NCBI GenBank assembly: GCA_017461665.1
Contig: JAFTXI010000046.1
Span: 3,419 to 67,418, forward strand
Direction of reading: 5' to 3'
DNA length: 64,000 nucleotides
DNA from: Bacteroidales bacterium
GTDB lineage: Bacteria; Bacteroidota; Bacteroidia; Bacteroidales; F082
In this document: positions 1 through 64,000 of the stretch, one piece after another
Layout of the letters: the number at the start of each line of letters is the position of its first letter
How positions within the stretch are numbered: the stretch's first letter is position 1
Notes under the pieces: model-generated
What the model saw: only the letters and a program-made list of their open reading frames with translations
Database searches by the model: none
What the model was told of the DNA's origin: nothing
Program-made: the position numbers and the translations under genes

Positions 1-46
1 GACTTTAAAAAAAGGTCAGTCTTTTTGTTTATAAAATATTCATGTT

Positions 47-1519
47 ATGGAATTAAACATTTCTTATTGCTCCGACAAGTACCAATATACCATGGGAAAG
101 TCATTTTATGACAGCGGAATGAAAGATAAACGTGCCGTGTTCAACCTTTTCTATAGAAAAGCTCCCGACACAAACAACTGGGCTGTCGTCAGTGGAATCA
201 CTGAAGTGTTGGAAGTGATAAAAGGATTAAACTGCGGCGACGAACGTTTCTTTGAACAATTTCTTCCTGGCGATGAATACAAAGAAGTTCGTGAATATTT
301 CGCCAACATGAAATTCACCGGAAATGTTTACGCTATGCGTGAAGGTGAAATAGCGTTTCCAACACAACCGATAATCACAATTGAAGCTCCAATCATTGAA
401 GGCCAAGTACTTGAGACTCCTCTCCTTTCGATCATGAATCATCAGATGGCAGTAGCGACTAAAGCATCGCGTGTGACAAGAAGCACTTCAAAGCCTGTTA
501 GTGAGTTCGGTAGTCGTCGCGCTCATGGACCTTGGGCTGCTATCTATGGCGGAAAAGCAGCTTATATAGGTGGTTGCGCAAATAGTTCCAACATTGTTAC
601 AGGTGTAAAATTTGGATTTTCCCCTGCTGGAACAATGGCTCACAGCTATGTAACTTCTTTCGGTTGTAATATAAAAGGTGAATATGAGGCATTTGATACA
701 TATATTAAGACGCATAAATCAGAGACGCTCATTCTGTTGATTGACACATACGATACATTAAGATGCGGTATTAAAAACGCGATAAGGGCATTCAAAGACA
801 ATGGTATCGATGATAATTATCAAGGTGGATATGGCGTGAGATTGGATAGCGGCGATTTGACATATCTTTCAATAAAATGCAGAAAGATGCTCGATGAAGC
901 CGGTCTTAAGAATTGCAGGATATTTGCAACCAATGCATTAGATGAATATTTAATTACTGAGTTGGAACGTCAAGGTTGTCAGGTAGATTCGTATGGTGTC
1001 GGTGATGCAATAGCAACAAGCAAACATAATCCGTGTTTTGGCAATGTTTTTAAACTTGTTCAAATTGACGACAAACCTGTTTTGAAACGTTCCGAAGAAA
1101 CAACAAAACTCATAAATCCTGGATTTCAAATCACTTATAGAATCATACAAAACGACAAGTTTAAAGTAGATGTCACTTGTTTGCGCGGTGATGAGTTGTC
1201 AAAAGCTATTGAAGCCAAACAAACAATCACACTTCGCGACGAACGCGACAGATTCAAGTCGATGACTTTCAACGAAGGAAAATATGAGTTCAGAACCTTA
1301 CAACAACAGATTGTAAAAGATGGTGAGATTATCTATCAAGATAGAAGCATACAAGAAAAACAAGCATATTATAAAGATAATCTAACGCATCTCGATGATT
1401 CTCAAAAACGTCTGATAAATCCTCATTATTATAAATGTGACATTTCCGATGCTCTCTATGATTTGAAAAATTCTTTGATTGACAATTTGGTAAGAGAGAT
1501 AGAAGAAAGTCAAGAGTAA
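47..1519 (+). CDS. pncB: nicotinate phosphoribosyltransferase
   Basis: 490-aa ORF. Its length and its N-terminal and central sequence are typical of the long NAPRTase family (YQYTMG, AHGPWAA, GTMAHS-type segments). Confidence 0.85.
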   Translation: MELNISYCSDKYQYTMGKSFYDSGMKDKRAVFNLFYRKAPDTNNWAVVSGITEVLEVIKGLNCGDERFFEQFLPGDEYKEVREYFANMKFTGNVYAMREGEIAFPTQPIITIEAPIIEGQVLETPLLSIMNHQMAVATKASRVTRSTSKPVSEFGSRRAHGPWAAIYGGKAAYIGGCANSSNIVTGVKFGFSPAGTMAHSYVTSFGCNIKGEYEAFDTYIKTHKSETLILLIDTYDTLRCGIKNAIRAFKDNGIDDNYQGGYGVRLDSGDLTYLSIKCRKMLDEAGLKNCRIFATNALDEYLITELERQGCQVDSYGVGDAIATSKHNPCFGNVFKLVQIDDKPVLKRSEETTKLINPGFQITYRIIQNDKFKVDVTCLRGDELSKAIEAKQTITLRDERDRFKSMTFNEGKYEFRTLQQQIVKDGEIIYQDRSIQEKQAYYKDNLTHLDDSQKRLINPHYYKCDISDALYDLKNSLIDNLVREIEESQE

Positions 1520-1594
1520 TACTGAAGTGAATAAAAAATAAAGTGTGTCTTTCACAATATTTAAGACAAACTTTTTCTTTTAAAATAATCTTAT

Positions 1595-2113
1595 TCAGAA
1601 GAATGATACGATAATATCTTTAATTACCACAAAACCAACAATTATAGAGTAAACTACCTTTAGCAGAGTTCCAGCCACGAAACCTACGAATGAGCCGAAG
1701 GCAGAACGCCATGCGAGTCTGTCGTCAACTCCACTCATCTTCTCCCCTATGTATGCACCAATAAAAGGACCGGTAAGTATTCCAACAAGACCTAAAGGTC
1801 CAATTACAATTCCTAAAATAGGCAATACGACAACACCTATTACGAGACCTATTGTACTTCCCCTAACTCCAGCTTTGGTTCCTCCGAACTTCTTAGTTCC
1901 CCATATTGGTACAAAATAGTCGATAATTGTTATCGCAATACATATAATTCCATAGATGACAAGTGTCTCATTTGGATAGGAAATGTCAGTAAAAAAATGA
2001 ATTAATAACATCGCTACGTAACTAATCGGTACGCCAGGTAATCCAGGGACTACGTCACCAACGATTCCAATAATAATGAAAATCGCTGCTAATAAATAAA
2101 TTAAATATTCCAT
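1595..2113 (-). CDS. DUF456 family membrane protein
   Basis: 172-aa polytopic hydrophobic ORF with a GTKKFGGTKAG loop, characteristic of DUF456. Confidence 0.7.
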   Translation of the reverse strand: MEYLIYLLAAIFIIIGIVGDVVPGLPGVPISYVAMLLIHFFTDISYPNETLVIYGIICIAITIIDYFVPIWGTKKFGGTKAGVRGSTIGLVIGVVVLPILGIVIGPLGLVGILTGPFIGAYIGEKMSGVDDRLAWRSAFGSFVGFVAGTLLKVVYSIIVGFVVIKDIIVSFF

Positions 2114-2215
2114 AATACTTGTTTTATTACTTCCTAATAAATTTTAACATACTACCTAATAATTTTTAACTACGACAAAGATACATTTTATTTCAAAGCA
2201 TTGAATATTTTTTTC

Positions 2216-2223
2216 TACTTTTG
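2216..2223 (+). promoter_or_regulatory. Bacteroidetes -7 promoter motif (tacttttg = TAnnTTTG)
   Basis: Exact TAnnTTTG match 27 nt upstream of the ATG at 2250. Confidence 0.4.
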
Positions 2224-2249
2224 CTGCGAAACCTTTAACCAAAAATGTT

Positions 2250-3083
2250 ATGAAACGAATATTGCAAACAGGCATTTTCTTATTTATCTTTATTCCAGAC
2301 ATTCTTGCATGGGAGATTGGAACTCCTATAGGCAGCAAGACGAACTCCATTGGAAATTGTTCTGTAGCCTTGAACGAGTATTGGTCATGTCATAATAACC
2401 CCGCAGGTTTTGCAAATTACGAGTATTTTGCTGTTGGATTGTCTTACGAGAATAAATATCTTTTAAAAGAACTTGCTTATAAAAATATATCAGTGATATT
2501 TCCTTTTAACTTAGGAACATTGAGCCTAACAGCATCTCAATTTGGTTATGAGCATTATAATGAAAATCTATTAGGCATAGCATTATCAAAAAGTTTTGGA
2601 AATAATCTTAGAATAGGACTCAAACTCGACTACATTTATTTTAAATACTCTACAGATTATGAAAAGAAACAGACAGCAACTTTTGAAATTGGTATGCAAT
2701 ATCAAATCAATGAGTCGTTGTGTTTGGGAGCTTATATGTTTAATCCTATCAATGTTAAGTTAAGGACACTTAACAATGAGAAGATTCCAATAATAATGCG
2801 AATAGGTCTTTCTTATTTCATAAATGATGACTTTATGTTAACAGCCGAAATAGAGGAAGATTTCGAGAATAACTTCTCCTATCGATTCGGTTTGGAATAT
2901 GAGATTTATAAAAGAATATTCGTCAGAAGCGGATTTCAGTTAAGACCGGAAATCTTTACTTTTGGATTTGGCTATGATTACAACTGGTTTACAATTGATA
3001 TTTCGGCTCAGATGAGTAAGGATTTAGGTTCTTCACTGAGTTGTAGTTTTATTTATAAAATCAAAGATATTGTTAAGCGGTGA
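2250..3083 (+). CDS. outer-membrane beta-barrel-like protein of unknown function (PorQ/PorV-like at best)
   Basis: N-terminal signal-like segment. Alternating aromatic/hydrophilic beta-strand pattern, with aromatic-rich beta-strand-like sequence near the C-terminus. The stop overlaps the next gene. Confidence 0.5.
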   Translation: MKRILQTGIFLFIFIPDILAWEIGTPIGSKTNSIGNCSVALNEYWSCHNNPAGFANYEYFAVGLSYENKYLLKELAYKNISVIFPFNLGTLSLTASQFGYEHYNENLLGIALSKSFGNNLRIGLKLDYIYFKYSTDYEKKQTATFEIGMQYQINESLCLGAYMFNPINVKLRTLNNEKIPIIMRIGLSYFINDDFMLTAEIEEDFENNFSYRFGLEYEIYKRIFVRSGFQLRPEIFTFGFGYDYNWFTIDISAQMSKDLGSSLSCSFIYKIKDIVKR

Positions 3084-3097
3084 TGGAGGATGATATT

Positions 3098-5188
3098 ATG
3101 AGTAAATATATTGTTTTATTGTTGCTAACTTTTTCATCTGTTTATTCATATACGCAAATAAACAATGACTTGATTATTGAGCAGATTGAAAGAATGACGG
3201 AAGGTAGTGAGGACGAATATAATGACTATTCTGAATTAGTAGAAACTTATTGGAGTTTAACAGAAAACCCTATCAACGTTAACAGTGACGATATTGATCA
3301 ACTTGCAGAGTTTAAATTCATATCGATTTATCAGTTGGAGAGCATAAAAAACTATAGAAGAAATTACGGCAATTTTCAATTTGTTGAAGAATTGTCGGAA
3401 GTTGAAGGTTTAGATGATTTGAGTATAGAAATGATTAAACCTTTAATTAGTTTTGAAAAAAATACAAAGTATGATTTTAAGTTCAGTGACATTTTAAAAT
3501 ATGGTAGGAATAAAATGTTAATGGAGGTAAATCAATGTCTCAATAAGAAAAAAGGATATATTGATGTTGATGATTCTCTGTTAGTACAAAAGCCTAATTC
3601 TATTTATTTAGGCAGTCCACAGAAACTATATCTGAGATACAATTATTCATTCAGAAACAATATAGAAGCAGGTTTCGTAATGGAAAAAGATCCTGGAGAA
3701 TATTTGTTTAAGAATGATATTCCGGACACCCTTAGGCGATTGATAGGTGATAAATACTATAAAGGTTTTGATTTCTACTCTATTCATATATTCATAAAAA
3801 ATTTAAGTTTTTTGGAAGCCCTTGCCATTGGAGATTATAAAATCTCCTTTGGTCAAGGACTGACAATGGGTTCGGGAATGGCATTTATATCAAGAGGAGG
3901 AACCCTAATGAGAAGAAGTAAGAAAATAACACCAAGCAAATCGGCGAACGAAGCCTATTATCTCAGAGGTGTTGCCGCGACTTTAAAATATTTGAATCTT
4001 GAGTTAAGCATCTTTTACTCAAATAAAAACTCTGACGCCAATGTCTTAACCTACGACTCATTAAGTGAAACACCAATAGAAATAAGAAGTTTGCAGCAGA
4101 CGGGACTACACAGAACTTACAACGAATTGATATGCAGGAAGACAATCAACCAGCAATTGTATGGTTTGAATATGAGTTATAGAATCTCAAATTTTCAATT
4201 GGGATATACAATTCATCAAACAAGATTAAGTGCCGAATTAAATCCAGTTAGCAACGTATATAATACTTTTAATTTTAGAGGTAAGTCGTTGTTAAATCAA
4301 GGCTTAGATTTTTATTATATTTTAAGAAAGATGTTTCTGTATGGAGAAATAGCGATGAGTGATAACAGAGGTTTGGCAGGATTGATAGGATTCAGCTTTC
4401 AACCGGCAGGTTATATAGATTTTACAATCTTATATCGCAATTATGCGAAGGACTATCAATGTCTCTATAGCAATGCTTTTTCTTCAGGAAGCAATACTCG
4501 GAATGAAGAAGGCGTATATTTTAGCATGGCAGCGTCCATAGCTCCACAATGGAAGTTTATCACAAGTGTTGATTTCTTGAAAAACGATTGGTTGAAAAAT
4601 ACCGCGTATGCTCCAAGTCATGGATGTGAATTTGATTCTCAACTGAATTATCAGCCAAACAACAACACACTCATGTTCATTGAGTACAGAAATTATGATA
4701 AAATGAAAAACGCGTCAGATGCTAATGTTTATCAAAAATACTTGGTACATGAAAGAAGCAATATGTTTAGGTTACATGTAAGTTACACCATAAATGATTA
4801 TCTAACACTTAAGAATCGCGTGGAATATCATTTCAAAAATCAAGAAAATGAAAAATACGATTCGTATCTAATATATCAAGACGTTCAATATAAAAAAGAC
4901 GATAAGCCATACAGTTTTGCGTTCAGATATGAAATCTTCGATTCTGAAAAAGGCAGTGTTTATACTTACGAGAGTGATGTTCTCTATGCATTTGCGGTAA
5001 GCGGTTTGTCGGGAAAAGGAATCAGGACTTACCTTGTTGGGAAGGTGGAATTGTTTAAGCATATTCAAATTTCCGGTAAGATAGGATTTACATTTTATGA
5101 CGACAAAAATATGATAGGAAGTGGTTTGGAAACAATTGAAAAGTCTTGGAGATCGGACGCGAAATTACAGATTATTTGGTCATTTTAG
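3098..5188 (+). CDS. helix-hairpin-helix (ComEA-like) domain protein with a large C-terminal beta-barrel-like region
   Basis: Signal peptide MSKYIVLLLLTFSSVYSYTQ. An N-terminal HhH-like segment is followed by about 550 aa of Y/F-rich beta-strand pattern ending in a terminal F. Alternative starts at 3080 and 3083 are possible. Confidence 0.55.
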   Translation: MSKYIVLLLLTFSSVYSYTQINNDLIIEQIERMTEGSEDEYNDYSELVETYWSLTENPINVNSDDIDQLAEFKFISIYQLESIKNYRRNYGNFQFVEELSEVEGLDDLSIEMIKPLISFEKNTKYDFKFSDILKYGRNKMLMEVNQCLNKKKGYIDVDDSLLVQKPNSIYLGSPQKLYLRYNYSFRNNIEAGFVMEKDPGEYLFKNDIPDTLRRLIGDKYYKGFDFYSIHIFIKNLSFLEALAIGDYKISFGQGLTMGSGMAFISRGGTLMRRSKKITPSKSANEAYYLRGVAATLKYLNLELSIFYSNKNSDANVLTYDSLSETPIEIRSLQQTGLHRTYNELICRKTINQQLYGLNMSYRISNFQLGYTIHQTRLSAELNPVSNVYNTFNFRGKSLLNQGLDFYYILRKMFLYGEIAMSDNRGLAGLIGFSFQPAGYIDFTILYRNYAKDYQCLYSNAFSSGSNTRNEEGVYFSMAASIAPQWKFITSVDFLKNDWLKNTAYAPSHGCEFDSQLNYQPNNNTLMFIEYRNYDKMKNASDANVYQKYLVHERSNMFRLHVSYTINDYLTLKNRVEYHFKNQENEKYDSYLIYQDVQYKKDDKPYSFAFRYEIFDSEKGSVYTYESDVLYAFAVSGLSGKGIRTYLVGKVELFKHIQISGKIGFTFYDDKNMIGSGLETIEKSWRSDAKLQIIWSF

Positions 5189-5271
5189 AGATGTATTTTA
5201 TTATTGCAATATTTTATTGAAAAAAGAGTTCTTTGTATCATGACAACAAGTATTATTTCAGAAAAAAATTT

Positions 5272-5279
5272 TATCTTTG
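5272..5279 (+). promoter_or_regulatory. -7 promoter motif (tatctttg)
   Basis: TAnnTTTG match 28 nt upstream of the ATG at 5307. Confidence 0.45.
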
Positions 5280-5306
5280 TAAAATCAATTTAAATCAGTA
5301 ATAATT

Positions 5307-6158
5307 ATGGAATACACACAACAATCGAACAATCGAAACAACAATGAATTGAAAAGATACACGCCAATTATTGTGGTGGTTGGTATCGTATTTTTATTAA
5401 TAGTATTTTGGGGTAGAATAACCAAGACAATTCCAGCAGGTCATGGTGGCGTTTTGTTCCGTTTATTTGGAGGTGGTGTTGATACTTCGAGAACTTACGA
5501 AGAAGGTTTCCACTTCATAGCACCATGGAATACCATGTATGTTTATGAAACACGTCAACAAGAAACATCGGAGGAAATGAGTGCTTTGTCGTCTAACGGT
5601 TTGGAAATTAAGATAGAATTCTCGACATGGTATCAACCTAAATGGGAAGACTTAGGCGAACTTCACGCTCAAATTGGTTCTCAGTATTTATCAAGAGTTG
5701 TTATCCCAGCGATGCGTTCTGCTGCAAGAAGCGTTGTCGGTCGTTATACTCCGGAACAGATTTATTCAACAAAACGCGATGCTATCCAAGAGGAAATCTT
5801 CGTCGAGACAAAGAAACTTTTAGATGAGAAATACGTACAGTTGAATCAGGTTCTCATTCGTTCCGTGACCTTACCTCCAACCATCAAGTCTGCTATCGAA
5901 AGCAAGTTGAAACAAGAACAAGAAGCTTTAGAATACGAATTTAAACTTGATAAAGCAGCTCAAGAAGCAGAACGTCAACGCGTTGAAGCTGAAGGTAAAG
6001 CTAAGGCTAACAGCATCGTAAGTGCAAGTATCACAGATAAGATTCTTAGAGACAAAGGTATAGAAGCAACATTGAAGTTAGCTGAATCACCAAATTCAAA
6101 AGTCGTTATTATTGGCGGTAACGACGGAATGCCAATCATTTTAGGCGACGTAAAATAA
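5307..6158 (+). CDS. SPFH/Band 7 (prohibitin/HflC-like) membrane protein
   Basis: N-terminal TM helix, an SPFH core, then an E/A/K-rich coiled coil ([15 protein letters not shown]). Confidence 0.85.
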
Positions 6159-6166
6159 AAAAACTA

Positions 6167-6200
6167 TTGGGGACAAAAACAAAATTTGTCCCCAACTTTT
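6167..6200 (+). terminator. rho-independent terminator
   Basis: Stem ggggacaaa (6169-6177) pairs with tttgtcccc (6185-6193), followed by a T-rich tail. Confidence 0.6.
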
Positions 6201-6219
6201 AAAGTGGAAAGTAAAGATT

Positions 6220-6690
6220 ATGGCGAAGGAAAAAACACAAAATAAAATCCACATCAGAAACAAAAGAGTGTCTTTTGAATATTTTGTCATCGACTCATAT
6301 ATGGCAGGTATTGTATTGACAGGCACAGAGATAAAAAGTATCAGAGAAGGAAAAGCAAGTCTTGCAGACTCATATTGTACTTTTAAAAATGGTGAACTAT
6401 TCGTTGTCGGCATGCACATCGCAGAATATTCACTCGGAACATACAACAACCACGATCCAAAACGCGAAAGGAAACTACTTCTTACTCGAAGAGAACTTAA
6501 CAAACTGAAAACCAAATCTAACGAAAAAGGTTTTACTATCGTACCAACAGATTTGTTTATCAACGACAAAGGCTTGGCAAAGGTCAATATTGCTTTGGCA
6601 AAAGGTAAACATTTCTACGATAAACGCGACACACTTAAAGACAAAGACAATAAGAAAGAAATTGAAAGAGCTAAATATAAATATGAATAG
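6220..6690 (+). CDS. smpB: SsrA-binding protein SmpB
   Basis: 156 aa. Canonical SmpB sequence ([35 protein letters not shown]) and a basic C-terminal tail. Confidence 0.93.
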
Positions 6691-6691
6691 T

Positions 6692-7222
6692 ATGAAAAGA
6701 ATAAGTTTAATAATGATATTTGTAGGTTTTATTCTTGCCTACAATTGCAACGCACAAGAAAAATCCAACAAAATCAATTGGATGACATTTGAAGAAGCTG
6801 TCAAGCTAAACGAAACACAACCAAAAAAGATTTTTATCGATGTTTATACCGATTGGTGTGGATGGTGTAAAAAAATGGATCAAACTACATTTATTGATAA
6901 AGATGTTGTTGAATATATGAATGAAAACTACTATGCAGTGAAATTTGATGCAGAACAGTCAGATAGCGTTGTATTTATGGGACATACCTTTATAAATCCA
7001 AATCCAATGGGAGCAAGAAAAGGAACGCATCAATTGGCAGCAGCATTGCTTCAAGGTAAGATGTCATATCCATCATACGTATTTATGAATGAGAAAAATC
7101 AGGTTTTGACAGTAGTGCCAGGTTATGCCGAAGCAAAAGATTTTCTTCCTATCTTGAAATATTTTGGTTCTGATTCATATCTCAATATTAAATGGGAGGA
7201 CTACCTTAATAGCACAAAATAA
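6692..7222 (+). CDS. secreted thioredoxin-fold protein (DUF255/thioredoxin-like)
   Basis: Signal peptide MKRISLIMIFVGFILAYNCNA and CxxC motif WCGWCK. The track ORF start at 6590 overlaps smpB, so the ATG at 6692 (or 6683) is preferred. Confidence 0.75.
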   Translation: MKRISLIMIFVGFILAYNCNAQEKSNKINWMTFEEAVKLNETQPKKIFIDVYTDWCGWCKKMDQTTFIDKDVVEYMNENYYAVKFDAEQSDSVVFMGHTFINPNPMGARKGTHQLAAALLQGKMSYPSYVFMNEKNQVLTVVPGYAEAKDFLPILKYFGSDSYLNIKWEDYLNSTK

Positions 7223-7249
7223 TTAAATTAGAATTACTTACAACAAAAT

Positions 7250-8734
7250 ATGATTATGCGTAAATACTCTTGGATCGTAATCTTAGTACTCTTGTCGGTT
7301 TTTGCTTCATGCAGAAAAGATCCTAAGTTCAGCGACGATAATTCACTCAAAGTCACATTTTCATTAGACACAATCACTTTCGACACTGTTTTTACAACGA
7401 TAGGTTCTTCTACTCGTCATCTTATGATTTACAATAATAATGATGAAAATGTTAAAATCAATTCGTTAAGATTGGAAGGTGGCAATCAGTCGCAGTTCGC
7501 TATCAATGTTGATGGAGTATCGGGATACGATTTCTCTGATGTAGAGATTTACGCAAAAGACAGTATTTATGTTTTCATTAGGGTGACAATCAATCCTAAT
7601 GATCAGAACACTCCTTTCTTCGTTGAAGACAGACTGCTTTTAGATGTCAATGGAAATAATCAACACGTCAATTTAACTGCGTACGGACAAAATGCGAATT
7701 ATATAATTGCAGACCAGCAAATTGGTGGTTTTCCAAAATTTAAGATAATAGCGGATAGTCTTCAGGAAGTTCATTGGACATCAGAGAGACCTTACGTTGT
7801 ATATGGATATGCTTTGATTAACTCTTACGGAACTCTTGTTATTGAAGAAGGTACACAGGTTCATTTTCACGATGGTAGCGGGTTATGGGCATATAGCGAA
7901 GGTCAACTCCGTGTTGAAGGAACTCCAGCTAATCCTGTAGTGTTTCAAGGTGATAGATTGGAAGATTACTACGATAATCAGCCTGGACAATGGGATAGAA
8001 TATGGTTAATGGAAGCTCGTGAAGGTTTTGGTCATACTATCAATAATGCAATTATAAAGAATGGTTTTATTGGTATTCAGGCTCAGCGTTTCCTAAAAGA
8101 CAACATGGCTCCTCTGTGTATTCATAATACCAAGATAGACAATCATACCGGTATGGGAATATATTGCAATCTCTACAATGTTAGCGCCTCCAATTTCGTG
8201 ATTTCTAACTGCGGAAATTATGCGGCTGCATTGACAGGTGGAGGAGAGTATGTTTTCACTCAAGGAACAATTGCCAATTATTGGAACAAATCGACAAGAA
8301 GTACACCTTCTTTATTGTTTAATAATGTTTATCAAAATCCTACAGATGGTTATGCATACGCTTATAACTTCTTCTTTGAAATGAATAATTGCATAGTATA
8401 TGGCAATCGTGAAGATGAGTTTTCAACAGATTTCTATCCTGGACCTGATACGACATACATATTCAATAATACTCTTTTGAAGACATTAAGAAAAAATGGA
8501 GAAACCTTTGTGAACTTCGACGCTTGTCTTTTCAATCAAGATCCTAAGTTTGTTAATAAAGAATTTGATTATCATCTTGATACATTGTCTCCTGCAATAG
8601 GATTAGGCAGACCATCTTATTCAACAGGAATTTTACAATACGATTTAGATGGAGTTGACAGAGGAAACAGACCAGATGCTGGTGCATATCAGTTTGTTCC
8701 TAATGGTAGAATAGTCAACGGATATATAAATTAA
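7250..8734 (+). CDS. lipoprotein, probable right-handed beta-helix repeat protein, unknown function
   Basis: Lipobox VFASC. The G/N-rich repetitive strand pattern in the C-terminal half is typical of parallel beta-helix proteins. Confidence 0.45.
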   Translation: MIMRKYSWIVILVLLSVFASCRKDPKFSDDNSLKVTFSLDTITFDTVFTTIGSSTRHLMIYNNNDENVKINSLRLEGGNQSQFAINVDGVSGYDFSDVEIYAKDSIYVFIRVTINPNDQNTPFFVEDRLLLDVNGNNQHVNLTAYGQNANYIIADQQIGGFPKFKIIADSLQEVHWTSERPYVVYGYALINSYGTLVIEEGTQVHFHDGSGLWAYSEGQLRVEGTPANPVVFQGDRLEDYYDNQPGQWDRIWLMEAREGFGHTINNAIIKNGFIGIQAQRFLKDNMAPLCIHNTKIDNHTGMGIYCNLYNVSASNFVISNCGNYAAALTGGGEYVFTQGTIANYWNKSTRSTPSLLFNNVYQNPTDGYAYAYNFFFEMNNCIVYGNREDEFSTDFYPGPDTTYIFNNTLLKTLRKNGETFVNFDACLFNQDPKFVNKEFDYHLDTLSPAIGLGRPSYSTGILQYDLDGVDRGNRPDAGAYQFVPNGRIVNGYIN

Positions 8735-10017
8735 TATCCGTATTTCTCTTTCCATTTGTTTCTTAATGAGCTTCTCATCTCACGTTCGCGAGGATTATCT
8801 TGAGGATCATAGAATTTTGTTCCTGAGATTTCTTGAGGGAGAAACTCTTGTTCGACGAAGTTTCCTTCGTAACTATGTGCATATTTGTATCCGTCGCTAT
8901 AACCGATGTCTTTCATTAGTTTGGTTGGAGCATTACGCAGATGCATTGGCACGCTGAGGTTACCTGTCTTTCTCACAACTTCCTGAGCATCGTTTATCGC
9001 CATATAAGAAGCGTTACTCTTAGGTGATGAGGCGAGATAAATGGCAGTCTGAGAAAGAATTATCCTACTTTCCGGAAATCCTATCTTATTCACAGCATCG
9101 AAGCAAGTATTGGCAAGAAGTAAAGCGTTAGGATTAGCATTTCCAATATCTTCTGAGGCGAGTATCAGCATACGACGCGCTATGAAGAGAGGGTCTTCGC
9201 CAGCTTCTATCATACGAGCCAAATAATAAACAGCAGCGTTGGGGTCAGAGCCACGCATCGACTTGATAAAAGCAGAGATAATGTCGTAGTGCATCTCTCC
9301 TAACCTATCATAATTCAATAGATTACTCTGAATATATTGTGTAGTGATGTCATTAGTTATTATCAATTCTTCCTTATTAGGATTAGCCTCGTCGAGCATT
9401 CCAACGACTAAATCTATCGCGTTAAGAAGTTTACGGGCATCGCCTCCACTGATGTGCATAAGTGCCTCTTTCTCTTTGAGAACTATCTTCTTACCACAGT
9501 CTTTCTCTAAGATAGGAATGGCGTTGTCTAACAATCTATCTAAATCTTTTTTCTCTAATGACTTAAGGACATAGACCTGACATCTTGAAAGCAATGGTGA
9601 GATGACTTCAAAACTCGGGTTTTCGGTGGTCGCACCTATTAATATTACTAGACCTTTTTCAACGGCGTTGAGCAGAGAATCTTGCTGCGACTTGCTAAAA
9701 CGATGAATTTCATCAATGAAGAGAATCGGCGTGTCGGGAGCCATACGCGCTCTGTCGAAAACTTCCCTTACGTCTTTGACACCACTGCTTATAGCACTCA
9801 GTACATAAAACTGGCGTTTTACCTGTTTGGAAATGATAGACGCAAGAGTCGTCTTTCCCACACCTGGAGGTCCCCAAAAAATCATGGAGTGGACTCTCCC
9901 ACTCTCAATGGCTCTTCTTAGCACAGCATTTTCCCCGACAAGATGTTCCTGCCCGATATATTGGTCCAAAGATGTAGGACGCAAACGTTCCGCCAAAGGC
10001 ACCGATTGAAATTTCAT
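8731..10017 (-). CDS. rarA: replication-associated recombination protein A (AAA ATPase RarA/MgsA)
   Basis: Walker A GPPGVGKTT, Walker B ILFIDEIHR, and a MgsA C-terminal domain. The ATG at 10017 (MKFQSVPLAERLRP) is preferred over 10056, which would overlap the upstream gene. Confidence 0.9.
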   Translation of the reverse strand: MKFQSVPLAERLRPTSLDQYIGQEHLVGENAVLRRAIESGRVHSMIFWGPPGVGKTTLASIISKQVKRQFYVLSAISSGVKDVREVFDRARMAPDTPILFIDEIHRFSKSQQDSLLNAVEKGLVILIGATTENPSFEVISPLLSRCQVYVLKSLEKKDLDRLLDNAIPILEKDCGKKIVLKEKEALMHISGGDARKLLNAIDLVVGMLDEANPNKEELIITNDITTQYIQSNLLNYDRLGEMHYDIISAFIKSMRGSDPNAAVYYLARMIEAGEDPLFIARRMLILASEDIGNANPNALLLANTCFDAVNKIGFPESRIILSQTAIYLASSPKSNASYMAINDAQEVVRKTGNLSVPMHLRNAPTKLMKDIGYSDGYKYAHSYEGNFVEQEFLPQEISGTKFYDPQDNPREREMRSSLRNKWKEKYGY

Positions 10018-10045
10018 TTTATCGATTTTTATATAAATAATGTTG

Positions 10046-11752
10046 TTAACGTACAAGAATAGTCGAAAATTCTTTTATATTGCCAACCATATCAGTAATA
10101 ATGATTTTTATATTATTACGTCCTGCTTTTATATGATTGTCAATTTGATAAATAAGCAATTTATTCTTTGCATCATAATCTGCAAGAACCCATTCTTCAT
10201 TGACATACATCTCATATTTCATAATGCCACTTCCCTCGTCGTCAATCTCAACTCTCAATGACCAATTGTCAGCAATGGAAGAATTACTCTTGAAGTTGAT
10301 TGGTTTTATTGTTGGTGCAACTGAATCTTTTGCAATAAAATACGTGCTTAAAACATTCGTCTTGGCTTCAAGATAATTATCAACGATTTTGTTTCCTAAA
10401 AAGATACAATCTCCTTTTTTGTTTCTATATGCGACATACAAAGAACTATCACCGATATACTCTTCTTTTGGCATCAAACGAACAGTAATTCTTTTATGCA
10501 ATGGTATTTCCTCGTTTCCAAGTTGATACGCAAAATTTGAAAAAATATCTTTTATAGTGTCTATCTGTGACGCCCTGATTGCAACATCTTTGTAGAACGA
10601 ATATTCGGGAATTATACATTCAAAGCCATCTAAATAAATCTCAGAGGATTCGCCATCGTAGATGCGATAATATGATCGTGGCAAACTTGGTTTCTCTTCA
10701 AATTCTGGCAAATTGCTACCAATAAGAGTGAAACGTAAAACTGATTTATTGTTGTTATAATCTTTAACTACATACTTCATTTTCAGAGTGTCACCTTCAT
10801 TAACTCTAATGACGCCATCTCTTTTTTCATAAAGTTTAAGTTCATTAAACTCGTCAACTTCTGTTCTGATAAAACGTTCATTTTCTTTGATATAATGAGA
10901 ATAGTCAATCAAACTGTTGATATATCGAGTCTCATCGTAGGAATATTTGTCAGAGATGATTTTAAATAGGAGTTTATCATCAGCGTATAGTTCGATACTA
11001 TAAACTCCGTTCTTGTTGTAAGAGCCATTAGCCTGATCGTATGTATTAATTCCAAAAGCAATATCTCCATTGGCAGCAAATACCGATTTCTCCAAAAAAT
11101 ACTTGTTATCTCTATTGAGAACTTTTACGTAAATAGCTGAATCACCATTATTTATAGCAGAATTTTCAAGAGGATAAATTGCCAATCCTTTTATCTGAGG
11201 TTTGATGTCGTCCTTAATTTTTAATCCAAAATATAAAGGATTTACAGGTTCCTGAGTTTTAGTATAACGTATTTCATAGTGAAGATGTGGACCACCGGAA
11301 CTGCCACTGTCGCCTGTAAGTCCGAGATAATCACCTTTCTTTATGGGAAATTGATTTTTCTCCAAAATTATATTTTGAGCAAAGGATTTATCTTCATACT
11401 GTTTAGACTTAACAAAATCATTGATTTTTTTATTGAACTTGGAAAGATGAGCATAGACAGACGTAAATCCATCATTATGTGTGATATAAATCACTTTTCC
11501 ATAACCGAAAGGTGAAACTCCTATCCTACTGACGTAGCCATCGGCAACAGCAAAAACCTCCTTACCTTCAACGCCTTGAGTTTTGATATCAACACCAGCA
11601 TGAAAGGCGTTGCTACGAAGTTCGGCAAATGTGGCTGACAAATATACCGGAATTTTCACAGGATTGGGATATTGTGAAAAATTACTATTCTGTGAAAACG
11701 TAACAATATTTATTAACAATAATAATATCAATAATTTATATCTCATATTCAA
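10046..11752 (-). CDS. M23 family metallopeptidase with a long C-terminal extension
   Basis: Signal peptide. HxxxD (HAGVDIK) and HxH (PHLHYEIR) LytM-type zinc motifs. Confidence 0.85.
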   Translation of the reverse strand: MNMRYKLLILLLLINIVTFSQNSNFSQYPNPVKIPVYLSATFAELRSNAFHAGVDIKTQGVEGKEVFAVADGYVSRIGVSPFGYGKVIYITHNDGFTSVYAHLSKFNKKINDFVKSKQYEDKSFAQNIILEKNQFPIKKGDYLGLTGDSGSSGGPHLHYEIRYTKTQEPVNPLYFGLKIKDDIKPQIKGLAIYPLENSAINNGDSAIYVKVLNRDNKYFLEKSVFAANGDIAFGINTYDQANGSYNKNGVYSIELYADDKLLFKIISDKYSYDETRYINSLIDYSHYIKENERFIRTEVDEFNELKLYEKRDGVIRVNEGDTLKMKYVVKDYNNNKSVLRFTLIGSNLPEFEEKPSLPRSYYRIYDGESSEIYLDGFECIIPEYSFYKDVAIRASQIDTIKDIFSNFAYQLGNEEIPLHKRITVRLMPKEEYIGDSSLYVAYRNKKGDCIFLGNKIVDNYLEAKTNVLSTYFIAKDSVAPTIKPINFKSNSSIADNWSLRVEIDDEGSGIMKYEMYVNEEWVLADYDAKNKLLIYQIDNHIKAGRNNIKIIITDMVGNIKEFSTILVR

Positions 11753-11855
11753 TATTTTTATTTAGGTTCACAAAGTTAAGAAAATCCTTCTTTATTCAGT
11801 CGAATATCTAATAATTTATATGTCATATTTTAAAGAAATCTTTGAACATTTTTCT

Positions 11856-11863
11856 TATTTTTG
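11856..11863 (+). promoter_or_regulatory. -7 promoter motif (tatttttg)
   Basis: TAnnTTTG lies inside the track ORF, 15 nt before the ATG at 11878. This argues for the shorter CDS. Confidence 0.4.
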
Positions 11864-11877
11864 CAAAAAAAGCAAAC

Positions 11878-13812
11878 ATGATTAAGTTGATGAAAGAAAA
11901 TGAAATTGCATTTTGGAAACTGATGATTATCAGATTGGTTTCTATGTTATTTCTGCTTTCGTTAAGTAGGACACTGCTTTTTTTCTTCAACATCAACAGT
12001 TTCTCAGACATTGATTTTACCGAATTTTTAAGATTGTTTTACGTTGGACTTCGTTTCGACATAAATACCTTAATAATATTTAACATTCCGTTGATTGTTT
12101 TTTACGGATTACCTTTTAGATTTAAGTATAGCCGAAGATATAAACAAATTACCGATGTTATTTTTGAGATAAGCAATTCAATAGCAATAGCATTAAATCT
12201 TATTGACGTTATTTATTTTAGATATTTGGACAAGAGAATGTGCTCCGAATTGTTTACCTTCTTTGGAGGCACGGATGAAAATCAGTTGGGATTGATGTTT
12301 AGTTTTCTTGCTGATTTTTGGTATATGTTTCTGATTTTCTCTATATTTCTTTTCATAGTTGTCATTATAACAAGAAAGACGCGACTTAAAGAAATTATTT
12401 CTGAACCTAATTCAGGATGGTATGTAAAACAAACTATCTCTTTCATATTGATATTGTTCTTTACTGTAATTGGAATGCGCGGAGGTTTTCAGCTAAAACC
12501 AATCAGTCTCCTCACAGCTGCAAATTATACCACCAAGTATGTTCCTTTGGTAATCAACACGCCTTTCAGCATAATCTATGGTTCCGTCACTGACGGAATA
12601 GACAAGGTGACGTTCTTCGATGATTCAATAATTGATTCTTTATATTGTCCTATTCAAAAAGACTTGAATTACAATCGTTTTGTTAAAGGAAGTGCAAACA
12701 ATCATAATGTCGTTTTAATAATTTTAGAAGGCATAGGACAAGAGATGATGGGATTTTACAACCCTAAATATGAGAGAAGCCTTACGCCATTTTTAGATTC
12801 TTTACTATCTGAAAGTTTGACGTTCAAGGGGATGGCAAACGGACGCCGCTCAATAGAAGCGCTGCCTTCAATATTATCAGGGCTTCCATCCTTGATGGCG
12901 ACAGATTATCCTACTTCAAGATATTCTATCAATAGGCTCGACGGATTCGGTTCTATATTAAAGAATTACGGTTATAAAACAATGTTTTTTCATGGTGGCA
13001 ACAACGGAAGTATGAGTTTCAATACTACTTCTAAGTCAAGCGGTTTCGACGAATATTTTGGTAGAAACGAATACAATAACGACAAAGATTACGATGGAAC
13101 ATGGGGAATTTATGATTTACCTTTCTTACAATTCACGGCAGATAAATTAAGTGAATGTCAGAAACCTTTTGCTGCTGTAATTTACACATTGTCATCACAT
13201 AATCCTTATTCGTTGCCTCAGAATTATAATTTGCCAGATACCACAATAAAAACAGATTTTGAAAAAACCGTGAGATATACCGATGACGCCTTAGCATCTT
13301 TCTTCAAGAAAATATCGAAAGAAAATTGGTTTGAAAACACAATATTTGTCATCACCTCCGATCATAGCAATCCATTGCATTATTTCAACGAATACAAAAA
13401 CTCATATTCGTCGTACAGAATACCGGTAGCTTTTTATGCTCCGGAAGTGTTTGAAAACAAAAGAGTTGATGAAATAGTACAGCAAGTGGATTTGAATGCT
13501 TCAATACTTTCGGCTCTATGTATAAATGAGCCAATATTTACTTTTGGAAGAAATATCTTCGATGGAAAACAAAATCAGTATTTTATAAGTTTCCTTAATA
13601 ATATTTATCAGTACTCTGACGGTAATTATCTCTTGCAAAGTGATGGTAAAAGAACAATTGCCGTTTATGATATAAATAAAGATAATCGTCTGAAAAATAA
13701 TATCTTAGGAGAAGATATTAATATACAGAGCCGACTTGAGCAAGATTTCAAACTAAGGCTTCAGCAATATAACAACAGAATGATTAATAACAAGTTATAT
13801 TTTACAAAATGA
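11878..13812 (+). CDS. LTA synthase family / phosphoglycerol-transferase-like sulfatase-fold membrane protein
   Basis: Five or so N-terminal TM helices are followed by an extracytoplasmic alkaline-phosphatase/sulfatase-fold domain (TSDHSN segment). Confidence 0.8.
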   Translation: MIKLMKENEIAFWKLMIIRLVSMLFLLSLSRTLLFFFNINSFSDIDFTEFLRLFYVGLRFDINTLIIFNIPLIVFYGLPFRFKYSRRYKQITDVIFEISNSIAIALNLIDVIYFRYLDKRMCSELFTFFGGTDENQLGLMFSFLADFWYMFLIFSIFLFIVVIITRKTRLKEIISEPNSGWYVKQTISFILILFFTVIGMRGGFQLKPISLLTAANYTTKYVPLVINTPFSIIYGSVTDGIDKVTFFDDSIIDSLYCPIQKDLNYNRFVKGSANNHNVVLIILEGIGQEMMGFYNPKYERSLTPFLDSLLSESLTFKGMANGRRSIEALPSILSGLPSLMATDYPTSRYSINRLDGFGSILKNYGYKTMFFHGGNNGSMSFNTTSKSSGFDEYFGRNEYNNDKDYDGTWGIYDLPFLQFTADKLSECQKPFAAVIYTLSSHNPYSLPQNYNLPDTTIKTDFEKTVRYTDDALASFFKKISKENWFENTIFVITSDHSNPLHYFNEYKNSYSSYRIPVAFYAPEVFENKRVDEIVQQVDLNASILSALCINEPIFTFGRNIFDGKQNQYFISFLNNIYQYSDGNYLLQSDGKRTIAVYDINKDNRLKNNILGEDINIQSRLEQDFKLRLQQYNNRMINNKLYFTK

Positions 13813-14696
13813 AAAAGAAAATAATTTTTATTGTTAATCCTATCTCAGGACATCATAACAAGAATAATTTTCCTAATCTTGTTGAAAATCACATTGACAA
13901 AAACAAATACGATTATAAGATTGTTTTTACAGAGTATGCAAATCATGCTACCGACTTAGCAATGAAAGCTGTAGATGAAGAATATGATTTTGTAGCTGCT
14001 GTTGGAGGTGACGGTACAATAAACGAGGTTGCAAAATGTTTGATAGGTAAACCGCAGACTCTCGTAATTGTTCCTTACGGTTCAGGTAATGGACTCGCTC
14101 GTCATTTAGAACTTCCATTTAAAGTTGAAAAACTTATTAACGAGGTGATTAACAAAGGTGTTGTTACGAAAATCGATACTGCCACAATGAATGGTGTTCC
14201 TTTTATCAGCATCGCTGGTGTTGGTTTTGACGCACTCATAGCCGACTATTTTGCAAAAGATGAGAACAGAGGTTTCATTACTTACGCAAAACTTATCACT
14301 GAAAAATATCCTAATTTCAAGCCTAAGGAATACACGCTCATCTTAGACGACAATCAAACCATCGAGTGCAAACCCTTCTTTGTGACATTTGCAAATTCAA
14401 GTCAGTTTGGATATAATGCAGAAATTTCTCCTAAAGCCAGCGTGCAAGATGGCTTGATAGATGTGTGTATATTTAAGAAACCCAATATATTGGAAGTTCC
14501 AATCGTTGCTACATATTTTCTCGCTAAGCAGATTGATAAAAGCAATTTCATCGACATATATATGGCAAAAAAGATACAACTTATTAGAAAAAATGATGAA
14601 GTAGTAAATATTGATGGTGAACCTGTTAAAATGGAAAAAAATATAACTATAGAGATTAACCCATTGAGTTTAAATATTTTGTTATCAAGTAAATAA
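13809..14696 (+). CDS. diacylglycerol kinase family lipid kinase (YegS/BmrU type)
   Basis: GGDGT motif (AAVGGDGTINEV) and PYGSGNG loop. The start overlaps the upstream stop as ATGA. Confidence 0.85.
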   Translation: MKKKIIFIVNPISGHHNKNNFPNLVENHIDKNKYDYKIVFTEYANHATDLAMKAVDEEYDFVAAVGGDGTINEVAKCLIGKPQTLVIVPYGSGNGLARHLELPFKVEKLINEVINKGVVTKIDTATMNGVPFISIAGVGFDALIADYFAKDENRGFITYAKLITEKYPNFKPKEYTLILDDNQTIECKPFFVTFANSSQFGYNAEISPKASVQDGLIDVCIFKKPNILEVPIVATYFLAKQIDKSNFIDIYMAKKIQLIRKNDEVVNIDGEPVKMEKNITIEINPLSLNILLSSK

Positions 14697-14703
14697 TAAA
14701 GTC

Positions 14704-15987
14704 ATGTTTGAGAAGTATATATTTTTTTTGAAGAACTTATTAAGTAAAATCGGTGTGACCGGAGGTGTGTCAAATTTCATATCGGAAACAATTAGTTTTG
14801 CGACATTGATATTTGCTTCGATACTTATTTATTATCTTTTGACATTCATCATACGTAAGACAGTTTACGTTTTGATATCAAGGAGCGAGTCACAAAGAGA
14901 CGACATATTGATTAAGAATAAGGTATTCAAGAAATTATGCATGATAATTCCTGCATATATCATAAGAACATTTGCAGCAACGGCATTGCCTTCTTACCCT
15001 ATGTTATCTTCTATAATAGTCATGGTAACAAAGGTTTACGAAGTCTTTGTATATAGTAGGGTCTTAGACGCTATTCTTTCAACCTTGAATGATATTTACG
15101 ATACATACGAGATTTCAAAGAGCAAGCCTATCAAAGGATTTATACAAGTATTGAAGATTATTATCTACATCGTATGCTTCTTGCTGATAATAGCTATATT
15201 AACGCAAAAACAGTTGTCAAACATATTTATCGGATTAGGAACTTTATCGGCTGTTCTGATGTTAGTTTTTAAAGATCCTATCCTTGGTTTCGTTGGTGGA
15301 CTTCAGTTGACAGTCAACGATATGCTTCGTATAGGTGACTGGATAGTGATGGAAAAAAGTAAAGCCGACGGTGAAGTTTTGGAAATTGGATTGACTACTG
15401 TAAAAGTACAAAATTGGGATAAGACGATTACAACAATTCCCACCTATTCTCTCATTTCTGATTCTTTTACCAATTGGAGAGGAATGCAGAACTCTGGAGG
15501 AAGACGTATCGCTCGTTCTTTTGTTATTGATATTGATACAATTAAATTCTGTACTCCAGAAATGCTTGAACGTTACAAGAAGTTTCAGTTGGTGAAACAA
15601 TATATTATTGACAAGGAAAAGGAAATTGAGGAATATAATAAATTAAATAGCATCGATGACTCGAATTTGGTCAATGGAAGAAGACAAACCAACATAGGTA
15701 TTTTCAGAGCATATCTCAATGAATATTTGGCACAGAGTCCATATATAAATAAAGATATGACTTTCATGGTCAGACAGTTGTCACCGACAGAATACGGAAT
15801 TCCATTGCAGATTTACGCTTTCAGTGCAAACAAGGAATGGGTGAAATATGAAAATATCCAAAGTGACATTTTCGATCATGTGTTTGCCGTAGTCACGATG
15901 TTTGACCTAAAGATTTATCAGAAACCATCAAGCAACACTTTAGAAAAGGTCAATAGCAATATTGATATTGAAGTTATGGAGGACTAA
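14704..15987 (+). CDS. mechanosensitive ion channel (MscS family)
   Basis: N-terminal TM helices, then an MscS beta-domain (GDWIVMEKSKADGEVLEIGLTTVKVQNWDKT). Confidence 0.85.
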   Translation: MFEKYIFFLKNLLSKIGVTGGVSNFISETISFATLIFASILIYYLLTFIIRKTVYVLISRSESQRDDILIKNKVFKKLCMIIPAYIIRTFAATALPSYPMLSSIIVMVTKVYEVFVYSRVLDAILSTLNDIYDTYEISKSKPIKGFIQVLKIIIYIVCFLLIIAILTQKQLSNIFIGLGTLSAVLMLVFKDPILGFVGGLQLTVNDMLRIGDWIVMEKSKADGEVLEIGLTTVKVQNWDKTITTIPTYSLISDSFTNWRGMQNSGGRRIARSFVIDIDTIKFCTPEMLERYKKFQLVKQYIIDKEKEIEEYNKLNSIDDSNLVNGRRQTNIGIFRAYLNEYLAQSPYINKDMTFMVRQLSPTEYGIPLQIYAFSANKEWVKYENIQSDIFDHVFAVVTMFDLKIYQKPSSNTLEKVNSNIDIEVMED

Positions 15988-16007
15988 TTTTAAAATATAA
16001 AAAAATG

Positions 16008-16060
16008 AAAACCTGAGAATCTGAAAACAGGTAAGCTAACTTTTAGATTCTCAGGTTTTG
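16008..16060. terminator. bidirectional hairpin terminator between convergent genes
   Basis: Perfect 15-bp stem: aaaacctgagaatct (16008-16022) with agattctcaggtttt (16045-16059). A/T runs flank it on both sides. Confidence 0.7.
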
Positions 16061-16076
16061 TATTTCTCAGGTTCAA

Positions 16077-16769
16077 TTAAGAAAGTCTTTCTATTAGAGC
16101 GTCGCGATAGCTGGCTCCTATCGGAATTTTATTTCCGGCGACAGTCACGTGCGTTTTGTCGATATCCTCGATGTTGTTTATTGAAACTATGAACGATTTA
16201 TGAGTGCGGACGAATTTGTCTCGAGGAAGTGTGTCTTCCAGGTTTTTCAGTGAATATAAAGCTGTTATCCTCTTAGACCTGGTGTGGAAGGTCACATATT
16301 CGTGTTGTCCTTCTATAAAAATCAAGTCGTCAAAATTGACTTTATACAATTTATAATCGGCTTTTACCATGATATAATCGCTGCTGCTCTCAGACGTCGG
16401 TTCAATTGTCTTTGAACTAACTGCTTTATTTATGGCTTGGACAAATCGCGCATAATCAAAAGGTTTCAACAAATAATCAACAACGCCGAGAGAGAAAGCA
16501 TCGACGGCATATTCCGAATAGGCAGTCGTTAAAATTACTGAAGGTTTGTTGTTAATAATTCTTAACATCTCCATTCCGGAAATATCCGGCATCTGTATGT
16601 CAAGCAAAAGAATATCTATCATCTCTCTGTTTAATACTTCCATTGCAGTGGATGCATCTGCACAAGTGTCAATAAGTTGCAAAAAATCAATCTTCGAGAC
16701 GTATTCCGTCAAAAGTTTTCTGGCAAGAAACTCATCATCAACGATGAGAACATTATACTTTCTTTTCAT
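16077..16769 (-). CDS. LytTR/AlgR family response regulator
   Basis: Receiver domain (VDDEFLARK, LLDIQMPDISG, K at LLKPF) plus a C-terminal LytTR DNA-binding domain. Confidence 0.9.
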   Translation of the reverse strand: MKRKYNVLIVDDEFLARKLLTEYVSKIDFLQLIDTCADASTAMEVLNREMIDILLLDIQMPDISGMEMLRIINNKPSVILTTAYSEYAVDAFSLGVVDYLLKPFDYARFVQAINKAVSSKTIEPTSESSSDYIMVKADYKLYKVNFDDLIFIEGQHEYVTFHTRSKRITALYSLKNLEDTLPRDKFVRTHKSFIVSINNIEDIDKTHVTVAGNKIPIGASYRDALIERLS

Positions 16770-17835
16770 TTAACGAATCTCCTATTTTTATTGTAGCCGT
16801 GTAGCAATTATCTTCATGTTTTGTATCGAAAGAAAATCTATCTTCGTAATATAATTCTAAACGTTTTTTAACATTCTTCAGTCCTATTCCTGCTTTTTCT
16901 TTCTTAGAACCATCCACGATAGAGACTGATGTTGATTTTATGGAATTGCGGGCTATGAAAACTAAGTCGTTGTCTTCCTGAATGATATGGAAATGAACAA
17001 ATCCATTCGGGTCGTTGACGATACGACTATGTTTGAAACTATTTTCCACCAAAGGTTGAAGAATCATTGGAGGAATCATAAAGTTGTTATTCTTAATGTT
17101 TTTTTCAAAAATGACATTAGACTTGTTTTCCATGCTCATCTGCTGAAGGTCGAGATATGCGTCAATGTATTTGATTTCTTTATCGAGAGATATTAAATCA
17201 ACTTGACAATCGACTATGACATAACGCAGCATATCTGAAAGTTTAAGTACGCTCTGTGGCGCATTCTCGTCTTTGGTATAAACTAAGGAATATATGTTAT
17301 TCAACGCGTTAAACAAAAAGTGAGGCGTAATCTGCGACTTCAAGAAACGCAGCTCCATATCAAGACGCTCGCTTTTAATTTCATTTTTAATTCGCTGATT
17401 TTCTCTTTCAGCGCGTTGAAGAACAGTGATGACAGAAATTGCCGACGCTGCTGTGAAAAGAACCATCCTTATTAAGAAAGGAAAAATCAGTTCTTTGGCT
17501 CCATCTAACAACGAAATACTGATGGACAAATACTTACTCATGATATTAAACATGATACCTTCTAAATAGGTAGTTATTGCTGACATCAATATTACAAAGA
17601 AAACATTAATGATATAAAATAGAAATATATTCCCTTTTTGAAGGAACTTGACTATATATTTTGATTCAACATCGCTAGCAAACATCAGACAGACAGTGAG
17701 TAACAAGGCGTGCGAGAACGAAACCAACCATCCTGCCCAGAACGACAAGAAGAAAAATAAAAATACAACAACCCAAGCTACGATAACTTTGGATTTTTCC
17801 TTAATAAATCTTAAAAAAATAGAATTATTCTTCAT
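16753..17835 (-). CDS. LytS/YehU-type sensor histidine kinase
   Basis: TM region followed by the His_kinase motif ITPHFLFNALNNI and an HATPase_c region. The start was chosen at 17835 because a TAnnTTTG motif lies just upstream. The 3' end overlaps the regulator gene. Confidence 0.85.
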   Translation of the reverse strand: MKNNSIFLRFIKEKSKVIVAWVVVFLFFFLSFWAGWLVSFSHALLLTVCLMFASDVESKYIVKFLQKGNIFLFYIINVFFVILMSAITTYLEGIMFNIMSKYLSISISLLDGAKELIFPFLIRMVLFTAASAISVITVLQRAERENQRIKNEIKSERLDMELRFLKSQITPHFLFNALNNIYSLVYTKDENAPQSVLKLSDMLRYVIVDCQVDLISLDKEIKYIDAYLDLQQMSMENKSNVIFEKNIKNNNFMIPPMILQPLVENSFKHSRIVNDPNGFVHFHIIQEDNDLVFIARNSIKSTSVSIVDGSKKEKAGIGLKNVKKRLELYYEDRFSFDTKHEDNCYTATIKIGDSLNEKKV

Positions 17836-17850
17836 AGGAAATCTTTTCTG

Positions 17851-17858
17851 CAAAAATA
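17851..17858 (-). promoter_or_regulatory. -7 promoter motif (tatttttg on the minus strand)
   Basis: The reverse complement of caaaaata is tatttttg, 15 nt upstream of the ATG at 17835. Confidence 0.4.
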
Positions 17859-17918
17859 TGACAACAAAATTATCTGATTGTAAAAATTCAATCAAGAATA
17901 GTTAATTCTCAATCAAGA

Positions 17919-19445
17919 TTAATATCTGCTTCCGCGGAACAATCTTATGAAAGTCACCAAGACTGTATAAATCTCAAGACGTCCCACCAACATCAATACC
18001 GACATGACCCATTTGCCCATATTCGACAATTCCGAGAATGACATTGACGGTCCGGTGCTTCCTGTTCCGGGACCGCTGTTACCGAGTGCCGAGATACAAT
18101 TAAACATACTTTCTTGTAAAGTACTTCCGCTGACAATCAATAACAAAACTCCAAAGACAAATATCAAGAAGAAGAGAATCAAGAAGTTGATAGTTCTTCT
18201 CGTAGTATTTTCATTTATGACTTCGTTAGAGACTTTCACTGTAAAAAGAGCGTTGGGGTGAAGCAGTTGACGGAAGATGTTATTGATGGATTTTGTAGTA
18301 ATAACCTCTCTGATGATTTTAATTCCGCCGCTTGTAGATCCGGCACAGGCTCCACTTGCCATCATAATAAAAGTAGGTATCAGGAAAAGACCGCCCCATA
18401 AATCATAATCAAAATTATTTGCCTGATAGCATGTTGAAGTTATTACAGAACTGACGTGGAACAAAGATGTTCTGAGTTTATCTTCAAAACTTTGTGGAAA
18501 AGATTCGATATTTGTAGATACGGTATTCAATTCAGGAGCATAATGAAACATCATAATTATCAATGCTGTGAAAGCTATTACGCTTCCTGTGTACCAACGT
18601 AACTCCTCATTCTCACGGAACAATTTTCCTTGTCCGGTGAACAGAAAATAATATAAGGAGAAGTTTACGCCGGAGGCAAGCATGAAGAATGAAGCTACAT
18701 ATTCTAAGTAAGGTGAGTTGTAATAACCGATACTTGCCTGATGAGTACTGAAACCTCCGCTCGACATTGTCGTCATTCCGTGACAGATAGCGTCGAAAGT
18801 GTTCATTGGTCCGAGTTTGTACATCAGACTGCACAAGGCTGTAAAGATGAAATAGATACATAGGAGCTTACGTGCAGTCATCATCATTTTAGGATGCAAT
18901 TTCTTAATTCCGATGCCAGACATTTCGGCAGAGAACATCATGACTTTGTTTGACTTATGATTCAATGCAGGCATAATTGACAAGAATAACACGATAATAC
19001 CCAGGCCTCCCAACCACTGCATGAGACTTCTCCAGAAGAGAATGCCGTGCGGCTGTTCGTCAATGTTATTCAACACTGTTGAACCTGTTGTCGTGAATCC
19101 TGACATGGCTTCAAAAAAAGCATCTGCAACATTGCTGACGGTTCCATTTAGTAAAAACGGCAACATTCCAAACAAGGCAAAAACAATCCATGTTGCGGTT
19201 ACTATGAAGAAAGAATCCTTTATCTCGAAGTTTTCAATTTCCTCTTTATTGCTTTTTTTTGACTTATTGTTTCTTCCTGCGGAGATAAGTATGAATCCGG
19301 AGATTGCTGTGATGATTGTTGAGACCGTAAGTGCCAGAACATCACCGTCGCCACATTTGTAAAAATAATACAAAGCAACCAACGAAGCCATAAGCATAAA
19401 TAAAGCTTCAAACAACAACAACAAACCGATAATTCTTACTTTCAT
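17919..19445 (-). CDS. trkH: TrkH family potassium uptake protein
   Basis: 508-aa polytopic protein with repeated M1-P-M2 pore motifs (TTTGST, SSGGFS, GSTSGG, SGPGTGS). Confidence 0.9.
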   Translation of the reverse strand: MKVRIIGLLLLFEALFMLMASLVALYYFYKCGDGDVLALTVSTIITAISGFILISAGRNNKSKKSNKEEIENFEIKDSFFIVTATWIVFALFGMLPFLLNGTVSNVADAFFEAMSGFTTTGSTVLNNIDEQPHGILFWRSLMQWLGGLGIIVLFLSIMPALNHKSNKVMMFSAEMSGIGIKKLHPKMMMTARKLLCIYFIFTALCSLMYKLGPMNTFDAICHGMTTMSSGGFSTHQASIGYYNSPYLEYVASFFMLASGVNFSLYYFLFTGQGKLFRENEELRWYTGSVIAFTALIIMMFHYAPELNTVSTNIESFPQSFEDKLRTSLFHVSSVITSTCYQANNFDYDLWGGLFLIPTFIMMASGACAGSTSGGIKIIREVITTKSINNIFRQLLHPNALFTVKVSNEVINENTTRRTINFLILFFLIFVFGVLLLIVSGSTLQESMFNCISALGNSGPGTGSTGPSMSFSELSNMGKWVMSVLMLVGRLEIYTVLVTFIRLFRGSRY

Positions 19446-19731
19446 ATAAAGCTATAACACGTATTATTTTCGTTCGTAAAAGTACAAATTTTTTGTTCAG
19501 AAAAAATATAATTCGTCTTTATTTTTGATGAACCATTTTTAGTATGAAAACATTTAAACAAAAGAAGTTTTTATGTTCATTGAGTCCGGAAATATTTATG
19601 TTGAAACGGAAAATATTTTTGTTGAAATGAGTCGTTTTTTTAACAATTATTTCGATAATATTTCGTTTTTTTGCAGTTAAAAAAATTAGACTCGATTTTT
19701 TAAGAATATCAAACAAATAATTAATTATAAA

Positions 19732-21051
19732 ATGTTAAAATTCAAGTATTTATTATTAGCAGGTATTTTCTGTGTAAGTGGTCTTATTTCTCATGCACAA
19801 GAGAAGATTACCTTAGATGAGGCGATAGAGATTGCGTTATCGGAGAGTAACACAATTAAAATTGCCGACATGACAATCGAGAAAACCGGTTATGCCAAGA
19901 AAGGCGCGTATTCGGCTTTGTATCCAAACATCAGTGCAGCAGGCAATTACCAACGCACCTTAAAGAAACAGGTCATGGTAATGGAAATGGGAGGACAATC
20001 AATGTCGATAGAAGTCGGTACTGATAACAATGTTTCGGCAGGAATTACGGCAGCCATGCCGCTCATCAACGCACAGCTTTGGCAAAGTTTGAAACTTTCT
20101 GCTTTAGACGTGGAGCTGGCGATAGAACAAGCACGTTCATCGAAAATCTCATTGGTTTCTCAAGTTAAACAATCTTTCTACGCAGTATTACTCGCCAAAG
20201 AAGCTTACAATGTTTACAAGGAAGTTTATGACAACGCTCAGAAGAACTTCGAAGACGTTGAGAAAAAGTACAATGTCGGAAAAGCGTCGGAGTTTGATTA
20301 TCTGAGAGCTAAGGTCAATGTCAATAATGCAGAACCGGAAGTGTTTAGTGCAGAAAATGCAGTCGTTTTGGCGATATGGCAACTCAAAGCCATCATGGGC
20401 ATCGATCTAAATACAGAATTAGACGTTGAAGGAGCTTTGTCGGATTACGTCAATGAAGTTGTAGCCGTTGTTCAAGAAACAGATACAATATCTTTTGAAA
20501 ATAATACAAACTTATTGCAGTTAAGATTGCAGGATGAGATGTTGACAAACACCATCAAGATGACCAAATTCCAATATATCCCTACCCTTTCAGCTTCATT
20601 TGCATATAACTACAACGCTATGGGTAACACATTCGACATGAGTTGGAATCCTTATTCTGTAGTTGCTTTGAGTTTGAATGTGCCAATTTTCAGTGGTTTC
20701 TCAAAACGTAACAGCATAAGACAATATCAGAAGTCGCAAGATATTTTGAGACTCAGCATTGAAGACACTGAACGTAACTTGAACATTGCGTTAGGAAACT
20801 ACATCGATAAGATGAATACAAGTGTCAAGAGATATACTGCTGCTGAATCCACTTTAGAGATGGCGCAAAAGAGCTACAATATTTCCGAGAAGATGTACGA
20901 AGTCGGAAAGGCAACTTTGGTTGAACTCAATGACGCACAGCTCGCCTTAACACAGGCACAACTCACGATGAGTCAGGCTATTTTCCAATATATGACAAAC
21001 AAAGCAGCCATCGATGAACTTATGGGTGTTGAATATATTTCAGAAAAATAA
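19732..21051 (+). CDS. TolC family outer membrane efflux protein
   Basis: Signal peptide and two OEP repeats. It is the first gene of the RND operon. Confidence 0.85.
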   Translation: MLKFKYLLLAGIFCVSGLISHAQEKITLDEAIEIALSESNTIKIADMTIEKTGYAKKGAYSALYPNISAAGNYQRTLKKQVMVMEMGGQSMSIEVGTDNNVSAGITAAMPLINAQLWQSLKLSALDVELAIEQARSSKISLVSQVKQSFYAVLLAKEAYNVYKEVYDNAQKNFEDVEKKYNVGKASEFDYLRAKVNVNNAEPEVFSAENAVVLAIWQLKAIMGIDLNTELDVEGALSDYVNEVVAVVQETDTISFENNTNLLQLRLQDEMLTNTIKMTKFQYIPTLSASFAYNYNAMGNTFDMSWNPYSVVALSLNVPIFSGFSKRNSIRQYQKSQDILRLSIEDTERNLNIALGNYIDKMNTSVKRYTAAESTLEMAQKSYNISEKMYEVGKATLVELNDAQLALTQAQLTMSQAIFQYMTNKAAIDELMGVEYISEK

Positions 21052-21082
21052 ACGAGTAATAATTAAAAAAACATAATAAAAA

Positions 21083-22099
21083 ATGAGACATTTAAAATCA
21101 ATTTTATTTCTTTCAACAGCGATGGTAATGGCTTCATGTACACAGAAGTCTACTGAACAACAAACAGTTGTCGTTGAAGAAGCTCCAAAAGTTACAGTAA
21201 CTAAAGTTCATGCAGAGAATGTTCCACAGTTAAGTACTTATCCAACAACGATAGAAGCAGACATTGTTAATAATATCACACCGCAATCGGCATCGCGTAT
21301 CAATGAGATTTTAGTTGAAGTCGGCGATCATGTCAAAGCAGGACAAAAACTCGCAACCATGGATGCCATCAATCTTGAAAAAGTAAGATTACAAGTTGCA
21401 AACGATTCCATTGAATATGGACGTACAAAAGAATTATACGAGATAGGTGCAGCATCACAATCCAATTTCGAAGCTATTACTCTTGCTTACGAAGTTTCAA
21501 AGAAAAGCTATGCCAACTTATTGGAAAACACAATCTTGACAAGTCCTATCAGCGGTATTGTCACAGCTCGTAACTACGATGAAGGTGATATGTACGCAAT
21601 GGCACAACCTCTTTTCGTAGTGCAAAACATTACTCCTGTCAAGATGTTGATTAACGTAAGTGAAAACAATTATTCAAGAGTTAAGAAAGGTATGGAAGTG
21701 GAATTGACAGCCGATGCTTATCCAGGCGAGATTTTCAATGGCAAAGTCAATTTGGTTTATCCAACCATCGACCCACGTTCACACACCTTCCCTGTTGAGA
21801 TTCTTGTGAATAACAAAGATGAGAAATTGCGTCCAGGTATGTTCGCAAGAGTTACAATTAATTATGGTACAAACTACCGCGTCGTTGTTCCAGACAATGC
21901 AGTTTTAAAGCAAGTTGGTGCTGATGATAAATATGTATATGTTTTGAATGAAGACAATACTGTTACATACACACCTGTTAAACTTGGTGTCAGAATGGGC
22001 GACAGATATGAAATCATCAGCGGCTTGGACGATGGCGCAACAATAGTAACAAGCGGACAAACAAGACTTAAAAACAACATTAAAGTTGACGTTAAATAA
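21083..22099 (+). CDS. efflux RND transporter periplasmic adaptor subunit
   Basis: Lipobox MASC. HlyD/MFP barrel-sandwich and beta-barrel segments. Confidence 0.88.
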   Translation: MRHLKSILFLSTAMVMASCTQKSTEQQTVVVEEAPKVTVTKVHAENVPQLSTYPTTIEADIVNNITPQSASRINEILVEVGDHVKAGQKLATMDAINLEKVRLQVANDSIEYGRTKELYEIGAASQSNFEAITLAYEVSKKSYANLLENTILTSPISGIVTARNYDEGDMYAMAQPLFVVQNITPVKMLINVSENNYSRVKKGMEVELTADAYPGEIFNGKVNLVYPTIDPRSHTFPVEILVNNKDEKLRPGMFARVTINYGTNYRVVVPDNAVLKQVGADDKYVYVLNEDNTVTYTPVKLGVRMGDRYEIISGLDDGATIVTSGQTRLKNNIKVDVK

Positions 22100-22107
22100 T
22101 ATAGGAA

Positions 22108-25100
22108 ATGAGTTTATACAGAACATCAGTAAATAAACCTGTCACAATAGCTCTTATCTTCGTAACAGTAGCTATCTTAGGTGTTTTTTCTCTCACCAAG
22201 TTGTCAACCAACTTATTCCCCGATATGGGAGAGAACACCATTTTGGTTGTGACATCATATTCGGGCGCAAGTGCTGCCGACATCGAGACTAACGTCACCA
22301 AACCTTTGGAAAACTCACTCAACAGCGTTAGTAACCTCAAACACCTTTCATCTACTTCAAAAGAAAACATCTCTGTTATCTCTTTAGAATTTGAATATGG
22401 TATAGACATCAACGAAGCCACCAACGACGTACGCGACAAACTTGACATGGTGACACAGATGCTCCCTGATGGCGTCAGCATTCCAACCATCTTCAAGTTC
22501 AGTATGGAAGATATGCCAATCATGTTGTTGTCGGCAACAGCAGAAGAGAGTCTTAGTGGTTTAGACAAGATACTGGATGACAAGGTAGCGACTCCATTGG
22601 CACGTGTTAACGGAGTTGGTACAATCTCAGTATCAGGTGCTCCAAAACGTGAAATTCAAGTCTTTGTCGACCCTGATAAATTGGCAGCTTACGGAATAAC
22701 AGTAGAATCAATATCTTCGACATTGGCTTATGAAAACCGTAACACACCGGCAGGTACTATTGACATCGGTTCAAACACTTACTCTGTACGTGTTGAAAAA
22801 GAATTTAAGTCGGCTGACGAGATGCTTAACGTAGTTGTCGGAACATTCAATAACGCTCCTATTTATTTGAGAGACGTTGCTACTGTTAACGACGGTGAAC
22901 AAGAACGTCTCCAAAAGACTTACAGCAACGGCAGACAAGGTGCTACAATCACAATTCAAAAACAAACCGACGCCAATACCGTACAAGTTATAAAAGGTAT
23001 AAAAAATGAACTTAAGAAAATCAAAAAGACTCTTCCTTCAGATATTGAAATCAATATCGTAGTAGATGGTTCTAAAAATATTATCGACACTATCAACTCA
23101 TTGAAAGACACAATTCTCATCACCTTCTTGTTGGTTATGCTCGTTGTGTTCGTTTTCTTGGGAAGATGGAGAGCTACAATCATCATCGTACTTTCTATCC
23201 CTATTTCTTTGGTTGCCTCAGTCATCTATCTCTTCGCTACAGGCAACACTTTGAACATTATCTCCATGAGTGCTTTGACAATCGCTATCGGTATGGTTGT
23301 TGACGACGCCATCGTTGTTTTGGAAAATATCTCCTCACATATCGACAGAGGTGCGAAACCTAAAGAGGCAGCCGTCCATGCAACGCAAGAAGTTTCCATC
23401 TCCGTTATAGCTTCAACTTTGACAATGCTTGCGGTGTTCTTACCTCTCACAATGGTTGACGGCATTATCGGTATCTTCTTCAAACAATTAGGTTGGATCG
23501 TAAGTATCATTATGATAGTATCAACATCAGCAGCTTTGACACTCGTTCCAATGATGTGTTCAAGAATGTTGAAACAAAATCCTAAAACGCACAAATGGCA
23601 TAAGATTATATTCACACCTATCGACAAAGCTCTCAACGGTTTAAGCAATGGCTACGGTCGCCTCATTAATTGGGCAGTAACTCATCGTAAATCAGTTGTG
23701 TTTATCGCATTGTTAGTCTTTGTTGTTACCATTGTCACAACAGTTCCAAACCTAAAGACAGAGTTCCTTCCATCAATGGACCAAGGTCGTCTTTCTGTAA
23801 GTATTGAACTTCCTGTAGGTACAGGTGAACGTATTACAGGTCAGCTCGCAGCTGAGTTGTCAGAAAAATACCAGACAGAAATACCTGAGATTCGCATGCT
23901 TAACTACAGCTATGGCGTCGCTGATGAAGACAATGCCTTTGCTTCTATGAACAACAACGGTACGCACATCATCTCAATGAACATCGACTTGGGTGGTAAA
24001 ACCGAAAGAGAAAGAAGCACTCAAGAGATAGCAGAATTTATTCGTAAAGATCTTAGAAACAATTCAATCATCAAGAAGTACAACGTAAGTGAAGGTATGG
24101 GTATGGGTAGCTCGGCTTCCGTTAAACTAGAGATCTACGGTTACGACTTCAACAATTCCGACAAGATCGCTTTCGCTTTGAGAGATAGTCTTCTCAACAC
24201 ACCTCAATATTCGCAAGTTCTCGTCAGCCGTGACGAATATACTCCTGAATATTATGTTGACTTCGACCGCGAGAAATTAAAACTCAATGGTATTGATATT
24301 ACAACAGCTTCAACGATGGTAAGAAACCGTATCAATGGTTCAATCATGACATTCTTCCGTGAAGACGGCGATGAATATAACATCCGCGTTCGTTATGCAC
24401 CTGAATTCCGTCAAAGCATTGAAGATATTGAAGACATCATGCTTTACGGCTCACAAGGTCAGTCTGTCAGAGTTAAAGACGTCGCGAAAGTCGTTGAAGG
24501 AATGACACCTCCAAAAATCGAACGTAAAGACCGTGAACGTGTTGTAACAGTAACCGGTATTCTCTCAAAAGGTTATGCTTTGAGTGAAGGTGTTGAGGTA
24601 GCACAATATTATATTGAAAAGGCTGAGATTCCTTCAGAATTTATGGTAAAGATTGCTGGTGACTACGAAAATCAACAGGATTCATTCTCCGGATTGTTCA
24701 CCTTATTGTTCTTAATCGTCATTTTGGTTTACGTCGTTATGGCATCACAGTTTGAGTCATTGCTCGACCCATTCGTCATTATGTTCTCAGTTCCATTCGC
24801 TATAGTCGGTGTTCTTATTGGTTTGGCAGTTCACGACATGGCATTAGGCGTCATGGCATTGATTGGTATCTTGATTCTCGTTGGTATCGTTGTTAAGAAC
24901 GGTATCGTTCTCATCGACTACACAATCTTGTGTCTCAACAGAGGTATGGATGTCAATACTGCCGTTGTTACAGCATCGCGTCAACGTCTGCGTCCTATCT
25001 TGATGACCACATTGACAACAGTTCTCGGTATGGTTCCTATGGCAATGGGTACAGGCGAAGGCGCTGAGATGTGGAACGGATTGGGTATAACAGTAGCATG

Positions 25101-25221
25101 GGGTTTGACAGTATCAACCTTGATTACTCTTGTCCTCATCCCTACCCTTTATGCGATCTTCGTTTCGAGAAGAGAAAAACGCAATGCTAATAAAAACACT
25201 CGTAAGGCATTAACAGATTAA
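22108..25221 (+). CDS. efflux RND transporter permease (AcrB family)
   Basis: 1037 aa with 12-TM AcrB architecture and conserved TM4 (VDDAIVVLENI) and TM10-11 segments. Confidence 0.93.
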   Translation: MSLYRTSVNKPVTIALIFVTVAILGVFSLTKLSTNLFPDMGENTILVVTSYSGASAADIETNVTKPLENSLNSVSNLKHLSSTSKENISVISLEFEYGIDINEATNDVRDKLDMVTQMLPDGVSIPTIFKFSMEDMPIMLLSATAEESLSGLDKILDDKVATPLARVNGVGTISVSGAPKREIQVFVDPDKLAAYGITVESISSTLAYENRNTPAGTIDIGSNTYSVRVEKEFKSADEMLNVVVGTFNNAPIYLRDVATVNDGEQERLQKTYSNGRQGATITIQKQTDANTVQVIKGIKNELKKIKKTLPSDIEINIVVDGSKNIIDTINSLKDTILITFLLVMLVVFVFLGRWRATIIIVLSIPISLVASVIYLFATGNTLNIISMSALTIAIGMVVDDAIVVLENISSHIDRGAKPKEAAVHATQEVSISVIASTLTMLAVFLPLTMVDGIIGIFFKQLGWIVSIIMIVSTSAALTLVPMMCSRMLKQNPKTHKWHKIIFTPIDKALNGLSNGYGRLINWAVTHRKSVVFIALLVFVVTIVTTVPNLKTEFLPSMDQGRLSVSIELPVGTGERITGQLAAELSEKYQTEIPEIRMLNYSYGVADEDNAFASMNNNGTHIISMNIDLGGKTERERSTQEIAEFIRKDLRNNSIIKKYNVSEGMGMGSSASVKLEIYGYDFNNSDKIAFALRDSLLNTPQYSQVLVSRDEYTPEYYVDFDREKLKLNGIDITTASTMVRNRINGSIMTFFREDGDEYNIRVRYAPEFRQSIEDIEDIMLYGSQGQSVRVKDVAKVVEGMTPPKIERKDRERVVTVTGILSKGYALSEGVEVAQYYIEKAEIPSEFMVKIAGDYENQQDSFSGLFTLLFLIVILVYVVMASQFESLLDPFVIMFSVPFAIVGVLIGLAVHDMALGVMALIGILILVGIVVKNGIVLIDYTILCLNRGMDVNTAVVTASRQRLRPILMTTLTTVLGMVPMAMGTGEGAEMWNGLGITVAWGLTVSTLITLVLIPTLYAIFVSRREKRNANKNTRKALTD

Positions 25222-25235
25222 AGAAAGGATTTATC

Positions 25236-25529
25236 ATGACTGGAATATTCATAGCTTATAATCAAGCATATTACGAAGAGATTATCGAGTTGTTGGAAAA
25301 CAATCACAGCAAAGGATTTACTCGATGGAATGAAATCAGCGGAAGAGGCAGTCGTGGTGGCGAGCCTCACATGGGAAGTCACACCTGGCCTACTTTCAAC
25401 GACGCGATATTGACTTTCGTTGAAGATGAATTCGTCGATGATGTTTTGAACGCACTTCACGAACTCGACATAAAGACTGAGGCCTTGGGATTAAGAGCCT
25501 TCAGCTGGAAAATCGATAAGACAATATAA
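25236..25529 (+). CDS. small transporter-associated protein (PG0541-like, PII-like fold family)
   Basis: 97-aa ORF 15 nt after the RND permease. The position and sequence (GFTRWNEISGRGSRGGEPHMGSHTWP) recall the PG0541 family. Confidence 0.55.
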   Translation: MTGIFIAYNQAYYEEIIELLENNHSKGFTRWNEISGRGSRGGEPHMGSHTWPTFNDAILTFVEDEFVDDVLNALHELDIKTEALGLRAFSWKIDKTI

Positions 25530-25544
25530 GTTGTCTAACGTATG

Positions 25545-25581
25545 TAAAAAAGCTGCTCTTTAATTAGGGCAGCTTTTTTTA
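25545..25581 (+). terminator. rho-independent terminator of the efflux operon
   Basis: aagctgc (25550-25556) pairs with gcagctt (25569-25575). It is preceded by an A-run and followed by a T7 run. Confidence 0.65.
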
Positions 25582-25604
25582 TATTTAGTTACAAATAAAA
25601 TAAA

Positions 25605-25633
25605 TAGAGACGCCATACTATATGACGTCTCTA
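25605..25633 (-). terminator. hairpin terminator downstream of gcvP
   Basis: tagagacg (25605-25612) pairs with cgtctcta (25626-25633). A T-rich tract follows on the minus strand. Confidence 0.5.
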
Positions 25634-25669
25634 CTAATATCTGTGTCAAATACGTGACAAGTCGTGAAC

Positions 25670-28528
25670 TTAGTCGATTCTGCAGCAGAGGTTTCTGTCG
25701 CCGAATGCGTCGTCGATTCTTGTTACGTGTGGGAAATATTTGTCTTGAACATCGCTCTTGTTAGGGAAGCCTGCTTCTGAACGTGTGAATGGGAATTCCC
25801 AGTTGTCAGCCATCAACATTTCTGCTGTGTATGGAGCATGTGAAATAACGTTATTACCTTTTTCAGCTTTACCACTTTCGATGTCAGCGATTTCTTGACG
25901 AATCTTAATCATAGCGTCAACGAAACGGTCTAACTCTGCCAATGGTTCGCTTTCTGTAGGTTCAACCATCAATGTTTCGTGAACAGGGAAAGCAACTGTT
26001 GGAGCGTGGAAACCGTAGTCCATTAGACGTTTAGCGATGTCAATAGCAGCAACGCCTGTAGCCTTGTTGATACCGTTGATGTCGAGAATCATTTCGTGAG
26101 CTACGTGACCGTTATTTCCGGTATAAAGAATTGGATAATAATCTTTCAATCTGTCTTTTAAATAGTTGGCATTCAAGATAGCCATCTTAGTAGCTTCTCT
26201 TAAACCTTCGCCGCCTAACATCTTGATATAAGCATAAGAGATGGTGAGGATTTGTGCGCTGCCGAATGGAGCTGCTGACACTGCACCGAGTTTCTCGTTA
26301 TATGTAGCGAGGTTGAGGTGTGTTGGTAAGAATGGTACTAAGTGAGCTGCAACGCCGATAGGACCAACGCCAGGACCGCCACCGCCGTGAGGGATAGCGA
26401 ATGTCTTGTGTAAGTTGAGGTGGCAAACGTCAGCGCCGATGAAGCCTGGGCATGTGAGACCAACTTGAGCGTTCATGTTAGCGCCGTCCATATAGACTTG
26501 ACCGCCATTGTCGTGAACTATCTTCATGAGGTCGCGAATGCCGTCTTCGTAGATACCGTGTGTTGAAGGATATGTAACCATGAATGCTGCGAGGCTGTCT
26601 TTGTATTGTTCTGCTTTCGCCTTAGCATCTTCCATGTCGATGTTACCGTTAGCATCGCATTTCACGACAACGACTTGCATACCTGCCATAGCAGCTGATG
26701 CAGGGTTTGTTCCGTGAGCAGAAGCAGGAATCAAGCAGATGTTACGATGACCTTGGCCCTTAGCTTCCTGGTAGCGACGTATTGTCAAAAGACCTGCGTA
26801 TTCGCCGCTTGCACCAGAGTTAGGCATGAACGACATACCAGCGAAGCCTGTGATTTCGCAGAGGTCTTTACCTAATTCGTTGATAAGTTCTAAGTAACCT
26901 TCAGCTTGCTCTTGTGGTACGAATGGGTGGATGTTAGCAAATTCTGGCCAGCTCAAAGCAAACATTGATGTTGCAGAGTTGAGTTTCATTGTACATGAGC
27001 CGAGAGGAATCATAGCACGGTTCAAACTTAAGTCGCGGTCTTCCAATTGTTTCATGTAACGCATCATGTCTGTCTCGCTACGATATTTGAAGAACACTGG
27101 TTCTTGTAAATAAGATGAAGCACGTTGCATATCAGCAGCGATACCGTTAAATGAAGCACATGCTGAAGGACAGCATACGAAGTCTTCGTGTTGTTTGCCT
27201 AGAACTTCACAAACGATAGCGACGATTTCGTTGACGTCGGCTAATGTTGTTGTTTCGTCTAAGCTGATACCGAAATGTTGTTTGTCGATGATACGGAAGT
27301 TCATCTTATGTTCGAGAGCCAACTCGTTGACTTTGCATGTGCAGAAGCCTTCTGGCAATTCGAAGTGTAATGTATCGAAGAATGAGTCGTTAAGTTGTTT
27401 AACGCCATATTTTTGCATCTCTTTATTTAAGACGAATGCTAACTTATTGATATGTCGAGCTATTTCTTTGATTCCATCCGGTCCGTGGTATATTGCGTAG
27501 AATCCTGACATGATACCAAGGAGAGCTTGAGCTGTACAGATGTTTGATGTAGCTTTTTCGCGTTTGATATGTTGTTCACGAGTTTGGAGAGCGAGACGGT
27601 AAGCTGGATTGCCGAGGGCGTCTTTTGAGATACCTATGATACGTCCTGGCATTTCGCGTTTGTAGGCATCTGTTGTTGCGAAGAAACCTGTATGAGGACC
27701 GCCGAATGCCATTGGCAAACCGAAGCGTTGGCTTGAACCGACGACAGCGTCAGCACCCCATTCTCCAGGAGGTGTGATGAGAGCAAGACTCATAAGGTCG
27801 GAAGCAACAGCTACTTGCATACCTTTTTCTTTCCATGCCTTAACTTCTTCACTGTAGTTGATGATGCGTCCGTATTGGTTTGGACATTGTACAAGAATAC
27901 CGAAAAATTCTTCATCTGCGCTGAAGTTCTTGACATCGTCAACAATAACTTCAATACCTAAGTGATAAGCTCTTGTCTTGATAACATCGATTGTGTGTGG
28001 GAACACGTCATTGGCTACGAAGAATTTGTTAACGCCAGCCTTTACCTGAGCGCGGCTGCGGCTGTGCCAGAACATCAACATTGCTTCAGAAGCTGAAGTG
28101 GCTTCGTCCAACAATGAAGCATTTGCCAAAGGCATTGCAGTCATGTCGCTGATAACTGTCTGATAGTTAAAAAGAGCTTCGAGACGACCTTGTGAAATCT
28201 CAGCTTGATATGGAGTGTATGATGTGTACCAACCCGGATTTTCGAGAATATTACGTGTGATGACACCTGGAGTGATGACATTGTAATATCCCATACCGAT
28301 GTAACTTCTATAAATCTTATTCTTTGCACCTAAAGCCTTAAGCTTGCCTGCACATTCATATTCGTTTAAACCTCTGCCGATATTCAAGCCTTCTGGGAGA
28401 CGAATATCAGAAGAAATAATCTCACCAATGAGTTGGTCTGTCGATTCAACGCCAATAACCTTGAGCATTTTTTCAACATCAGCTTCTGTAGGTCCATTGT
28501 GACGTTTAATGAAATTGTTGTTAATCAT
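25670..28528 (-). CDS. gcvP: glycine dehydrogenase (aminomethyl-transferring), glycine cleavage P protein
   Basis: 952-aa single-chain P protein with PLP-lysine context CHLNLHKTFAIPHGGGGPG. Confidence 0.95.
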   Translation of the reverse strand: MINNNFIKRHNGPTEADVEKMLKVIGVESTDQLIGEIISSDIRLPEGLNIGRGLNEYECAGKLKALGAKNKIYRSYIGMGYYNVITPGVITRNILENPGWYTSYTPYQAEISQGRLEALFNYQTVISDMTAMPLANASLLDEATSASEAMLMFWHSRSRAQVKAGVNKFFVANDVFPHTIDVIKTRAYHLGIEVIVDDVKNFSADEEFFGILVQCPNQYGRIINYSEEVKAWKEKGMQVAVASDLMSLALITPPGEWGADAVVGSSQRFGLPMAFGGPHTGFFATTDAYKREMPGRIIGISKDALGNPAYRLALQTREQHIKREKATSNICTAQALLGIMSGFYAIYHGPDGIKEIARHINKLAFVLNKEMQKYGVKQLNDSFFDTLHFELPEGFCTCKVNELALEHKMNFRIIDKQHFGISLDETTTLADVNEIVAIVCEVLGKQHEDFVCCPSACASFNGIAADMQRASSYLQEPVFFKYRSETDMMRYMKQLEDRDLSLNRAMIPLGSCTMKLNSATSMFALSWPEFANIHPFVPQEQAEGYLELINELGKDLCEITGFAGMSFMPNSGASGEYAGLLTIRRYQEAKGQGHRNICLIPASAHGTNPASAAMAGMQVVVVKCDANGNIDMEDAKAKAEQYKDSLAAFMVTYPSTHGIYEDGIRDLMKIVHDNGGQVYMDGANMNAQVGLTCPGFIGADVCHLNLHKTFAIPHGGGGPGVGPIGVAAHLVPFLPTHLNLATYNEKLGAVSAAPFGSAQILTISYAYIKMLGGEGLREATKMAILNANYLKDRLKDYYPILYTGNNGHVAHEMILDINGINKATGVAAIDIAKRLMDYGFHAPTVAFPVHETLMVEPTESEPLAELDRFVDAMIKIRQEIADIESGKAEKGNNVISHAPYTAEMLMADNWEFPFTRSEAGFPNKSDVQDKYFPHVTRIDDAFGDRNLCCRID

Positions 28529-28616
28529 ATTTTTATTATTTAATAAGTTATTTTATTCTTAAAACGCAAAGTTACTTTTTTTTTCTTATTAATCGCACAC
28601 ATACAACATATTTTTA

Positions 28617-28624
28617 TATTTTTG
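28617..28624 (+). promoter_or_regulatory. -7 promoter motif (tatttttg)
   Basis: TAnnTTTG 18 nt upstream of the ATG at 28642. Confidence 0.45.
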
Positions 28625-28641
28625 TAACAAATTATAAATGT

Positions 28642-29382
28642 ATGAAAAAATTAGCCTTATTTTTTGTTAGTGTGTTATTGCTAACAGCTTGCAGAAACAA
28701 AATTGAAGACAAATCTATTAAGTATGATGGTCCAAAAACTATTGACATTGTTTTGTTGGAAGAATTAAATCTTAACGCAACTTCTGATGATCTGATTAAT
28801 TATTATTCCGACAATGAACTTGTAGTTACTGTAACAAGCAATGGCGTTATCAAGGGAAAGAATGTTGGTGAAGCCAACGTTACAATCGCAAATTCTGAAA
28901 ATTCTATTACCCTTAAAGTTATCGTTTCTTTATTTGAAGAACCTACTTTTAATTTTGGAGCCTCAACGGACGAGATAAAAAATATCTATGGAGAACCAAG
29001 ATTTAACTATGGTGATTCAATATTCATCTACGGTAGTGGAAATGAATGGTATTCATACGCTGTATGGGAAATGGATTTCTTCTTTAGAAACGACGAATAT
29101 ATTGAAGCTGACCTCTATATCAGAGAAGATGTCAATACTCGTCTTAATCAATTTTTAACGGAAAACTATTTCGTAAAGGACACAATTTATGACACCATTG
29201 ACGACGTGTTAACTACATGTTATATATATTTGAATGAGAATAATCCAGATGAAGCAAATTTATTGTTAGGAAAATTGTTCCCAGCAGGTCGCTACGATGA
29301 CGTTTGCTTATTCTACACTGCTTACGATAATTCCGAAAAGAGATCTTTCAAAGACATTTATGAAAGAAATAGAAACAGATAA
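28642..29382 (+). CDS. lipoprotein with a bacterial Ig-like (Big_2-type) segment, unknown function
   Basis: Lipobox LLTAC. A segment with GKNVGEANVTI is typical of Big_2 domains. Confidence 0.5.
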   Translation: MKKLALFFVSVLLLTACRNKIEDKSIKYDGPKTIDIVLLEELNLNATSDDLINYYSDNELVVTVTSNGVIKGKNVGEANVTIANSENSITLKVIVSLFEEPTFNFGASTDEIKNIYGEPRFNYGDSIFIYGSGNEWYSYAVWEMDFFFRNDEYIEADLYIREDVNTRLNQFLTENYFVKDTIYDTIDDVLTTCYIYLNENNPDEANLLLGKLFPAGRYDDVCLFYTAYDNSEKRSFKDIYERNRNR

Positions 29383-29404
29383 GTTTCACACAACAATATC
29401 GCAA

Positions 29405-29448
29405 ATAAAATAAGGAGTCATTTTTGAAGTGACTCCTTATTTTATTTT
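29405..29448. terminator. bidirectional terminator
   Basis: aaggagtca (29412-29420) pairs with tgactcctt (29430-29438). It is flanked by A-rich and T-rich runs between convergent genes. Confidence 0.7.
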
Positions 29449-29450
29449 AA

Positions 29451-31268
29451 TCAATCGTTAGATTCTTCTCTCTTGTTCTGACGTTTGCGTTCTATTTCAT
29501 CCAAGATAATCTTTCTCAAACGCAAGCTCTTTGGTGTTATTTCAAGATATTCGTCGTCGCGTATCATTTCCATGTATTCTTCCAAGGAGAAGCGTTTTGG
29601 TGGGATAAGGACTATCTTCTCGTCTGAACCTGAAGCGCGGACGTTCGTGAGATGTTTGGTTTTATTGACATTAAGAACGATGTCGTTGGAACGCGTGTTC
29701 TCACCAATCACTTCACCTGCATACACTTCTTCGTTAGGCTGTACGAAAAACGCGCCTCTGTCTTGCAACTTCCATAATGCGTAAGGAACAGCGACACCGG
29801 TCTCCATCGCGATGAGGGCTCCTGTGTTACGACCTGCAATCTCACCTTTCCATGGTTCATAGTCTTTGAAACGCTGCGACATCACAGCCTCACCTTCTGT
29901 TGCAGTAAGCATGTTGCTTCTTAAGCCGATGAGTCCTCTCGATGGAATCTCAAAGTCTATGTTCATTCTGTCGCCCTTAGGTTGCATATTAATCATCTCG
30001 CCTTTCTTTGCAGAGACAAGCTCTATCACGCGACCAGCAAATTGCTCCGGTACTTGGACCGTCAACATCTCAATAGGTTCGCATTTCTTACCGTCGATTT
30101 CTTTAATGATAACTTTAGGCTGACCAATCTGAAATTCATAACCTTCACGACGCATCGTCTCAATAAGAATCGAGAGGTGAAGAATACCACGACCGAATAC
30201 CATCATAGAATCTGGCGACGCTGTGTCTTCAATTCGTAAAGCCAAGTTCTTTTCAAGTTCCTTATAAAGACGTTCACGAAGATGTCGTGAGGTGACGTAT
30301 TTACCTTCCTTACCAAAGAATGGCGAGTTGTTAATTGTAAACAACATACTCATCGTAGGTTCATCAACGTGAATTGGAGGAAGAGCTTCCGGATTTTCCA
30401 AATCGGCAACGGTATCGCCAATTTCAAAATCTTCAAGTCCCATAATAGCAACGATATCGCCAGCTTTGATTGGATTCTTAGTTCTTTCTTTTCCAAGACC
30501 TTCAAAGGTATATAATTCCTTAATAGTGTTCTTTCTTACTGAGCCATCACGTTTTACGAGAGAGACATTCATGCCAGCTTGAAGTATGCCGCGTTTCAAA
30601 CGACCGACAGCGATACGACCAACGTACGAGCTGTAATCTAAAGAAGTGATAAGCATTTGCGGAGTTCCTTCTTCATATTTGGCTTCTGGAATATGTTCCA
30701 AAATTGTATCTAAAAGATATGAAATGTCGGAAGTTGGTTTCTTATAATCGCTCGACATCCAGCCTTGCTTTGAAGAACCGAATACTGTCGGGAAGTCTAA
30801 CTGATCTTCGCTTGCTCCTAAATTAAACATCAAGTCGAAGACAGCCTCATGAGTCTCTTCTGGATAACAGTTTGGTTTGTCTACCTTATTAATAACTACT
30901 ATCGGCTTAAGACCTAACTGCAAAGCTTTTTCCAAGACAAAACGTGTTTGAGGCATCGGACCTTCAAAAGCATCGACAAGCAAGATGACGCCGTCTGCCA
31001 TGTTAAGGACGCGTTCTACCTCACCTCCAAAATCGGAGTGACCGGGAGTATCGATGATATTGATTTTTACTCCTTTATATCTGACAGAAACGTTTTTTGA
31101 TAAGATAGTGATTCCTCGTTCTCGTTCAAGATCGTTGTTATCCAATATCAAATCATTTGTTTCCTGATTGTCTCTAAACATCCTCGATTGGTACAAAATA
31201 CGATCTACCAAGGTCGTCTTGCCGTGGTCAACGTGAGCAATAATTGCAACATTACGAATACTATCCAT
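29451..31268 (-). CDS. typA: translational GTPase TypA/BipA
   Basis: G1 AHVDHGKTT, G3 DTPGHSDF, G4 NKVD. 605 aa with EF-G-like domains. Confidence 0.95.
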   Translation of the reverse strand: MDSIRNVAIIAHVDHGKTTLVDRILYQSRMFRDNQETNDLILDNNDLERERGITILSKNVSVRYKGVKINIIDTPGHSDFGGEVERVLNMADGVILLVDAFEGPMPQTRFVLEKALQLGLKPIVVINKVDKPNCYPEETHEAVFDLMFNLGASEDQLDFPTVFGSSKQGWMSSDYKKPTSDISYLLDTILEHIPEAKYEEGTPQMLITSLDYSSYVGRIAVGRLKRGILQAGMNVSLVKRDGSVRKNTIKELYTFEGLGKERTKNPIKAGDIVAIMGLEDFEIGDTVADLENPEALPPIHVDEPTMSMLFTINNSPFFGKEGKYVTSRHLRERLYKELEKNLALRIEDTASPDSMMVFGRGILHLSILIETMRREGYEFQIGQPKVIIKEIDGKKCEPIEMLTVQVPEQFAGRVIELVSAKKGEMINMQPKGDRMNIDFEIPSRGLIGLRSNMLTATEGEAVMSQRFKDYEPWKGEIAGRNTGALIAMETGVAVPYALWKLQDRGAFFVQPNEEVYAGEVIGENTRSNDIVLNVNKTKHLTNVRASGSDEKIVLIPPKRFSLEEYMEMIRDDEYLEITPKSLRLRKIILDEIERKRQNKREESND

Positions 31269-31402
31269 CTATTTCTATTTTATTGATATGATTGAAAATA
31301 AGGTCTTTTGCACTAAGAATTACAATTCTCGAAAAGACTTGCAAATTTACAAAAAAAGCCTTGACACAAAATATGTCTTTACATTATTTTATAAACATTA
31401 TT

Positions 31403-32416
31403 TCACTTTTTTGCTTGATTCATCATCATGAGGTCGAGTATGCTTATTGCAGTCATTGCTTCGACGAGTGGCATGACGCGTGGAACAACACAGACGTCGT
31501 GTCTGCCTTCAACTCGACACATTACTTCCTCACCGCAATAATTTACAGTCTGTTGGGCTTGCATGATTGTCGGTATAGGTTTGAAAGCTACATTGAAGTA
31601 AATCTTTTCTCCGTTAGAAATACCACCTTGTATTCCTCCCGAATGATTTGTCTTGCAACGTATTTTTCCATCATTGATAAATATGTCGTTACATTGTGAG
31701 CCTCGCATAGATGCTGAATGGAATCCTTCTCCATATTCGAATCCTTTGACGGCGTTGATACTGAACATTGCCTGAGCCAAGACGGCTTGCAGTTTCATGA
31801 AATGAGGTTCGCCTATTCCTATTGGTACGTTATCTATTTCCACGCGTACTGCAGCACCAACGCTGTCGTTTTCTTGTTTTATCTTATGTAAGATATTAAT
31901 TATCTCTTCATGAGAAAAAGAATCTTTCTTCTCCTCGCCTATCTGAGTGACAAACGACTTAATCTTTATGTTGTGAGATAATAGTATTTGTTTGGCGATG
32001 GCGCCTGCTACTACGCATGGCAGCGTTGTTCGCGCCGAGCCTCTGCCTCCTCCTCTATGATCGCGCAAACCATATTTCTGCTGATAAGTAAAGTCGGCGT
32101 GCGACGGTCGATATATTTCTTTTATGTTGTCATAATCCGATGATTTCGCATCTTGATTTTCAACAATAAAAGCAATCGGTGTTCCTAATGTACGTCCTTC
32201 ATAAATCCCAGATAGGAAAATAAGCTTATCAGATTCCTTTCTTTGAGAACTTACAGAATCGCTACCTGTTCTTCTTCTTAGCAACTCCTCCTCTATCATG
32301 TTAAAATCTATTAACATTCCAGAAGGACAACCATCAATGACACCGCCAATAGCCTCGCCGTGCGACTCGCCAAAAGTCGTCAAACAAAATATTTTACCAA
32401 AAGTATTTACGCTCAT
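31403..32416 (-). CDS. aroC: chorismate synthase
   Basis: Signature motifs FGESHG and GGGRGSARTT. The ATG at 32416 (MSVNTFGKIF) is preferred to the track start. Confidence 0.93.
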   Translation of the reverse strand: MSVNTFGKIFCLTTFGESHGEAIGGVIDGCPSGMLIDFNMIEEELLRRRTGSDSVSSQRKESDKLIFLSGIYEGRTLGTPIAFIVENQDAKSSDYDNIKEIYRPSHADFTYQQKYGLRDHRGGGRGSARTTLPCVVAGAIAKQILLSHNIKIKSFVTQIGEEKKDSFSHEEIINILHKIKQENDSVGAAVRVEIDNVPIGIGEPHFMKLQAVLAQAMFSINAVKGFEYGEGFHSASMRGSQCNDIFINDGKIRCKTNHSGGIQGGISNGEKIYFNVAFKPIPTIMQAQQTVNYCGEEVMCRVEGRHDVCVVPRVMPLVEAMTAISILDLMMMNQAKK

Positions 32417-32432
32417 ATATAAAAACAAAAAA

Positions 32433-32458
32433 AAAGCTGCACACATTAGTACAGCTTT
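32433..32458 (-). terminator. rho-independent terminator after the DUF349 gene
   Basis: aaagctg pairs with cagcttt. On the minus strand a T9 run (32424-32432) follows. Confidence 0.65.
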
Positions 32459-32473
32459 TTCAAAAATAATTAA

Positions 32474-34384
32474 TTACTGCCCGTTAAGTATTTTCAATTT
32501 TGCTTCTAAAACTTTAACCTCGTTCTTTGCTCTACTTATCTTCTTTTCATATTCAGCACGCATGATTTCTGATTGCTTGCTGTTTGAGAAGAAACCGATG
32601 TTGTTTTCCAAGATTGTTATTTCTTCACGTAACTTAGTTATCTTCTTAGTCATGGCATTACGTTCTCTCATGACCTTATCGCGTGAATCTGGACTATCTT
32701 TCATATTTTCAACCATCGAACGATATTCAGCTGTTGAGATTTCGTTTTCAGTCATCTTCATCTTGTCGAACAAACTGTCGATAGACTTACGATATTCGTC
32801 TTGAATAGCATCTTTTTGTTTCATAGGAACATAGCCTATTGCCATCCATTCTCTTTGGAAACTTTTGATAGCTTCCATGTTTTCTGAGCGTTCCTTCTTA
32901 ATTTCGTATGCTTTGATACGTTCAAGAAGTTCTCTCTTAAGACGGAGGTTTTCATCCTCGACGCCTTTGATTCCACTGAAGTGTTCTGATTTGCTTGAGA
33001 AGAATGCATCACAAGCAGTGCGGAAACGCTTCCATATTTTATCAGAGTGACGTTTTGGCACTGGACCAATCTTCTTCCATTCTTCTTGAAGTTTCTTAAT
33101 TTGATCTGTGGCTTTCTTCCATTCCTTGCTGTCTGCAAGTGCTTCTGCTTCTATGCAAAGTTGAATTTTCTTATTATGATTTTCGATTTGTTGTTCTTTT
33201 AACTTGCTGAAGTATTCCTTCTTGTTGACAAAGAATGAATCCATAGATGCTTTGAAACGATTCCAAACCTCATCATTTTGTTTCTTTTGAGCTGGACCTA
33301 CCGATTTCCATACCTTAAAGAGTTCGTTAACTTCAGTAGATTTCTTTTGCCAAGCACCTATACTGTTGATATTCTCATTCAAAAGTTCTTCCATCTTTTC
33401 GCAGATAGCTACCTTTGCGTCATAGTTGGCTTGTTGCTCGTCTTGAATCTTTGAGTAATGGTCACGACGAATCTGATTGATTTTATCTGTAGTGTTTTTG
33501 AAACGATCCCAAATCTCATCTTTCTTGTCTTGCGGAACAGGACCTATTTCTTTCCATTCGTCATGATATTTCTGTAAAAGCTTGAATGCCTTTGTGACAG
33601 ATTTTTCAAGAAGAAGTTCTTCTGTCTTTTCGCATAATTCAATCTTTGCTTCTAAATTCTTCTTAAGATCTAAGTCACGCAACTCACGATTTATCTTTAC
33701 TTTGTCATAGAATTTCTCAATCAAGAAGTGATAGTTGTTCCAAAGATTTGTCATCTCTGTTGCTGGAACCTGACCTATCTCTTTCCATTTATCTTGGAGA
33801 GCGCGGAACTCATCATAAGTCTTCTTCAATGTTTCTTCCGAGTTAATAAGTTGTTTTAACTCTTCGAGGATAGCATTCTTTTGTTGAAGGTTAGCTAGTT
33901 TTTGCTCCTCCAACGATTCATTAAATTTGGCCTTGTTGTCTTTGAAAATATTGAAAGCAGCTTTGAAACGGATTTCTAAAGGATCTTCTACATGTTCGTA
34001 GTTTTCTTTTTCACCTCCATCTAAAATGAATTGCTCCATTTCGCGATCTCTTTCTTCCTTACAAATTCTCAAGAAGTTAGATTTTATTGATGCAACTTTG
34101 TCTTTTATTTTAACAACGTCCGTATCCTGCACTGTCTCTTCCAAAATCTCAATCAACTGTAATTTGTTGAGAGTTGAAAAATCATGGTTTGTTTCTATTT
34201 CTTCATCGTCTTCATCGCCCATTTCAAGATTGTCGAACTGTTCAAGTTCTTCAACTTCTTCTCTTACAACAATCTCTTCAACAGGTTTCTCATCTTCTGT
34301 CACTTTAACTTCAATCTGGATAGTGTTAGGCAAAATGTTAGGCTCTATAAGCTTCACAATTTCATTACGTTCGTTAGCATTCAT
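32474..34384 (-). CDS. DUF349 domain-containing protein
   Basis: 636 aa with about six repeats of the DUF349 helical motif (W+.IGPVP....D.IW.RF+.A.D.FF). Confidence 0.8.
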   Translation of the reverse strand: MNANERNEIVKLIEPNILPNTIQIEVKVTEDEKPVEEIVVREEVEELEQFDNLEMGDEDDEEIETNHDFSTLNKLQLIEILEETVQDTDVVKIKDKVASIKSNFLRICKEERDREMEQFILDGGEKENYEHVEDPLEIRFKAAFNIFKDNKAKFNESLEEQKLANLQQKNAILEELKQLINSEETLKKTYDEFRALQDKWKEIGQVPATEMTNLWNNYHFLIEKFYDKVKINRELRDLDLKKNLEAKIELCEKTEELLLEKSVTKAFKLLQKYHDEWKEIGPVPQDKKDEIWDRFKNTTDKINQIRRDHYSKIQDEQQANYDAKVAICEKMEELLNENINSIGAWQKKSTEVNELFKVWKSVGPAQKKQNDEVWNRFKASMDSFFVNKKEYFSKLKEQQIENHNKKIQLCIEAEALADSKEWKKATDQIKKLQEEWKKIGPVPKRHSDKIWKRFRTACDAFFSSKSEHFSGIKGVEDENLRLKRELLERIKAYEIKKERSENMEAIKSFQREWMAIGYVPMKQKDAIQDEYRKSIDSLFDKMKMTENEISTAEYRSMVENMKDSPDSRDKVMRERNAMTKKITKLREEITILENNIGFFSNSKQSEIMRAEYEKKISRAKNEVKVLEAKLKILNGQ

Positions 34385-34508
34385 ATTCTTTAAATTTTAA
34401 TTCTCCATCTCTTCGCAGAGATTTCGATGGGTGTTGATAACTAATAGGTTACGGATTTGAAAAATAAATTAAAAATCTGACAACCAAATTCACTCTTTAT
34501 TCGTGGTG

Positions 34509-34516
34509 CAAAGATA
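34509..34516 (-). promoter_or_regulatory. -7 promoter motif (tatctttg on the minus strand)
   Basis: The reverse complement of caaagata, about 125 nt upstream of the DUF349 start. Confidence 0.35.
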
Positions 34517-34583
34517 AAAATATTTTGTCGTAAAAGGAAAAAAAATCTAAAATAATTTACTAATAATTCAGGTACTTAAAAAA

Positions 34584-34616
34584 TAACGATGGAACAGATA
34601 GTCCATTCCATCGTTA
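34584..34616 (-). terminator. rho-independent terminator after the PLP enzyme gene
   Basis: taacgatggaa (34584-34594) pairs with ttccatcgtta (34606-34616). A T-run follows on the minus strand. Confidence 0.65.
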
Positions 34617-34676
34617 ATGTAAATTTCTTTGCCGAAAAGCTTTGTTTGTCAAATATTTCAGCGACTTGGCAAATCA

Positions 34677-35858
34677 TCAAGCTTGGTCAAGTGCATTAGA
34701 CAAGTCGGCGATAATATCTTCAACATTCTCGATACCAACAGCAAGACGAATCAATCCGTCTGTAATACCTGCGCTTTCGCGAGCTTCCTTGCTGAGTTTG
34801 GAGTGTGTCATGCTTGCCGGATGTTGGATGAGTGTCTCGATGCCGCCCAACGAAACTGCCAACAATGCGAGATGCACGTTGTTCATCATTCTCTTGCCTG
34901 CTTCCAAACCACCTTTCAAGCAGAATGTAATCATAGCACCAGGTCCTTTCATTTGGCGTTGAGCTAACTCATATTGTGGATGTGACTTCAATCCTGGATA
35001 AAGCACCCATTCAACTTTAGGATGATTCTCAAGAAATTCAGCGACCTTCATGGCGTTTTCCTGAGCTCTGTCGATACGGATTGGCAATGTCTTCAAACCA
35101 CGACGTGTCAGCCATGCCTGATGTGGATCCATATTGAATCCCATGTTAACCATTATTGAACGTAACTTGGTGTAGTTTTCTTTTTCTTTTGCGATAACAA
35201 TACCGCCTACGATGTCGGCATGTCCGTTGATAAATTTTGTCATTGAGTGTAAAATCACGTCTGCGCCCAACTCGAATGGTTGTTGTAAATATGGGCTACA
35301 GAATGTGTTATCGACGCAGACAGGGATATTGCGTTCGTGAGCAATTTTGCAAATAGCTTCAATATCCATAATTCCCATAGTTGGATTGGCTGGAGTTTCC
35401 AAATAAATAAGAGCGGTGTTTTCTTTTATCGCGTTCTTAACATTTTCAACATCAGTGGCATCGACAAAAGTTGACTCCACACCATATTTAGGATAGATGC
35501 TATCCATAACGCCTCTCGAAGGACCGTATAAAGAATTGTGTGCAACAAGATGTTTGCCTTGTGATAAGAATGTCATATAAACTGTGTTGACAGCTGCCAT
35601 GCCGGAACTTACTGCTACACTGCCATATCCGCCTTCCAAAGTGGCGACAGCTTCTTCCAATTCTGTGATTGATGGATTGCCAATACGAGTGTAAATATAT
35701 CCGTCTTCTTCTCCTGAGAAACAGCGTGCTCCGTGATCAACGTCTCTGAAACGGAATGTAGATGTTTGGAATATTGGTGTCACTGCACTGCCTAAACAAT
35801 CGATGGCACCTGAGTGAACTGCTTTTGAGCCAAAGCCCATTTTTTCATCGTTATGCAT
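34677..35858 (-). CDS. Cys/Met-metabolism PLP-dependent enzyme, most like methionine gamma-lyase
   Basis: 393 aa. PLP-lysine motif HSMTKFINGH and trans-sulfuration family length and layout. Confidence 0.8.
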   Translation of the reverse strand: MHNDEKMGFGSKAVHSGAIDCLGSAVTPIFQTSTFRFRDVDHGARCFSGEEDGYIYTRIGNPSITELEEAVATLEGGYGSVAVSSGMAAVNTVYMTFLSQGKHLVAHNSLYGPSRGVMDSIYPKYGVESTFVDATDVENVKNAIKENTALIYLETPANPTMGIMDIEAICKIAHERNIPVCVDNTFCSPYLQQPFELGADVILHSMTKFINGHADIVGGIVIAKEKENYTKLRSIMVNMGFNMDPHQAWLTRRGLKTLPIRIDRAQENAMKVAEFLENHPKVEWVLYPGLKSHPQYELAQRQMKGPGAMITFCLKGGLEAGKRMMNNVHLALLAVSLGGIETLIQHPASMTHSKLSKEARESAGITDGLIRLAVGIENVEDIIADLSNALDQA

Positions 35859-35941
35859 GATATTCAGTATTTTAAATTGTTATTTTATATTTTCAGTGTT
35901 TCCTGCAAAATTATATTTTTTTTACATTTTATACAAGTGAA

Positions 35942-35957
35942 TAAATTTGTAAATTTG
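35942..35957 (+). promoter_or_regulatory. two tandem -7 motifs (taaatttg taaatttg)
   Basis: Two adjacent TAnnTTTG matches, 22-37 nt upstream of the ATG at 35979. Confidence 0.45.
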
Positions 35958-35978
35958 TAGTCATTCAATTTGAATTTA

Positions 35979-37439
35979 ATGAAAACTGATTCTTTAATTA
36001 TTAACGAAATTAGCAATCTGATAAACAAATCATTATCTGACGAGATAATAGATATTGTTAAACTTCCAATATCAGGTTCTTCGCGATTTTATTTTAGAGT
36101 TTTTACAAATAAAGCGACATATATCGCGACGTATAATTCTAACATCGAGGAAAATCATGCGTTCTTAGTGTTTTCTAAACATTTTAAAAACAAAGACTTG
36201 CCCGTTCCGGAGATTTTAGCAATAAGCGATGATAAATGCTGTTATATCCAATCTGACTTGGGTGATTGTTCTTTGTTCGATTATGTTAAAAAATGTGTGA
36301 ATAATAATCACTACGATGAGGTAACAATTGAACTCTTTAAAGAATCTATCGATAATCTTGTTGATTTTCAAATAAAAGGAAACGACGGATTAGATTATTC
36401 AGTTGCCTTCCCTACTGAAAGATTCGACAAGAATTCTATAATAGATGATTTGAATTATTTCAAATATTATTTCTTGAAGGTTAATGAGGAAATTGTCTTT
36501 AACGAGATAAGGTTAAATCATGATTTTCATAAACTTGCAGATTTCCTGATAGAAGCTCCCTCCGACTTCTTCATGTACCGCGACTTTCAATCGAGAAATA
36601 TTATGATAAAAGACAATCATACTTTCTTTATTGATTATCAAGGCGGAAGAAAAGGACCTCTTCAATATGACATCATTTCCTTATTATATCAGGTAAAAGC
36701 TCAAATCCCTGATTCTCTCAGAAACGAATTACTTTCTCATTATAAAACAAAACTTAGTTCTTATATCAACATAAATGATATTCAATTCGATAAGTATTAT
36801 AAATATTTTGTTTTGATAAGATTGATGCAAGTTTTGGGCGCGTATGGTTTCAGAGGCTTGATTCAGAAAAAACAGCATTTCATCGAAAGTATTCCTTATG
36901 CTCTGAAAGAAATCGTTGCGTTAACTCAAAGCTTGGACTTTCCTTTTGAATTGAAAGAATTAAGTTTCGTATTAAACCAATTACATTTATTATTACCTAA
37001 ATATCAATCTGTTAAAGAAGAAAAATTATGCGTGACAATAAATAGTTTTTCGTATAAGAATGGAGGCGTTCCTCAAGATATGAGCGGTAATGGCGGAGGC
37101 TTCGTCTTCGATTGCAGAGCCTTGCCTAATCCTGGACGTTATCCTGAATATAAATCAAAAACAGGCGAAGATGTTGAGGTTCAGAATTATCTTAGCAGTA
37201 AAGAAGAGGTTCATCGATTCTTTGGCATGACACATTCTATTATAAGTCAAGCTGTTGACAATTATATTGAAAGAGATTTTAAAAATCTGTTTGTAAGCTT
37301 CGGATGTACCGGCGGACAGCATCGCTCTGTATTTTTTGCCCAAATGATGGCTGAGGCTTTACATAAGCAGTATCCTCAAATCAAAGTCGTTTTAAACCAT
37401 GTCGTTCAAAAGAAATATTACGTCTATGATACAAAATGA
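35979..37439 (+). CDS. APH-fold sugar kinase (AmgK-like) fused to a RapZ C-terminal-like domain
   Basis: The N-terminal half has a kinase catalytic loop (YRDFQSRNIMI) and IDYQGG. The C-terminal 135 aa or so carry SFSYKNGGVP, FDCRALPNPGRY and GCTGGQHRSV, which match the RapZ C-domain signature. Confidence 0.75.
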   Translation: MKTDSLIINEISNLINKSLSDEIIDIVKLPISGSSRFYFRVFTNKATYIATYNSNIEENHAFLVFSKHFKNKDLPVPEILAISDDKCCYIQSDLGDCSLFDYVKKCVNNNHYDEVTIELFKESIDNLVDFQIKGNDGLDYSVAFPTERFDKNSIIDDLNYFKYYFLKVNEEIVFNEIRLNHDFHKLADFLIEAPSDFFMYRDFQSRNIMIKDNHTFFIDYQGGRKGPLQYDIISLLYQVKAQIPDSLRNELLSHYKTKLSSYININDIQFDKYYKYFVLIRLMQVLGAYGFRGLIQKKQHFIESIPYALKEIVALTQSLDFPFELKELSFVLNQLHLLLPKYQSVKEEKLCVTINSFSYKNGGVPQDMSGNGGGFVFDCRALPNPGRYPEYKSKTGEDVEVQNYLSSKEEVHRFFGMTHSIISQAVDNYIERDFKNLFVSFGCTGGQHRSVFFAQMMAEALHKQYPQIKVVLNHVVQKKYYVYDTK

Positions 37440-38166
37440 AAAAAGAACGGCTTTTATTCTTGCAGCAGGTCTCGGTACAAGGTTAAAGAATCTAACATCA
37501 GATAAGCCTAAAGCATTGGTTGAGTTGAATAAAACTCCATTACTTAAAGTTACAATTGAGAATTTGATTCAACAAAATTTTAATCATTTCGTGATTAATA
37601 TTCATCATTTTGGAGAACAAATTATAGATTTTGTGAATAAAAACAATTACGAAAATGTTACGATAGAAATCTCAGATGAAAGAGATTTTCTTTATAACAC
37701 CGGTGGTGCAATTTTAAAGGCTCTGCCATTACTTAAAGATAGCAAAATAGTTCTTATTCATAATGTTGATATTGTCACAGATGTTGATTTTGAATCGCTT
37801 TATAACAAATTCTCCGATTCTGATGATGTTGTTTGGCTACTTACTCAGAATCGCGACAATAAAAGAAAATTAGTTTTCGATGATAATGACAATTACCTTG
37901 GCAGATTAAATCTTGAAAATAATGTTTATGATGGTGTTGTTGAATTAAATGATAATTTTAAATTGTTATCATTCAGTGGATTACACTTTATAAGACCTAA
38001 TTATTTCTCCGAATTCGATTTGAAGTCTTGCTACGTTTTTGAATTATACAAGGTGTTGTCAAAAAGATATTCGGTAAAATCAAAATTTATAAATCCTAAC
38101 TATTGGTTCGATTTAGGAACTCAGGATCAACTTAAGGAGGCAGAGTTATGGCTTTTATCAAAGTAA
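37426..38166 (+). CDS. sugar-phosphate nucleotidyltransferase (MurU-like)
   Basis: N-terminal LAAGLGTRLK signature. The start overlaps the upstream stop, and the gene is paired with the APH-like kinase as in amgK-murU. Confidence 0.75.
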   Translation: MIQNEKRTAFILAAGLGTRLKNLTSDKPKALVELNKTPLLKVTIENLIQQNFNHFVINIHHFGEQIIDFVNKNNYENVTIEISDERDFLYNTGGAILKALPLLKDSKIVLIHNVDIVTDVDFESLYNKFSDSDDVVWLLTQNRDNKRKLVFDDNDNYLGRLNLENNVYDGVVELNDNFKLLSFSGLHFIRPNYFSEFDLKSCYVFELYKVLSKRYSVKSKFINPNYWFDLGTQDQLKEAELWLLSK

Positions 38167-40967
38167 TAAAGGATTATATCAAGAATAATTATAATCTATC
38201 TCATGATTATCTGACAGTTATATTTCCAAATAAGCGCGCGGCATATATGCTCAGAAAGGAATTGATGTCGGATAATGATAAGAATATTTGGTTGCCACAG
38301 ATGCTCTCAATTCAGGAAGCAATGTCGATGTGGAGCGGATTACAACTCATTGACAATCTTGATGCTACTTTTGAATTGATGAAGATTATGAACAATAACA
38401 GCGAATTTGTTTCAAACTACAATCATTTCTCTTTGGCATCGCAAATCGTTAAAGATTTTGATGAAATAGACCAATATGCAGTTGATGCTGAGAATCTGTT
38501 CTCATATATAAAGGAAATCAAAGAAGCTGAAAATTGGAATCCTGATAAGGATAAGACGGAAACCGAAAAAGCCTATTTGAATTTTTTCAAATCTCTTTAT
38601 ACTTATTACAATTCTTTACGAGAGGTTCTCCTCAAAGACGATTGCGGATATTACGGATTGATTACAAGAAAGTTATACGATTTATCAAAAGAAGAACTTG
38701 ACAATGTTATTGGCGATAAAAAAATCATTTTTGCCGGTTTCAACGCAATGACTTTGACTGAGGAAAATATAATCGTAAGACTTGTTGAATCCAAAAAAGC
38801 TGCCTTGCTTTGGGATTTAGACAAATATTATTTGGAAGATGAAAAGCAAGAGGCAGGACTTTTTGCCCGTCAATTTTTTAAGAAATATAATAATCTAAAA
38901 CCTGAATCTTTTTCCGACAAATTGCTCACCGACGATAAAATCATCAATATCGTTGGGGTTTCCGGTTCGACGGTGCAATCAAACGCGCTTCAAATAAATC
39001 TTATTAAAGAAAAAGAAGATAAATCCAATAAGGCTGTTGTACTTTCCGATGAATCTTTGTTAATCCCTGTTCTCAACTCTATTCCAAATAGTTACGACAA
39101 ATTACAAGTGACGATGGGGTATCCATTTTCTAACACTATCTTATACCAATTTATCAATCATATCTTCGCTTTTAAAAATGGCAGCAACAAAGATGAAGAA
39201 GTATATTTCTGGAATCTGAAGCGTTTGTTGGAAACCGAATTTATTAAAAACATATTCGACTCTAATGATTTGTTTGAGTTGTCAAGATTTATAAATCATA
39301 ATCTTAAAAACACTATCTATAATCTGACAATCAACGATATAGAAGAATATTTTAATGATAATGAAAATCTGCGTAAATTCTTATCACTGATATGTAAAAA
39401 ATGGGGCTCAACTCAGGAATATATCAATTCAATCAAGGAACTTCTTTTGAATATCAACAACTTAATTCCTAATGGTGAAGACAGATATTTCCTTAAAAAT
39501 CAGATAAGTATTGCAGGAAGAATAATCAACAAGATAGAAAAACTGTATAACAAATATAATCTCATTTTGCAGATTCATGATATTGAAATGTTATTTAAAC
39601 AAGCCTCTAACGAGATGAGTATCAAGTTAGATGGTCAAAATGACGGATTGCAGATAATGGGATTGTTGGAAACGAGAAACCTCGACTTCGACGTAGTCCA
39701 TATTTTAAGTGTAAACGAAGGAATTCTACCTCAATCAAAAAGTACTAATAGCCTGATTCCTTTTGATTTAAGAAAACATTATAAACTTCCCATCTATACT
39801 AATAAACAGGCAGTCTATGCGTATCACTTTTACAGACTTCTTCAAAATGCTAAGATTGTTAACATTTATTATAACATATTAGCCGATGGAATGGGCGAAG
39901 GTGAACCAAGTCGTTTCATACTTCAATTGCAACACGAATTACAGCAAAAGAATCGTAACATAAAGATAAATAATATCTTATACAAAAATCCTGATGTAAA
40001 TTTAACTCCAATTAATAATTTGGAAGTACAAAAAACTGATAATATTTTAGCTAAGATAAAAACTAAATTGTCGGGAACAAATAGTTTAGGAAATAAAACC
40101 GGATTGTCGCCCACATCTCTGTCGTGCTACCTCAATTGCTCTCTTAAATTTTATCTTAAATATATTGAGAATGTGCAAGATAACTCCACTGACGAATTGA
40201 TTCAAAGCAATGTCATAGGAAGTATTATACACTCATTTTTTGAACTGTTATATAAGGAATTTGATGATTCAATAATCACTTACGAGACATATAATGCAAA
40301 AGTAACAGAGGAGAAAAAAAACGAGTTGTTTCAACAAGCTCTTGTGAATAATAATTTCAAAAAAGGTTTGCCTGAGACAGGATTCAATTATCTTAATAAA
40401 ATAATGATTGAAGAACTTATCGAGAACTTCATCAATTGTGAAAAAGAATTCCTTAGCAAAGGTAACACTTTAAAAATTATAGGCTTAGAGAAAAATCTTA
40501 CTCATACTTTTAAGATTGAAAATGTTGATGTCAATCTGATTGGATTTGCCGATAGAATAGATAAAACTGATGGAAAGATAAGGATTTTAGATTATAAGAC
40601 TGGTAAAATCAATGAAGACGATGTTGTGATAAAAGATAAGTACGAAAACATTTCTGATTTGCCTGAGAAATCACTACAATTATTGATTTACAAATATTTA
40701 TATGCAAAAAGTCATAATATAGGAACCGATAATATTGAACCTGGAATATTTGGATTGTTAAAGATTAATAATATCTATTTTCCTCTCAAAAACTATAGTG
40801 ATACATTTAATGACGAGAATCTTATTCAAAACTGTGACACTTTCTTTGAGGCTGTTTTCAGGGAGTTGTTAAATCCTGAAATTCCATTCGTTCAAACTAC
40901 TGACGATACAAAATGTAAGTATTGCGATTTTATTACTATTTGCAAACGTAAGAAGAAATCATGGTAA
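38148..40967 (+). CDS. PD-(D/E)XK nuclease family protein (AddB-like)
   Basis: 939 aa. C-terminal nuclease motif GFADRIDK...ILDYKTGK and a terminal Cys cluster CKYCDFITIC. It overlaps the upstream gene by 19 nt. Confidence 0.75.
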   Translation: MAFIKVIKDYIKNNYNLSHDYLTVIFPNKRAAYMLRKELMSDNDKNIWLPQMLSIQEAMSMWSGLQLIDNLDATFELMKIMNNNSEFVSNYNHFSLASQIVKDFDEIDQYAVDAENLFSYIKEIKEAENWNPDKDKTETEKAYLNFFKSLYTYYNSLREVLLKDDCGYYGLITRKLYDLSKEELDNVIGDKKIIFAGFNAMTLTEENIIVRLVESKKAALLWDLDKYYLEDEKQEAGLFARQFFKKYNNLKPESFSDKLLTDDKIINIVGVSGSTVQSNALQINLIKEKEDKSNKAVVLSDESLLIPVLNSIPNSYDKLQVTMGYPFSNTILYQFINHIFAFKNGSNKDEEVYFWNLKRLLETEFIKNIFDSNDLFELSRFINHNLKNTIYNLTINDIEEYFNDNENLRKFLSLICKKWGSTQEYINSIKELLLNINNLIPNGEDRYFLKNQISIAGRIINKIEKLYNKYNLILQIHDIEMLFKQASNEMSIKLDGQNDGLQIMGLLETRNLDFDVVHILSVNEGILPQSKSTNSLIPFDLRKHYKLPIYTNKQAVYAYHFYRLLQNAKIVNIYYNILADGMGEGEPSRFILQLQHELQQKNRNIKINNILYKNPDVNLTPINNLEVQKTDNILAKIKTKLSGTNSLGNKTGLSPTSLSCYLNCSLKFYLKYIENVQDNSTDELIQSNVIGSIIHSFFELLYKEFDDSIITYETYNAKVTEEKKNELFQQALVNNNFKKGLPETGFNYLNKIMIEELIENFINCEKEFLSKGNTLKIIGLEKNLTHTFKIENVDVNLIGFADRIDKTDGKIRILDYKTGKINEDDVVIKDKYENISDLPEKSLQLLIYKYLYAKSHNIGTDNIEPGIFGLLKINNIYFPLKNYSDTFNDENLIQNCDTFFEAVFRELLNPEIPFVQTTDDTKCKYCDFITICKRKKKSW

Positions 40968-40970
40968 AAA

Positions 40971-41016
40971 GAAAGGTAGAAAAGTCTTAAATCAAACGAC
41001 CTTTCTACCTTTAATT
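40971..41016. terminator. hairpin terminator between convergent genes
   Basis: aaaggtagaaaagtc pairs with gacctttctaccttt (one bulge). A T-rich tail follows. Confidence 0.65.
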
Positions 41017-41033
41017 TTGAAATTCTGAGATTT

Positions 41034-42332
41034 TTAAAATATTTGAATCAGCAATAGTCCTATAGCTATTCCTACAATCGTAGACACGAGTCCTGGCATC
41101 ATAAACGAGTGATTCAGAATATATTTACCGATTTTTGTTGTTCCTGTTCTGTCGAAGTTGATGGCAGCAACAATTGTTGGATAATTTGGTATGAAGAAAT
41201 AACCGTTCACTGCGGGGAAGAGCGCTATCAGCAGCATTGGGTTGAGACCGAGAGCTATGCCGAGAGGCATTATTGCGCGTACCGTAGCTGCCTGACTATA
41301 AAGGAGAATTGACATCACGAAGAGAGCAATGCCGAACAACCAAGGCATATCGGTGACGATACCCTCGATAGAACCTGTGAGTTGTGTGATGTTACCATTA
41401 ATAAATGTATCGCCCATCCAAGCAACGCCGAATATTGCGATGACAGCCTGCATACCTGCGGAGAAGACGCTACCTTGTGCAGCTTTTGCACCTGAAGTCT
41501 TGGTAACCAACAATATTATGGCAGCTGTCGATAACATCAATATTTCGATGATTGCTGGCATATCAACAGATTTGCCATCGAAAGAAGGACGCATTGCTGG
41601 AATAGAACCGAACAAAACGATAAGAACTGTTGCGAGTACGAAAAGTATGACTGAAATCTTTGCGTTAAACAAATTCTTTATCTCGCTAATTTCCACATTG
41701 TTAGAGTTAAGTTCTCCGTTTGCGAGACGCTTCTGATATTCAGGGTCGTCGACGAGTTCTTTACCAACTTTCATTGAAGCGAAAGCGCCAACCAAAACAC
41801 CAATCAAAGTAGCTGGTATTGTTATCTTAAGGATGTCGAAGAGAGTGATGTCGAAGCCCGCGAGGAGGCCGAGCAATGCTACTGTAGCAGCTGATATTGG
41901 CGAGGCAGTGATAGCTTGTTGAGAAGCGATGACTGCGATGCCGAGCGGACGCTCCGGACGAATCTTTGTCTCTCGCGCCACTTCCGCGATGACGGGTAAA
42001 ACGGAATAAGCGACGTGACCTGTTCCTGCCAAAAATGTAAACGAATAAGTGACTAATGGAGCAAGTAATGTAACATATTGAGGATGTTTTCTTAAAATCT
42101 TTTCGGCGAGTTTAACCAAAAAATCAAGACCGCCGGCAGCCTGCATTGCTCCCGCTGCTGAAATAACTGCTGCTATCATCAGCATTACGTCAATAGGTGG
42201 CGTAGTGGGTTGAAGACCAAAGACAAATGTTAAAATGGCAACACCAAGTCCACCTAAAACGCCCAAACCAATACCGCCGATGCGAGCACCGACAATAATA
42301 CAAATAAGGACAAATAATAACTGTATTAACAT
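41034..42332 (-). CDS. anaerobic C4-dicarboxylate transporter (DcuA/DcuB family)
   Basis: 432-aa polytopic protein with the typical Dcu N-terminus (QLLFVLICIIVGARIGGIGLGVLGG). Confidence 0.88.
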   Translation of the reverse strand: MLIQLLFVLICIIVGARIGGIGLGVLGGLGVAILTFVFGLQPTTPPIDVMLMIAAVISAAGAMQAAGGLDFLVKLAEKILRKHPQYVTLLAPLVTYSFTFLAGTGHVAYSVLPVIAEVARETKIRPERPLGIAVIASQQAITASPISAATVALLGLLAGFDITLFDILKITIPATLIGVLVGAFASMKVGKELVDDPEYQKRLANGELNSNNVEISEIKNLFNAKISVILFVLATVLIVLFGSIPAMRPSFDGKSVDMPAIIEILMLSTAAIILLVTKTSGAKAAQGSVFSAGMQAVIAIFGVAWMGDTFINGNITQLTGSIEGIVTDMPWLFGIALFVMSILLYSQAATVRAIMPLGIALGLNPMLLIALFPAVNGYFFIPNYPTIVAAINFDRTGTTKIGKYILNHSFMMPGLVSTIVGIAIGLLLIQIF

Positions 42333-42441
42333 AATTTTAAGTTTAATTATTCAACATCATAATGTCTCGACAAAGATAAAAATTATTTCCTTTCATGAAG
42401 TTAAACAAACGAGACATAATAATTATTATCAAAGAGTAAAA

Positions 42442-44000
42442 TTAATTTCCTTTAACAAAAAGCATTATCTTTCCATTATCCGAAACATATTTCAAGTCAA
42501 AAAATAGTTCACTCCTACCCTTGTACTTTTTATCATAAATTTCTTTTTCTACAATAACATAATCATAATCAAACGATAAGGCAGTTTCTATGGAGAGATC
42601 TTTTTCATCCATTAAAGTGTAACCTTTTCTATTCATTAAAATGAAAGGAGTGTTCTGTGGATATGAATATAATGTTAAAATCTTAGCACCTTTTGATACA
42701 TTCATTGAGTCTAAAAATTCTTCTGAACCTTGATAATTCTTTATCGTTCTTTCTGAAGCCTCTCCCCAATATTTCGCACGTCGTTTCTGTTGCATTTCTT
42801 TAACATTTATTAACATAAATACAATCAGTATCGATGATATTAAAACAGATATTGTCTTTTGAAAATAATTTGTCTTTATAGGTAATGATTTAAGTATCAG
42901 AATAAGTGATATTAACAATGGAAGGAAATAAGTATCAATGAAATAATAATCATGATTGGGAAATTGCTTTCCCATTGCAAGGGTAAACAAGGCATAAGCG
43001 AAAAACATTATTATTATTAAGAAGTAAAGTGGCAATGTTCTTTTACAATTATGATCTTCTTTACTTTTAAATTTCTTTAAACACACTGACAACATTGCAA
43101 TTACGACAATCACAATAAATGAATAGTAATGTATTTTTCCGAAGTAATGATATTGCCAATTATCTTTGGCCTTTGTCATTCTGTGCCAGAAGTCGTTCCA
43201 ATCATTTGAAGGCATTAAGTCGGTGAGAAATAACGTACCATTTAAATTTGCAATATGTTTATTCCAAAGATAGTATGTAAAAATTAACAAGAATGATGTA
43301 AGGATAGGAATTATTTTATTTCTAAATGTAGATTCTTTTCTTATGATTCTTAAAAATTCAAAACATAACAAAGCAACGTAAGTTACTGCGAATGAAGAAC
43401 GTATTAATACTGACAATGTGAGAAAAGCAATAGATAATGTGAACGATTTATTATTCACATTATCGAAATATTTTACGTAAAAGTATAAAGAAATTATTGC
43501 AAATGTTAACTCAGGAATACTGGGAATAAATCCATTAAAATAATAAGCATAAATCGGAGATGTTAAAGCGAAAGACGTAACAAACAACGACTTAACAAAA
43601 CTCTTAGTAATTTGAAACGACAATTTATACAAGAAAAATATTCCAATTAATGCGATAACAAAAGTACATGTTCTAAAAATCCAGGGCGAAGTAATTCCCG
43701 TTATTTTCATTATGATCGCGACAACATATTCCAGCAATGGGAAATCGACGGAAGTTATTGTATTGTCGTAAGTATAATTCCACCAATTAGGAAATTGTTT
43801 GTTATAAATAAATGTCTCCGGATGAAATAAATCTAAATTATTATTAACAAAACCTAATGAGCATATCTATCTGATTGCGACCATGCATGAATATAAGAAG
43901 GAAATTCATTCATGTACGGATATTGAATATAAATTCCAACAACGACAGTGAATATCAATGCTATTATCCAAAGAAATCTATTTAAATAATCACTTTTCAC
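42442..44000 (-). pseudogene. GT-C (ArnT/PMT-like) polytopic membrane glycosyltransferase-like gene interrupted by a frameshift
   Basis: The 431-aa ORF (42442-43737, TTG-started in the track) stays open upstream to a TAG at 43867-43869. A second frame running from GTG at 44000 to TAG at 43854-43856 encodes a TM helix plus AWSQSDRYA. The two frames overlap at 43857-43866. Confidence 0.5.
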
Positions 44001-44090
44001 AATCTATAGTTTAGGTCACAAAAGTAATAAATTTTTAAAGTGTATTTTTGAAAAACAATGTATTTTGCACGAAATAAATGATGATATTTT

Positions 44091-44156
44091 ATGAGAAAGA
44101 TTTTCCTATTTGCAGTCTTAATGATATTGAATATTTCATTTTTTGCCCAGAACTAA
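44091..44156 (+). pseudogene. remnant: a promoter and signal peptide followed by an immediate stop
   Basis: TAnnTTTG at 44043-44050, then MRKIFLFAVLMILNISFFAQN and a stop. All frames downstream are stop-rich. Confidence 0.3.
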
Positions 44157-44350
44157 AAACCATTTTTAATTCCTGAGATAAAACATTGGAATCATAAATA
44201 ACAATTTTATTATCAACAATAAAACCTTAATCTTATGTTGCGAAATAATGAAGATGTGCTAAAAGTAGCGAATCTGTTTTCTTCAGATTACGAAAAATGT
44301 TTAAGACAAAACTGTCATCAAGAATTTCGTTGAAATAATCGAGAGTAATA

Positions 44351-44683
44351 TTAGTATTCAATTATACGGTTCTCTCCGTTTTTCATTATTAGAAGAATAT
44401 ATTCCTTTGGAGCAGACTTAGATTGTTTCCGTTCTTCATTCTCAATATAATATTTACGCCAAAAGGCTTCCTTAACTCCTTCTTCAGCAATGATTTTGAT
44501 GAGATTGTTTTTCCTGTCTCTCACCTCGCTCTTGCCAGAATTGTACGTTATCACAAATAATGTTTCATCTTTATCAAAATCGGCATGATTCACAGCTTCG
44601 CCATTTCCGACCTTACGAAGCACCGTGCCACTGTCAGTTCTTATGTACGCCTGACCATCAGGTTTTATTTCAAAATAATTCAT
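44351..44683 (-). CDS. hypothetical protein (110 aa)
   Basis: Clean ORF with protein-like composition. No recognisable motif. Confidence 0.4.
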   Translation of the reverse strand: MNYFEIKPDGQAYIRTDSGTVLRKVGNGEAVNHADFDKDETLFVITYNSGKSEVRDRKNNLIKIIAEEGVKEAFWRKYYIENEERKQSKSAPKEYILLIMKNGENRIIEY

Positions 44684-44746
44684 AACTTTTTATTTTAGTT
44701 TATATTAAATATTAACAAGTTAAATGTTTCTTTTGTTTTAAATCAC

Positions 44747-45070
44747 CTAAATATTTACTCTATAAATAACTTTCTGAACTTCTGAAGTTCTGAGTTTTTT
44801 AATCTTAACAACAACGCCTTCCGCTTCAAGAAGTTCTTTTTGTTTTTCAATTCCTCCAAAACCAAAGTTCTTTGCTAATTCACCTTTTGAGTTGACAACT
44901 CTGTGACACGGCACTATTATCGGCGTAGGATTATTGTGTAAGATATTCCCAACCACTCTCGCAAGATTCTTGTTACCAAGTCTTTCAGCAATCTGTCCGT
45001 ATGTCATCACGCTGCCTCGTGGAATGTCGCTCACAATTTCATATACTTTATCTGAAAGTTTAGAGTTCAT
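44747..45070 (-). CDS. MGMT family protein (methylated-DNA-protein-cysteine methyltransferase DNA-binding/active-site domain only)
   Basis: 107 aa with the PCHRVV active-site motif and the YGQIA helix. It lacks the Ada/Ogt N-terminal domain. Confidence 0.85.
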   Translation of the reverse strand: MNSKLSDKVYEIVSDIPRGSVMTYGQIAERLGNKNLARVVGNILHNNPTPIIVPCHRVVNSKGELAKNFGFGGIEKQKELLEAEGVVVKIKKLRTSEVQKVIYRVNI

Positions 45071-45109
45071 AGTTTATATTTTGAAGTTCTGAAGTTCTAA
45101 AGTTTATAA

Positions 45110-47149
45110 TTACTCTGTTATCACAGAAAACTCTGCTATGCCACAGTTTCTACTATTATCCGTGTTGCTCTTGGGAACAAATCGCACGCTCTTTCCTTCT
45201 ACTGCATCGAACTTCACGACTTGTTCTATTGGATTATTTTTAATGTTTCCAAAAGCTCCCGATTTAACCAGTTTTCCGTCAACATAAAATTCATAATCTA
45301 CGATATGACGCGATGCATCACGACTTTGATTTGGAGTATATCTGAATCCAGTAATCACTTGTTTCTCTTTAAATTCAATTATAACCGGCTCATTGTTATC
45401 AATATACATAGTCGAATATACATTGGCGTCGATCATCTTCTTGCTTCCTTCATTAGGTTCTATAATGTTAAAGAAATCGTGTGATAAGTCAATTTCTTTC
45501 GTTGCAACAGCGCTTTTATTTTTGGATTCAATATCGTAAACGACAGCTTTTATTACACCTTTCTTGTTATATATAAATGGCTTATCATATTTTAAAGAAT
45601 TTTTGTTTGGAGCAGAACCATCGATTGTGTAAAAAATAGCAGCGTCTTTGTCGGATGTCTCAATCTTCACATAATTGTCATAATCGCGAGTGATGACAGG
45701 TTCCGTCAGTAGAACAGGTGCATAATAAGCTTCGATATTATTTATACATAACGGTCCTCTGCTTTCTTCAAAATAGATTATCAACTTATCAAGTTCAACT
45801 GTATTGAAACGTACGATTCTTTTGTAACCAATCGTCGATAAAGTATCAGAAGGATTTATCTTAAACCATTTTCCATTAAGTTCTCCTTCTATATAAAATT
45901 TTTTAACTCGTTGACCGAGAGGAATATATTCCTGAAGCACTACTCTATTCATCTTCACCGGTTCATCGAAAGAAAACGAGATAGTTCCGACGTTATAGTC
46001 GTCTTCGGTTGCCCAATATGTATCCCAATTATCGTCTATCACATTCTCAGCCTTAAATTTACGACCTCTTTCGTTATCAATATTTATCTTTGCATCTTTC
46101 AGAAGGTTGTCTTTCAAGTCGTTGGAAATCACATTATACCATTCAACGGCTCTTGCCGAGTCTTGAGCAGGAATCTTTCCATCAAGGTTTATAGGGAAGT
46201 TAAGAAGCAGATTTGCATTATGACCGACGCTACGATAATAAATATCAGTCATTTGTGACAGCGACTTCAGTTGATGGTCTTCTCTTTTATGATAGAACCA
46301 ACCAGGACGTATCGAAACATCTACTTCAGCAGGAATCCAATGTGTTCCATTTTCATCACCGTAAGTTAAATAAAAATGATTATCTTGATGATGTTCAGGA
46401 TTTATCATGCACCAGTCTGTATCGCCAGCCCAGCCTTGTTCATTGCCGACCCAACGTATTGTCTGACAAGTTCCTCCAAAAATCATCGCGTTAGGATGTC
46501 TTTTTAAAATGCTATCGCGGGCGCGCTCATAATCGTAATATTCCTTTGCATTTATGGAACGTGTTTCGTTAGCGCCTCCGTAAAAACCGTTTCCGCCGTT
46601 GGCCCCATCGAACCAAAACTCAAAAAGTTCTCCGTAGCTAGATGTAAGTTCGTCAATTTGTTTATGATAAGTTTCAACATAACCTTCGCGACCATATTCA
46701 GCATGATTTCTATCCCAAGGCGAAAGATAGAGTCCGAATTTAAGTCCGTGTTTCCTGCATGCGTCGGAGAGTTCTTTCACCATGTCGCCTTTGCCGTTTT
46801 TATAAGGAGAATTAGCGATACTGTAATCTGTTGTTTTCGTTTGCCATAAACAGAATCCGTCGTGATGTTTAGCGGTGAGAATCACGCCTTTCATGCCACA
46901 TTTTTTCAAAGTAGCGACCCATTGTTCGCAGTCTAAGTTTGTCGGGGTGAAAGTAGAAGCAGGAGTATCGCCATAACCCCATTCTAAATCGTTGTAAGTA
47001 TTAAGTCCAAAATGAATGAAAGCGTATGTCTCAAGTTTGTGCCATTCAATCTGTTGTTCCGTTGGAATCGGAGTAACGATTTGCAGATCATCAGCACATG
47101 AAGATAATAATGTAACTGTCAGAAGATAAAGTAGTGTTTTTTTCATCAT
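45110..47149 (-). CDS. alpha-L-fucosidase (GH29) with C-terminal F5/8 type C (discoidin) domains
   Basis: Lipobox LLSSC. GH29 core (FIHFGLNTY, AKHHDGFCLW, YLSPWDRN). The C-terminal repeats resemble discoidin/CBM32. Confidence 0.88.
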   Translation of the reverse strand: MMKKTLLYLLTVTLLSSCADDLQIVTPIPTEQQIEWHKLETYAFIHFGLNTYNDLEWGYGDTPASTFTPTNLDCEQWVATLKKCGMKGVILTAKHHDGFCLWQTKTTDYSIANSPYKNGKGDMVKELSDACRKHGLKFGLYLSPWDRNHAEYGREGYVETYHKQIDELTSSYGELFEFWFDGANGGNGFYGGANETRSINAKEYYDYERARDSILKRHPNAMIFGGTCQTIRWVGNEQGWAGDTDWCMINPEHHQDNHFYLTYGDENGTHWIPAEVDVSIRPGWFYHKREDHQLKSLSQMTDIYYRSVGHNANLLLNFPINLDGKIPAQDSARAVEWYNVISNDLKDNLLKDAKINIDNERGRKFKAENVIDDNWDTYWATEDDYNVGTISFSFDEPVKMNRVVLQEYIPLGQRVKKFYIEGELNGKWFKINPSDTLSTIGYKRIVRFNTVELDKLIIYFEESRGPLCINNIEAYYAPVLLTEPVITRDYDNYVKIETSDKDAAIFYTIDGSAPNKNSLKYDKPFIYNKKGVIKAVVYDIESKNKSAVATKEIDLSHDFFNIIEPNEGSKKMIDANVYSTMYIDNNEPVIIEFKEKQVITGFRYTPNQSRDASRHIVDYEFYVDGKLVKSGAFGNIKNNPIEQVVKFDAVEGKSVRFVPKSNTDNSRNCGIAEFSVITE

Positions 47150-47222
47150 TATTGTTTTATATAAGCCTTACAAAGGTAATAAAAAATCCTAATATTATTT
47201 CTATTTTTTCTAAAGAAATTGT

Positions 47223-47230
47223 TATCTTTG
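47223..47230 (+). promoter_or_regulatory. -7 promoter motif (tatctttg)
   Basis: TAnnTTTG 21 nt upstream of the ATG at 47251. Confidence 0.45.
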
Positions 47231-47250
47231 TCAGACAAAATTTTAACAGA

Positions 47251-48123
47251 ATGAAAATAATACTATCGACTGATTTCACCGATGAAAACAAGGTTCTTCT
47301 CCCCTACGCTATTGATTTTTTGAAAGATGCTGGTGGCGAAATAATCGTTTTTCACGCTTATATGGATAATGTCTTTGTTGGAAGCAATTGTTATCCAGGC
47401 AATATGGATACCGACAATTATTTTACTACGGAGATTCTTATTGAACTAGAGAAGAACTCGCAGGAGATTATGAAGGAAAAGACTGAGTTTCTCGTCAATA
47501 TGATTGAGGAACAAGGTGCCGATAACATTAAAGTACGTTCTATTTTAGTGAGTGGCGACCCAGAAGAAGAGTTGATAGAATTATCCAAGAAAGAAAATCC
47601 TGACCTTATATTAATAGGTACTCGCGGTAAAGGAGGCAAGCGTTTCCTTGAAGGCAGTCTCGTTAAAAGCGTGATGACAAAATGCGATGTCCCTATGCTT
47701 TTCATTCCTGAAGGATACAATTGGAGAGAGAGCAAGGAAGTTGTCTACGCGACAGATTTCAGCGAAAACGACATAATAACTATCGATAGAATTTTCAGCA
47801 TCTTGAAACCTTACAAACCGCATATCCATGTCATTCATTTCGTAGAGAACTCAGAGAGTCAAGAAGAAGCTATAAAAATGGAGAACTTAGAGAAGGAATT
47901 TCTTGATAAAGATTTTGATGGAGAAATACATTTTCAACTCGTACATACAACAAACGCTCCCCAGGCTCTTAAGATATTCTGCGAACGCAACGACATAAGT
48001 CTTAGCTCATTTATCGCCTATAAAAAAGGGTTCTTTGACTTTATATTTAAGGATAAGCTCGACAAAGACGACTTCTTGAATCTTAATATCCCAATGCTTA
48101 CGTTTAAGGAAATTGACAATTGA
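47251..48123 (+). CDS. tandem universal stress protein (UspA family)
   Basis: Two Usp halves, with a GTRGKGG ATP-loop in the first. The ATG at 47251 was chosen because the track start lies upstream of the promoter motif and overlaps the fucosidase gene. Confidence 0.8.
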   Translation: MKIILSTDFTDENKVLLPYAIDFLKDAGGEIIVFHAYMDNVFVGSNCYPGNMDTDNYFTTEILIELEKNSQEIMKEKTEFLVNMIEEQGADNIKVRSILVSGDPEEELIELSKKENPDLILIGTRGKGGKRFLEGSLVKSVMTKCDVPMLFIPEGYNWRESKEVVYATDFSENDIITIDRIFSILKPYKPHIHVIHFVENSESQEEAIKMENLEKEFLDKDFDGEIHFQLVHTTNAPQALKIFCERNDISLSSFIAYKKGFFDFIFKDKLDKDDFLNLNIPMLTFKEIDN

Positions 48124-48219
48124 TAATAAACAATGTACAATTTAGGGATGCACTAATTAACTAATTGAAAATAAATAAAATGTAATTGTTGCGCCTCAAC
48201 AGCAACCAATTTATTAACC

Positions 48220-48819
48220 ATGAGAAAAGTTTTATTACTTGTATTTGCAGTTTTATCGCTCAGCGTATTTGCTCAAGACAATGTAAAAGAAAAGAAATTG
48301 TTTAATGGATATGACGGCGGCATGATGCTTCATGCTGGTTATGTTTCAACTAATGTCAGGTCGTTGGATTATAAACCAGAAGGTGTGACGAAAGGTATTG
48401 GTGGCGCGATAAGGTTTCATCTTGGGAATCACTATCGTATTGGAACAGAAGGTTATGTCTCCACCTTAGGTCTTATGGATAACGGCAGTTATATGAAGAC
48501 GTTCTGGGCTGGATTGTTAAATGATTTTTATTGGCAGTTCGGGAAATTTATGCCATACGTCGGTTTAACCATCGGCTGCGGTGCATTGACCGATTGTTTC
48601 ATTTTTGAAGGCGACAATCACGATTGGAATCCTGAGACTGAAGTCGTTATCAACAAAGAACCATTCTTTGCCATCGACCCTATGATTGGCTGCGAGTATT
48701 GTCTGTCCGATGCCATGCACCTCACATTAAAAATAGATTTCCTCACTGGTTTTGGCAGTGAGAATTTATTTCTTCCAATGGGACCTCGATGCTATATAGG
48801 ATTTATTTTCTCTCATTAG
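48220..48819 (+). CDS. secreted/outer-membrane small beta-barrel-like protein, unknown function
   Basis: Signal peptide ending VFAQD. G/Y-rich alternating strands. Confidence 0.45.
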   Translation: MRKVLLLVFAVLSLSVFAQDNVKEKKLFNGYDGGMMLHAGYVSTNVRSLDYKPEGVTKGIGGAIRFHLGNHYRIGTEGYVSTLGLMDNGSYMKTFWAGLLNDFYWQFGKFMPYVGLTIGCGALTDCFIFEGDNHDWNPETEVVINKEPFFAIDPMIGCEYCLSDAMHLTLKIDFLTGFGSENLFLPMGPRCYIGFIFSH

Positions 48820-48873
48820 GAAGACTACGAGACCACGAGGAATATGACGTGAGATATCGTTGTCTTGTTGACT

Positions 48874-49761
48874 TCATTTCCCCCGATATTCTTTCGGCGA
48901 CAATCCTGTTACTCTCTTGAAATATTTTCCAAATACAGATTGTGATGGGAAGTTAAGTTCGTCGCTTATCTGTTGTATCGTCATCTTGGTAGATAAAAGC
49001 AGCGACTTGGCTTCTGCAATGACATATTCTTCAATGAGATCCAAGGCTGTCTTTCCGTGAAGGTCCTTGACGACTTGCGAGAGATATTTCGGAGTGATAC
49101 ACATCTTGTCGGCATAAAAATAGACTTCTCTTTCTTTCTTGTGATGCTTCTCCAAAAGTTCAATGAAAGTCTGCAAAATATCGTCTTGTCTGTTGGTCGC
49201 TGTCTTCACCTCTTTCACGTCATGTTTCTGATGTGAATATCCATAAAACATTGACAAAGTGAGATGTCGTGCAGCTTCGAGTTTATACTCTTGGCGCGGC
49301 GACGATGCAATGTTTAAGAGTAATTGATAAAACTGACCGAAGACGTTTTCTTCGTTGGCGATCTTCATGACAGGATTTTTTACGATAGATGACTGCAAAG
49401 GCAAGATCTCTCCCGAATTGATGAACAAACTGTCTGAGAATGAACGCGACATCAATATTATCTTACTTCTCAAATCATCGGAATGTCCTAAAGGCTGATA
49501 TATCTGGTCGTTGAGAACTACGAGTACCGATGGCGCTTCGACATGATACTCTTTCATGTTAATTTTCAGGTTGGCACTCCCCTTTTCATAAATTATCGCC
49601 ATTGTCATATCGACCTTAAAAGGTTCGTAGTCGAGACTTAATTCAGCTCGGGAGGCGTGATTGTCGTCGATGAGCAAGATGTCCGTTCCGATGCGATGGT
49701 CGTCGGGCGTGATTTGCTCAATCCTGTTGCGCCATTTCAAATATGAGATTTTCTTGTTCAT
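48874..49761 (-). CDS. AraC family transcriptional regulator
   Basis: C-terminal HTH_18 (ISDELNFPSQSVFGKYFKRVTGLSPKEYR). Confidence 0.88.
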   Translation of the reverse strand: MNKKISYLKWRNRIEQITPDDHRIGTDILLIDDNHASRAELSLDYEPFKVDMTMAIIYEKGSANLKINMKEYHVEAPSVLVVLNDQIYQPLGHSDDLRSKIILMSRSFSDSLFINSGEILPLQSSIVKNPVMKIANEENVFGQFYQLLLNIASSPRQEYKLEAARHLTLSMFYGYSHQKHDVKEVKTATNRQDDILQTFIELLEKHHKKEREVYFYADKMCITPKYLSQVVKDLHGKTALDLIEEYVIAEAKSLLLSTKMTIQQISDELNFPSQSVFGKYFKRVTGLSPKEYRGK

Positions 49762-50606
49762 TTCGTTTTCTCCCTATATTCTGTTGGCGACATTCCAGTG
49801 ACGCGTTTAAAAAACTTACCAAAAACCGAACATGATGGGAAATGCATCATCCTGCTTATTTGTTGGACACTCATATCCGTAGAAGAAAGTAAAGCTTCGC
49901 ATTCTATCATGGTCTGCCTGTCGATATAATCGTTTGCTGTCATTCCTGTCTTCTCTTTCACAATCTCTGTCAAGTATTTAGAGCTTACGCCGAGACGTCC
50001 GGAGTAAAAAGGAATGGTTCTGTTGATGACGAAATAGTTTCTCACGTCATCGCAGAATCTGTCGAAAATGACTTCTTTTTTCTTTTTATCATGGACTACA
50101 TTTTCCAGTCGGCGTGCGTAATAATACAACATCGAAAGTGTTAGATGTTTCGCCGATTCGAAGCGTCCTGCTTTAAACGGCGACTTCACGGCATGAAGTA
50201 ACATCTTATAATAAGTGTTGAAAGAAATCATGTCGGAACTGATGTCGATGACAGGATTCTCTTCTATCATCTTACGAAGAAATGGCGAGCCCATATCGAC
50301 GGTAAACTTCTTCGACATGATGATTACCCTTACTGAAAGGTCGGCGGAAGCCTCTAAGAAACAATACGTTTGATTTGAAAGCACTGCCGCTATGCATGGC
50401 GACTGCACTCTGTATTCTTTTCCATCGACGATGGCGCGACTGTTTCCCTTATCCATTAATATAAAGGTGTTGACATCAACTTTTCGAGGCACATTTTCTG
50501 AATCTTTAAGATCAATATTCTCTAAAATTATCAAGTCATCGCCTATCCTCATATTCTCCGGCACGCTTTCCTTTATCTTCGACTGCCAATCAAAATAATT
50601 TTCCAT
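49758..50606 (-). CDS. AraC family transcriptional regulator (paralog of the downstream gene)
   Basis: C-terminal HTH_18 (ISRMMHFPSCSVFGKFFKRVTGMSPTEYR). ATGA stop/start overlap with the next gene. Confidence 0.88.
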   Translation of the reverse strand: MENYFDWQSKIKESVPENMRIGDDLIILENIDLKDSENVPRKVDVNTFILMDKGNSRAIVDGKEYRVQSPCIAAVLSNQTYCFLEASADLSVRVIIMSKKFTVDMGSPFLRKMIEENPVIDISSDMISFNTYYKMLLHAVKSPFKAGRFESAKHLTLSMLYYYARRLENVVHDKKKKEVIFDRFCDDVRNYFVINRTIPFYSGRLGVSSKYLTEIVKEKTGMTANDYIDRQTMIECEALLSSTDMSVQQISRMMHFPSCSVFGKFFKRVTGMSPTEYREKTK

Positions 50607-50728
50607 CTCGTTTCATTTTTTCGCAAAAATACACAAAAAGAAATATACAGAAGCATAATCAAATCCATTTTAGGACAAATATACCAACAAGTAAGAAAAA
50701 TAGGAAAAACCATCTGATTTTATAGATA

Positions 50729-50736
50729 TATTTTTG
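50729..50736 (+). promoter_or_regulatory. -7 promoter motif (tatttttg)
   Basis: TAnnTTTG 26 nt upstream of the ATG at 50762. Confidence 0.45.
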
Positions 50737-50761
50737 CAGACTCAAACAAACACATAACGAA

Positions 50762-51772
50762 ATGGCAAACACAATTTATCTCGTGACCGGAGCAGCCGGT
50801 TTTTTAGGCAGCAATGTCTGCGCCCAATTATTGGAACGTGGTGAAAAAGTAAGAGCATTTGTCCTTGAAGGAGATACAGCGGCAAAGTATATCCCGAAAG
50901 ATGTTGAGATTGTTTATGGCGACCTCTGCGACAAGCAGTCTTTGGAGAAGTTTTTCGATGTTGAAGAAGGAACTGAAACGATTTGTATTCACGTTGCGAG
51001 TATGGTGACGGTGAATCCGAACTATCGTAAAGTCGTTTTAGATGTCAATGTTGGTGGAACAGAAAACATCGTAGATCTTTGTCTCGAGCATAAAGAGTGT
51101 AAGAAATTAGTATATGTAAGTTCGACGGGAGCTATTCCAGAGCGTCCTCATAAAGAGAAGATTAAAGAATCGAGCGATTTCAATTTGGATCATGTGGTGG
51201 GTTGGTACAGCAAGAGTAAAGCCATGGCAACCAACAACGTATTCACAGCAATTCAGAAGAGAGGACTTCAAGCCTGCGTCGTTTATCCTACTGGAATATT
51301 TGGTCCGAACGACAACGCGATGAGCGAGACAACGTCAACGATAGTTAAAATCATTAAAGGAGAAATGCCAATAGGAATCAACGGTTCTTTCAACTTAGTC
51401 GATGTGAGAGACTTGGCAGCAGGTTGTATTGCAGCAGCCGACAAAGGAAAAGTCGGGGAAGGTTATATCCTTGGCAACGAGGTTATTACTCTTAAAAGAT
51501 TAAGCAATCTGCTTCAGAAGGAACTTGGATGTCAGCCGATAAAATTCTTCTTACCTATCAAGATGGCTGAGAAGATCGCCAAGAAGATGGAGAAGAAAGC
51601 CGCCAAGACAGGAAAGATGCCGATGATGACGACATTCTCAGTCTATAACTTAAAGAGAAACAACAAATTCGATTATAGCAAGGCAGAACGCGAGTTAGGA
51701 TACAAGACACGTCCTATCGAAGAGACGCTCCGTGACGAAGCCCAATGGCTTAAAGAAAACGGAAAGATTTGA
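50762..51772 (+). CDS. NAD-dependent epimerase/dehydratase family SDR (dihydroflavonol-reductase-like)
   Basis: Rossmann motif VTGAAGFLGSNV and catalytic YxxxK (YSKSK). Confidence 0.88.
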   Translation: MANTIYLVTGAAGFLGSNVCAQLLERGEKVRAFVLEGDTAAKYIPKDVEIVYGDLCDKQSLEKFFDVEEGTETICIHVASMVTVNPNYRKVVLDVNVGGTENIVDLCLEHKECKKLVYVSSTGAIPERPHKEKIKESSDFNLDHVVGWYSKSKAMATNNVFTAIQKRGLQACVVYPTGIFGPNDNAMSETTSTIVKIIKGEMPIGINGSFNLVDVRDLAAGCIAAADKGKVGEGYILGNEVITLKRLSNLLQKELGCQPIKFFLPIKMAEKIAKKMEKKAAKTGKMPMMTTFSVYNLKRNNKFDYSKAERELGYKTRPIEETLRDEAQWLKENGKI

Positions 51773-51807
51773 GGTTTAGAGGGAGTTAAAGGGAGAAAGG
51801 GACAGAG

Positions 51808-51828
51808 GAATTGAAAGTTGAAAATTGA
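51808..51828. repeat. 21-bp inverted-repeat arm (left): gaattgaaagttgaaaattga
   Basis: 20/21 match to the reverse complement of 53977-53997. Confidence 0.8.
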
Positions 51829-51907
51829 AAATGGAGAATTGACTTTAGGACTCTGACCCTCTCACCATTTATGCCTTTAATTATGCATTATGAATTGAAT
51901 TACAACT

Positions 51908-51962
51908 TCGAACCTGACACGACTGTGATACGACTGTGACAGGAAGGAGACTCCTACGAATT
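51908..51962. repeat. 55-bp direct-repeat copy 1 (tcgaacctgacacgactgtgatacgactgtgacaggaaggagactcctacgaatt)
   Basis: Identical to 53785-53850 except that copy 2 has one extra 11-bp unit (gatacgactgt). Confidence 0.9.
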
Positions 51963-53593
51963 ATTGATTTTCCAATAACCTCCTTTGTTGGGACCAACAT
52001 GTTCTATTACGGGATTTAGTTTTTCAATATCACGACGAATTGTTTTTTCATTTACCTTTAATTTTTCTGACATTTCATCGATTGTTATTTGAGGATCAGC
52101 AGTTATTAGTTCCACTATCTTAAGATGTCTCTTATATTCTTTGTTCTTCAATTTTTTTATTGGTATATAATCTAAACAAACATCTAACTCATCTGATTCT
52201 AAACCTTTCATATCATTTTCTGAGGACATTTTCTGATTTGTCAGGACATTTTCATCACTTTCTGTGGACATTTTCGGGTTTGTCAGGACATTTTCATCAC
52301 TTTCTGTGGACATTTTCGGATTTGTCAGGACATTTTCGAATTTGTTAGGACATTTTCATCATTTTCTGAGGACATTTTTATATATGTTATCGAAAAAATA
52401 AAGTGAGAACCATTAAGAATTTCCACTTTATAATCTGGTTGATATAATGGAGCATAGCGTAATATATTTCTCGACCCCGACCCCATATCTTCAACCCATG
52501 ATAATTCATGAAAAACCTTAACCAATAATGGATTCTTTGTATAATTATTAAGTTGTTCTAATTTCAAATTTCCTTCTGGAATTTCAGGAAGTAATCTACT
52601 TGGATTTTTAGTCAAAACCCTATCTTTAAACACATGAAAAAAACAGGCATAACCACTACTAAAATCGCTATGGACACACATATTGGCTATTATCTCACGA
52701 AATAGATTCCATCTTAAATCTATTCGTCTTGTTGTCCCGATTGGAAGATAAAACTTATCTGGCAAATATCTTTCTGTAAATTGGGATAATTCATTATATA
52801 CATTGATAAGATTGCAGCGTAATGTACGACGATCATCATAACGATTTGACAATGACGACATATCAGTGTATTGTTTATATGTACACATGTGAAATACGGC
52901 TTCAAACCTATATCGTGGCAAAAATTCTTGTATTGAAGATTCTTTTCCAAATAGAATAAGTGCTGCATATTTTATTTTAAGTTCCTTAGTAATCTGGTCT
53001 CTTTTTGCAAGATGTAAATGTATTAATATCTCTTCATCAGATAGTTGCAGCCATGAATGGTTTGGTTTATTAACAGAAAGAATTTTACGACAAAATTGAA
53101 TGGTTTTATGATCTATATCATCAATATTTAAACCATCAACAAATCTTTCTTCAAACAAATGCGGATTCTTCCGTTCAAACAACGATAACAATAATTCCGG
53201 ATGGTCTGTTATGTCTAAATCTATTTCTCCGTTTCTGTCGAAGTATCTTCCGTTATATCTATAAACATATTGTCCACATGGTATGTGTAAAACCATTGCG
53301 ACCTTATCTTCTATTTCAACAATTTCGGGAGTAAGGTAAAGACTCGGTAAAAATAGATCCTTATTTTTCACAGTGCTAATAATATTATTTTTAAGTTCTT
53401 GTATTTTATCAGGATTTACACCTATGATTTTACCATTGTCATTTACCCCAATTAAAATGATTCCTCCGCTATGATTCAGAAAAGAGCAAACACTTTCATA
53501 CAGAGAATATGAAATCTGATCATAACATGTTTTGTACTCAATTTGAGAGTTCTCTCCCTCTTTTGATAATTTTATAAATTGTTTAGTTTCCAT
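51954..53593 (-). pseudogene. AlbA_2/Schlafen-type DNA-binding + HATPase_c_4 + C-terminal wHTH protein (often misannotated as RecG-like), split into 422-aa and 119-aa ORFs
   Basis: The N-terminal ORF has an AlbA_2-like start (SQIEYKTCYDQ...NHSGGIILIGVNDNGKIIGV). The C-terminal ORF has the wHTH (IVELITADPQITIDEMSEKLKVNEKTIRRDIEKL...GPNKGGYWKI). The break lies in a tandem repeat at 52330/52331. Confidence 0.7.
52209..52372. repeat. coding tandem repeat made of alternating 22-nt (A) and 20-nt (B) modules, giving a 42-nt / 14-aa unit (MSTESDENVLTNPK)
   Basis: Module order on the plus strand is A-B-A-B-A-B-B-A. The B-B junction at 52330/52331 shifts the reading frame. Confidence 0.9.
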
Positions 53594-53784
53594 TGGTTTA
53601 TGATTCTATAAAACTTCACTTACTCATCTCCACGCTGCAAAACTAAACCTATTGTTATTGATCTCCAAATATTTTTAGTTAATATTCATTAACATTCTCA
53701 ATATTTTACGATTTGAGTGTTTTTGTTAACATTTTTCCTTAAAAGTTTTTAACAAATGATTTAGTTAGAACAGGAATCTCTCAC

Positions 53785-53850
53785 TCGAACCTGACACGAC
53801 TGTGATACGACTGTGATACGACTGTGACAGGAAGGAGACTCCTACGAATT
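53785..53850. repeat. direct-repeat copy 2 (66 bp, with 3.5 rather than 2.5 copies of the 11-bp unit)
   Basis: See copy 1 at 51908-51962. Confidence 0.9.
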
Positions 53851-53976
53851 GACACTGATGGGCACGGATTGGTTTCTGCGTGATTTTAATTAGAAGTATC
53901 TCTCGCAAAGGCGCAAAGGAACGCAAAGTTTTAAATTCCAGATTAACAGTGTATTCAGCACAATCGGCATTAGTTG

Positions 53977-53997
53977 TCAATTGTCAACTTTCAATTC
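53977..53997. repeat. 21-bp inverted-repeat arm (right): tcaattgtcaactttcaattc
   Basis: Its reverse complement matches 51808-51828 at 20/21 positions. Confidence 0.8.
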
Positions 53998-54025
53998 ATC
54001 CAATTATGCACTATGAATTACTCTT

Positions 54026-54200
54026 GGGCGTTCCGGCGAAGCCGTCGGGCTTTCCGCTATATCTTTGCTCGCTCCCGTCTCCGCTCTCGGTCGTTGAGCT
54101 TGTCGAAACGCCGGTCACTTCGACAGGCTCAGTGACCTGTTCCCGCTCTCGCACCTATGGAAGCTCACAAAGGATGCCGCTCCAATCCCTAACGCAAAAC
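54026..54200. other. GC-rich structured intergenic element (candidate ncRNA or REP-like repeat)
   Basis: A sharp local GC rise inside AT-rich DNA. There is a 12-bp stem (54096-54107 with 54119-54130) and a competing 7-bp stem (54113-54119 with 54131-54137). Confidence 0.4.
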
Positions 54201-54574
54201 GCTGCTATAAAAGAAGTTACGATTTATAATTGTAGTGATTTTATTCATATAAAAAATTACTTATTGTTTGTTAGGCTATTTTTCAAAGCTATACCCTTTG
54301 CTGTAAGGCGGTATTTTTGTTTCTGGAGCAATCGTAGTCTTCAACTCTGTTTCTTATACGTCATCTCAGCTACTAAGTTGTAAAATTCTTATAAGCAAAT
54401 CTAAGCAGAGTAACGCAATTCAACGCAAAGAACGGCATTTAAAACCAAATCTAAAAAGATGGTTGATATTACGATTATTTTTGCCGTGAAAATTCATTGT
54501 TGAATTGACAATTAACGATTTAGCATTGGATTATTATAGTTCTACATTTATTAACAATTTTAAATTTATCTATT

Positions 54575-55213
54575 ATGGGTAATATCAAACAAGGTATCCT
54601 GGGAGGATTCTCAGGTAAGGTCGGAACCGTGATTGGTTCAAGTTGGAAGGGGATTTCTTATATGAGAGCAATTGCCCCTAATGTTAAAGATGCGCGCACT
54701 GCCAAACAGTTGGGTCAGCGTGAGAAGTTCGCGCTTGTGCTTGGTTTTCTGCGTCCGCTTCAATCTTATATCCGTGTGGGATTTAAGATGTATGCGACGC
54801 GACAGACAGCTTTCAATGCGGCAATGTCGTACACTTTGAAAAACGCCATTAAAGGTGTTTCTCCTGATGTGTCAATCGATTATTCTAAGGTGATGGTTTC
54901 GAGGGGCAGTCTCGCTCTGCCTTTGAACATCCAGAAGCAGAATAACGAGGGTGAGATTGCAATCTCATGGAGCGACAACAGCGGCACCGCCAATGCTCTT
55001 GACACTGATTTCGCCATGCCGTTGGCGTATAATGCTAACAAGCAGGAGTCTGTTTATGACATGGTTTCCGCATGTCGTGGCGATGAGGGCGTCAGCCTGA
55101 ATTATCCTTCTAATTGGACGGGAGACACTGTCCATGTGTATTTGGGATTTGTATCGGAGAATGGTTCTTTGGTATCGGATTCTGTTTACATTGGAGAAGT
55201 GGTAATTGAATGA
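54575..55213 (+). CDS. DUF6266-like protein
   Basis: 212 aa. The N-terminus MGNIKQGILGGFSGKVGTVIGSSWKGISYMR resembles the Bacteroidota DUF6266 family as I recall it. This has not been verified. Confidence 0.5.
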   Translation: MGNIKQGILGGFSGKVGTVIGSSWKGISYMRAIAPNVKDARTAKQLGQREKFALVLGFLRPLQSYIRVGFKMYATRQTAFNAAMSYTLKNAIKGVSPDVSIDYSKVMVSRGSLALPLNIQKQNNEGEIAISWSDNSGTANALDTDFAMPLAYNANKQESVYDMVSACRGDEGVSLNYPSNWTGDTVHVYLGFVSENGSLVSDSVYIGEVVIE

Positions 55214-55253
55214 TTGTCTTACCATAAGCTATTATTCTTTTACTTAAGAAGTA

Positions 55254-55290
55254 GTCCTCAGTACTTGTTATTCAGGTATTGAGGATTGCT
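55254..55290 (+). terminator. hairpin terminator
   Basis: gtcctcagtac (55254-55264) pairs with gtattgaggat (55276-55286), with one G-U pair. Confidence 0.5.
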
Positions 55291-55870
55291 TATTAATTGA
55301 CAATAAACAATTTGCAATTAGCAATTACTATATATCATAAATATCGTTTGCATAAACATTTTTTTCACAAATGGATATTATTTTATAAAGAAATCATCAA
55401 CAATTTATTGTTGAAAGAAAATCAATAATTTAGGTTGTTTTTCTATAGCCTTTTAGTCATTATTTTTATAATTTTGTAACTAAACCAAAAACTTTTACCG
55501 TTGGTTATCTCTATTATTAATTTGACGGCAAATGGTTGACGGTCTTTATATATAAACTTAATATTTTTTAAGAATGAACAGTAATAATTTAGAAGAATTA
55601 CAAGCAGTTACGGGTCTCAGGTTTATTCTCCGTTCCGACATGCTTATTAAAGCTGTTGTTTTCAGAGATCCTTATCGGGATTTTACTGATTTGCTTCTTG
55701 AGCAAGCAAAGTGTTTAAAATGTGCGTACGGCAAGATTTGCTTTATGTATTTAATGCTGAAGTTGTATTTTCACATTGATTTTCAAGGGTATTACAGCAG
55801 GAGGTGTCATTATGGGATGTTTGAAGTTGTATTGGTTTTGTATTTTTTAACATTTAGGAGAAATAGCGCG

Positions 55871-56260
55871 ATGAAGGACAAAAAATTAATAACAGAAACA
55901 GTTGAAAATGTTAAATCTCAGGATTGTGATAACAAAGGATGTCGATATAATGACTGTCCTTTACGTAATGAGTTGATAAGGCGGGGTATATTGCCTGATG
56001 ACAATGCCGGTGACATTCCTGCCAAAGATGTTGCGAACACTCCGTTAGAGGATTGGATAGACAGCCATGACGTCATGAGATTACTTCATATAAGCCAAAG
56101 GACGTTGCAGACATTGCGGTCTAATGGCATGATAAAGTTCTCTAAATTAGGAAAGAATATTTACTACCGACGAAAGGACATCCAAAATATATTGGCTCAG
56201 AATCATACCATGTTCGAGATAGTACACGAATATGGTAAGAAACGAAAAAAAACGGCGTAG
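55871..56260 (+). CDS. helix-turn-helix (excisionase/MerR-like, HTH_17-type) DNA-binding protein
   Basis: The 129-aa version starts MKDKKL. The C-terminal HTH is VMRLLHISQRTLQTLRSNGMIKFSKLGKNIYYRRKDI. The upstream 99 codons of the track ORF look non-coding. Confidence 0.65.
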   Translation: MKDKKLITETVENVKSQDCDNKGCRYNDCPLRNELIRRGILPDDNAGDIPAKDVANTPLEDWIDSHDVMRLLHISQRTLQTLRSNGMIKFSKLGKNIYYRRKDIQNILAQNHTMFEIVHEYGKKRKKTA

Positions 56261-56277
56261 AGATTTACATTAGAAGC

Positions 56278-56318
56278 AATCCCTCGGTACTTGATTGAAC
56301 GCTGAGGGATTTTTATTT
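56278..56318 (+). terminator. rho-independent terminator
   Basis: atccctc (56279-56285) pairs with gagggat (56304-56310), followed by ttttatttgg. Confidence 0.6.
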
Positions 56319-56323
56319 GGAGG

Positions 56324-56616
56324 AATCCACGAATGTTTTTTAGTCCACGAATTGACACGAATTAACACTAATATTTGTCTCCACGGATCTTGGGAATCTG
56401 CACGGAGTTTTTTGGGTCCACGAATTGGCACGAATATTTTTCTCCACTGATCTCGGGTATCTCACAGATATTTTTAGTCCACGAATTGACACGAATTGGC
56501 ACGAATATTTTTCCCCACTGATCTCGGGTATCTCACAGATATTTTTAGTCCACGAATTGGCACGAATTAACACTAATAATTTTCTCCACGTATCTCGGGT
56601 ATCTCGCGGATATTTT
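56324..56616. repeat. tandem repeat of four units (72, 62, 71 and 70 bp) plus a partial leader copy
   Basis: The units start at 56341, 56414, 56476 and 56547. Each is (t)agtccacgaatt[g/a]rcac...ctccac.gatctcgggtatctcacagatattttt, with internal cacgaatt sub-repeats. Confidence 0.9.
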
Positions 56617-56681
56617 ATGTTCGTCAATAAAGTAAGTTGATGCAAACATGTGTAATATCTGCATCAACTTTATTGTGTAGT

Positions 56682-58730
56682 TTATTGTTTGATAATCAGT
56701 TTGGAGTTGATGTTGTCGATTGTTATTGTTCCGAATCTTTCAAGTACACTTTGACCGAGTAGAAGTGGTGCTTGTTGTTTGTCGATGACGGTGGCTTCGA
56801 CATTCTTCAAAATGGCATCTCCTATCTTGATTTCTCTTAATCGAATGGTTGTTCCTTCATGTATGTCGCCTGTTGCGGTGCTGTAATGTTGTTTTCCTTT
56901 TATGTCGTCGGAAGTTAAATATCCATTTTTGAGCATGAAGTTTGCCTCGACTGATGAGATTGTGACGATACTTGCTCCCGTGTCGAAGGTGAATTTCAGA
57001 GGGAGTCCATTCACGGAGCATTCTACCTCATAAACTCCACTGTACATTTTCTTCATCGGTATTTCCGAAATATTTGAGATTTCGTCTTGCTTATCATTAT
57101 CACCGTTGATAGTGGCGATTGGTTTGTCTTTATACTCTTTAATAAGGGCAATGAAATCAGGATGGTTTCTGATAGGATCCATATCGTCGTCATTTTCGAT
57201 ATGAGCGAAAGAGCGGTTGCCTTTTTCAAGAGATATACGTAATGCTGCAATGGCTTCGTCGGTCTTGCCCATTCTTGAGAACAGACATGCCTTGTCGTAG
57301 TATTGACCACTGTTTTCCGGATCATTTTCAATTACCTTATTCATCCATTCGATGGCTTCATCATCTCTACCCAAGAAGTGCAATGCGTATTGACGACAAC
57401 TTCCAGATTCTGCAACAGTATCTAACTTCAATATTTCTTCAAAATCGGCGTTTGCCAATTCTTTCATTCCTTGTTTGTTATAGAGTTCACCACGCATCAG
57501 AAATATGTATGGGTATTCTTTATCTACATCAATGCCGGCATTGTAGTTTTCCATTGCGGTTTTGTCGTCACCTTTGAGTTCGTAGCACCAGCCACGCATA
57601 TAATAAGCATACGCATACGTAGGGTAAACCTCTATCATTTGGGAGAAATCAACTATCGCCTCGTCATAACGGCCAGCTTCACGATAATAATTTGCTCTTT
57701 GGGATAATCCATAATAATCTTTTGCATTACCCATCTCAAGGTATTTGGTTATTTCAGCGACAGCATGGTCTGTATCACCTATTTCGCTATAACACATACT
57801 CTTGTAGTAGTAAATATCTGCGGATACTCCATATTCTTTCTCGATATTGTTATACTCTTCTATAGCCTTGACAAAATCGTACATCCATTCATATATGCTT
57901 GTGCGAAGCATTTTCCACATATAATTGTCATCATTATTGTTAATCATCTTGTTTACCTTGGCAAGGGAATAAGTGAGATGTTTTTTAAGGATGTATTCGT
58001 AATATACCGGATTTTCCGAATAATAGATATAAAGGATAGCATCGTCGATAGCTAAGTCCGTCTTGCCCATTTTATCGTATGCCTGCATTCTGAAGCTGTA
58101 TATAGCTTCGTATGTGTTGTCGTACTTTTCGCATTTATTGCACATTTCTATTGCTTTGTCATACTCGCCACGGTTAATCATATTGCGAGCCAATCCTATC
58201 ATAGCGACTTGATCGGTTTCATCATGTTTAAGCATGAGGTCATAGTCGGCATCTGCCTTTTCAACATCGCCCATATAATAAAAAATTTCAGCACGCTCAT
58301 ACAATACAGTATGAATAAGTTCTGTGTTCTTTTCCTTAAGTAGCATTTTGTATGTTATACTATAATCATCTATAGCCTTATCAAGTTCATTCAAATCAAC
58401 ATATACACGAGCCCTGGACCAATATAACGTAGATTTTTGGATATCTTCTTTTTTATTCCAATTCTTTATCGACATGTTAAGATCGGTAAGAGCAAAACCA
58501 TATTTATCCTGTAGATAGTATATATGAGCTCTTAGGAGATATGCCTCCGACAATTTAGGAGTTTCCTCTAATTGCATATTGACGTATTTTATTGAGCCAT
58601 CGAAATCATTCTGGTCAAAAAGTTCATACGCCTTACGCAAGTTATAATCAGATACTTGATTCTTTTGAGCATAGCACATCTGAAGACTCATGAAGATGGC
58701 TATAACGGCTATTAACAATGCTTTTTTCAT
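56682..58730 (-). CDS. secreted multi-TPR protein with a C-terminal retropepsin-like (clan AA) aspartic protease domain
   Basis: Signal peptide MKKALLIAVIAIFMSLQMCYA. About 500 aa of TPR-like A/Y/D repeats. The C-terminal 120 aa or so carry FTFDTGAS (DTG at 56976-56984) and the LLLGQSVLERF flap/dimer region. Confidence 0.8.
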   Translation of the reverse strand: MKKALLIAVIAIFMSLQMCYAQKNQVSDYNLRKAYELFDQNDFDGSIKYVNMQLEETPKLSEAYLLRAHIYYLQDKYGFALTDLNMSIKNWNKKEDIQKSTLYWSRARVYVDLNELDKAIDDYSITYKMLLKEKNTELIHTVLYERAEIFYYMGDVEKADADYDLMLKHDETDQVAMIGLARNMINRGEYDKAIEMCNKCEKYDNTYEAIYSFRMQAYDKMGKTDLAIDDAILYIYYSENPVYYEYILKKHLTYSLAKVNKMINNNDDNYMWKMLRTSIYEWMYDFVKAIEEYNNIEKEYGVSADIYYYKSMCYSEIGDTDHAVAEITKYLEMGNAKDYYGLSQRANYYREAGRYDEAIVDFSQMIEVYPTYAYAYYMRGWCYELKGDDKTAMENYNAGIDVDKEYPYIFLMRGELYNKQGMKELANADFEEILKLDTVAESGSCRQYALHFLGRDDEAIEWMNKVIENDPENSGQYYDKACLFSRMGKTDEAIAALRISLEKGNRSFAHIENDDDMDPIRNHPDFIALIKEYKDKPIATINGDNDKQDEISNISEIPMKKMYSGVYEVECSVNGLPLKFTFDTGASIVTISSVEANFMLKNGYLTSDDIKGKQHYSTATGDIHEGTTIRLREIKIGDAILKNVEATVIDKQQAPLLLGQSVLERFGTITIDNINSKLIIKQ

Positions 58731-58770
58731 AATTTTGTGTTATTTTAATTATTTCTATTTTATCAATTTC

Positions 58771-59547
58771 TCACATCACATCTTTGTCTATCATAAAATC
58801 AAAATCAACAGGTTTGTTTTTTGTATGATTATTCAACATATCAAGGGATGTATTAATTTGTTCGTCTAAATATTTGATAGTCCAATCCTTATTGTAATAT
58901 TTTTTGTAATATGGCATACTTTCAATACGTTGTTTGTAATTCGTTTTAAAATCTTCTGCTGTCTTTGTCAACGGAACAGTTCTATTTTCATCATTCTGTG
59001 CTTCTTTCAATATTGTTTGAAATTCCATATATGATTTTTCATACTCTTTGAGTAAAGTGTGTACAATTGAATGATTGCCTTGTGGTTTACCTGAATATAC
59101 TCTATCTAAATATTTTATTGCTTCATCCACATTCTCTTTGTCAAACTTCTCATACAAGCACCAACGATTCGCCCATCTACCCATCCATGTTTCAACAAAA
59201 GTCTTCTCATTCTCCAACTCTGTTTCCAATCTTTTTATTTCCTTATCTCGAGAAGCAATTTCATTTGTCAAAGAATCATTATTATGAATAAAACCACTTA
59301 TTTTAATGGAATCACTCTCTATATCTTCCACCAACGTAGCGATAAACTTAAAACAATCATTTGCAATACTATCTTTATACAGAATGATTTTATTCAATGA
59401 GTCTAAAATATATCCAATACTATCAGCATTATGTGCTTGCGTCTTTTTTGATATAATCTTGCTCAACACGCCCTTTTCATTCTGAGCATTTGCATCTATG
59501 TTTATAAAACACAATGCCACCAAAATAACATATATACATTTTTTCAT
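58771..59547 (-). CDS. secreted hypothetical protein with a central coiled coil
   Basis: Signal peptide ending DANAQNE. Helical, with an EIKRLETELENEK heptad segment. Part of the operon. Confidence 0.55.
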   Translation of the reverse strand: MKKCIYVILVALCFINIDANAQNEKGVLSKIISKKTQAHNADSIGYILDSLNKIILYKDSIANDCFKFIATLVEDIESDSIKISGFIHNNDSLTNEIASRDKEIKRLETELENEKTFVETWMGRWANRWCLYEKFDKENVDEAIKYLDRVYSGKPQGNHSIVHTLLKEYEKSYMEFQTILKEAQNDENRTVPLTKTAEDFKTNYKQRIESMPYYKKYYNKDWTIKYLDEQINTSLDMLNNHTKNKPVDFDFMIDKDVM

Positions 59548-59555
59548 ACTCTCAT

Positions 59556-60890
59556 TTATTTATATGGTATTAAAACGTAGCCTTTATCACTTCCTTTATT
59601 CTTTCTACCGTTTTTCTTATATACAACATATATTGTATATTTTCTATCTTTCTGTAAGTCTTTCAAGTTTACAAGCGTGTATGAACCAATAGATGTTCCA
59701 CTTCTTGGATTTCCTTTAGTCGTTGAATAATAATATTTTTCTGTTGGTTTTCCATCCACACCAACAAGCAGGTAATCTTTATCCGCTTCTCCATCACTTC
59801 TGACATAAAAACTAAAAGATTCATATCCTTTAATAGTAAAAGACATTGTTGCTGTTGAATTGCGTTGACCATAATTTGTTGATTGGTATGCTCTATACGA
59901 ATAACTTGGTGAAATCATGCTAATCCATTCACTATTATTAGTATTGATATTGATTTCCGGCTTAGGTTGTGGTTTGAATTTCTCCTGCTCCTCTTTCTCC
60001 TGCCTTGCTTTTTCTTCTTTTTCTTGTTTCGCTTTTTGTTTATAATAACTACCCGCCTCATCATAATATTTGCGAGCCTCATTACTTAATTCATCCGATG
60101 GCTGATAATTTACGTACATATTACATACCGCATCATATTCATCAATTAAATCACTTATAACTTTAAACAAATTGTAAAATGCAGACTCTTTCATTTGTTT
60201 ATAGTTTGCCAGTTTGTCAACTTTTGCAGCAACTTGATTATAATGCGATTCACCAATATTATTCTTTACCTTCGACAAATCATTAACAAGTTCTTGGCAA
60301 TTATTCAATGGTGCAATTGTCTTGTAATGTTCCGCATACATAATCTTTGTACCAGCATCTTTGGTTGAATAGAATTTCTTATACTTTGCAGTTTCACATG
60401 CATTGTTGTATAATTGAATTATGTTTTCGATTTCATTTAACGAATCATTAAATGATCCATTCACTGTATCTGTTTCTTCAAAAACAACTTTTAAAGTTCT
60501 AATATTGTTTATTCTATTAAGCATTGCCTTATGGTCTGACTTTCTCCAAACTGATGCTTTAAACTTATCATTACTATATTTTATAAATATCGGAAGATAG
60601 TTTTTAACCAATGCTTTTGTTTGAAAATCTATTTCTTCTTCTGTCACATATAACTCCGCCTTATACATTGCTAACTTATCAACAACAACTCTATATAGCG
60701 AATCATTGAACGCCTCACCCCTTTGTTCACAGAATGCATTTACACCAGATTCCAACGATTGTTGATGAAGATTTACAGTTGGTACAGATGTTGGCGGAGC
60801 AACAATTGTTGGCAAATACAAAAGGATACTTGCAGTAACCGCAATCACCAACGTAACAAGGGCTATTATTTTTATTGGAATATTTTTCAT
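59556..60890 (-). CDS. N-terminally membrane-anchored hypothetical protein with a K/E-rich linker and a beta-rich C-terminal domain
   Basis: TM helix IIALVTLVIAVTASILLYL. A helical region of about 270 aa, then the linker KQKAKQEKEEKARQEKEEQEKFKPQPKPE, then a 125-aa Y/S/T-rich strand domain. ATGA overlap with the upstream gene. Confidence 0.55.
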   Translation of the reverse strand: MKNIPIKIIALVTLVIAVTASILLYLPTIVAPPTSVPTVNLHQQSLESGVNAFCEQRGEAFNDSLYRVVVDKLAMYKAELYVTEEEIDFQTKALVKNYLPIFIKYSNDKFKASVWRKSDHKAMLNRINNIRTLKVVFEETDTVNGSFNDSLNEIENIIQLYNNACETAKYKKFYSTKDAGTKIMYAEHYKTIAPLNNCQELVNDLSKVKNNIGESHYNQVAAKVDKLANYKQMKESAFYNLFKVISDLIDEYDAVCNMYVNYQPSDELSNEARKYYDEAGSYYKQKAKQEKEEKARQEKEEQEKFKPQPKPEININTNNSEWISMISPSYSYRAYQSTNYGQRNSTATMSFTIKGYESFSFYVRSDGEADKDYLLVGVDGKPTEKYYYSTTKGNPRSGTSIGSYTLVNLKDLQKDRKYTIYVVYKKNGRKNKGSDKGYVLIPYK

Positions 60891-62722
60891 ACGTAACTTT
60901 CTGCATTATTTGTTTCTGTTGTTTTTTTCTCATCTTTATTCTCCTTCACTTTGTTTTCTTTCTTTGGCTCGGGAGATGAGGCGTTATCAAGTGCTTCTAT
61001 ATATTTTTTAATGGTGATGTTTAAATCTGAATCTTTAGTAATATATTTCCCCAATCCTGTTTTGTACCTATTATTTTCAACACATTTAAATATTTTTAAG
61101 AATTGATGGGAAGCACTAAGTTCGTCACGATATTTTAATATATCATCAAATCTTCTTTCATTCATAGCATCCCACAGACCTTTTGTTTCTGGATATTTTT
61201 CCATTTCATTACGATTCCACTTTTCATTATTGTCGAGATAATCAATAACAGACACTTCTGGTTTCGTAGCAGATGATGGATTAGATGTTACATCATTGCT
61301 ATTATGATTCGAATTTACATTTGGTTTATTTTTCAAGTCATTTTTCAAATCCGATATTTCCTTTTCTTTATTTTCCAACACCTTCTTCAGAGTCAACAAT
61401 TCCTTTTTCAAAGATGTTATCTCTGTATTATTATTCTTTGTGTCTGATTTAGAAAAATAAGATTTCACGAACCACCCAGCACATCCACCAACACATAATG
61501 ACAATAAAACGAGTATCAACAATATCATTATATGTTTTTTGGTAAAAGGTTTATAGACTAATTGATTATCATAATCAGGATATACCTTTCCATTTGTAGT
61601 TTTATATCCTTCTATCGGACTCTCACACAAGTCTTTTTCTGTTTCAAATTCTATTTTTTTATATTTTGTTATATGAGTGATAATAAACCTATATGTTTTT
61701 TTTATCTTTTCAAGCTTAACTTCACAACTATTTCTTAAATCCTTATTAGCGCGATGTTGTTCATAACCATTGACTGATACTATAACCTCAACATTAGAAA
61801 TAGATTCCTCAACTATTTCAGCGTTTTGATTCGGTAAAATAGTCTCCTTGTTTATCATCAATGTATATTGATCTATTCTATTGCCTTTTTTATCTTTTAC
61901 AACAATTGAATTATATGGCACTAATATTCTATACTCATTCTGAGTTGGTAGATTTAACACCACATCACAGTTTGATATTTGGGTTATTTTTTCAATGGTT
62001 TTATATCCATCTCGTTTCCAAGACACATTCAATATTGTATTAAAATTTTTCTTTATTGATTTTTCGAATGGTTTATCTCCGATGTAAGGTTTAAATCCAT
62101 TACATGTTTTAGGAGGATTTATTATAGCACTACCAACAAAATCTTTTTCTGTTAAATCATCACATGTTTCACATTCAATATTTGAACTTTTATCTATAAG
62201 AAACACAAACTTGTATGAAGAATAACACGGTTGATCGAGATTATCTAGTAGTTCATGAAGTTGATAATATTCTCCATAGAATCTATAAGCAACCTTGTTT
62301 GATGATACTTCCAATGATGACTGTTGTATATCTACAACATCACAGATAGTTTCTGAAAATATCTTTTCTAATTTAGTTTTTGAAGTATCCTTGTTCCAAT
62401 TCAATAATTCTGTTTTCGTAATATCAATGATTTTAGCAAGTTCCTTTCCTGATATAACTATATTCCAAGGAACAAAAATAGATGCACACATATAATCATT
62501 GCGTCCTGCATTGGCGCAATAAATTCTAATTATATGTCCGCAATCTATCTTTTGCAAAAGCAGAAAATCCCAACTCTGATTATCAGGCTTTTTTAATTGT
62601 TTTATTTCCGCAATCTCACCAATATGCTTAGCCCATTTTATATTCGAGTTGTATGACATAAGTGAATTGCTACCCTGATATGTGTATTCAATTTCTACTC
62701 CTAATATGTTATTTCTATCCAT
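60887..62722 (-). CDS. bitopic hypothetical protein (about 395-aa Cys-containing N-domain, one TM helix, a coiled coil, a helical C-domain)
   Basis: TM helix IMILLILVLLSLCVGGCAGWFV. Coiled coil TSLKKELLTLKKVLENKEKEISDLKNDLK. No recognisable family. Confidence 0.55.
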   Translation of the reverse strand: MDRNNILGVEIEYTYQGSNSLMSYNSNIKWAKHIGEIAEIKQLKKPDNQSWDFLLLQKIDCGHIIRIYCANAGRNDYMCASIFVPWNIVISGKELAKIIDITKTELLNWNKDTSKTKLEKIFSETICDVVDIQQSSLEVSSNKVAYRFYGEYYQLHELLDNLDQPCYSSYKFVFLIDKSSNIECETCDDLTEKDFVGSAIINPPKTCNGFKPYIGDKPFEKSIKKNFNTILNVSWKRDGYKTIEKITQISNCDVVLNLPTQNEYRILVPYNSIVVKDKKGNRIDQYTLMINKETILPNQNAEIVEESISNVEVIVSVNGYEQHRANKDLRNSCEVKLEKIKKTYRFIITHITKYKKIEFETEKDLCESPIEGYKTTNGKVYPDYDNQLVYKPFTKKHIMILLILVLLSLCVGGCAGWFVKSYFSKSDTKNNNTEITSLKKELLTLKKVLENKEKEISDLKNDLKNKPNVNSNHNSNDVTSNPSSATKPEVSVIDYLDNNEKWNRNEMEKYPETKGLWDAMNERRFDDILKYRDELSASHQFLKIFKCVENNRYKTGLGKYITKDSDLNITIKKYIEALDNASSPEPKKENKVKENKDEKKTTETNNAESYV

Positions 62723-62726
62723 AAAT

Positions 62727-64000
62727 TTATGATCTGAATTTATTTATTAATTTCGATAATTTTCCTGGTTTATATCCAAAAGATCTTTTCAAAATTGTCT
62801 CTACAACTTTAGAAGCTGGTTCTGCATGAAATCTAAAATAGGATTGAAAACATACATCACCTAATGTAAATGGATGTATATCAACTTTACCGTCATTAAT
62901 TTCCTTATCATAACAAAGTCTTTTAAGGTTACCAAGGAATCCGTCATATTTAGAACTGATATAGTTTTCCAATTTATCTCTCAATTCTTCCCCTGTAGCA
63001 TTTGCCTTGTCTACTTTTGTAACAAGAATATATACCGCATCTGTATCTTTTTCAAAAATACCAGTCTCTATTATATATGCCAAAGCTGAGTTAAGATATG
63101 TTTTCTGTGGCACTCCTCTATATTTTCTATCTTCTGCGCCATATTCAATTACGAAGAAATGAATCTTTCGATTAGATGTTCTGTTGTCAATCAAAATCCT
63201 ATTTAAAGTTTGGAGCACTTCATATACATTTGACTTAAGAGAACCTTTTCCTTTTGATTGCAACTTATGCATATCACAAAACACTTCACCAGCAATATCA
63301 ATACAAGTTATAGGATGTATCAAACCCTTTTTGTCTTGTAATTCAAATCCCATTTCATAAGTAGTTCTCAATGTTGCTTGTGTTCTTTCTGGAAGTGTTC
63401 CGACTTCATTGTCTAATCCAAACAAATCTGACAATTCATTCATATACCCAAAGCCTTGACATTTAGGGTCTTTCATCATACTTGATGCCACTTTGCCATT
63501 ATCTGCAGTACTAAGTATTGCACCTATTGCGCAACTTTTACCAGATGAAGGAATTCCCCAGAAATAAATTTCCGTACTAGGTACTTTTGTGATTTTTTTT
63601 AGTTCTGATGCTGCAGATAATTGTACTGGTGTAACACCAGACATCATGTGTTTAATAAAATCTTTTGCAATTCCCGTCTCTCTAAAATCAGTAATAATCC
63701 CATTGTACCATAACTTATATGCTACATTACCACTTATAAAGTTATTATCATTCTTAATAGTTTCCAATAAATCGTTAACTTTTATTTTTTTTGTATTAAT
63801 GTATTTAGAGATTTCTTTAAAGATAGCATCATCCTTTCGTGGTTCATCGGGATTTGCCATAATTGTATTAATTTGCTTTGCCAACGTAGACATATCAACT
63901 CCTAAATACTCTTCTTTCTGTAACTCACGAAGAATAGCCCATGCTTCTACTAAATGTTGACTTTCCGGATAATTCGCAATATAACCTCGTAATTGTTCCA
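62727..64000 (-). CDS. predicted P-loop GTPase (Ras/dynamin-like motif set), 5'-partial at the window edge
   Basis: G1 GIPSSGKS (63534-63557), G3 DIAGE (63285-63299), G4 TKVD (63009-63020). The frame stays open from the ATG at 63893 up to position 64000, so the true start may lie outside the window. Confidence 0.6.
   Translation of the reverse strand, partial: EQLRGYIANYPESQHLVEAWAILRELQKEEYLGVDMSTLAKQINTIMANPDEPRKDDAIFKEISKYINTKKIKVNDLLETIKNDNNFISGNVAYKLWYNGIITDFRETGIAKDFIKHMMSGVTPVQLSAASELKKITKVPSTEIYFWGIPSSGKSCAIGAILSTADNGKVASSMMKDPKCQGFGYMNELSDLFGLDNEVGTLPERTQATLRTTYEMGFELQDKKGLIHPITCIDIAGEVFCDMHKLQSKGKGSLKSNVYEVLQTLNRILIDNRTSNRKIHFFVIEYGAEDRKYRGVPQKTYLNSALAYIIETGIFEKDTDAVYILVTKVDKANATGEELRDKLENYISSKYDGFLGNLKRLCYDKEINDGKVDIHPFTLGDVCFQSYFRFHAEPASKVVETILKRSFGYKPGKLSKLINKFRS

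Follow-up and report, generated by a model that had tools for sequence, protein, structure and literature searches.

A conserved nine-gene operon on mobile islands of Bacteroidota likely encodes a trans-envelope NTPase-protease machine

Results

The window, the whole stretch of 64,000 nucleotides analysed here, ends in five minus-strand open reading frames (62727-63893+, 60887-62722, 59556-60890, 58771-59547 and 56682-58730), which encode a P-loop GTPase, a bitopic protein (p611), an N-anchored protein (p444), a secreted coiled-coil protein (p258) and a secreted TPR protein with a protease domain. The junctions between them comprise 4 nt, an ATGA overlap, 8 nt and 40 nt, and all five frames and four junctions given in an initial annotation of this DNA were reproduced. 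Inside the cluster, one weak terminator-like site was detected on the minus strand (60844-60830, 6-bp stem), the tally of such sites being no higher than in shuffled sequence, and a terminator-like hairpin with a 16-bp stem (56634..56670, minus strand), located 12 nt past the last stop codon and also scored as an inverted repeat, is the probable end of the operon. The chain from cytoplasm to periplasm drawn in that annotation agrees with topology prediction, with one transmembrane (TM) helix in p611, an N-terminal one in p444, and signal-peptide-like N-termini in p258 and the TPR-protease.

The GTPase gene (62727..64000, minus strand) runs off the window, its frame being open up to base 63998 and its 5' end lying outside. 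Sequence past position 64000, which the initial annotation had sought, yielded both the upstream partners described below and the complete protein (545 aa, from loci L001 and L084; 10001-11638 in L084), and the window therefore carries its last 424 codons. The protein, placed in the cytoplasm, combines a helical TPR/BamD-like N-terminal part with a C-terminal G domain, in which G1/Walker A (GIPSSGKS, 63534-63557) is invariant in the alignment and present in 78/78 primary orthologues, G3 (DIAGE, DxxG; 63285-63299) likewise in 78/78, and G4 (TKVD, [NT]KxD; 63009-63020) in 71/78, all on the minus strand. Its AF2 model (pLDDT 80) was matched by Foldseek to EF-Tu, YcjX, SRbeta, Galpha and Rab, which places the modelled fold in the TRAFAC class. 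The earlier assignment as a GTPase thus holds, on the strength of G1, G3, G4 and the modelled fold; the gene taken as the first one is truncated by the window end (424/545 codons inside). Searches of Pfam and NCBIfam returned no family match, with none for the G domain and weak BamD-like matches for the N-terminus, and the protein represents a large, undescribed family lacking a Pfam model. The longest structural alignment of the model was to YcjX (384 columns, E 9e-5), a stress-induced GTPase that pairs with the membrane partner YcjF, and each of the two GTPases has as its gene neighbour a multi-pass membrane protein of about 330-350 aa. However, TM-scores were 0.27-0.33, gene order and additional partners differ, and neither the GTPase nor its multi-pass neighbour (p332) has any Pfam match at E ≤ 0.1 or in precomputed records, which leaves both without a match to the YcjX or YcjF family.

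The next gene, which begins 4 nt past the GTPase stop codon, encodes the bitopic inner-membrane protein p611 (60887..62722, minus strand; AF2 pLDDT 78). In keeping with the earlier description of large domains on both sides of one helix, a single TM segment was predicted at aa 398-416 (61475..61531), the orientation being deduced from the absence of a signal peptide, with no clear positive-inside bias. The cytoplasmic side is predicted to comprise an alpha/beta domain (aa 1-190, 62153..62722), modelled confidently and showing the longin-like element order bb-a-bbb-aa, and beta-sandwich domains (aa 198-390, 61553..62131) resembling transthyretin-like, CarboxypepD_reg and InlB B-repeat folds. 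The periplasmic part (60983..61435) has a coiled coil at aa 430-463 and, after it, a small helical domain at aa 490-580 that is conserved and bears YLD...W.R.EME...GLWDA. The best Foldseek matches of the N-terminal domain were DENN and longin regulators of GTPases, all weak (DENND1A/B-Rab35, E 0.016-0.024; Lst4 longin, E 0.043; GATOR1 and FLCN), with TM-scores of 0.23-0.43 and with PAS/LOV-like folds further down the same list. A TRAFAC GTPase gene beside that of a protein with predicted longin order recalls the GTPase/longin-roadblock pairs SRbeta-SRX, Rab35-DENND1 and Rag-Lst4/FLCN/GATOR1, and MglA-MglB is a bacterial small-GTPase pair of this type. The present pair differs in that the structural likeness is weak and sequence similarity is nil, in that the partner spans the membrane as a bitopic protein of 611 aa and has both beta-sandwich domains and a periplasmic part, and in that the GTPase has 545 aa with a TPR/BamD-like N-terminal extension.

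Overlapping p611 by ATGA, p444 (59556..60890, minus strand) is a type II membrane protein with a TM helix at aa 8-26 and a conserved core at aa 1-285. The N-terminal anchor noted earlier agrees with this prediction, whereas the beta-rich distal domain also noted there (aa 310-444, 59559-59963) proved to be an add-on restricted to the close clade. Neither PDB nor Pfam gave a match for p444. The secreted helical/coiled-coil protein p258 (58771..59547, minus strand; signal peptide 59485-59547) evolves fast and was found by profile in 52 loci. Together with p332, the three middle proteins p611, p444 and p258 received no assignment in Pfam, NCBIfam, PADLOC, PHROG or PDB, in line with the earlier statement that these three belong to no named family.

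The last gene (56682..58730, minus strand) encodes a 682-aa protein with a signal-peptide-like N-terminus (58668-58730), roughly ten TPRs (57126-58667) and a clan AA retropepsin-like protease domain (56712-57062) containing DTGA (56973-56984). The original TPR-retropepsin call was correct, with PF13975 scoring 61.6 bits and TIGR02281 58.2 bits against a cut-off of 57.95. As in other proteases of this clan (TIGR02281, PF13975, PF13650), the C-terminal domain passes curated cut-offs and keeps DTGA; it differs from them in being fused to a signal peptide and TPRs and encoded by an optional tail gene. Orthologues occupy the operon tail at 13 other loci; every one has a signal peptide, and 12 are full-length, the remaining one being truncated where its contig ends. 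DTGA is present in 13/13 full-length proteins including the window's own. Yet the protease, proposed as the endpoint of the chain and as a neighbourhood marker to be searched with the GTPase, co-occurs with the latter at only 10/43 loci with 6 kb or more of sequence downstream. It is therefore not a core component; other loci carry Sel1, WD40, M48 or, in one case, FtsK/SpoIIIE-like genes as alternative tails.

The five genes had been viewed as a self-contained system headed by the GTPase. Instead, four co-directional genes precede the GTPase on the same metagenome contig, and the five make up the downstream half of one nine-gene operon, which runs SrfB, SrfC, S8 peptidase, p332, GTPase, p611, p444, p258 and ends in a tail gene that varies. 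SrfB (PF07520, about 1015 aa) contains DIGAGTSD, a motif that we take to be typical of actin/Hsp70-like ATPases; SrfC (PF10139) is a 936-aa P-loop NTPase, and p332 has four TM helices. SrfB comes first at every locus, while the genes before it differ or run on the opposite strand, which marks it as the operon start. The bitopic S8 peptidase carries the subtilase signatures VVDDGID, HGTHVAG and GTSMAAP, and its best NCBIfam match is mycosin (TIGR03921, E 7e-41). Like MycP of type VII secretion, it is membrane-anchored with a protease domain predicted outside the cytoplasm; unlike mycosin, it scores 140 bits against a curated cut-off of 279, its TM helix is predicted N-terminal to the protease domain behind a 418-aa cytoplasmic region, and the FtsK/SpoIIIE-like tail gene is the sole other type VII-like component.

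The order SrfB-SrfC-S8-p332-GTPase-p611-p444(-p258) is maintained at 80 species-level loci in Bacteroidales and Marinilabiliales (Bacteroidia), and the genes thus recur as neighbours in Bacteroidota, as expected of the tightly coupled unit originally suggested. Neighbouring genes are separated by median gaps of 2-17 nt (5 nt for S8-p332 and 17 nt for p332-GTPase), p611 follows the GTPase in 78/82 loci, at 20 nt or less in 68/80, and the two genes overlap in 38/80, so that they are probably translationally coupled. An arrangement shared in order and strand by about 70 species from several families, down to about 35% protein identity, with overlapping start and stop codons, lies far beyond chance, and the notion that unrelated genes are merely packed together is effectively refuted by these synteny data.

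In a few genomes, the p332-GTPase-p611-p444-p258 block stands without SrfB, SrfC and S8 nearby, beside housekeeping genes, so the halves may represent machines that can be separated. Five loci (L052, L053, L069, L080 and L081) lack all three within 8-10 kb upstream; L069 and L081 hold only the first genes of the module, p332 being undetectable in L069, and MutL, sigma-54, rhomboid, endonuclease III and ABC transporter genes precede it in L053 and L080. These loci, and the absence of homology between the halves by hhalign, would suit an autonomous membrane GTPase module that is frequently parked by SrfB/SrfC/S8 and does not cooperate with them. We judge this unlikely, as in about 90% of the loci whose flanks are long enough the halves are contiguous, the S8-p332 and p332-GTPase gaps are as short as given above, and the combined arrangement extends to a distant plasmid of Runella (Cytophagia), where SrfB-SrfC-S8-p332-GTPase is followed by a bitopic protein weakly like p611; the genes beyond it match p444 and p258 in topology, with no detectable homology to either.

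Discussion

The operon likely encodes a trans-envelope NTPase-protease machine that mobile elements carry as cargo. The specific reading that we favour, a GTPase switch coupled across the envelope to proteases and likely serving surveillance or conflict, has in our estimation a probability of about 0.5. The cytoplasmic GTPase would act as a nucleotide switch and dock on the longin-like domain of p611, much as SRbeta binds SRX or Rab35 binds DENND1; p611, p332 and p444 would then convey its state over the inner membrane to p258 and to an output or recognition protein that differs by lineage, here the TPR-guided retropepsin-like protease and elsewhere Sel1, WD40, M48 or another protein. The SrfB/SrfC/S8 module may add further NTPase power and another protease in the periplasm. 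Relay of GTPase state across the membrane to a protease had been raised in the initial annotation, and it appears somewhat more plausible because the predicted cytoplasmic domain of p611 is longin-like.

The srfABC operons of Salmonella, Xenorhabdus and other Proteobacteria, described in the literature from Gamma-, Alpha- and Betaproteobacteria, share with the present operon adjacent SrfB and SrfC genes, which here stand at its head, and an accompanying bitopic protein whose N-domain is large and cytoplasmic and whose C-domain is periplasmic, the topology described for SrfA. The present operon differs in residing in Bacteroidota, in having its bitopic partners after SrfC and not before SrfB, and in including five to seven further conserved genes, a second GTPase among them. 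Xenorhabdus SrfABC expressed in E. coli was reported to be cytotoxic and insecticidal (PMC6950479), and vesicle-mediated export of membrane-anchored SrfA has been argued in a preprint (10.64898/2026.09.18.752743), which would allow a Bacteroidota version of a SrfABC "tripartite toxin", exported for instance on outer-membrane vesicles and cytotoxic to eukaryotic hosts or competitors, with the five genes as export or processing accessories. We hold this to be quite improbable, given that a SrfA homologue is absent (NF040486 matched no operon protein, while the Rahnella SrfA control gave 4e-167), that hhalign found nothing between p611 and SrfA, that the carriers live as commensals in gut and rumen, and that a toxin role for SrfABC is uncertain in its own right.

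The accessory, mobile-type setting recognised at the outset was supported, and the operon belongs to a horizontally mobile island found in Bacteroidota. Close relatives directly follow CTnDOT-type tra genes and an integrase, a resolvase and AbiEii also belong to this setting, the Runella plasmid copy adjoins BREX, and the GC content of the operon is 30-32%, the remainder of the window being housekeeping chromosome. It speaks against a conflict role that no operon component matched a known defence family and that no classical effector (nuclease, NADase or pore-former) turned up. Since the operon travels as cargo of a mobile element and its tail diversifies, we infer that it most likely serves envelope surveillance or conflict, whether as defence, exclusion or competition, to the benefit of the element's host. 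A housekeeping-type envelope function in place of conflict, for example the processing of surface proteins, the remodelling of peptidoglycan or the outer membrane, or the formation of vesicles, would fit the mostly membrane or periplasmic components with their two proteases, the stand-alone modules among housekeeping genes, and the L,D-transpeptidase (YkuD) and SH3 protein encoded directly upstream of SrfB in some divergent loci. We give it a low probability, since mobile carriage, low GC and a variable tail speak against it, as do its patchy distribution (117 confirmed matches among 185,579 species genomes, in a search with two peptide patterns only) and the fast divergence of the periplasmic parts, p611 being 22-30% identical where SrfB is about 65% identical.

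An operon of nine genes, five of which lie in the window

The ORF listing of the window places five co-directional genes on the minus strand, comprising the 3′ part of a GTPase gene (62727-63893 and beyond) and the genes for the bitopic protein p611 (611 aa, 60887-62722), the N-anchored p444 (444 aa, 59556-60890), the secreted p258 (258 aa, 58771-59547) and a 682-aa secreted TPR protein with a retropepsin-like protease domain (TPR-Asp protein, 56682-58730), and the junctions reported in the initial annotation (4 nt, an ATGA overlap, 8 nt and 40 nt) match this listing exactly. The GTPase frame is open to the window end, so the gene is truncated by the window. Within the cluster, the minus strand shows one weak 6-bp stem as its only terminator candidate, with a total count not above that of shuffled sequence, and a terminator-like hairpin with a 16-bp stem (56670-56634, minus strand) lies directly after the stop codon of the TPR-Asp gene.

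An exact-protein look-up led to a 136.9-kb metagenome scaffold (ENA ERZ28654584 scaffold_242), placed in a Bacteroidales MAG, that carries this locus too; on it the complete GTPase (545 aa) is followed by the four other window genes and preceded by four further co-directional genes with gaps of 9-24 nt. The first of these, outside the window like the other three, encodes SrfB (1015 aa, precomputed PF07520 match); it is adjoined by SrfC/Virul_Fac (936 aa, PF10139), after which come an S8 peptidase (1014 aa, one TM helix and then the peptidase domain) and p332 (332 aa, about four TM helices). The boundaries of the self-contained five-gene system first proposed for this cluster were therefore wrong, as SrfB, SrfC, S8 and p332 precede the GTPase in the same direction.

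Conservation across Bacteroidota

In a species-level scan with one genome per species, 80 loci were chosen among 117 confirmed matches. They span Prevotella, Bacteroides, Alistipes, Muribaculaceae, Paludibacteraceae, Marinilabiliaceae and other groups, and six of the loci come from cultured strains (Bacteroides stercorirosoris DSM 26884, B. muris NM69_E16B, Xylanibacter ruminicola KHT3, Prevotella lacticifex JCM 34664, Phocaeicola paurosaccharolyticus JCM 15092 and Prevotellamassilia timonensis). By tblastn and iterated profiles, the order SrfB-SrfC-S8-p332-GTPase-p611-p444 was found in nearly all loci with enough flank, and p258 was detectable in 52 loci. The gene coupling first noted in the window extends to these relatives, with median gaps of 2-17 nt between consecutive genes and an overlap of GTPase and p611 in 38/80 pairs. 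The operon is thus a single conserved multi-gene unit. Divergence grows along it, as exemplified by the identities to B. stercorirosoris, which are 66% for SrfB, 58% for SrfC, 42% for S8 and 38% for p332, followed by 45% for the GTPase, 22% for p611, 29% for p444 and 27% for p258.

Five loci carry p332-GTPase-p611-p444(-p258), partly or fully, without SrfB, SrfC or S8 nearby, and two of the five lie beside housekeeping genes. In one such locus (L053, 8665-14837) the p332-GTPase-p611-p444-p258 block has MutL and sigma-54 as neighbours, and in another (L080, 7909-14941) it is flanked by endonuclease III, BatA/vWA and ABC transporter genes, with an FtsK/SpoIIIE-type ATPase coming next. In a divergent Prevotellaceae-type variant (L067, L068 and L057), SrfB is closely preceded by genes for a Zn-ribbon/SH3_3 protein and a YkuD L,D-transpeptidase, and the S8 position is taken by a shorter protein (575-634 aa), for which Pfam in L068 gives B-repeat domains only and no peptidase domain; p332 and p444 are undetectable in L067 and L068, and L057 retains a short p444 fragment only.

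A Cytophagia version of the operon is borne by the 93-kb plasmid pSP2_1 of Runella sp. SP2 (NZ_CP031031.1, 59391-78604), where it comes right after a full complement of BREX-1 genes. It comprises SrfB, SrfC, S8, a p332 homologue (E = 4.5e-49), a 401-aa GTPase homologue, a 784-aa bitopic protein with a weak alignment to the p611 profile (E = 9e-4 over 304 columns) and, at the downstream end, further secreted or N-anchored proteins. This copy was found through SrfB only, and tblastn with the GTPase detected no plasmid carriage.

A new family of predicted GTPases

The relatives of the GTPase are more than 1000 hypothetical proteins, none with a Pfam domain, and a profile search of 1.84 billion representative proteins delimited 374 clusters (50% identity) at E ≤ 1e-30 and 1842 at E ≤ 1e-10. 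The G1 (GIPSSGKS, GxxxxGK[ST]), G3 (DIAGE, DxxG) and G4 (TKVD, [NT]KxD) motifs occur in the correct order and are invariant in the GTPase alignment A1; among orthologues they were present in 78/78, 78/78 and 71/78 sequences, respectively. Searches for a curated subfamily returned no Pfam match and YsxC as the best NCBIfam model (E = 0.098), and a PDB profile search gave nothing for the G domain and a weak BamD-like match for the N-terminus, where the first 250 aa are helical with weak BamD-like repeats. Foldseek of the AF2 model (pLDDT 80) matched EF-Tu (E = 3e-5), YcjX (E = 9e-5, the longest alignment), SRβ, Gα and Rab with probability 1.0, which identifies the predicted structure as a TRAFAC-class GTPase fold. 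Taken together, motifs and model assign the protein to the TRAFAC-class P-loop GTPases, with predicted activity, as a new family for which Pfam has no model.

The likeness to YcjX was also considered for the GTPase and p332 as a pair corresponding to YcjX and YcjF. The operon resembles that pair only in the fold-level similarity of the GTPase to YcjX (E = 9e-5, TM 0.27-0.33), and the assignment was rejected, since the GTPase has no Pfam match and none is on record for p332.

About one third of the loci encode a GTPase paralogue of about 450-520 aa further downstream (15084-16601 in L014, 15118-16647 in L024, 15004-16518 in L033, and about 22 other loci), which lacks G1, G3 and G4 and is therefore regarded as a pseudo-GTPase; the operon in the window has no such paralogue. 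Many loci additionally carry a gene of about 230-260 aa between p332 and the GTPase (e.g. L014, 9286-9969; L091, 19708-20487), whose product combines a short region resembling the GTPase N-terminus with a DUF805 membrane domain.

Membrane and secreted partners

Scans against Pfam, NCBIfam, PADLOC and PHROGs recognised only TPR/Asp-protease, SrfB, SrfC and S8 domains among the nine operon proteins; p332 (in Pfam by precomputed record), p611, p444 and p258 were unmatched, in agreement, for p611, p444 and p258, with the initial annotation, which placed the middle three proteins in no named family. PDB sequence and profile searches of p611, p444, the p444 C-terminal domain, SrfB and SrfC likewise gave nothing real. 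Hidden paralogy inside the operon, for instance between the GTPase and SrfC or between p611 and the N-terminal region of S8, was sought by all-against-all hhalign and rejected, as nothing was found.

The AF2 model of p611 (pLDDT 78, about 90 over aa 150-340) consists of an N-terminal α/β domain, two β-sandwich domains, a TM helix (aa 398-416), a coiled coil and a small, conserved helical C-terminal domain. Longin domains have the element order β-β-α-β-β-β-α-α, and the same order is predicted for the p611 N-domain (E8-14, E18-24, H28-42, E52-59, E62-70, E77-85, H92-107, H111-123). Foldseek gave weak matches to the DENND1A/B GEF domains solved with Rab35 (E = 0.016-0.024, probability 0.93-0.94) and to the Lst4 longin domain (E = 0.043, TMt 0.43), as well as to GATOR1 and FLCN, and LOV/PAS folds appeared in the same list. 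These matches are thematically consistent though weak, and we tentatively assign the N-domain of the model as a longin domain. The β part matches transthyretin-like and InlB B-repeat folds; Foldseek of p611 against viral structures returned generic Ig-like and baseplate β domains only.

p444 is N-anchored by a TM helix at aa 8-26 and has a conserved core (aa 1-285) followed by a β-rich C-terminal domain (aa 310-444) that occurs in the close clade only, and both p258 and the TPR-Asp protein have signal-peptide-like N-termini. S8 and p611 are predicted to have their N-terminal domains in the cytoplasm, together with SrfB, SrfC and the GTPase, and the S8 protease domain, a p332 loop, the C-terminal part of p611, p444, p258 and the tail protein are predicted to lie outside the inner membrane. 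The chain from cytoplasm to periplasm envisaged in the initial annotation agrees with these predicted topologies.

Relation to SrfABC

The operon shares with SrfABC a SrfB (PF07520) with an adjacent SrfC (PF10139) homologue, and the SrfB orthologue of L068 matches PF07520 with E = 7e-207. This likeness would suggest an SrfABC-like "toxin", a reading with two weaknesses: SrfA is absent from the operon, and the biology of SrfABC itself is unsettled. None of the nine operon proteins matched the NCBIfam model of SrfA (NF040486), which the Rahnella SrfA control matched with E = 4e-167, and the genes upstream of the operon's SrfB are unrelated and variable. p611 was rejected as a divergent SrfA, since hhalign aligned the TM helix only and NF040486 gave no match. 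In the searchable literature, srfABC is placed in Proteobacteria only; searches for SrfB/SrfC in Bacteroidota and for PF07520 and PF10139 returned no description of the operon or its GTPase module, and the published description of a rheumatoid-arthritis-associated Prevotella copri conjugative transposon makes no mention of Srf proteins. We class the operon as an SrfB/SrfC-type system, of a kind that is known but poorly understood; it brings in a GTPase family that is new and four families of orphan partners.

Proteases and the variable tail

The TPR-Asp protein exceeds the curated cut-offs of PF13975 (61.6 bits, cut-off 28.2), PF13650 (48.8, cut-off 24.3) and TIGR02281 (58.2, cut-off 57.95), and its catalytic D-[TS]-G-A motif reads DTGA (aa 583-586). 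DTGA and a signal peptide are present in 13/13 full-length TPR-Asp proteins, the window's included. Judged from the family models and the motif, the C-terminal domain is a clan AA retropepsin-like aspartic protease. For the S8 protein, the best match was the type VII secretion mycosin model (E = 7e-41, below cut-off), and the subtilase motifs VVDDGID, HGTHVAG and GTSMAAP can be read in the sequence.

The TPR-Asp gene stands at the operon tail in the window's locus and 13 others; the cultured carriers B. muris NM69_E16B and X. ruminicola KHT3 have this tail as well. It had been taken for a core part of the system, a view that does not hold, as only 10/43 loci with at least 6 kb downstream of p444 have this tail and other genes occupy the same position elsewhere, namely split M48 peptidase genes and genes for Sel1-repeat proteins, a WD40 protein, BACON/TPR and FN3/Lcl_C proteins and an FtsK/SpoIIIE-type ATPase.

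Mobile carriage and proposed function

In relatives with an 87%-identical SrfB (L088, 1-9667), the operon begins 333 nt after a tyrosine integrase gene, which is itself preceded by CTnDOT-type traG, traJ, traM, traN, traO and traQ and a lysozyme gene. Other lineages have upstream of SrfB a resolvase and a DUF3871 protein, HxsD, radical-SAM and LRR genes, an AbiEii toxin and an M48 peptidase on the opposite strand, or Zn-ribbon/SH3 and YkuD genes. From these surroundings, SrfB is the operon's first gene, and the operon behaves as mobile cargo. A phage module was rejected, since 2.9 million viral contigs contained 2 matches.

No known defence family or classical effector was found among the operon components; in PADLOC-DB 2.0 the five window proteins, SrfB, SrfC and p332 were unmatched, and S8 matched generic subtilase/IetS models only. 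Of the possible roles, we favour conflict or envelope surveillance, because the operon is carried on mobile elements, is patchily distributed, diversifies at its tail, evolves fast in its periplasmic parts and has neighbours such as BREX and AbiEii. The GTPase may act as a nucleotide switch that docks on p611 at its predicted longin-like domain; through the bitopic and multi-pass proteins, the states of the cytoplasmic NTPases would be linked to proteolysis or recognition in the periplasm, and the interchangeable repeat or protease tail could give specificity. The initial interpretation is right on topology, coupling and the lack of family assignments, and wrong on the extent of the system and in counting the protease among its core parts.

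In its fullest form, to which we give a probability of roughly 0.3, this reading makes the operon a new trans-envelope machine of Bacteroidota, in which three unrelated NTPases (the ASKHA-like SrfB, SrfC and the new-family GTPase) would work with bitopic adaptors, one of them bearing a bacterial longin-like GTPase-docking domain, and with interchangeable periplasmic proteases or repeat proteins as outputs. CTnDOT-type conjugative elements would disperse it through the gut and rumen Bacteroidales, and it would serve a new kind of defence, exclusion or competition at the envelope. SrfB and SrfC are widespread and labelled "virulence factors", and their mechanism has been unexplained ever since their naming in Salmonella. 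The Bacteroidota operon ties them firmly to a second conserved module, made up of a new GTPase family, its bitopic partner with a predicted longin-like domain and three further orphan membrane or secreted proteins, with interchangeable tails completing the operon; a trans-envelope machine, if real, would offer the first mechanistic handle on these proteins. Its location on conjugative elements of gut and rumen Bacteroidales makes the operon a candidate fitness, defence or competition determinant moving between microbiome strains, and the existence of cultured carriers makes its function directly testable by genetics.

Sequence context in the window

Positions 1-51.8 kb of the window are ordinary chromosome (NAPRTase, TrkH, AcrB, GcvP, BipA, DcuB, fucosidase and AraC regulators), followed at 52-64 kb by a region of lower GC, 0.30-0.32 across the operon, which also holds an AlbA_2/HATPase_c_4 gene, small HTH genes, a DUF6266 gene and an HTH_17 gene. 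Rfam found no RNA family at 50-64 kb, and a tRNA scan of the whole window found none. Immediately downstream of the operon's terminator hairpin lie four tandem 71-nt units (56356-56631; 63-100% identical to the reference copy), which are non-coding and without an Rfam match, with related pieces of 33-35 nt at 56328-56362 and 53844-53876. Over about 1 kb at 53600-54560, the only ORFs are implausible ones (53765-53980, minus strand; 53880-54383, plus strand), and Rfam gives no match. Direct repeats of 48 nt (98% identical; 51915-51962 and 53792-53850) and 27-nt inverted arms (51805-51831 and 53974-54000) bracket a cassette of roughly 1.9 kb with the AlbA_2/HATPase_c_4 gene (52325-53593) and a 119-aa HTH gene (51954-52313), an arrangement suggestive of a small element inserted or duplicated at the margin of the low-GC island. 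Across the junction of these two genes (52217-52378), repeats with a period of 20-22 nt (42 nt) give both proteins runs of 'MSTESDENVLTN'-like peptides, N-terminal in one and C-terminal in the other.

Follow-up and report, generated by a model that had tools for sequence, protein, structure and literature searches.

The window analysed here, a stretch of 64,000 nucleotides from a Bacteroidales bacterium, ends within a GTPase gene on the minus strand (62727..64000), of which it holds residues 123-545 and the stop codon (62727-62729). In the ORF list of the window, the gene is represented by a minus-strand ORF of 388 amino acids (62727..63893), counted from the listed ATG. The original prediction noted that the frame stays open past position 63893 to the end of the window, and the minus-strand translation (62727-63998) confirmed this: 35 further open codons are located upstream of 63893, encoding EQLRGYIANYPESQHLVEAWAILRELQKEEYLGVD, the same residues that had been read before. 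It was also proposed that the ORF runs off the window. Indeed, the full-length GTPase protein (P0001), which is 100% identical and carries the NCBI name "hypothetical protein", consists of 545 amino acids and adds 122 N-terminal residues encoded beyond position 64000. The extension past 64000, which had been suggested as a check, was provided by a genome locus containing the sequence (L001) and confirms this N-terminus. The Met encoded at 63893 is residue 158 of the protein, and the majority residue at this position in the consensus of close homologues is Ile. Since close homologues mostly carry Ile there, translation does not start from the ATG at 63893; the Met is internal, and the possibility raised earlier that 63893 is the true start can be discarded. 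The GTPase gene is real, and it is longer than its listed ORF.

Conservation was assessed in an alignment of 58 relatives with 25-45% identity to the query. Ten columns are invariant among these relatives (N208, W269, G270, G275, K276, D356, G359, K450, D452 and G502), eight of which belong to the P-loop, to DxxG or to xKxD. The four motifs quoted in the original prediction are all present, and their coordinates were checked on the minus strand. The G1 or Walker A motif GIPSSGKS (G270-S277; 63534-63557) contains three of the invariant residues and is preceded by a fourth, W269. The candidate switch-I threonine, T328 in GTLPERTQAT (63381-63383), lies just upstream of β2 and is conserved in at least 90% of the relatives. 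The same level of conservation is found for E360, the last residue of the G3 or Walker B motif DIAGE (D356-E360; 63285-63299), which occupies the position of Ras Gln61 and follows the invariant D356 and G359. G4, the guanine-specificity motif TKVD (T449-D452; 63009-63020), harbours the invariant K450 and D452. K119 and D295 in the earlier numbering are K276 and D452 in the full-length protein. The spacing between G3 and G4, which had been put at about 90 amino acids and described as long, was measured as 94 residues (D356 to K450). A family-specific β4 strand and the loop after it (SNRKIHFFVIEYG; 63138..63176, minus strand) contain N398, H402, F404, E407 and Y408, each conserved in at least 90% of the relatives. 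The motifs do not represent a chance pattern, since eight of the ten invariant columns sit in them, and the protein is probably specific for guanine nucleotides because both the Lys and the Asp of G4 are invariant. A recognisable SA[KL] motif for G5 was not found in the protein; as a guess, a conserved PF[TS]xG after β6 could take its place.

The AF2 model of the protein (pLDDT 87.3) has a helical N-terminal region and a C-terminal G domain. The N-terminal region of around 240 residues is predicted to start with a module of around 55 residues, which is followed by TPR-like hairpins of the BamD/YfiO type and by more helices. The in-window part of this all-helical region comprises residues 123-241 (63642..64000, minus strand; AF2 secondary structure), with the last hairpin at approximately residues 123-155. 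A helical, TPR-like character had been expected for the missing N-terminus, and BamD/YfiO-type matches bear this out: a profile search of the PDB matched 9hiv_D at query positions 70-153 (E=3.3e-4), TIGR03302 matches residues 77-170 (E=0.0056), and Pfam YfiO matches 17 of the 58 relatives. No TM segment is predicted in the GTPase protein, and its sequence contains no zinc-ribbon cysteine pairs. The first 52 or so residues are homologous to the first 52 or so residues of a DUF805-like membrane protein, which is present as an extra protein in 47 of 80 genome loci; this would fit an adaptor role of the N-terminus.

Residues 264-545 (62730..63575, minus strand) are predicted to form a TRAFAC-type GTPase domain, as judged by the AF2 model and by Foldseek searches of the PDB and a viral structure library. 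The predicted topology is Ras-like, with β1, the P-loop and α1, a β2-β3 hairpin, and a β5 strand leading into [TS]KxD. The strands 336-343 and 349-356, which are five residues apart, are read as the β2-β3 hairpin and end at D356, and TKVD comes after the strand 441-449. In addition, the modelled G domain carries an insertion of around 45 residues between α1 and β2, and its α2 is doubled. The best 50 Foldseek matches in the PDB are all GTPases (best E=2.8e-5, identity 9-14%) and include EF-Tu, EngB/YsxC, Nog1, YcjX, G-alpha, Roco and SRP54; the 17 best matches in the viral library are annotated as GTPases as well. At the sequence level, no model of Pfam, NCBIfam, PADLOC or PHROGs passed its threshold with the single GTPase sequence, which also had no match in the PDB; a profile search of the PDB matched the N-terminal TPR-like hairpins only. 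The description of the protein as an unclassified GTPase thus stands; a placement among the dynamins, septins or YeeP, which had been considered as well, received no specific support from the PDB fold matches or from the Pfam matches of the relatives. The features by which TRAFAC GTPases are recognised, i.e., G1, the switch-I Thr, DxxG, [NT]KxD and the overall G-domain fold, were all found, the strands and the fold by prediction. Conserved motifs and the structural model together confirm the protein as a TRAFAC-class GTPase that has diverged strongly but retains G1, the switch-I Thr, DxxGE and [TS]KxD, and it constitutes a new family within a known GTPase class.

The gene is a fixed member of a nine-gene, membrane-spanning SrfB/SrfC operon of gut and rumen Bacteroidales. 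The order of the cluster is SrfB, SrfC, a membrane-anchored S8 peptidase, a 4-TM protein, the GTPase, the bitopic protein p611 and p444, with p258 and a secreted TPR/aspartyl protease as less constant members. In the window, p611 (60887..62722) starts 4 nt downstream of the GTPase gene and is followed, on the same minus strand, by p444 (59556..60890), which overlaps p611 by 4 nt, and, after a gap of 8 nt, by p258 (58771..59547), which has a signal peptide and belongs to the same operon. p444, predicted as a periplasmic protein with an N-terminal TM anchor, has a linker rich in K and E and a C-terminal part rich in β-strands. The last cluster gene at this locus encodes the secreted protein with TPR and retropepsin-like aspartyl protease domains (56682..58730, minus strand); in other genomes, this gene is located upstream of SrfB. 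By prediction, the S8 peptidase, p332, p611, p444, p258 and the TPR/aspartyl protease have TM or signal segments, and the GTPase, SrfB and SrfC have none. Full-length SrfB (PF07520, E=4.4e-219) and SrfC (PF10139, E=1.6e-96) were identified together by Pfam in the extended locus. A PDB search by sequence gave no match for SrfB and spurious antibody matches only for SrfC. The SrfB/SrfC operon, the most informative fact about the locus, sits outside the window and was therefore beyond the view of the original prediction.

More than 1200 homologues of the GTPase exist at 90% clustering, and the representatives at 50% identity number 385 at E<=1e-30 and 2025 at E<=1e-10. Nearly all recovered genome loci are labelled Bacteroidales, and the gene order is identical on every contig that was looked up. 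Cultured carriers include Bacteroides stercorirosoris DSM 26884, B. muris NM69_E16B, Xylanibacter ruminicola KHT3 and Prevotella lacticifex JCM 34664. SrfC, the S8 peptidase and p332 are present in 63 of the 66 loci whose upstream flank spans at least 7.5 kb, and p611 is found in 61 of the 71 loci whose downstream flank reaches 3.5 kb or more. In the remaining three of the 66 (L057, L058 and L076), none of SrfB, SrfC and the S8 peptidase is encoded directly upstream of the GTPase. The operon has not been described before: no description of the cluster was found in the literature on SrfB/SrfC in Bacteroides, on DO-GTPase1 or on SrfB in connection with actin/HSP70.

Several traits of the cluster are conflict-like. 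p611 and p444 are its fastest evolving proteins, with a median identity of 24-28% as compared to 63% for SrfB. One MAG contains two clusters (L044 and L069), and the cluster neighbours are variable and often mobile-element genes. The GC content is 29-33% over 58-64 kb of the window, where the cluster is located, versus 31-42% in the flank. The S8 peptidase matches the subtilase model of PADLOC (E=4e-21), which gave no match for the other cluster proteins. A tRNA scan detected no tRNA that could mark an integration site.

p611 begins with a weakly supported longin-like domain, continues with PEGA-like beta-sandwiches and has a TM helix (392-421), after which come a coiled coil and a small, conserved domain at the C-terminus. 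Its AF2 model, which was built from a 27-sequence alignment (pLDDT 76.6, pTM 0.47), suggests an N-terminal domain with the order β-β-(α)-β-β-β-α-α. The Foldseek matches of p611 are weak (E 0.026-0.8); seven of them are entries with longin or roadblock GTPase-regulator domains, namely DENND1A/B-Rab35, Lst4, GATOR1-RAG, the TRAPP core, the FLCN GAP complex and C9orf72-SMCR8. Sequence similarity of p611 to longin families was not found. A loop of p611, G73-R74-x-D76, is nearly invariant, and, by analogy, this GRxD loop could serve as a source of an arginine finger. p611 is a candidate partner or regulator of the GTPase. It is a bolder idea, and on balance a doubtful one, that both proteins form a bacterial GTPase/longin-regulator pair, which gates a nine-gene trans-envelope machine of the Bacteroidales comprising SrfB, SrfC and three kinds of peptidases. 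If true, the cluster would represent a novel conflict or export system under NTPase control and provide a prokaryotic counterpart to the eukaryotic longin-type GEF/GAP modules. p611 was also considered as a GAP1 or SrfA protein; neither was found (Pfam for 52 orthologues, NCBIfam for p611 of the window), and both assignments were rejected at the sequence level.

Overall, the protein is probably a two-part cytoplasmic GTPase, which is a fixed subunit of the Srf cluster and functions as a membrane-proximal GTP switch. GTP binding and hydrolysis would make the protein a molecular switch on the cytoplasmic side of the inner membrane, and its helical N-terminus would attach it to membrane proteins encoded in the operon. 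SrfB is an ATPase with an actin/HSP70 fold, and SrfC is the second P-loop protein of the cluster. p611, whose translation is coupled to that of the GTPase, possibly sets the nucleotide state of the latter through its longin-like N-terminal domain, and this state would in turn determine whether the SrfB/SrfC machine and its periplasmic peptidases assemble or are active. For the cluster as a whole, a conflict or envelope system that spreads horizontally is more probable than a housekeeping role. Point mutants (K276A, T328A, E360Q and D452N in the GTPase, R74A in p611) would provide handles on a possible control of periplasmic proteases by a cytoplasmic switch. Although Bacteroidales are dominant in the human gut and in the rumen, the GTPase family carries only the annotation "hypothetical protein"; it is large and has been missed by four curated model libraries (Pfam, NCBIfam, PADLOC and PHROG). 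Should the cluster serve in defence or antagonism, the gut microbiome would harbour a widespread system of this kind that no catalogue lists so far.

DO-GTPases are TRAFAC GTPases with a glutamate in Walker B (Kaur, Burroughs, Iyer & Aravind, eLife 2020, PMC7159879), and by sequence comparison they are the closest described family (PF19975, DO-GTPase1; PF19993, DO-GTPase2). The protein could be an ordinary DO-GTPase as in the GAP1-type conflict systems described by Kaur et al. (2020), in which a GTPase dimer acts on a GAP1 protein, thereby leading to the release of variable effectors. GAP1-N1 systems have been reported from Bacteroidetes, half of the relatives match one of the two families (DO-GTPase1 in 29 of 58, best E=1.7e-6; DO-GTPase2 in 17 of 58; Pfam), and the glutamate right after DxxG, which is the defining residue in PMC7159879, is kept as E360. 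Both types of GTPases have a TRAFAC-class G domain and reside in operons rich in membrane proteins, with the presumed partner encoded by the gene directly downstream. However, the protein itself scores only 11.6 bits (E=0.16) against the DO-GTPase model, below the Pfam gathering threshold of 27 bits, and the matches of the relatives are partial and below threshold as well: seven of the ten relatives examined individually reach 17.7-23.5 bits over profile positions 2-102 of 271 only, and these matches always run from the P-loop up to Walker B. Pfam detected no GAP1 at E<=1 in any of the 52 p611 proteins (p611 of the window and 51 orthologues), where PEGA and coiled-coil families match instead, and GAP1, GASH and FNIII are absent from the Pfam matches listed for the other cluster proteins. 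The N-termini of DO-GTPases contain a zinc ribbon or TM segments, whereas the N-terminus is helical and TPR-like here, and the operon is built on SrfB, SrfC and peptidases. Moreover, there is one copy of the GTPase per cluster, while DO-GTPase systems often have two paralogous genes; SrfC, the only other P-loop protein of the operon, is not a detectable paralogue. SrfC was tried as the second "double GTPase" and rejected (hhalign probability 0.8% with only the G4 strand aligned; BLASTP negative). An ordinary DO-GTPase is therefore unlikely; rather, a DO-GTPase-like clade reaches into a different type of system.

It is less likely still that the protein is an ATP-using P-loop NTPase with a coincidental TKVD or a dead pseudo-GTPase serving as a scaffold. 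The non-canonical G5 would fit such a protein, as would the Glu at the position of the catalytic Gln, which is found in many ATPases. However, the P-loop Lys, the Asp and Gly of Walker B and both G4 residues are invariant, and the switch-I Thr is conserved in at least 90% of the relatives; since all these motif residues are kept, a catalytically dead enzyme is improbable. The original prediction of a GTPase rather than an ATPase is further backed by the AF2 topology and by the fold matches, as the 50 top PDB neighbours and the 17 best viral-library matches are GTPases.

A large GTPase of the dynamin/BDLP type (or atlastin/GBP type), which remodels or tethers membranes by GTP-dependent oligomerisation, is very unlikely. 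The P-loop xxSSGKS and the G4 TKxD of the protein read as in dynamins, the G3-G4 spacing is long, the other operon products include membrane proteins, and the viral library gave weak atlastin-like and dynamin-like matches at ranks 9 (7.9e-4) and 14 (3.8e-3). In contrast, dynamin, BDLP, atlastin and GBP do not occur among the best 50 PDB fold matches, and Dynamin_N is listed neither for the GTPase nor among the 25 commonest Pfam families of the relatives. The part outside the G domain consists of short N-terminal TPR-like hairpins and not of a stalk or bundle-signalling element after the G domain, and the protein has neither a membrane-binding paddle nor a TM segment. Least probable of all is a housekeeping ribosome-associated or translation GTPase (EngB/YsxC-, Nog1- or EF-Tu-like) that merely adjoins the Srf genes: these GTPases are the best fold matches, and TIGR03598 (YsxC) matches weakly (E=0.12), but the low identity and query-normalised TM-scores of 0.19-0.26 reflect the shared G-domain fold only, EF-Tu domains II and III are missing, the loci are almost exclusively from Bacteroidales with the gene tied to the Srf-like operon in 63 of 66, and two copies can occur in one genome.

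The nearest structures are the G domain of EF-Tu (1eft), EngB/YsxC (7szs, 1svi, 3pqc), Nog1 (7oh3_b, 2qu8) and YcjX (6nz4), the last of which gives the longest fold alignments (385-391 columns). They have the Ras-like α/β fold, the P-loop, the β2-β3 hairpin and the NKxD strand in common with the predicted domain (Foldseek E 2.8e-5 to 6e-4); however, the identity to them is only 10-14%, and even a profile finds no sequence-level match. The α1-β2 insertion, the doubled α2 and the NRKxHFFVxEYG strand are features of its own, and its accessory domains and genomic context are unlike those of the nearest structures. Rab35-DENND1, Rag-FLCN/Lst4, Rag-GATOR1 and MglA-MglB can be compared to the GTPase and p611 in the sense of a "works like" analogy only. 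The likeness lies in a GTPase gene that is directly followed by a gene for a protein with a possible longin-like N-terminal domain, a weak assignment given the E-values above; unlike the regulators of small GTPases, p611 is a bitopic membrane protein of 611 amino acids with PEGA-like domains.

The best comparison at the operon level is the SrfABC operon of Proteobacteria (Salmonella srfABC; Xenorhabdus stockiae, PMC6950479), in which SrfB and SrfC are encoded in the same order in one operon. Both systems combine soluble, NTPase-like SrfB and SrfC proteins with bitopic membrane proteins. SrfA, a bitopic protein with a kinase-like N-domain, a TM helix and a lipocalin C-domain, had no NCBIfam or Pfam match among the cluster proteins; the position directly upstream of SrfB is occupied by the TPR/aspartyl protease in one locus (L006) and by Zn-ribbon-TM and YkuD-type proteins in three others (L064, L074 and L075). 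SrfA may be distantly analogous in structure to p611 or to the bitopic S8 peptidase. Compared to SrfABC, the Bacteroidales cluster contains the S8 peptidase, the 4-TM protein, the GTPase, p611, p444, p258 and the aspartyl protease as additions, none of which is mentioned in PMC6950479 or in the SrfA analysis of bioRxiv 10.64898/2026.09.18.752743, which deal with the proteobacterial operon. The sole functional report describes the Xenorhabdus SrfABC as a "toxin" (PMC6950479), and the proteobacterial operons encode SrfA and lack this GTPase. The published distribution of SrfABC is restricted to alpha-, beta- and gammaproteobacteria; with the cluster described here, the Srf proteins gain a new context that lends itself to experiments in cultured strains of Bacteroides, Prevotella and Xylanibacter.

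The GTPase gene was listed among the open reading frames of the window as a minus-strand ORF of 388 amino acids (62727..63893). As the original prediction had stated, the ORF leaves the window, and the frame upstream of the ATG remains open for 35 further codons up to the edge at position 64000 (EQLRGYIANYPESQHLVEAWAILRELQKEEYLGVD in the translation of 62727-63998). A database protein search identified P0001, an NCBI hypothetical protein of 545 amino acids, which matches all 423 in-window residues at 100% identity; the window therefore covers residues 123-545, and the extension past position 64000, which had been proposed as a check, adds 122 N-terminal residues. The Met at 63893 corresponds to residue 158, and since the consensus of close homologues mostly has Ile at this position, it is an internal residue and not the start. 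All of the quoted motifs are present at verified coordinates on the minus strand: G1 GIPSSGKS (63534-63557), the switch-I threonine T328 (63381-63383), G3 DIAGE (63285-63299) and G4 TKVD (63009-63020). The residues named as K119 and D295 are K276 and D452 in the numbering of the full-length protein.

Three independent lines, namely conservation, predicted structure and fold search, make it very likely that the protein is a TRAFAC GTPase, as had been proposed. The homologue search revealed a family of more than 1200 clusters at 90% identity, and the 50%-identity representatives number 6735 at E<=1e-3, 2025 at E<=1e-10 and 385 at E<=1e-30. An alignment of 58 diverse members, which are 25-45% identical to the query, has no more than ten invariant columns: W269, G270, G275 and K276 of G1, D356 and G359 of G3, K450 and D452 of G4, as well as N208 and G502; T328 and E360 are conserved in at least 90% of these relatives. 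In the AF2 model (43 homologues, mean pLDDT 87.3), residues 264-545 consist of beta1, the P-loop, alpha1, an insertion of ~45 residues and a beta2-beta3 hairpin ending in DxxG, followed by a doubled alpha2, beta4, alpha3, beta5 with [TS]KxD, alpha4, beta6 and alpha5. This predicted topology is Ras-like TRAFAC with insertions, which account for the spacing of 94 residues between G3 and G4. All 50 best PDB fold matches are GTPases (E 2.8e-5 to 1e-3, 9-14% identity), including EF-Tu, EngB/YsxC, Nog1, YcjX, G-alpha, Roco, eEFSec, Hbs1 and SRP54, and the top fold matches in a viral structure library are likewise GTPases. The alternative that would have refuted the GTPase assignment, a P-loop ATPase outside the GTPases in which TKVD occurs by coincidence, is unsupported.

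The description of the GTPase as unclassified also holds, as curated profile libraries do not recognise it: the Pfam scan returned only DO-GTPase1 (E=0.16) and the NCBIfam scan only YsxC (E=0.12), the G domain has no match in PADLOC, PHROGs or PDB sequences, and no specific classical family stands out among the fold matches. Among the 58 relatives, 29 match Pfam DO-GTPase1 (best E=1.7e-6) and 17 match DO-GTPase2 (best 6.5e-6), while MMR_HSR1 and GTP_EFTU were found in only three and two, respectively. The DO-GTPase matches always span about positions 3-96 of the 271 profile positions, from the P-loop to Walker B, and score 17.7-23.5 bits in ten relatives checked individually, which is below the 27-bit cut-off. 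DO-GTPases are a TRAFAC family defined by a conserved Walker B glutamate and typically occur as two paralogues, often with zinc ribbons or TM segments and with a GAP1 gene downstream of them (Kaur et al., eLife 2020, PMC7159879). The DxxGE signature is common to DO-GTPases and the GTPase described here; however, the GAP1 domain encoded downstream of DO-GTPases is found neither in p611, the product of the next downstream gene, nor in 51 of its orthologues. A second copy is absent, SrfC, encoded in the same operon, is not a detectable paralogue of the GTPase (hhalign probability 0.8%), and the N-terminus is helical, whereas that of DO-GTPases is often a zinc ribbon. Since the signature is present but GAP1, the paralogue and the zinc-ribbon N-terminus are missing, we regard the GTPase as the representative of a separate family, to which the DO-GTPases are the closest relatives described, and not as one of the DO-GTPases. 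It is a new, unannotated family in a well-known enzyme class.

The N-terminal region had been suggested to be a helical, possibly TPR-like extension, which is borne out by BamD/YfiO-type matches and by the AF2 model, in which residues 1-241 are all-helical. The family profile matches 9hiv_D, a BamD-like lipoprotein structure, in two stretches (E=3.3e-4), TIGR03302 (BamD) matches the N-terminal region with E=0.0056, and Pfam YfiO was matched in 17 of 58 relatives (best 1.7e-7). Relatives vary in length; the relative P0114 has 574 amino acids and appears to contain one repeat of the motif W...NT..aY..YL..yP.G..r.eA more than P0001. Taken as a whole, the original interpretation of an unclassified GTPase with a TPR-like N-terminus beyond the window was correct. 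The first ~52 residues are a module in their own right. An extra gene for a protein of 210-330 amino acids is located between the gene of the four-TM protein p332 and the GTPase gene in 47 of 80 genome loci, though not in the window's own locus (L018:9286-9969 and equivalents), and its product begins with ~52 residues that are homologous to the first ~52 of the GTPase (BLASTP E-values as low as about 2e-9). Its C-terminus reads as a putative DUF805-like membrane domain (RRTEFG..., GAKRCHDRGNSGW). The homologous module suggests a shared adaptor, which would bring different proteins to one docking site.

The genomic context is more telling than any other result. The GTPase is almost certainly a dedicated subunit of a Srf-like operon of eight or nine genes, which spans L001:39-17683 on the source contig and 56682-64000 (minus strand) in the window. 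The cluster starts with SrfB (L001:39-3086, PF07520, 1015 aa) and SrfC (L001:3111-5921, PF10139, 936 aa), followed by an S8 peptidase (about 1000 aa), p332 (about 335 aa), the GTPase, p611, p444 and p258 (about 600, 425 and 250 aa; 60887-62722, 59556-60890 and 58771-59547, minus strand) and a TPR protein with a retropepsin-like aspartyl protease domain (56682-58730, minus strand), which is last in the cluster, or first in L006. A lookup of the source contig and contigs with homologues revealed that the gene order is always identical. Scanning one genome per species yielded 210 relatives, of which the best 80, examined as loci, are labelled almost entirely Bacteroidales (Bacteroides, Prevotella/Segatella, Alistipes, Muribaculaceae, Paludibacteraceae, Porphyromonadaceae and Marinilabiliaceae); cultured carriers include B. 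stercorirosoris DSM 26884, B. muris, Xylanibacter ruminicola KHT3, Prevotella lacticifex and Phocaeicola paurosaccharolyticus. Of the 66 loci whose upstream flank extends over at least 7.5 kb, 63 contain SrfC, the S8 peptidase and p332, with the SrfC-to-GTPase order held, and of the 71 loci whose downstream flank reaches at least 3.5 kb, 61 contain p611; exceptions to the linkage are L057, L058 and L076. From the GTPase gene downstream, the genes follow one another at 4 nt, a 4-nt overlap, 8 nt and 40 nt, a spacing which indicates translational coupling within a single transcription unit. Hydrophobicity analysis predicts no hydrophobic segments in the GTPase, SrfB and SrfC, one central TM in the S8 peptidase with the peptidase domain C-terminal to it, four TMs in p332, one TM in p611 (residues 392-421), an N-terminal anchor in p444, and signal peptides in p258 and the TPR/aspartyl protease. 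By these predictions, the products of the operon comprise three NTPase-type proteins in the cytoplasm, several membrane proteins, and peptidases located outside the cytoplasm. In L004 and L005 (both 15478-17523), the genes of p258 and the TPR/aspartyl protease are separated by an additional, inserted gene for a 681-aa Peptidase_M48 protein, so that some clusters contain three peptidase classes (S8, aspartyl and M48). In p444, a highly charged, K/E-rich low-complexity linker (KQKAKQEKEEKARQEKEEQEKFKPQPKPE) separates a helical N-terminal part from a beta-rich C-terminal domain, and the opposite strand contains spurious ORFs built of repeated codons.

By sequence reading, SrfB contains VDIGNSKTT at residue 281, LDIGAGTSDL at 589 and VILLSGRPSSLP at 776, which we take to be the nucleotide-binding motifs of the actin/HSP70 ATPase fold; SrfB has no match among PDB sequences. 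In SrfC, the motifs read in the same way are YGESQVGKS, an invariant P-loop, DFPGAR as Walker B and a G4-like TKFNxD, so that the operon encodes two P-loop GTPase-like proteins. In Proteobacteria, srfABC is reported to be an operon under SsrB regulation, and in Xenorhabdus to encode a cytotoxin of three parts (PMC6950479). In a model put forward in a 2026 preprint, SrfA provides SrfB and SrfC with a bitopic platform in the membrane (bioRxiv 10.64898/2026.09.18.752743). The published srfABC distribution does not include Bacteroidota. In contrast to the proteobacterial operon, no SrfA was detectable in the Bacteroidales cluster by NCBIfam scans. No description of a Bacteroidales SrfB/SrfC cluster was found in the papers searched, and the nine-gene cluster is to that extent undescribed; the GTPase is of interest mainly because it is invariably linked to SrfB and SrfC in a nine-gene operon of abundant gut bacteria. 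In a divergent subgroup (L074:102-2313, L075:398-2126, L064:88-1384), two co-directional genes lie directly upstream of SrfB, the first encoding a putative zinc ribbon, a TM helix and an apparent SH3-type domain, the second a putative membrane-anchored YkuD-type L,D-transpeptidase-like protein, 1-2 nt from SrfB in L064 and L075. In L074, the pair is preceded by a gene read as NusG/UpxY-like antiterminator.

The AF2 model of p611 (pLDDT 76.6, pTM 0.47) starts with a beta-beta-(alpha)-beta-beta-beta-alpha-alpha domain (residues 1-125), followed by several PEGA-like beta-sandwiches, a TM helix that runs on as a long helix (395-462), a disordered linker and a small, strongly conserved C-terminal domain (492-580); Pfam PEGA is matched by 11 of 52 orthologues (best 9.4e-9). 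Foldseek returned no significant match for this model (all E >=0.026, weak best matches E 0.026-0.8). Seven of the listed entries, DENND1A/B GEF with Rab35, Lst4 longin (probability 0.96), GATOR1-RAG, TRAPP core, the FLCN GAP complex and C9orf72-SMCR8, contain longin or roadblock GTPase-regulator domains. The loop G73-R74-x-D76 is nearly invariant across the 52 orthologues, at a mean column identity of 26%. As a lead, by analogy with MglA-MglB or Rag-FLCN, p611 may act on the GTPase as a GAP or GEF or serve as its effector platform; that it regulates the GTPase is rather doubtful.

In the model that we favour, the 545-aa protein is the GTP-dependent switch of this trans-envelope apparatus. Its helical N-terminus would dock the GTPase at the membrane, and depending on its nucleotide state it would control whether SrfB/SrfC and the periplasmic proteases assemble or act; the most likely regulator of the switch would be p611. 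Whether the GTPase acts as a switch at the membrane is evenly balanced. Median identities are 24-28% for p611 and p444, 42% for the GTPase, 55% for SrfC and 63% for SrfB, and this comparison points to fast evolution of the membrane and periplasmic components. Two divergent whole clusters (L044 and L069, with GTPases 39-43% identical to the query) are located on two contigs of one genome bin, MAG CAZFXK01. The variable neighbours are often mobile-element genes (transposase, ParB, Rpn-type PDDEXK, HTH_17, Schlafen/AlbA_2). In the window, genes for a Schlafen/AlbA_2 and HATPase_c_4 protein (52325-53593, minus strand), a DUF6266 protein (54575-55213, plus strand) and an HTH_17 excisionase-like protein (55574-56260, plus strand) adjoin the cluster, and the GC content is 29-33% over the cluster (58-64 kb) versus 31-42% in the flank. 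The low GC content and the adjoining genes hint at an acquired island; a tRNA scan of the window detected none. Further away, two tandem AraC-family regulators (48874-50606, minus strand; 295 and 282 aa) beside an NAD-dependent epimerase (50762-51772, plus strand) appear unrelated to the GTPase cluster. A conflict-type function of the whole cluster is possible, if somewhat less than probable: in its fast-evolving components, the two clusters in one MAG, the mobile-type neighbours, the low GC content, the varying peptidases and the match of the S8 domain to a PADLOC subtilase model (E=4e-21), it resembles the conflict systems under NTPase control that Kaur et al. described.
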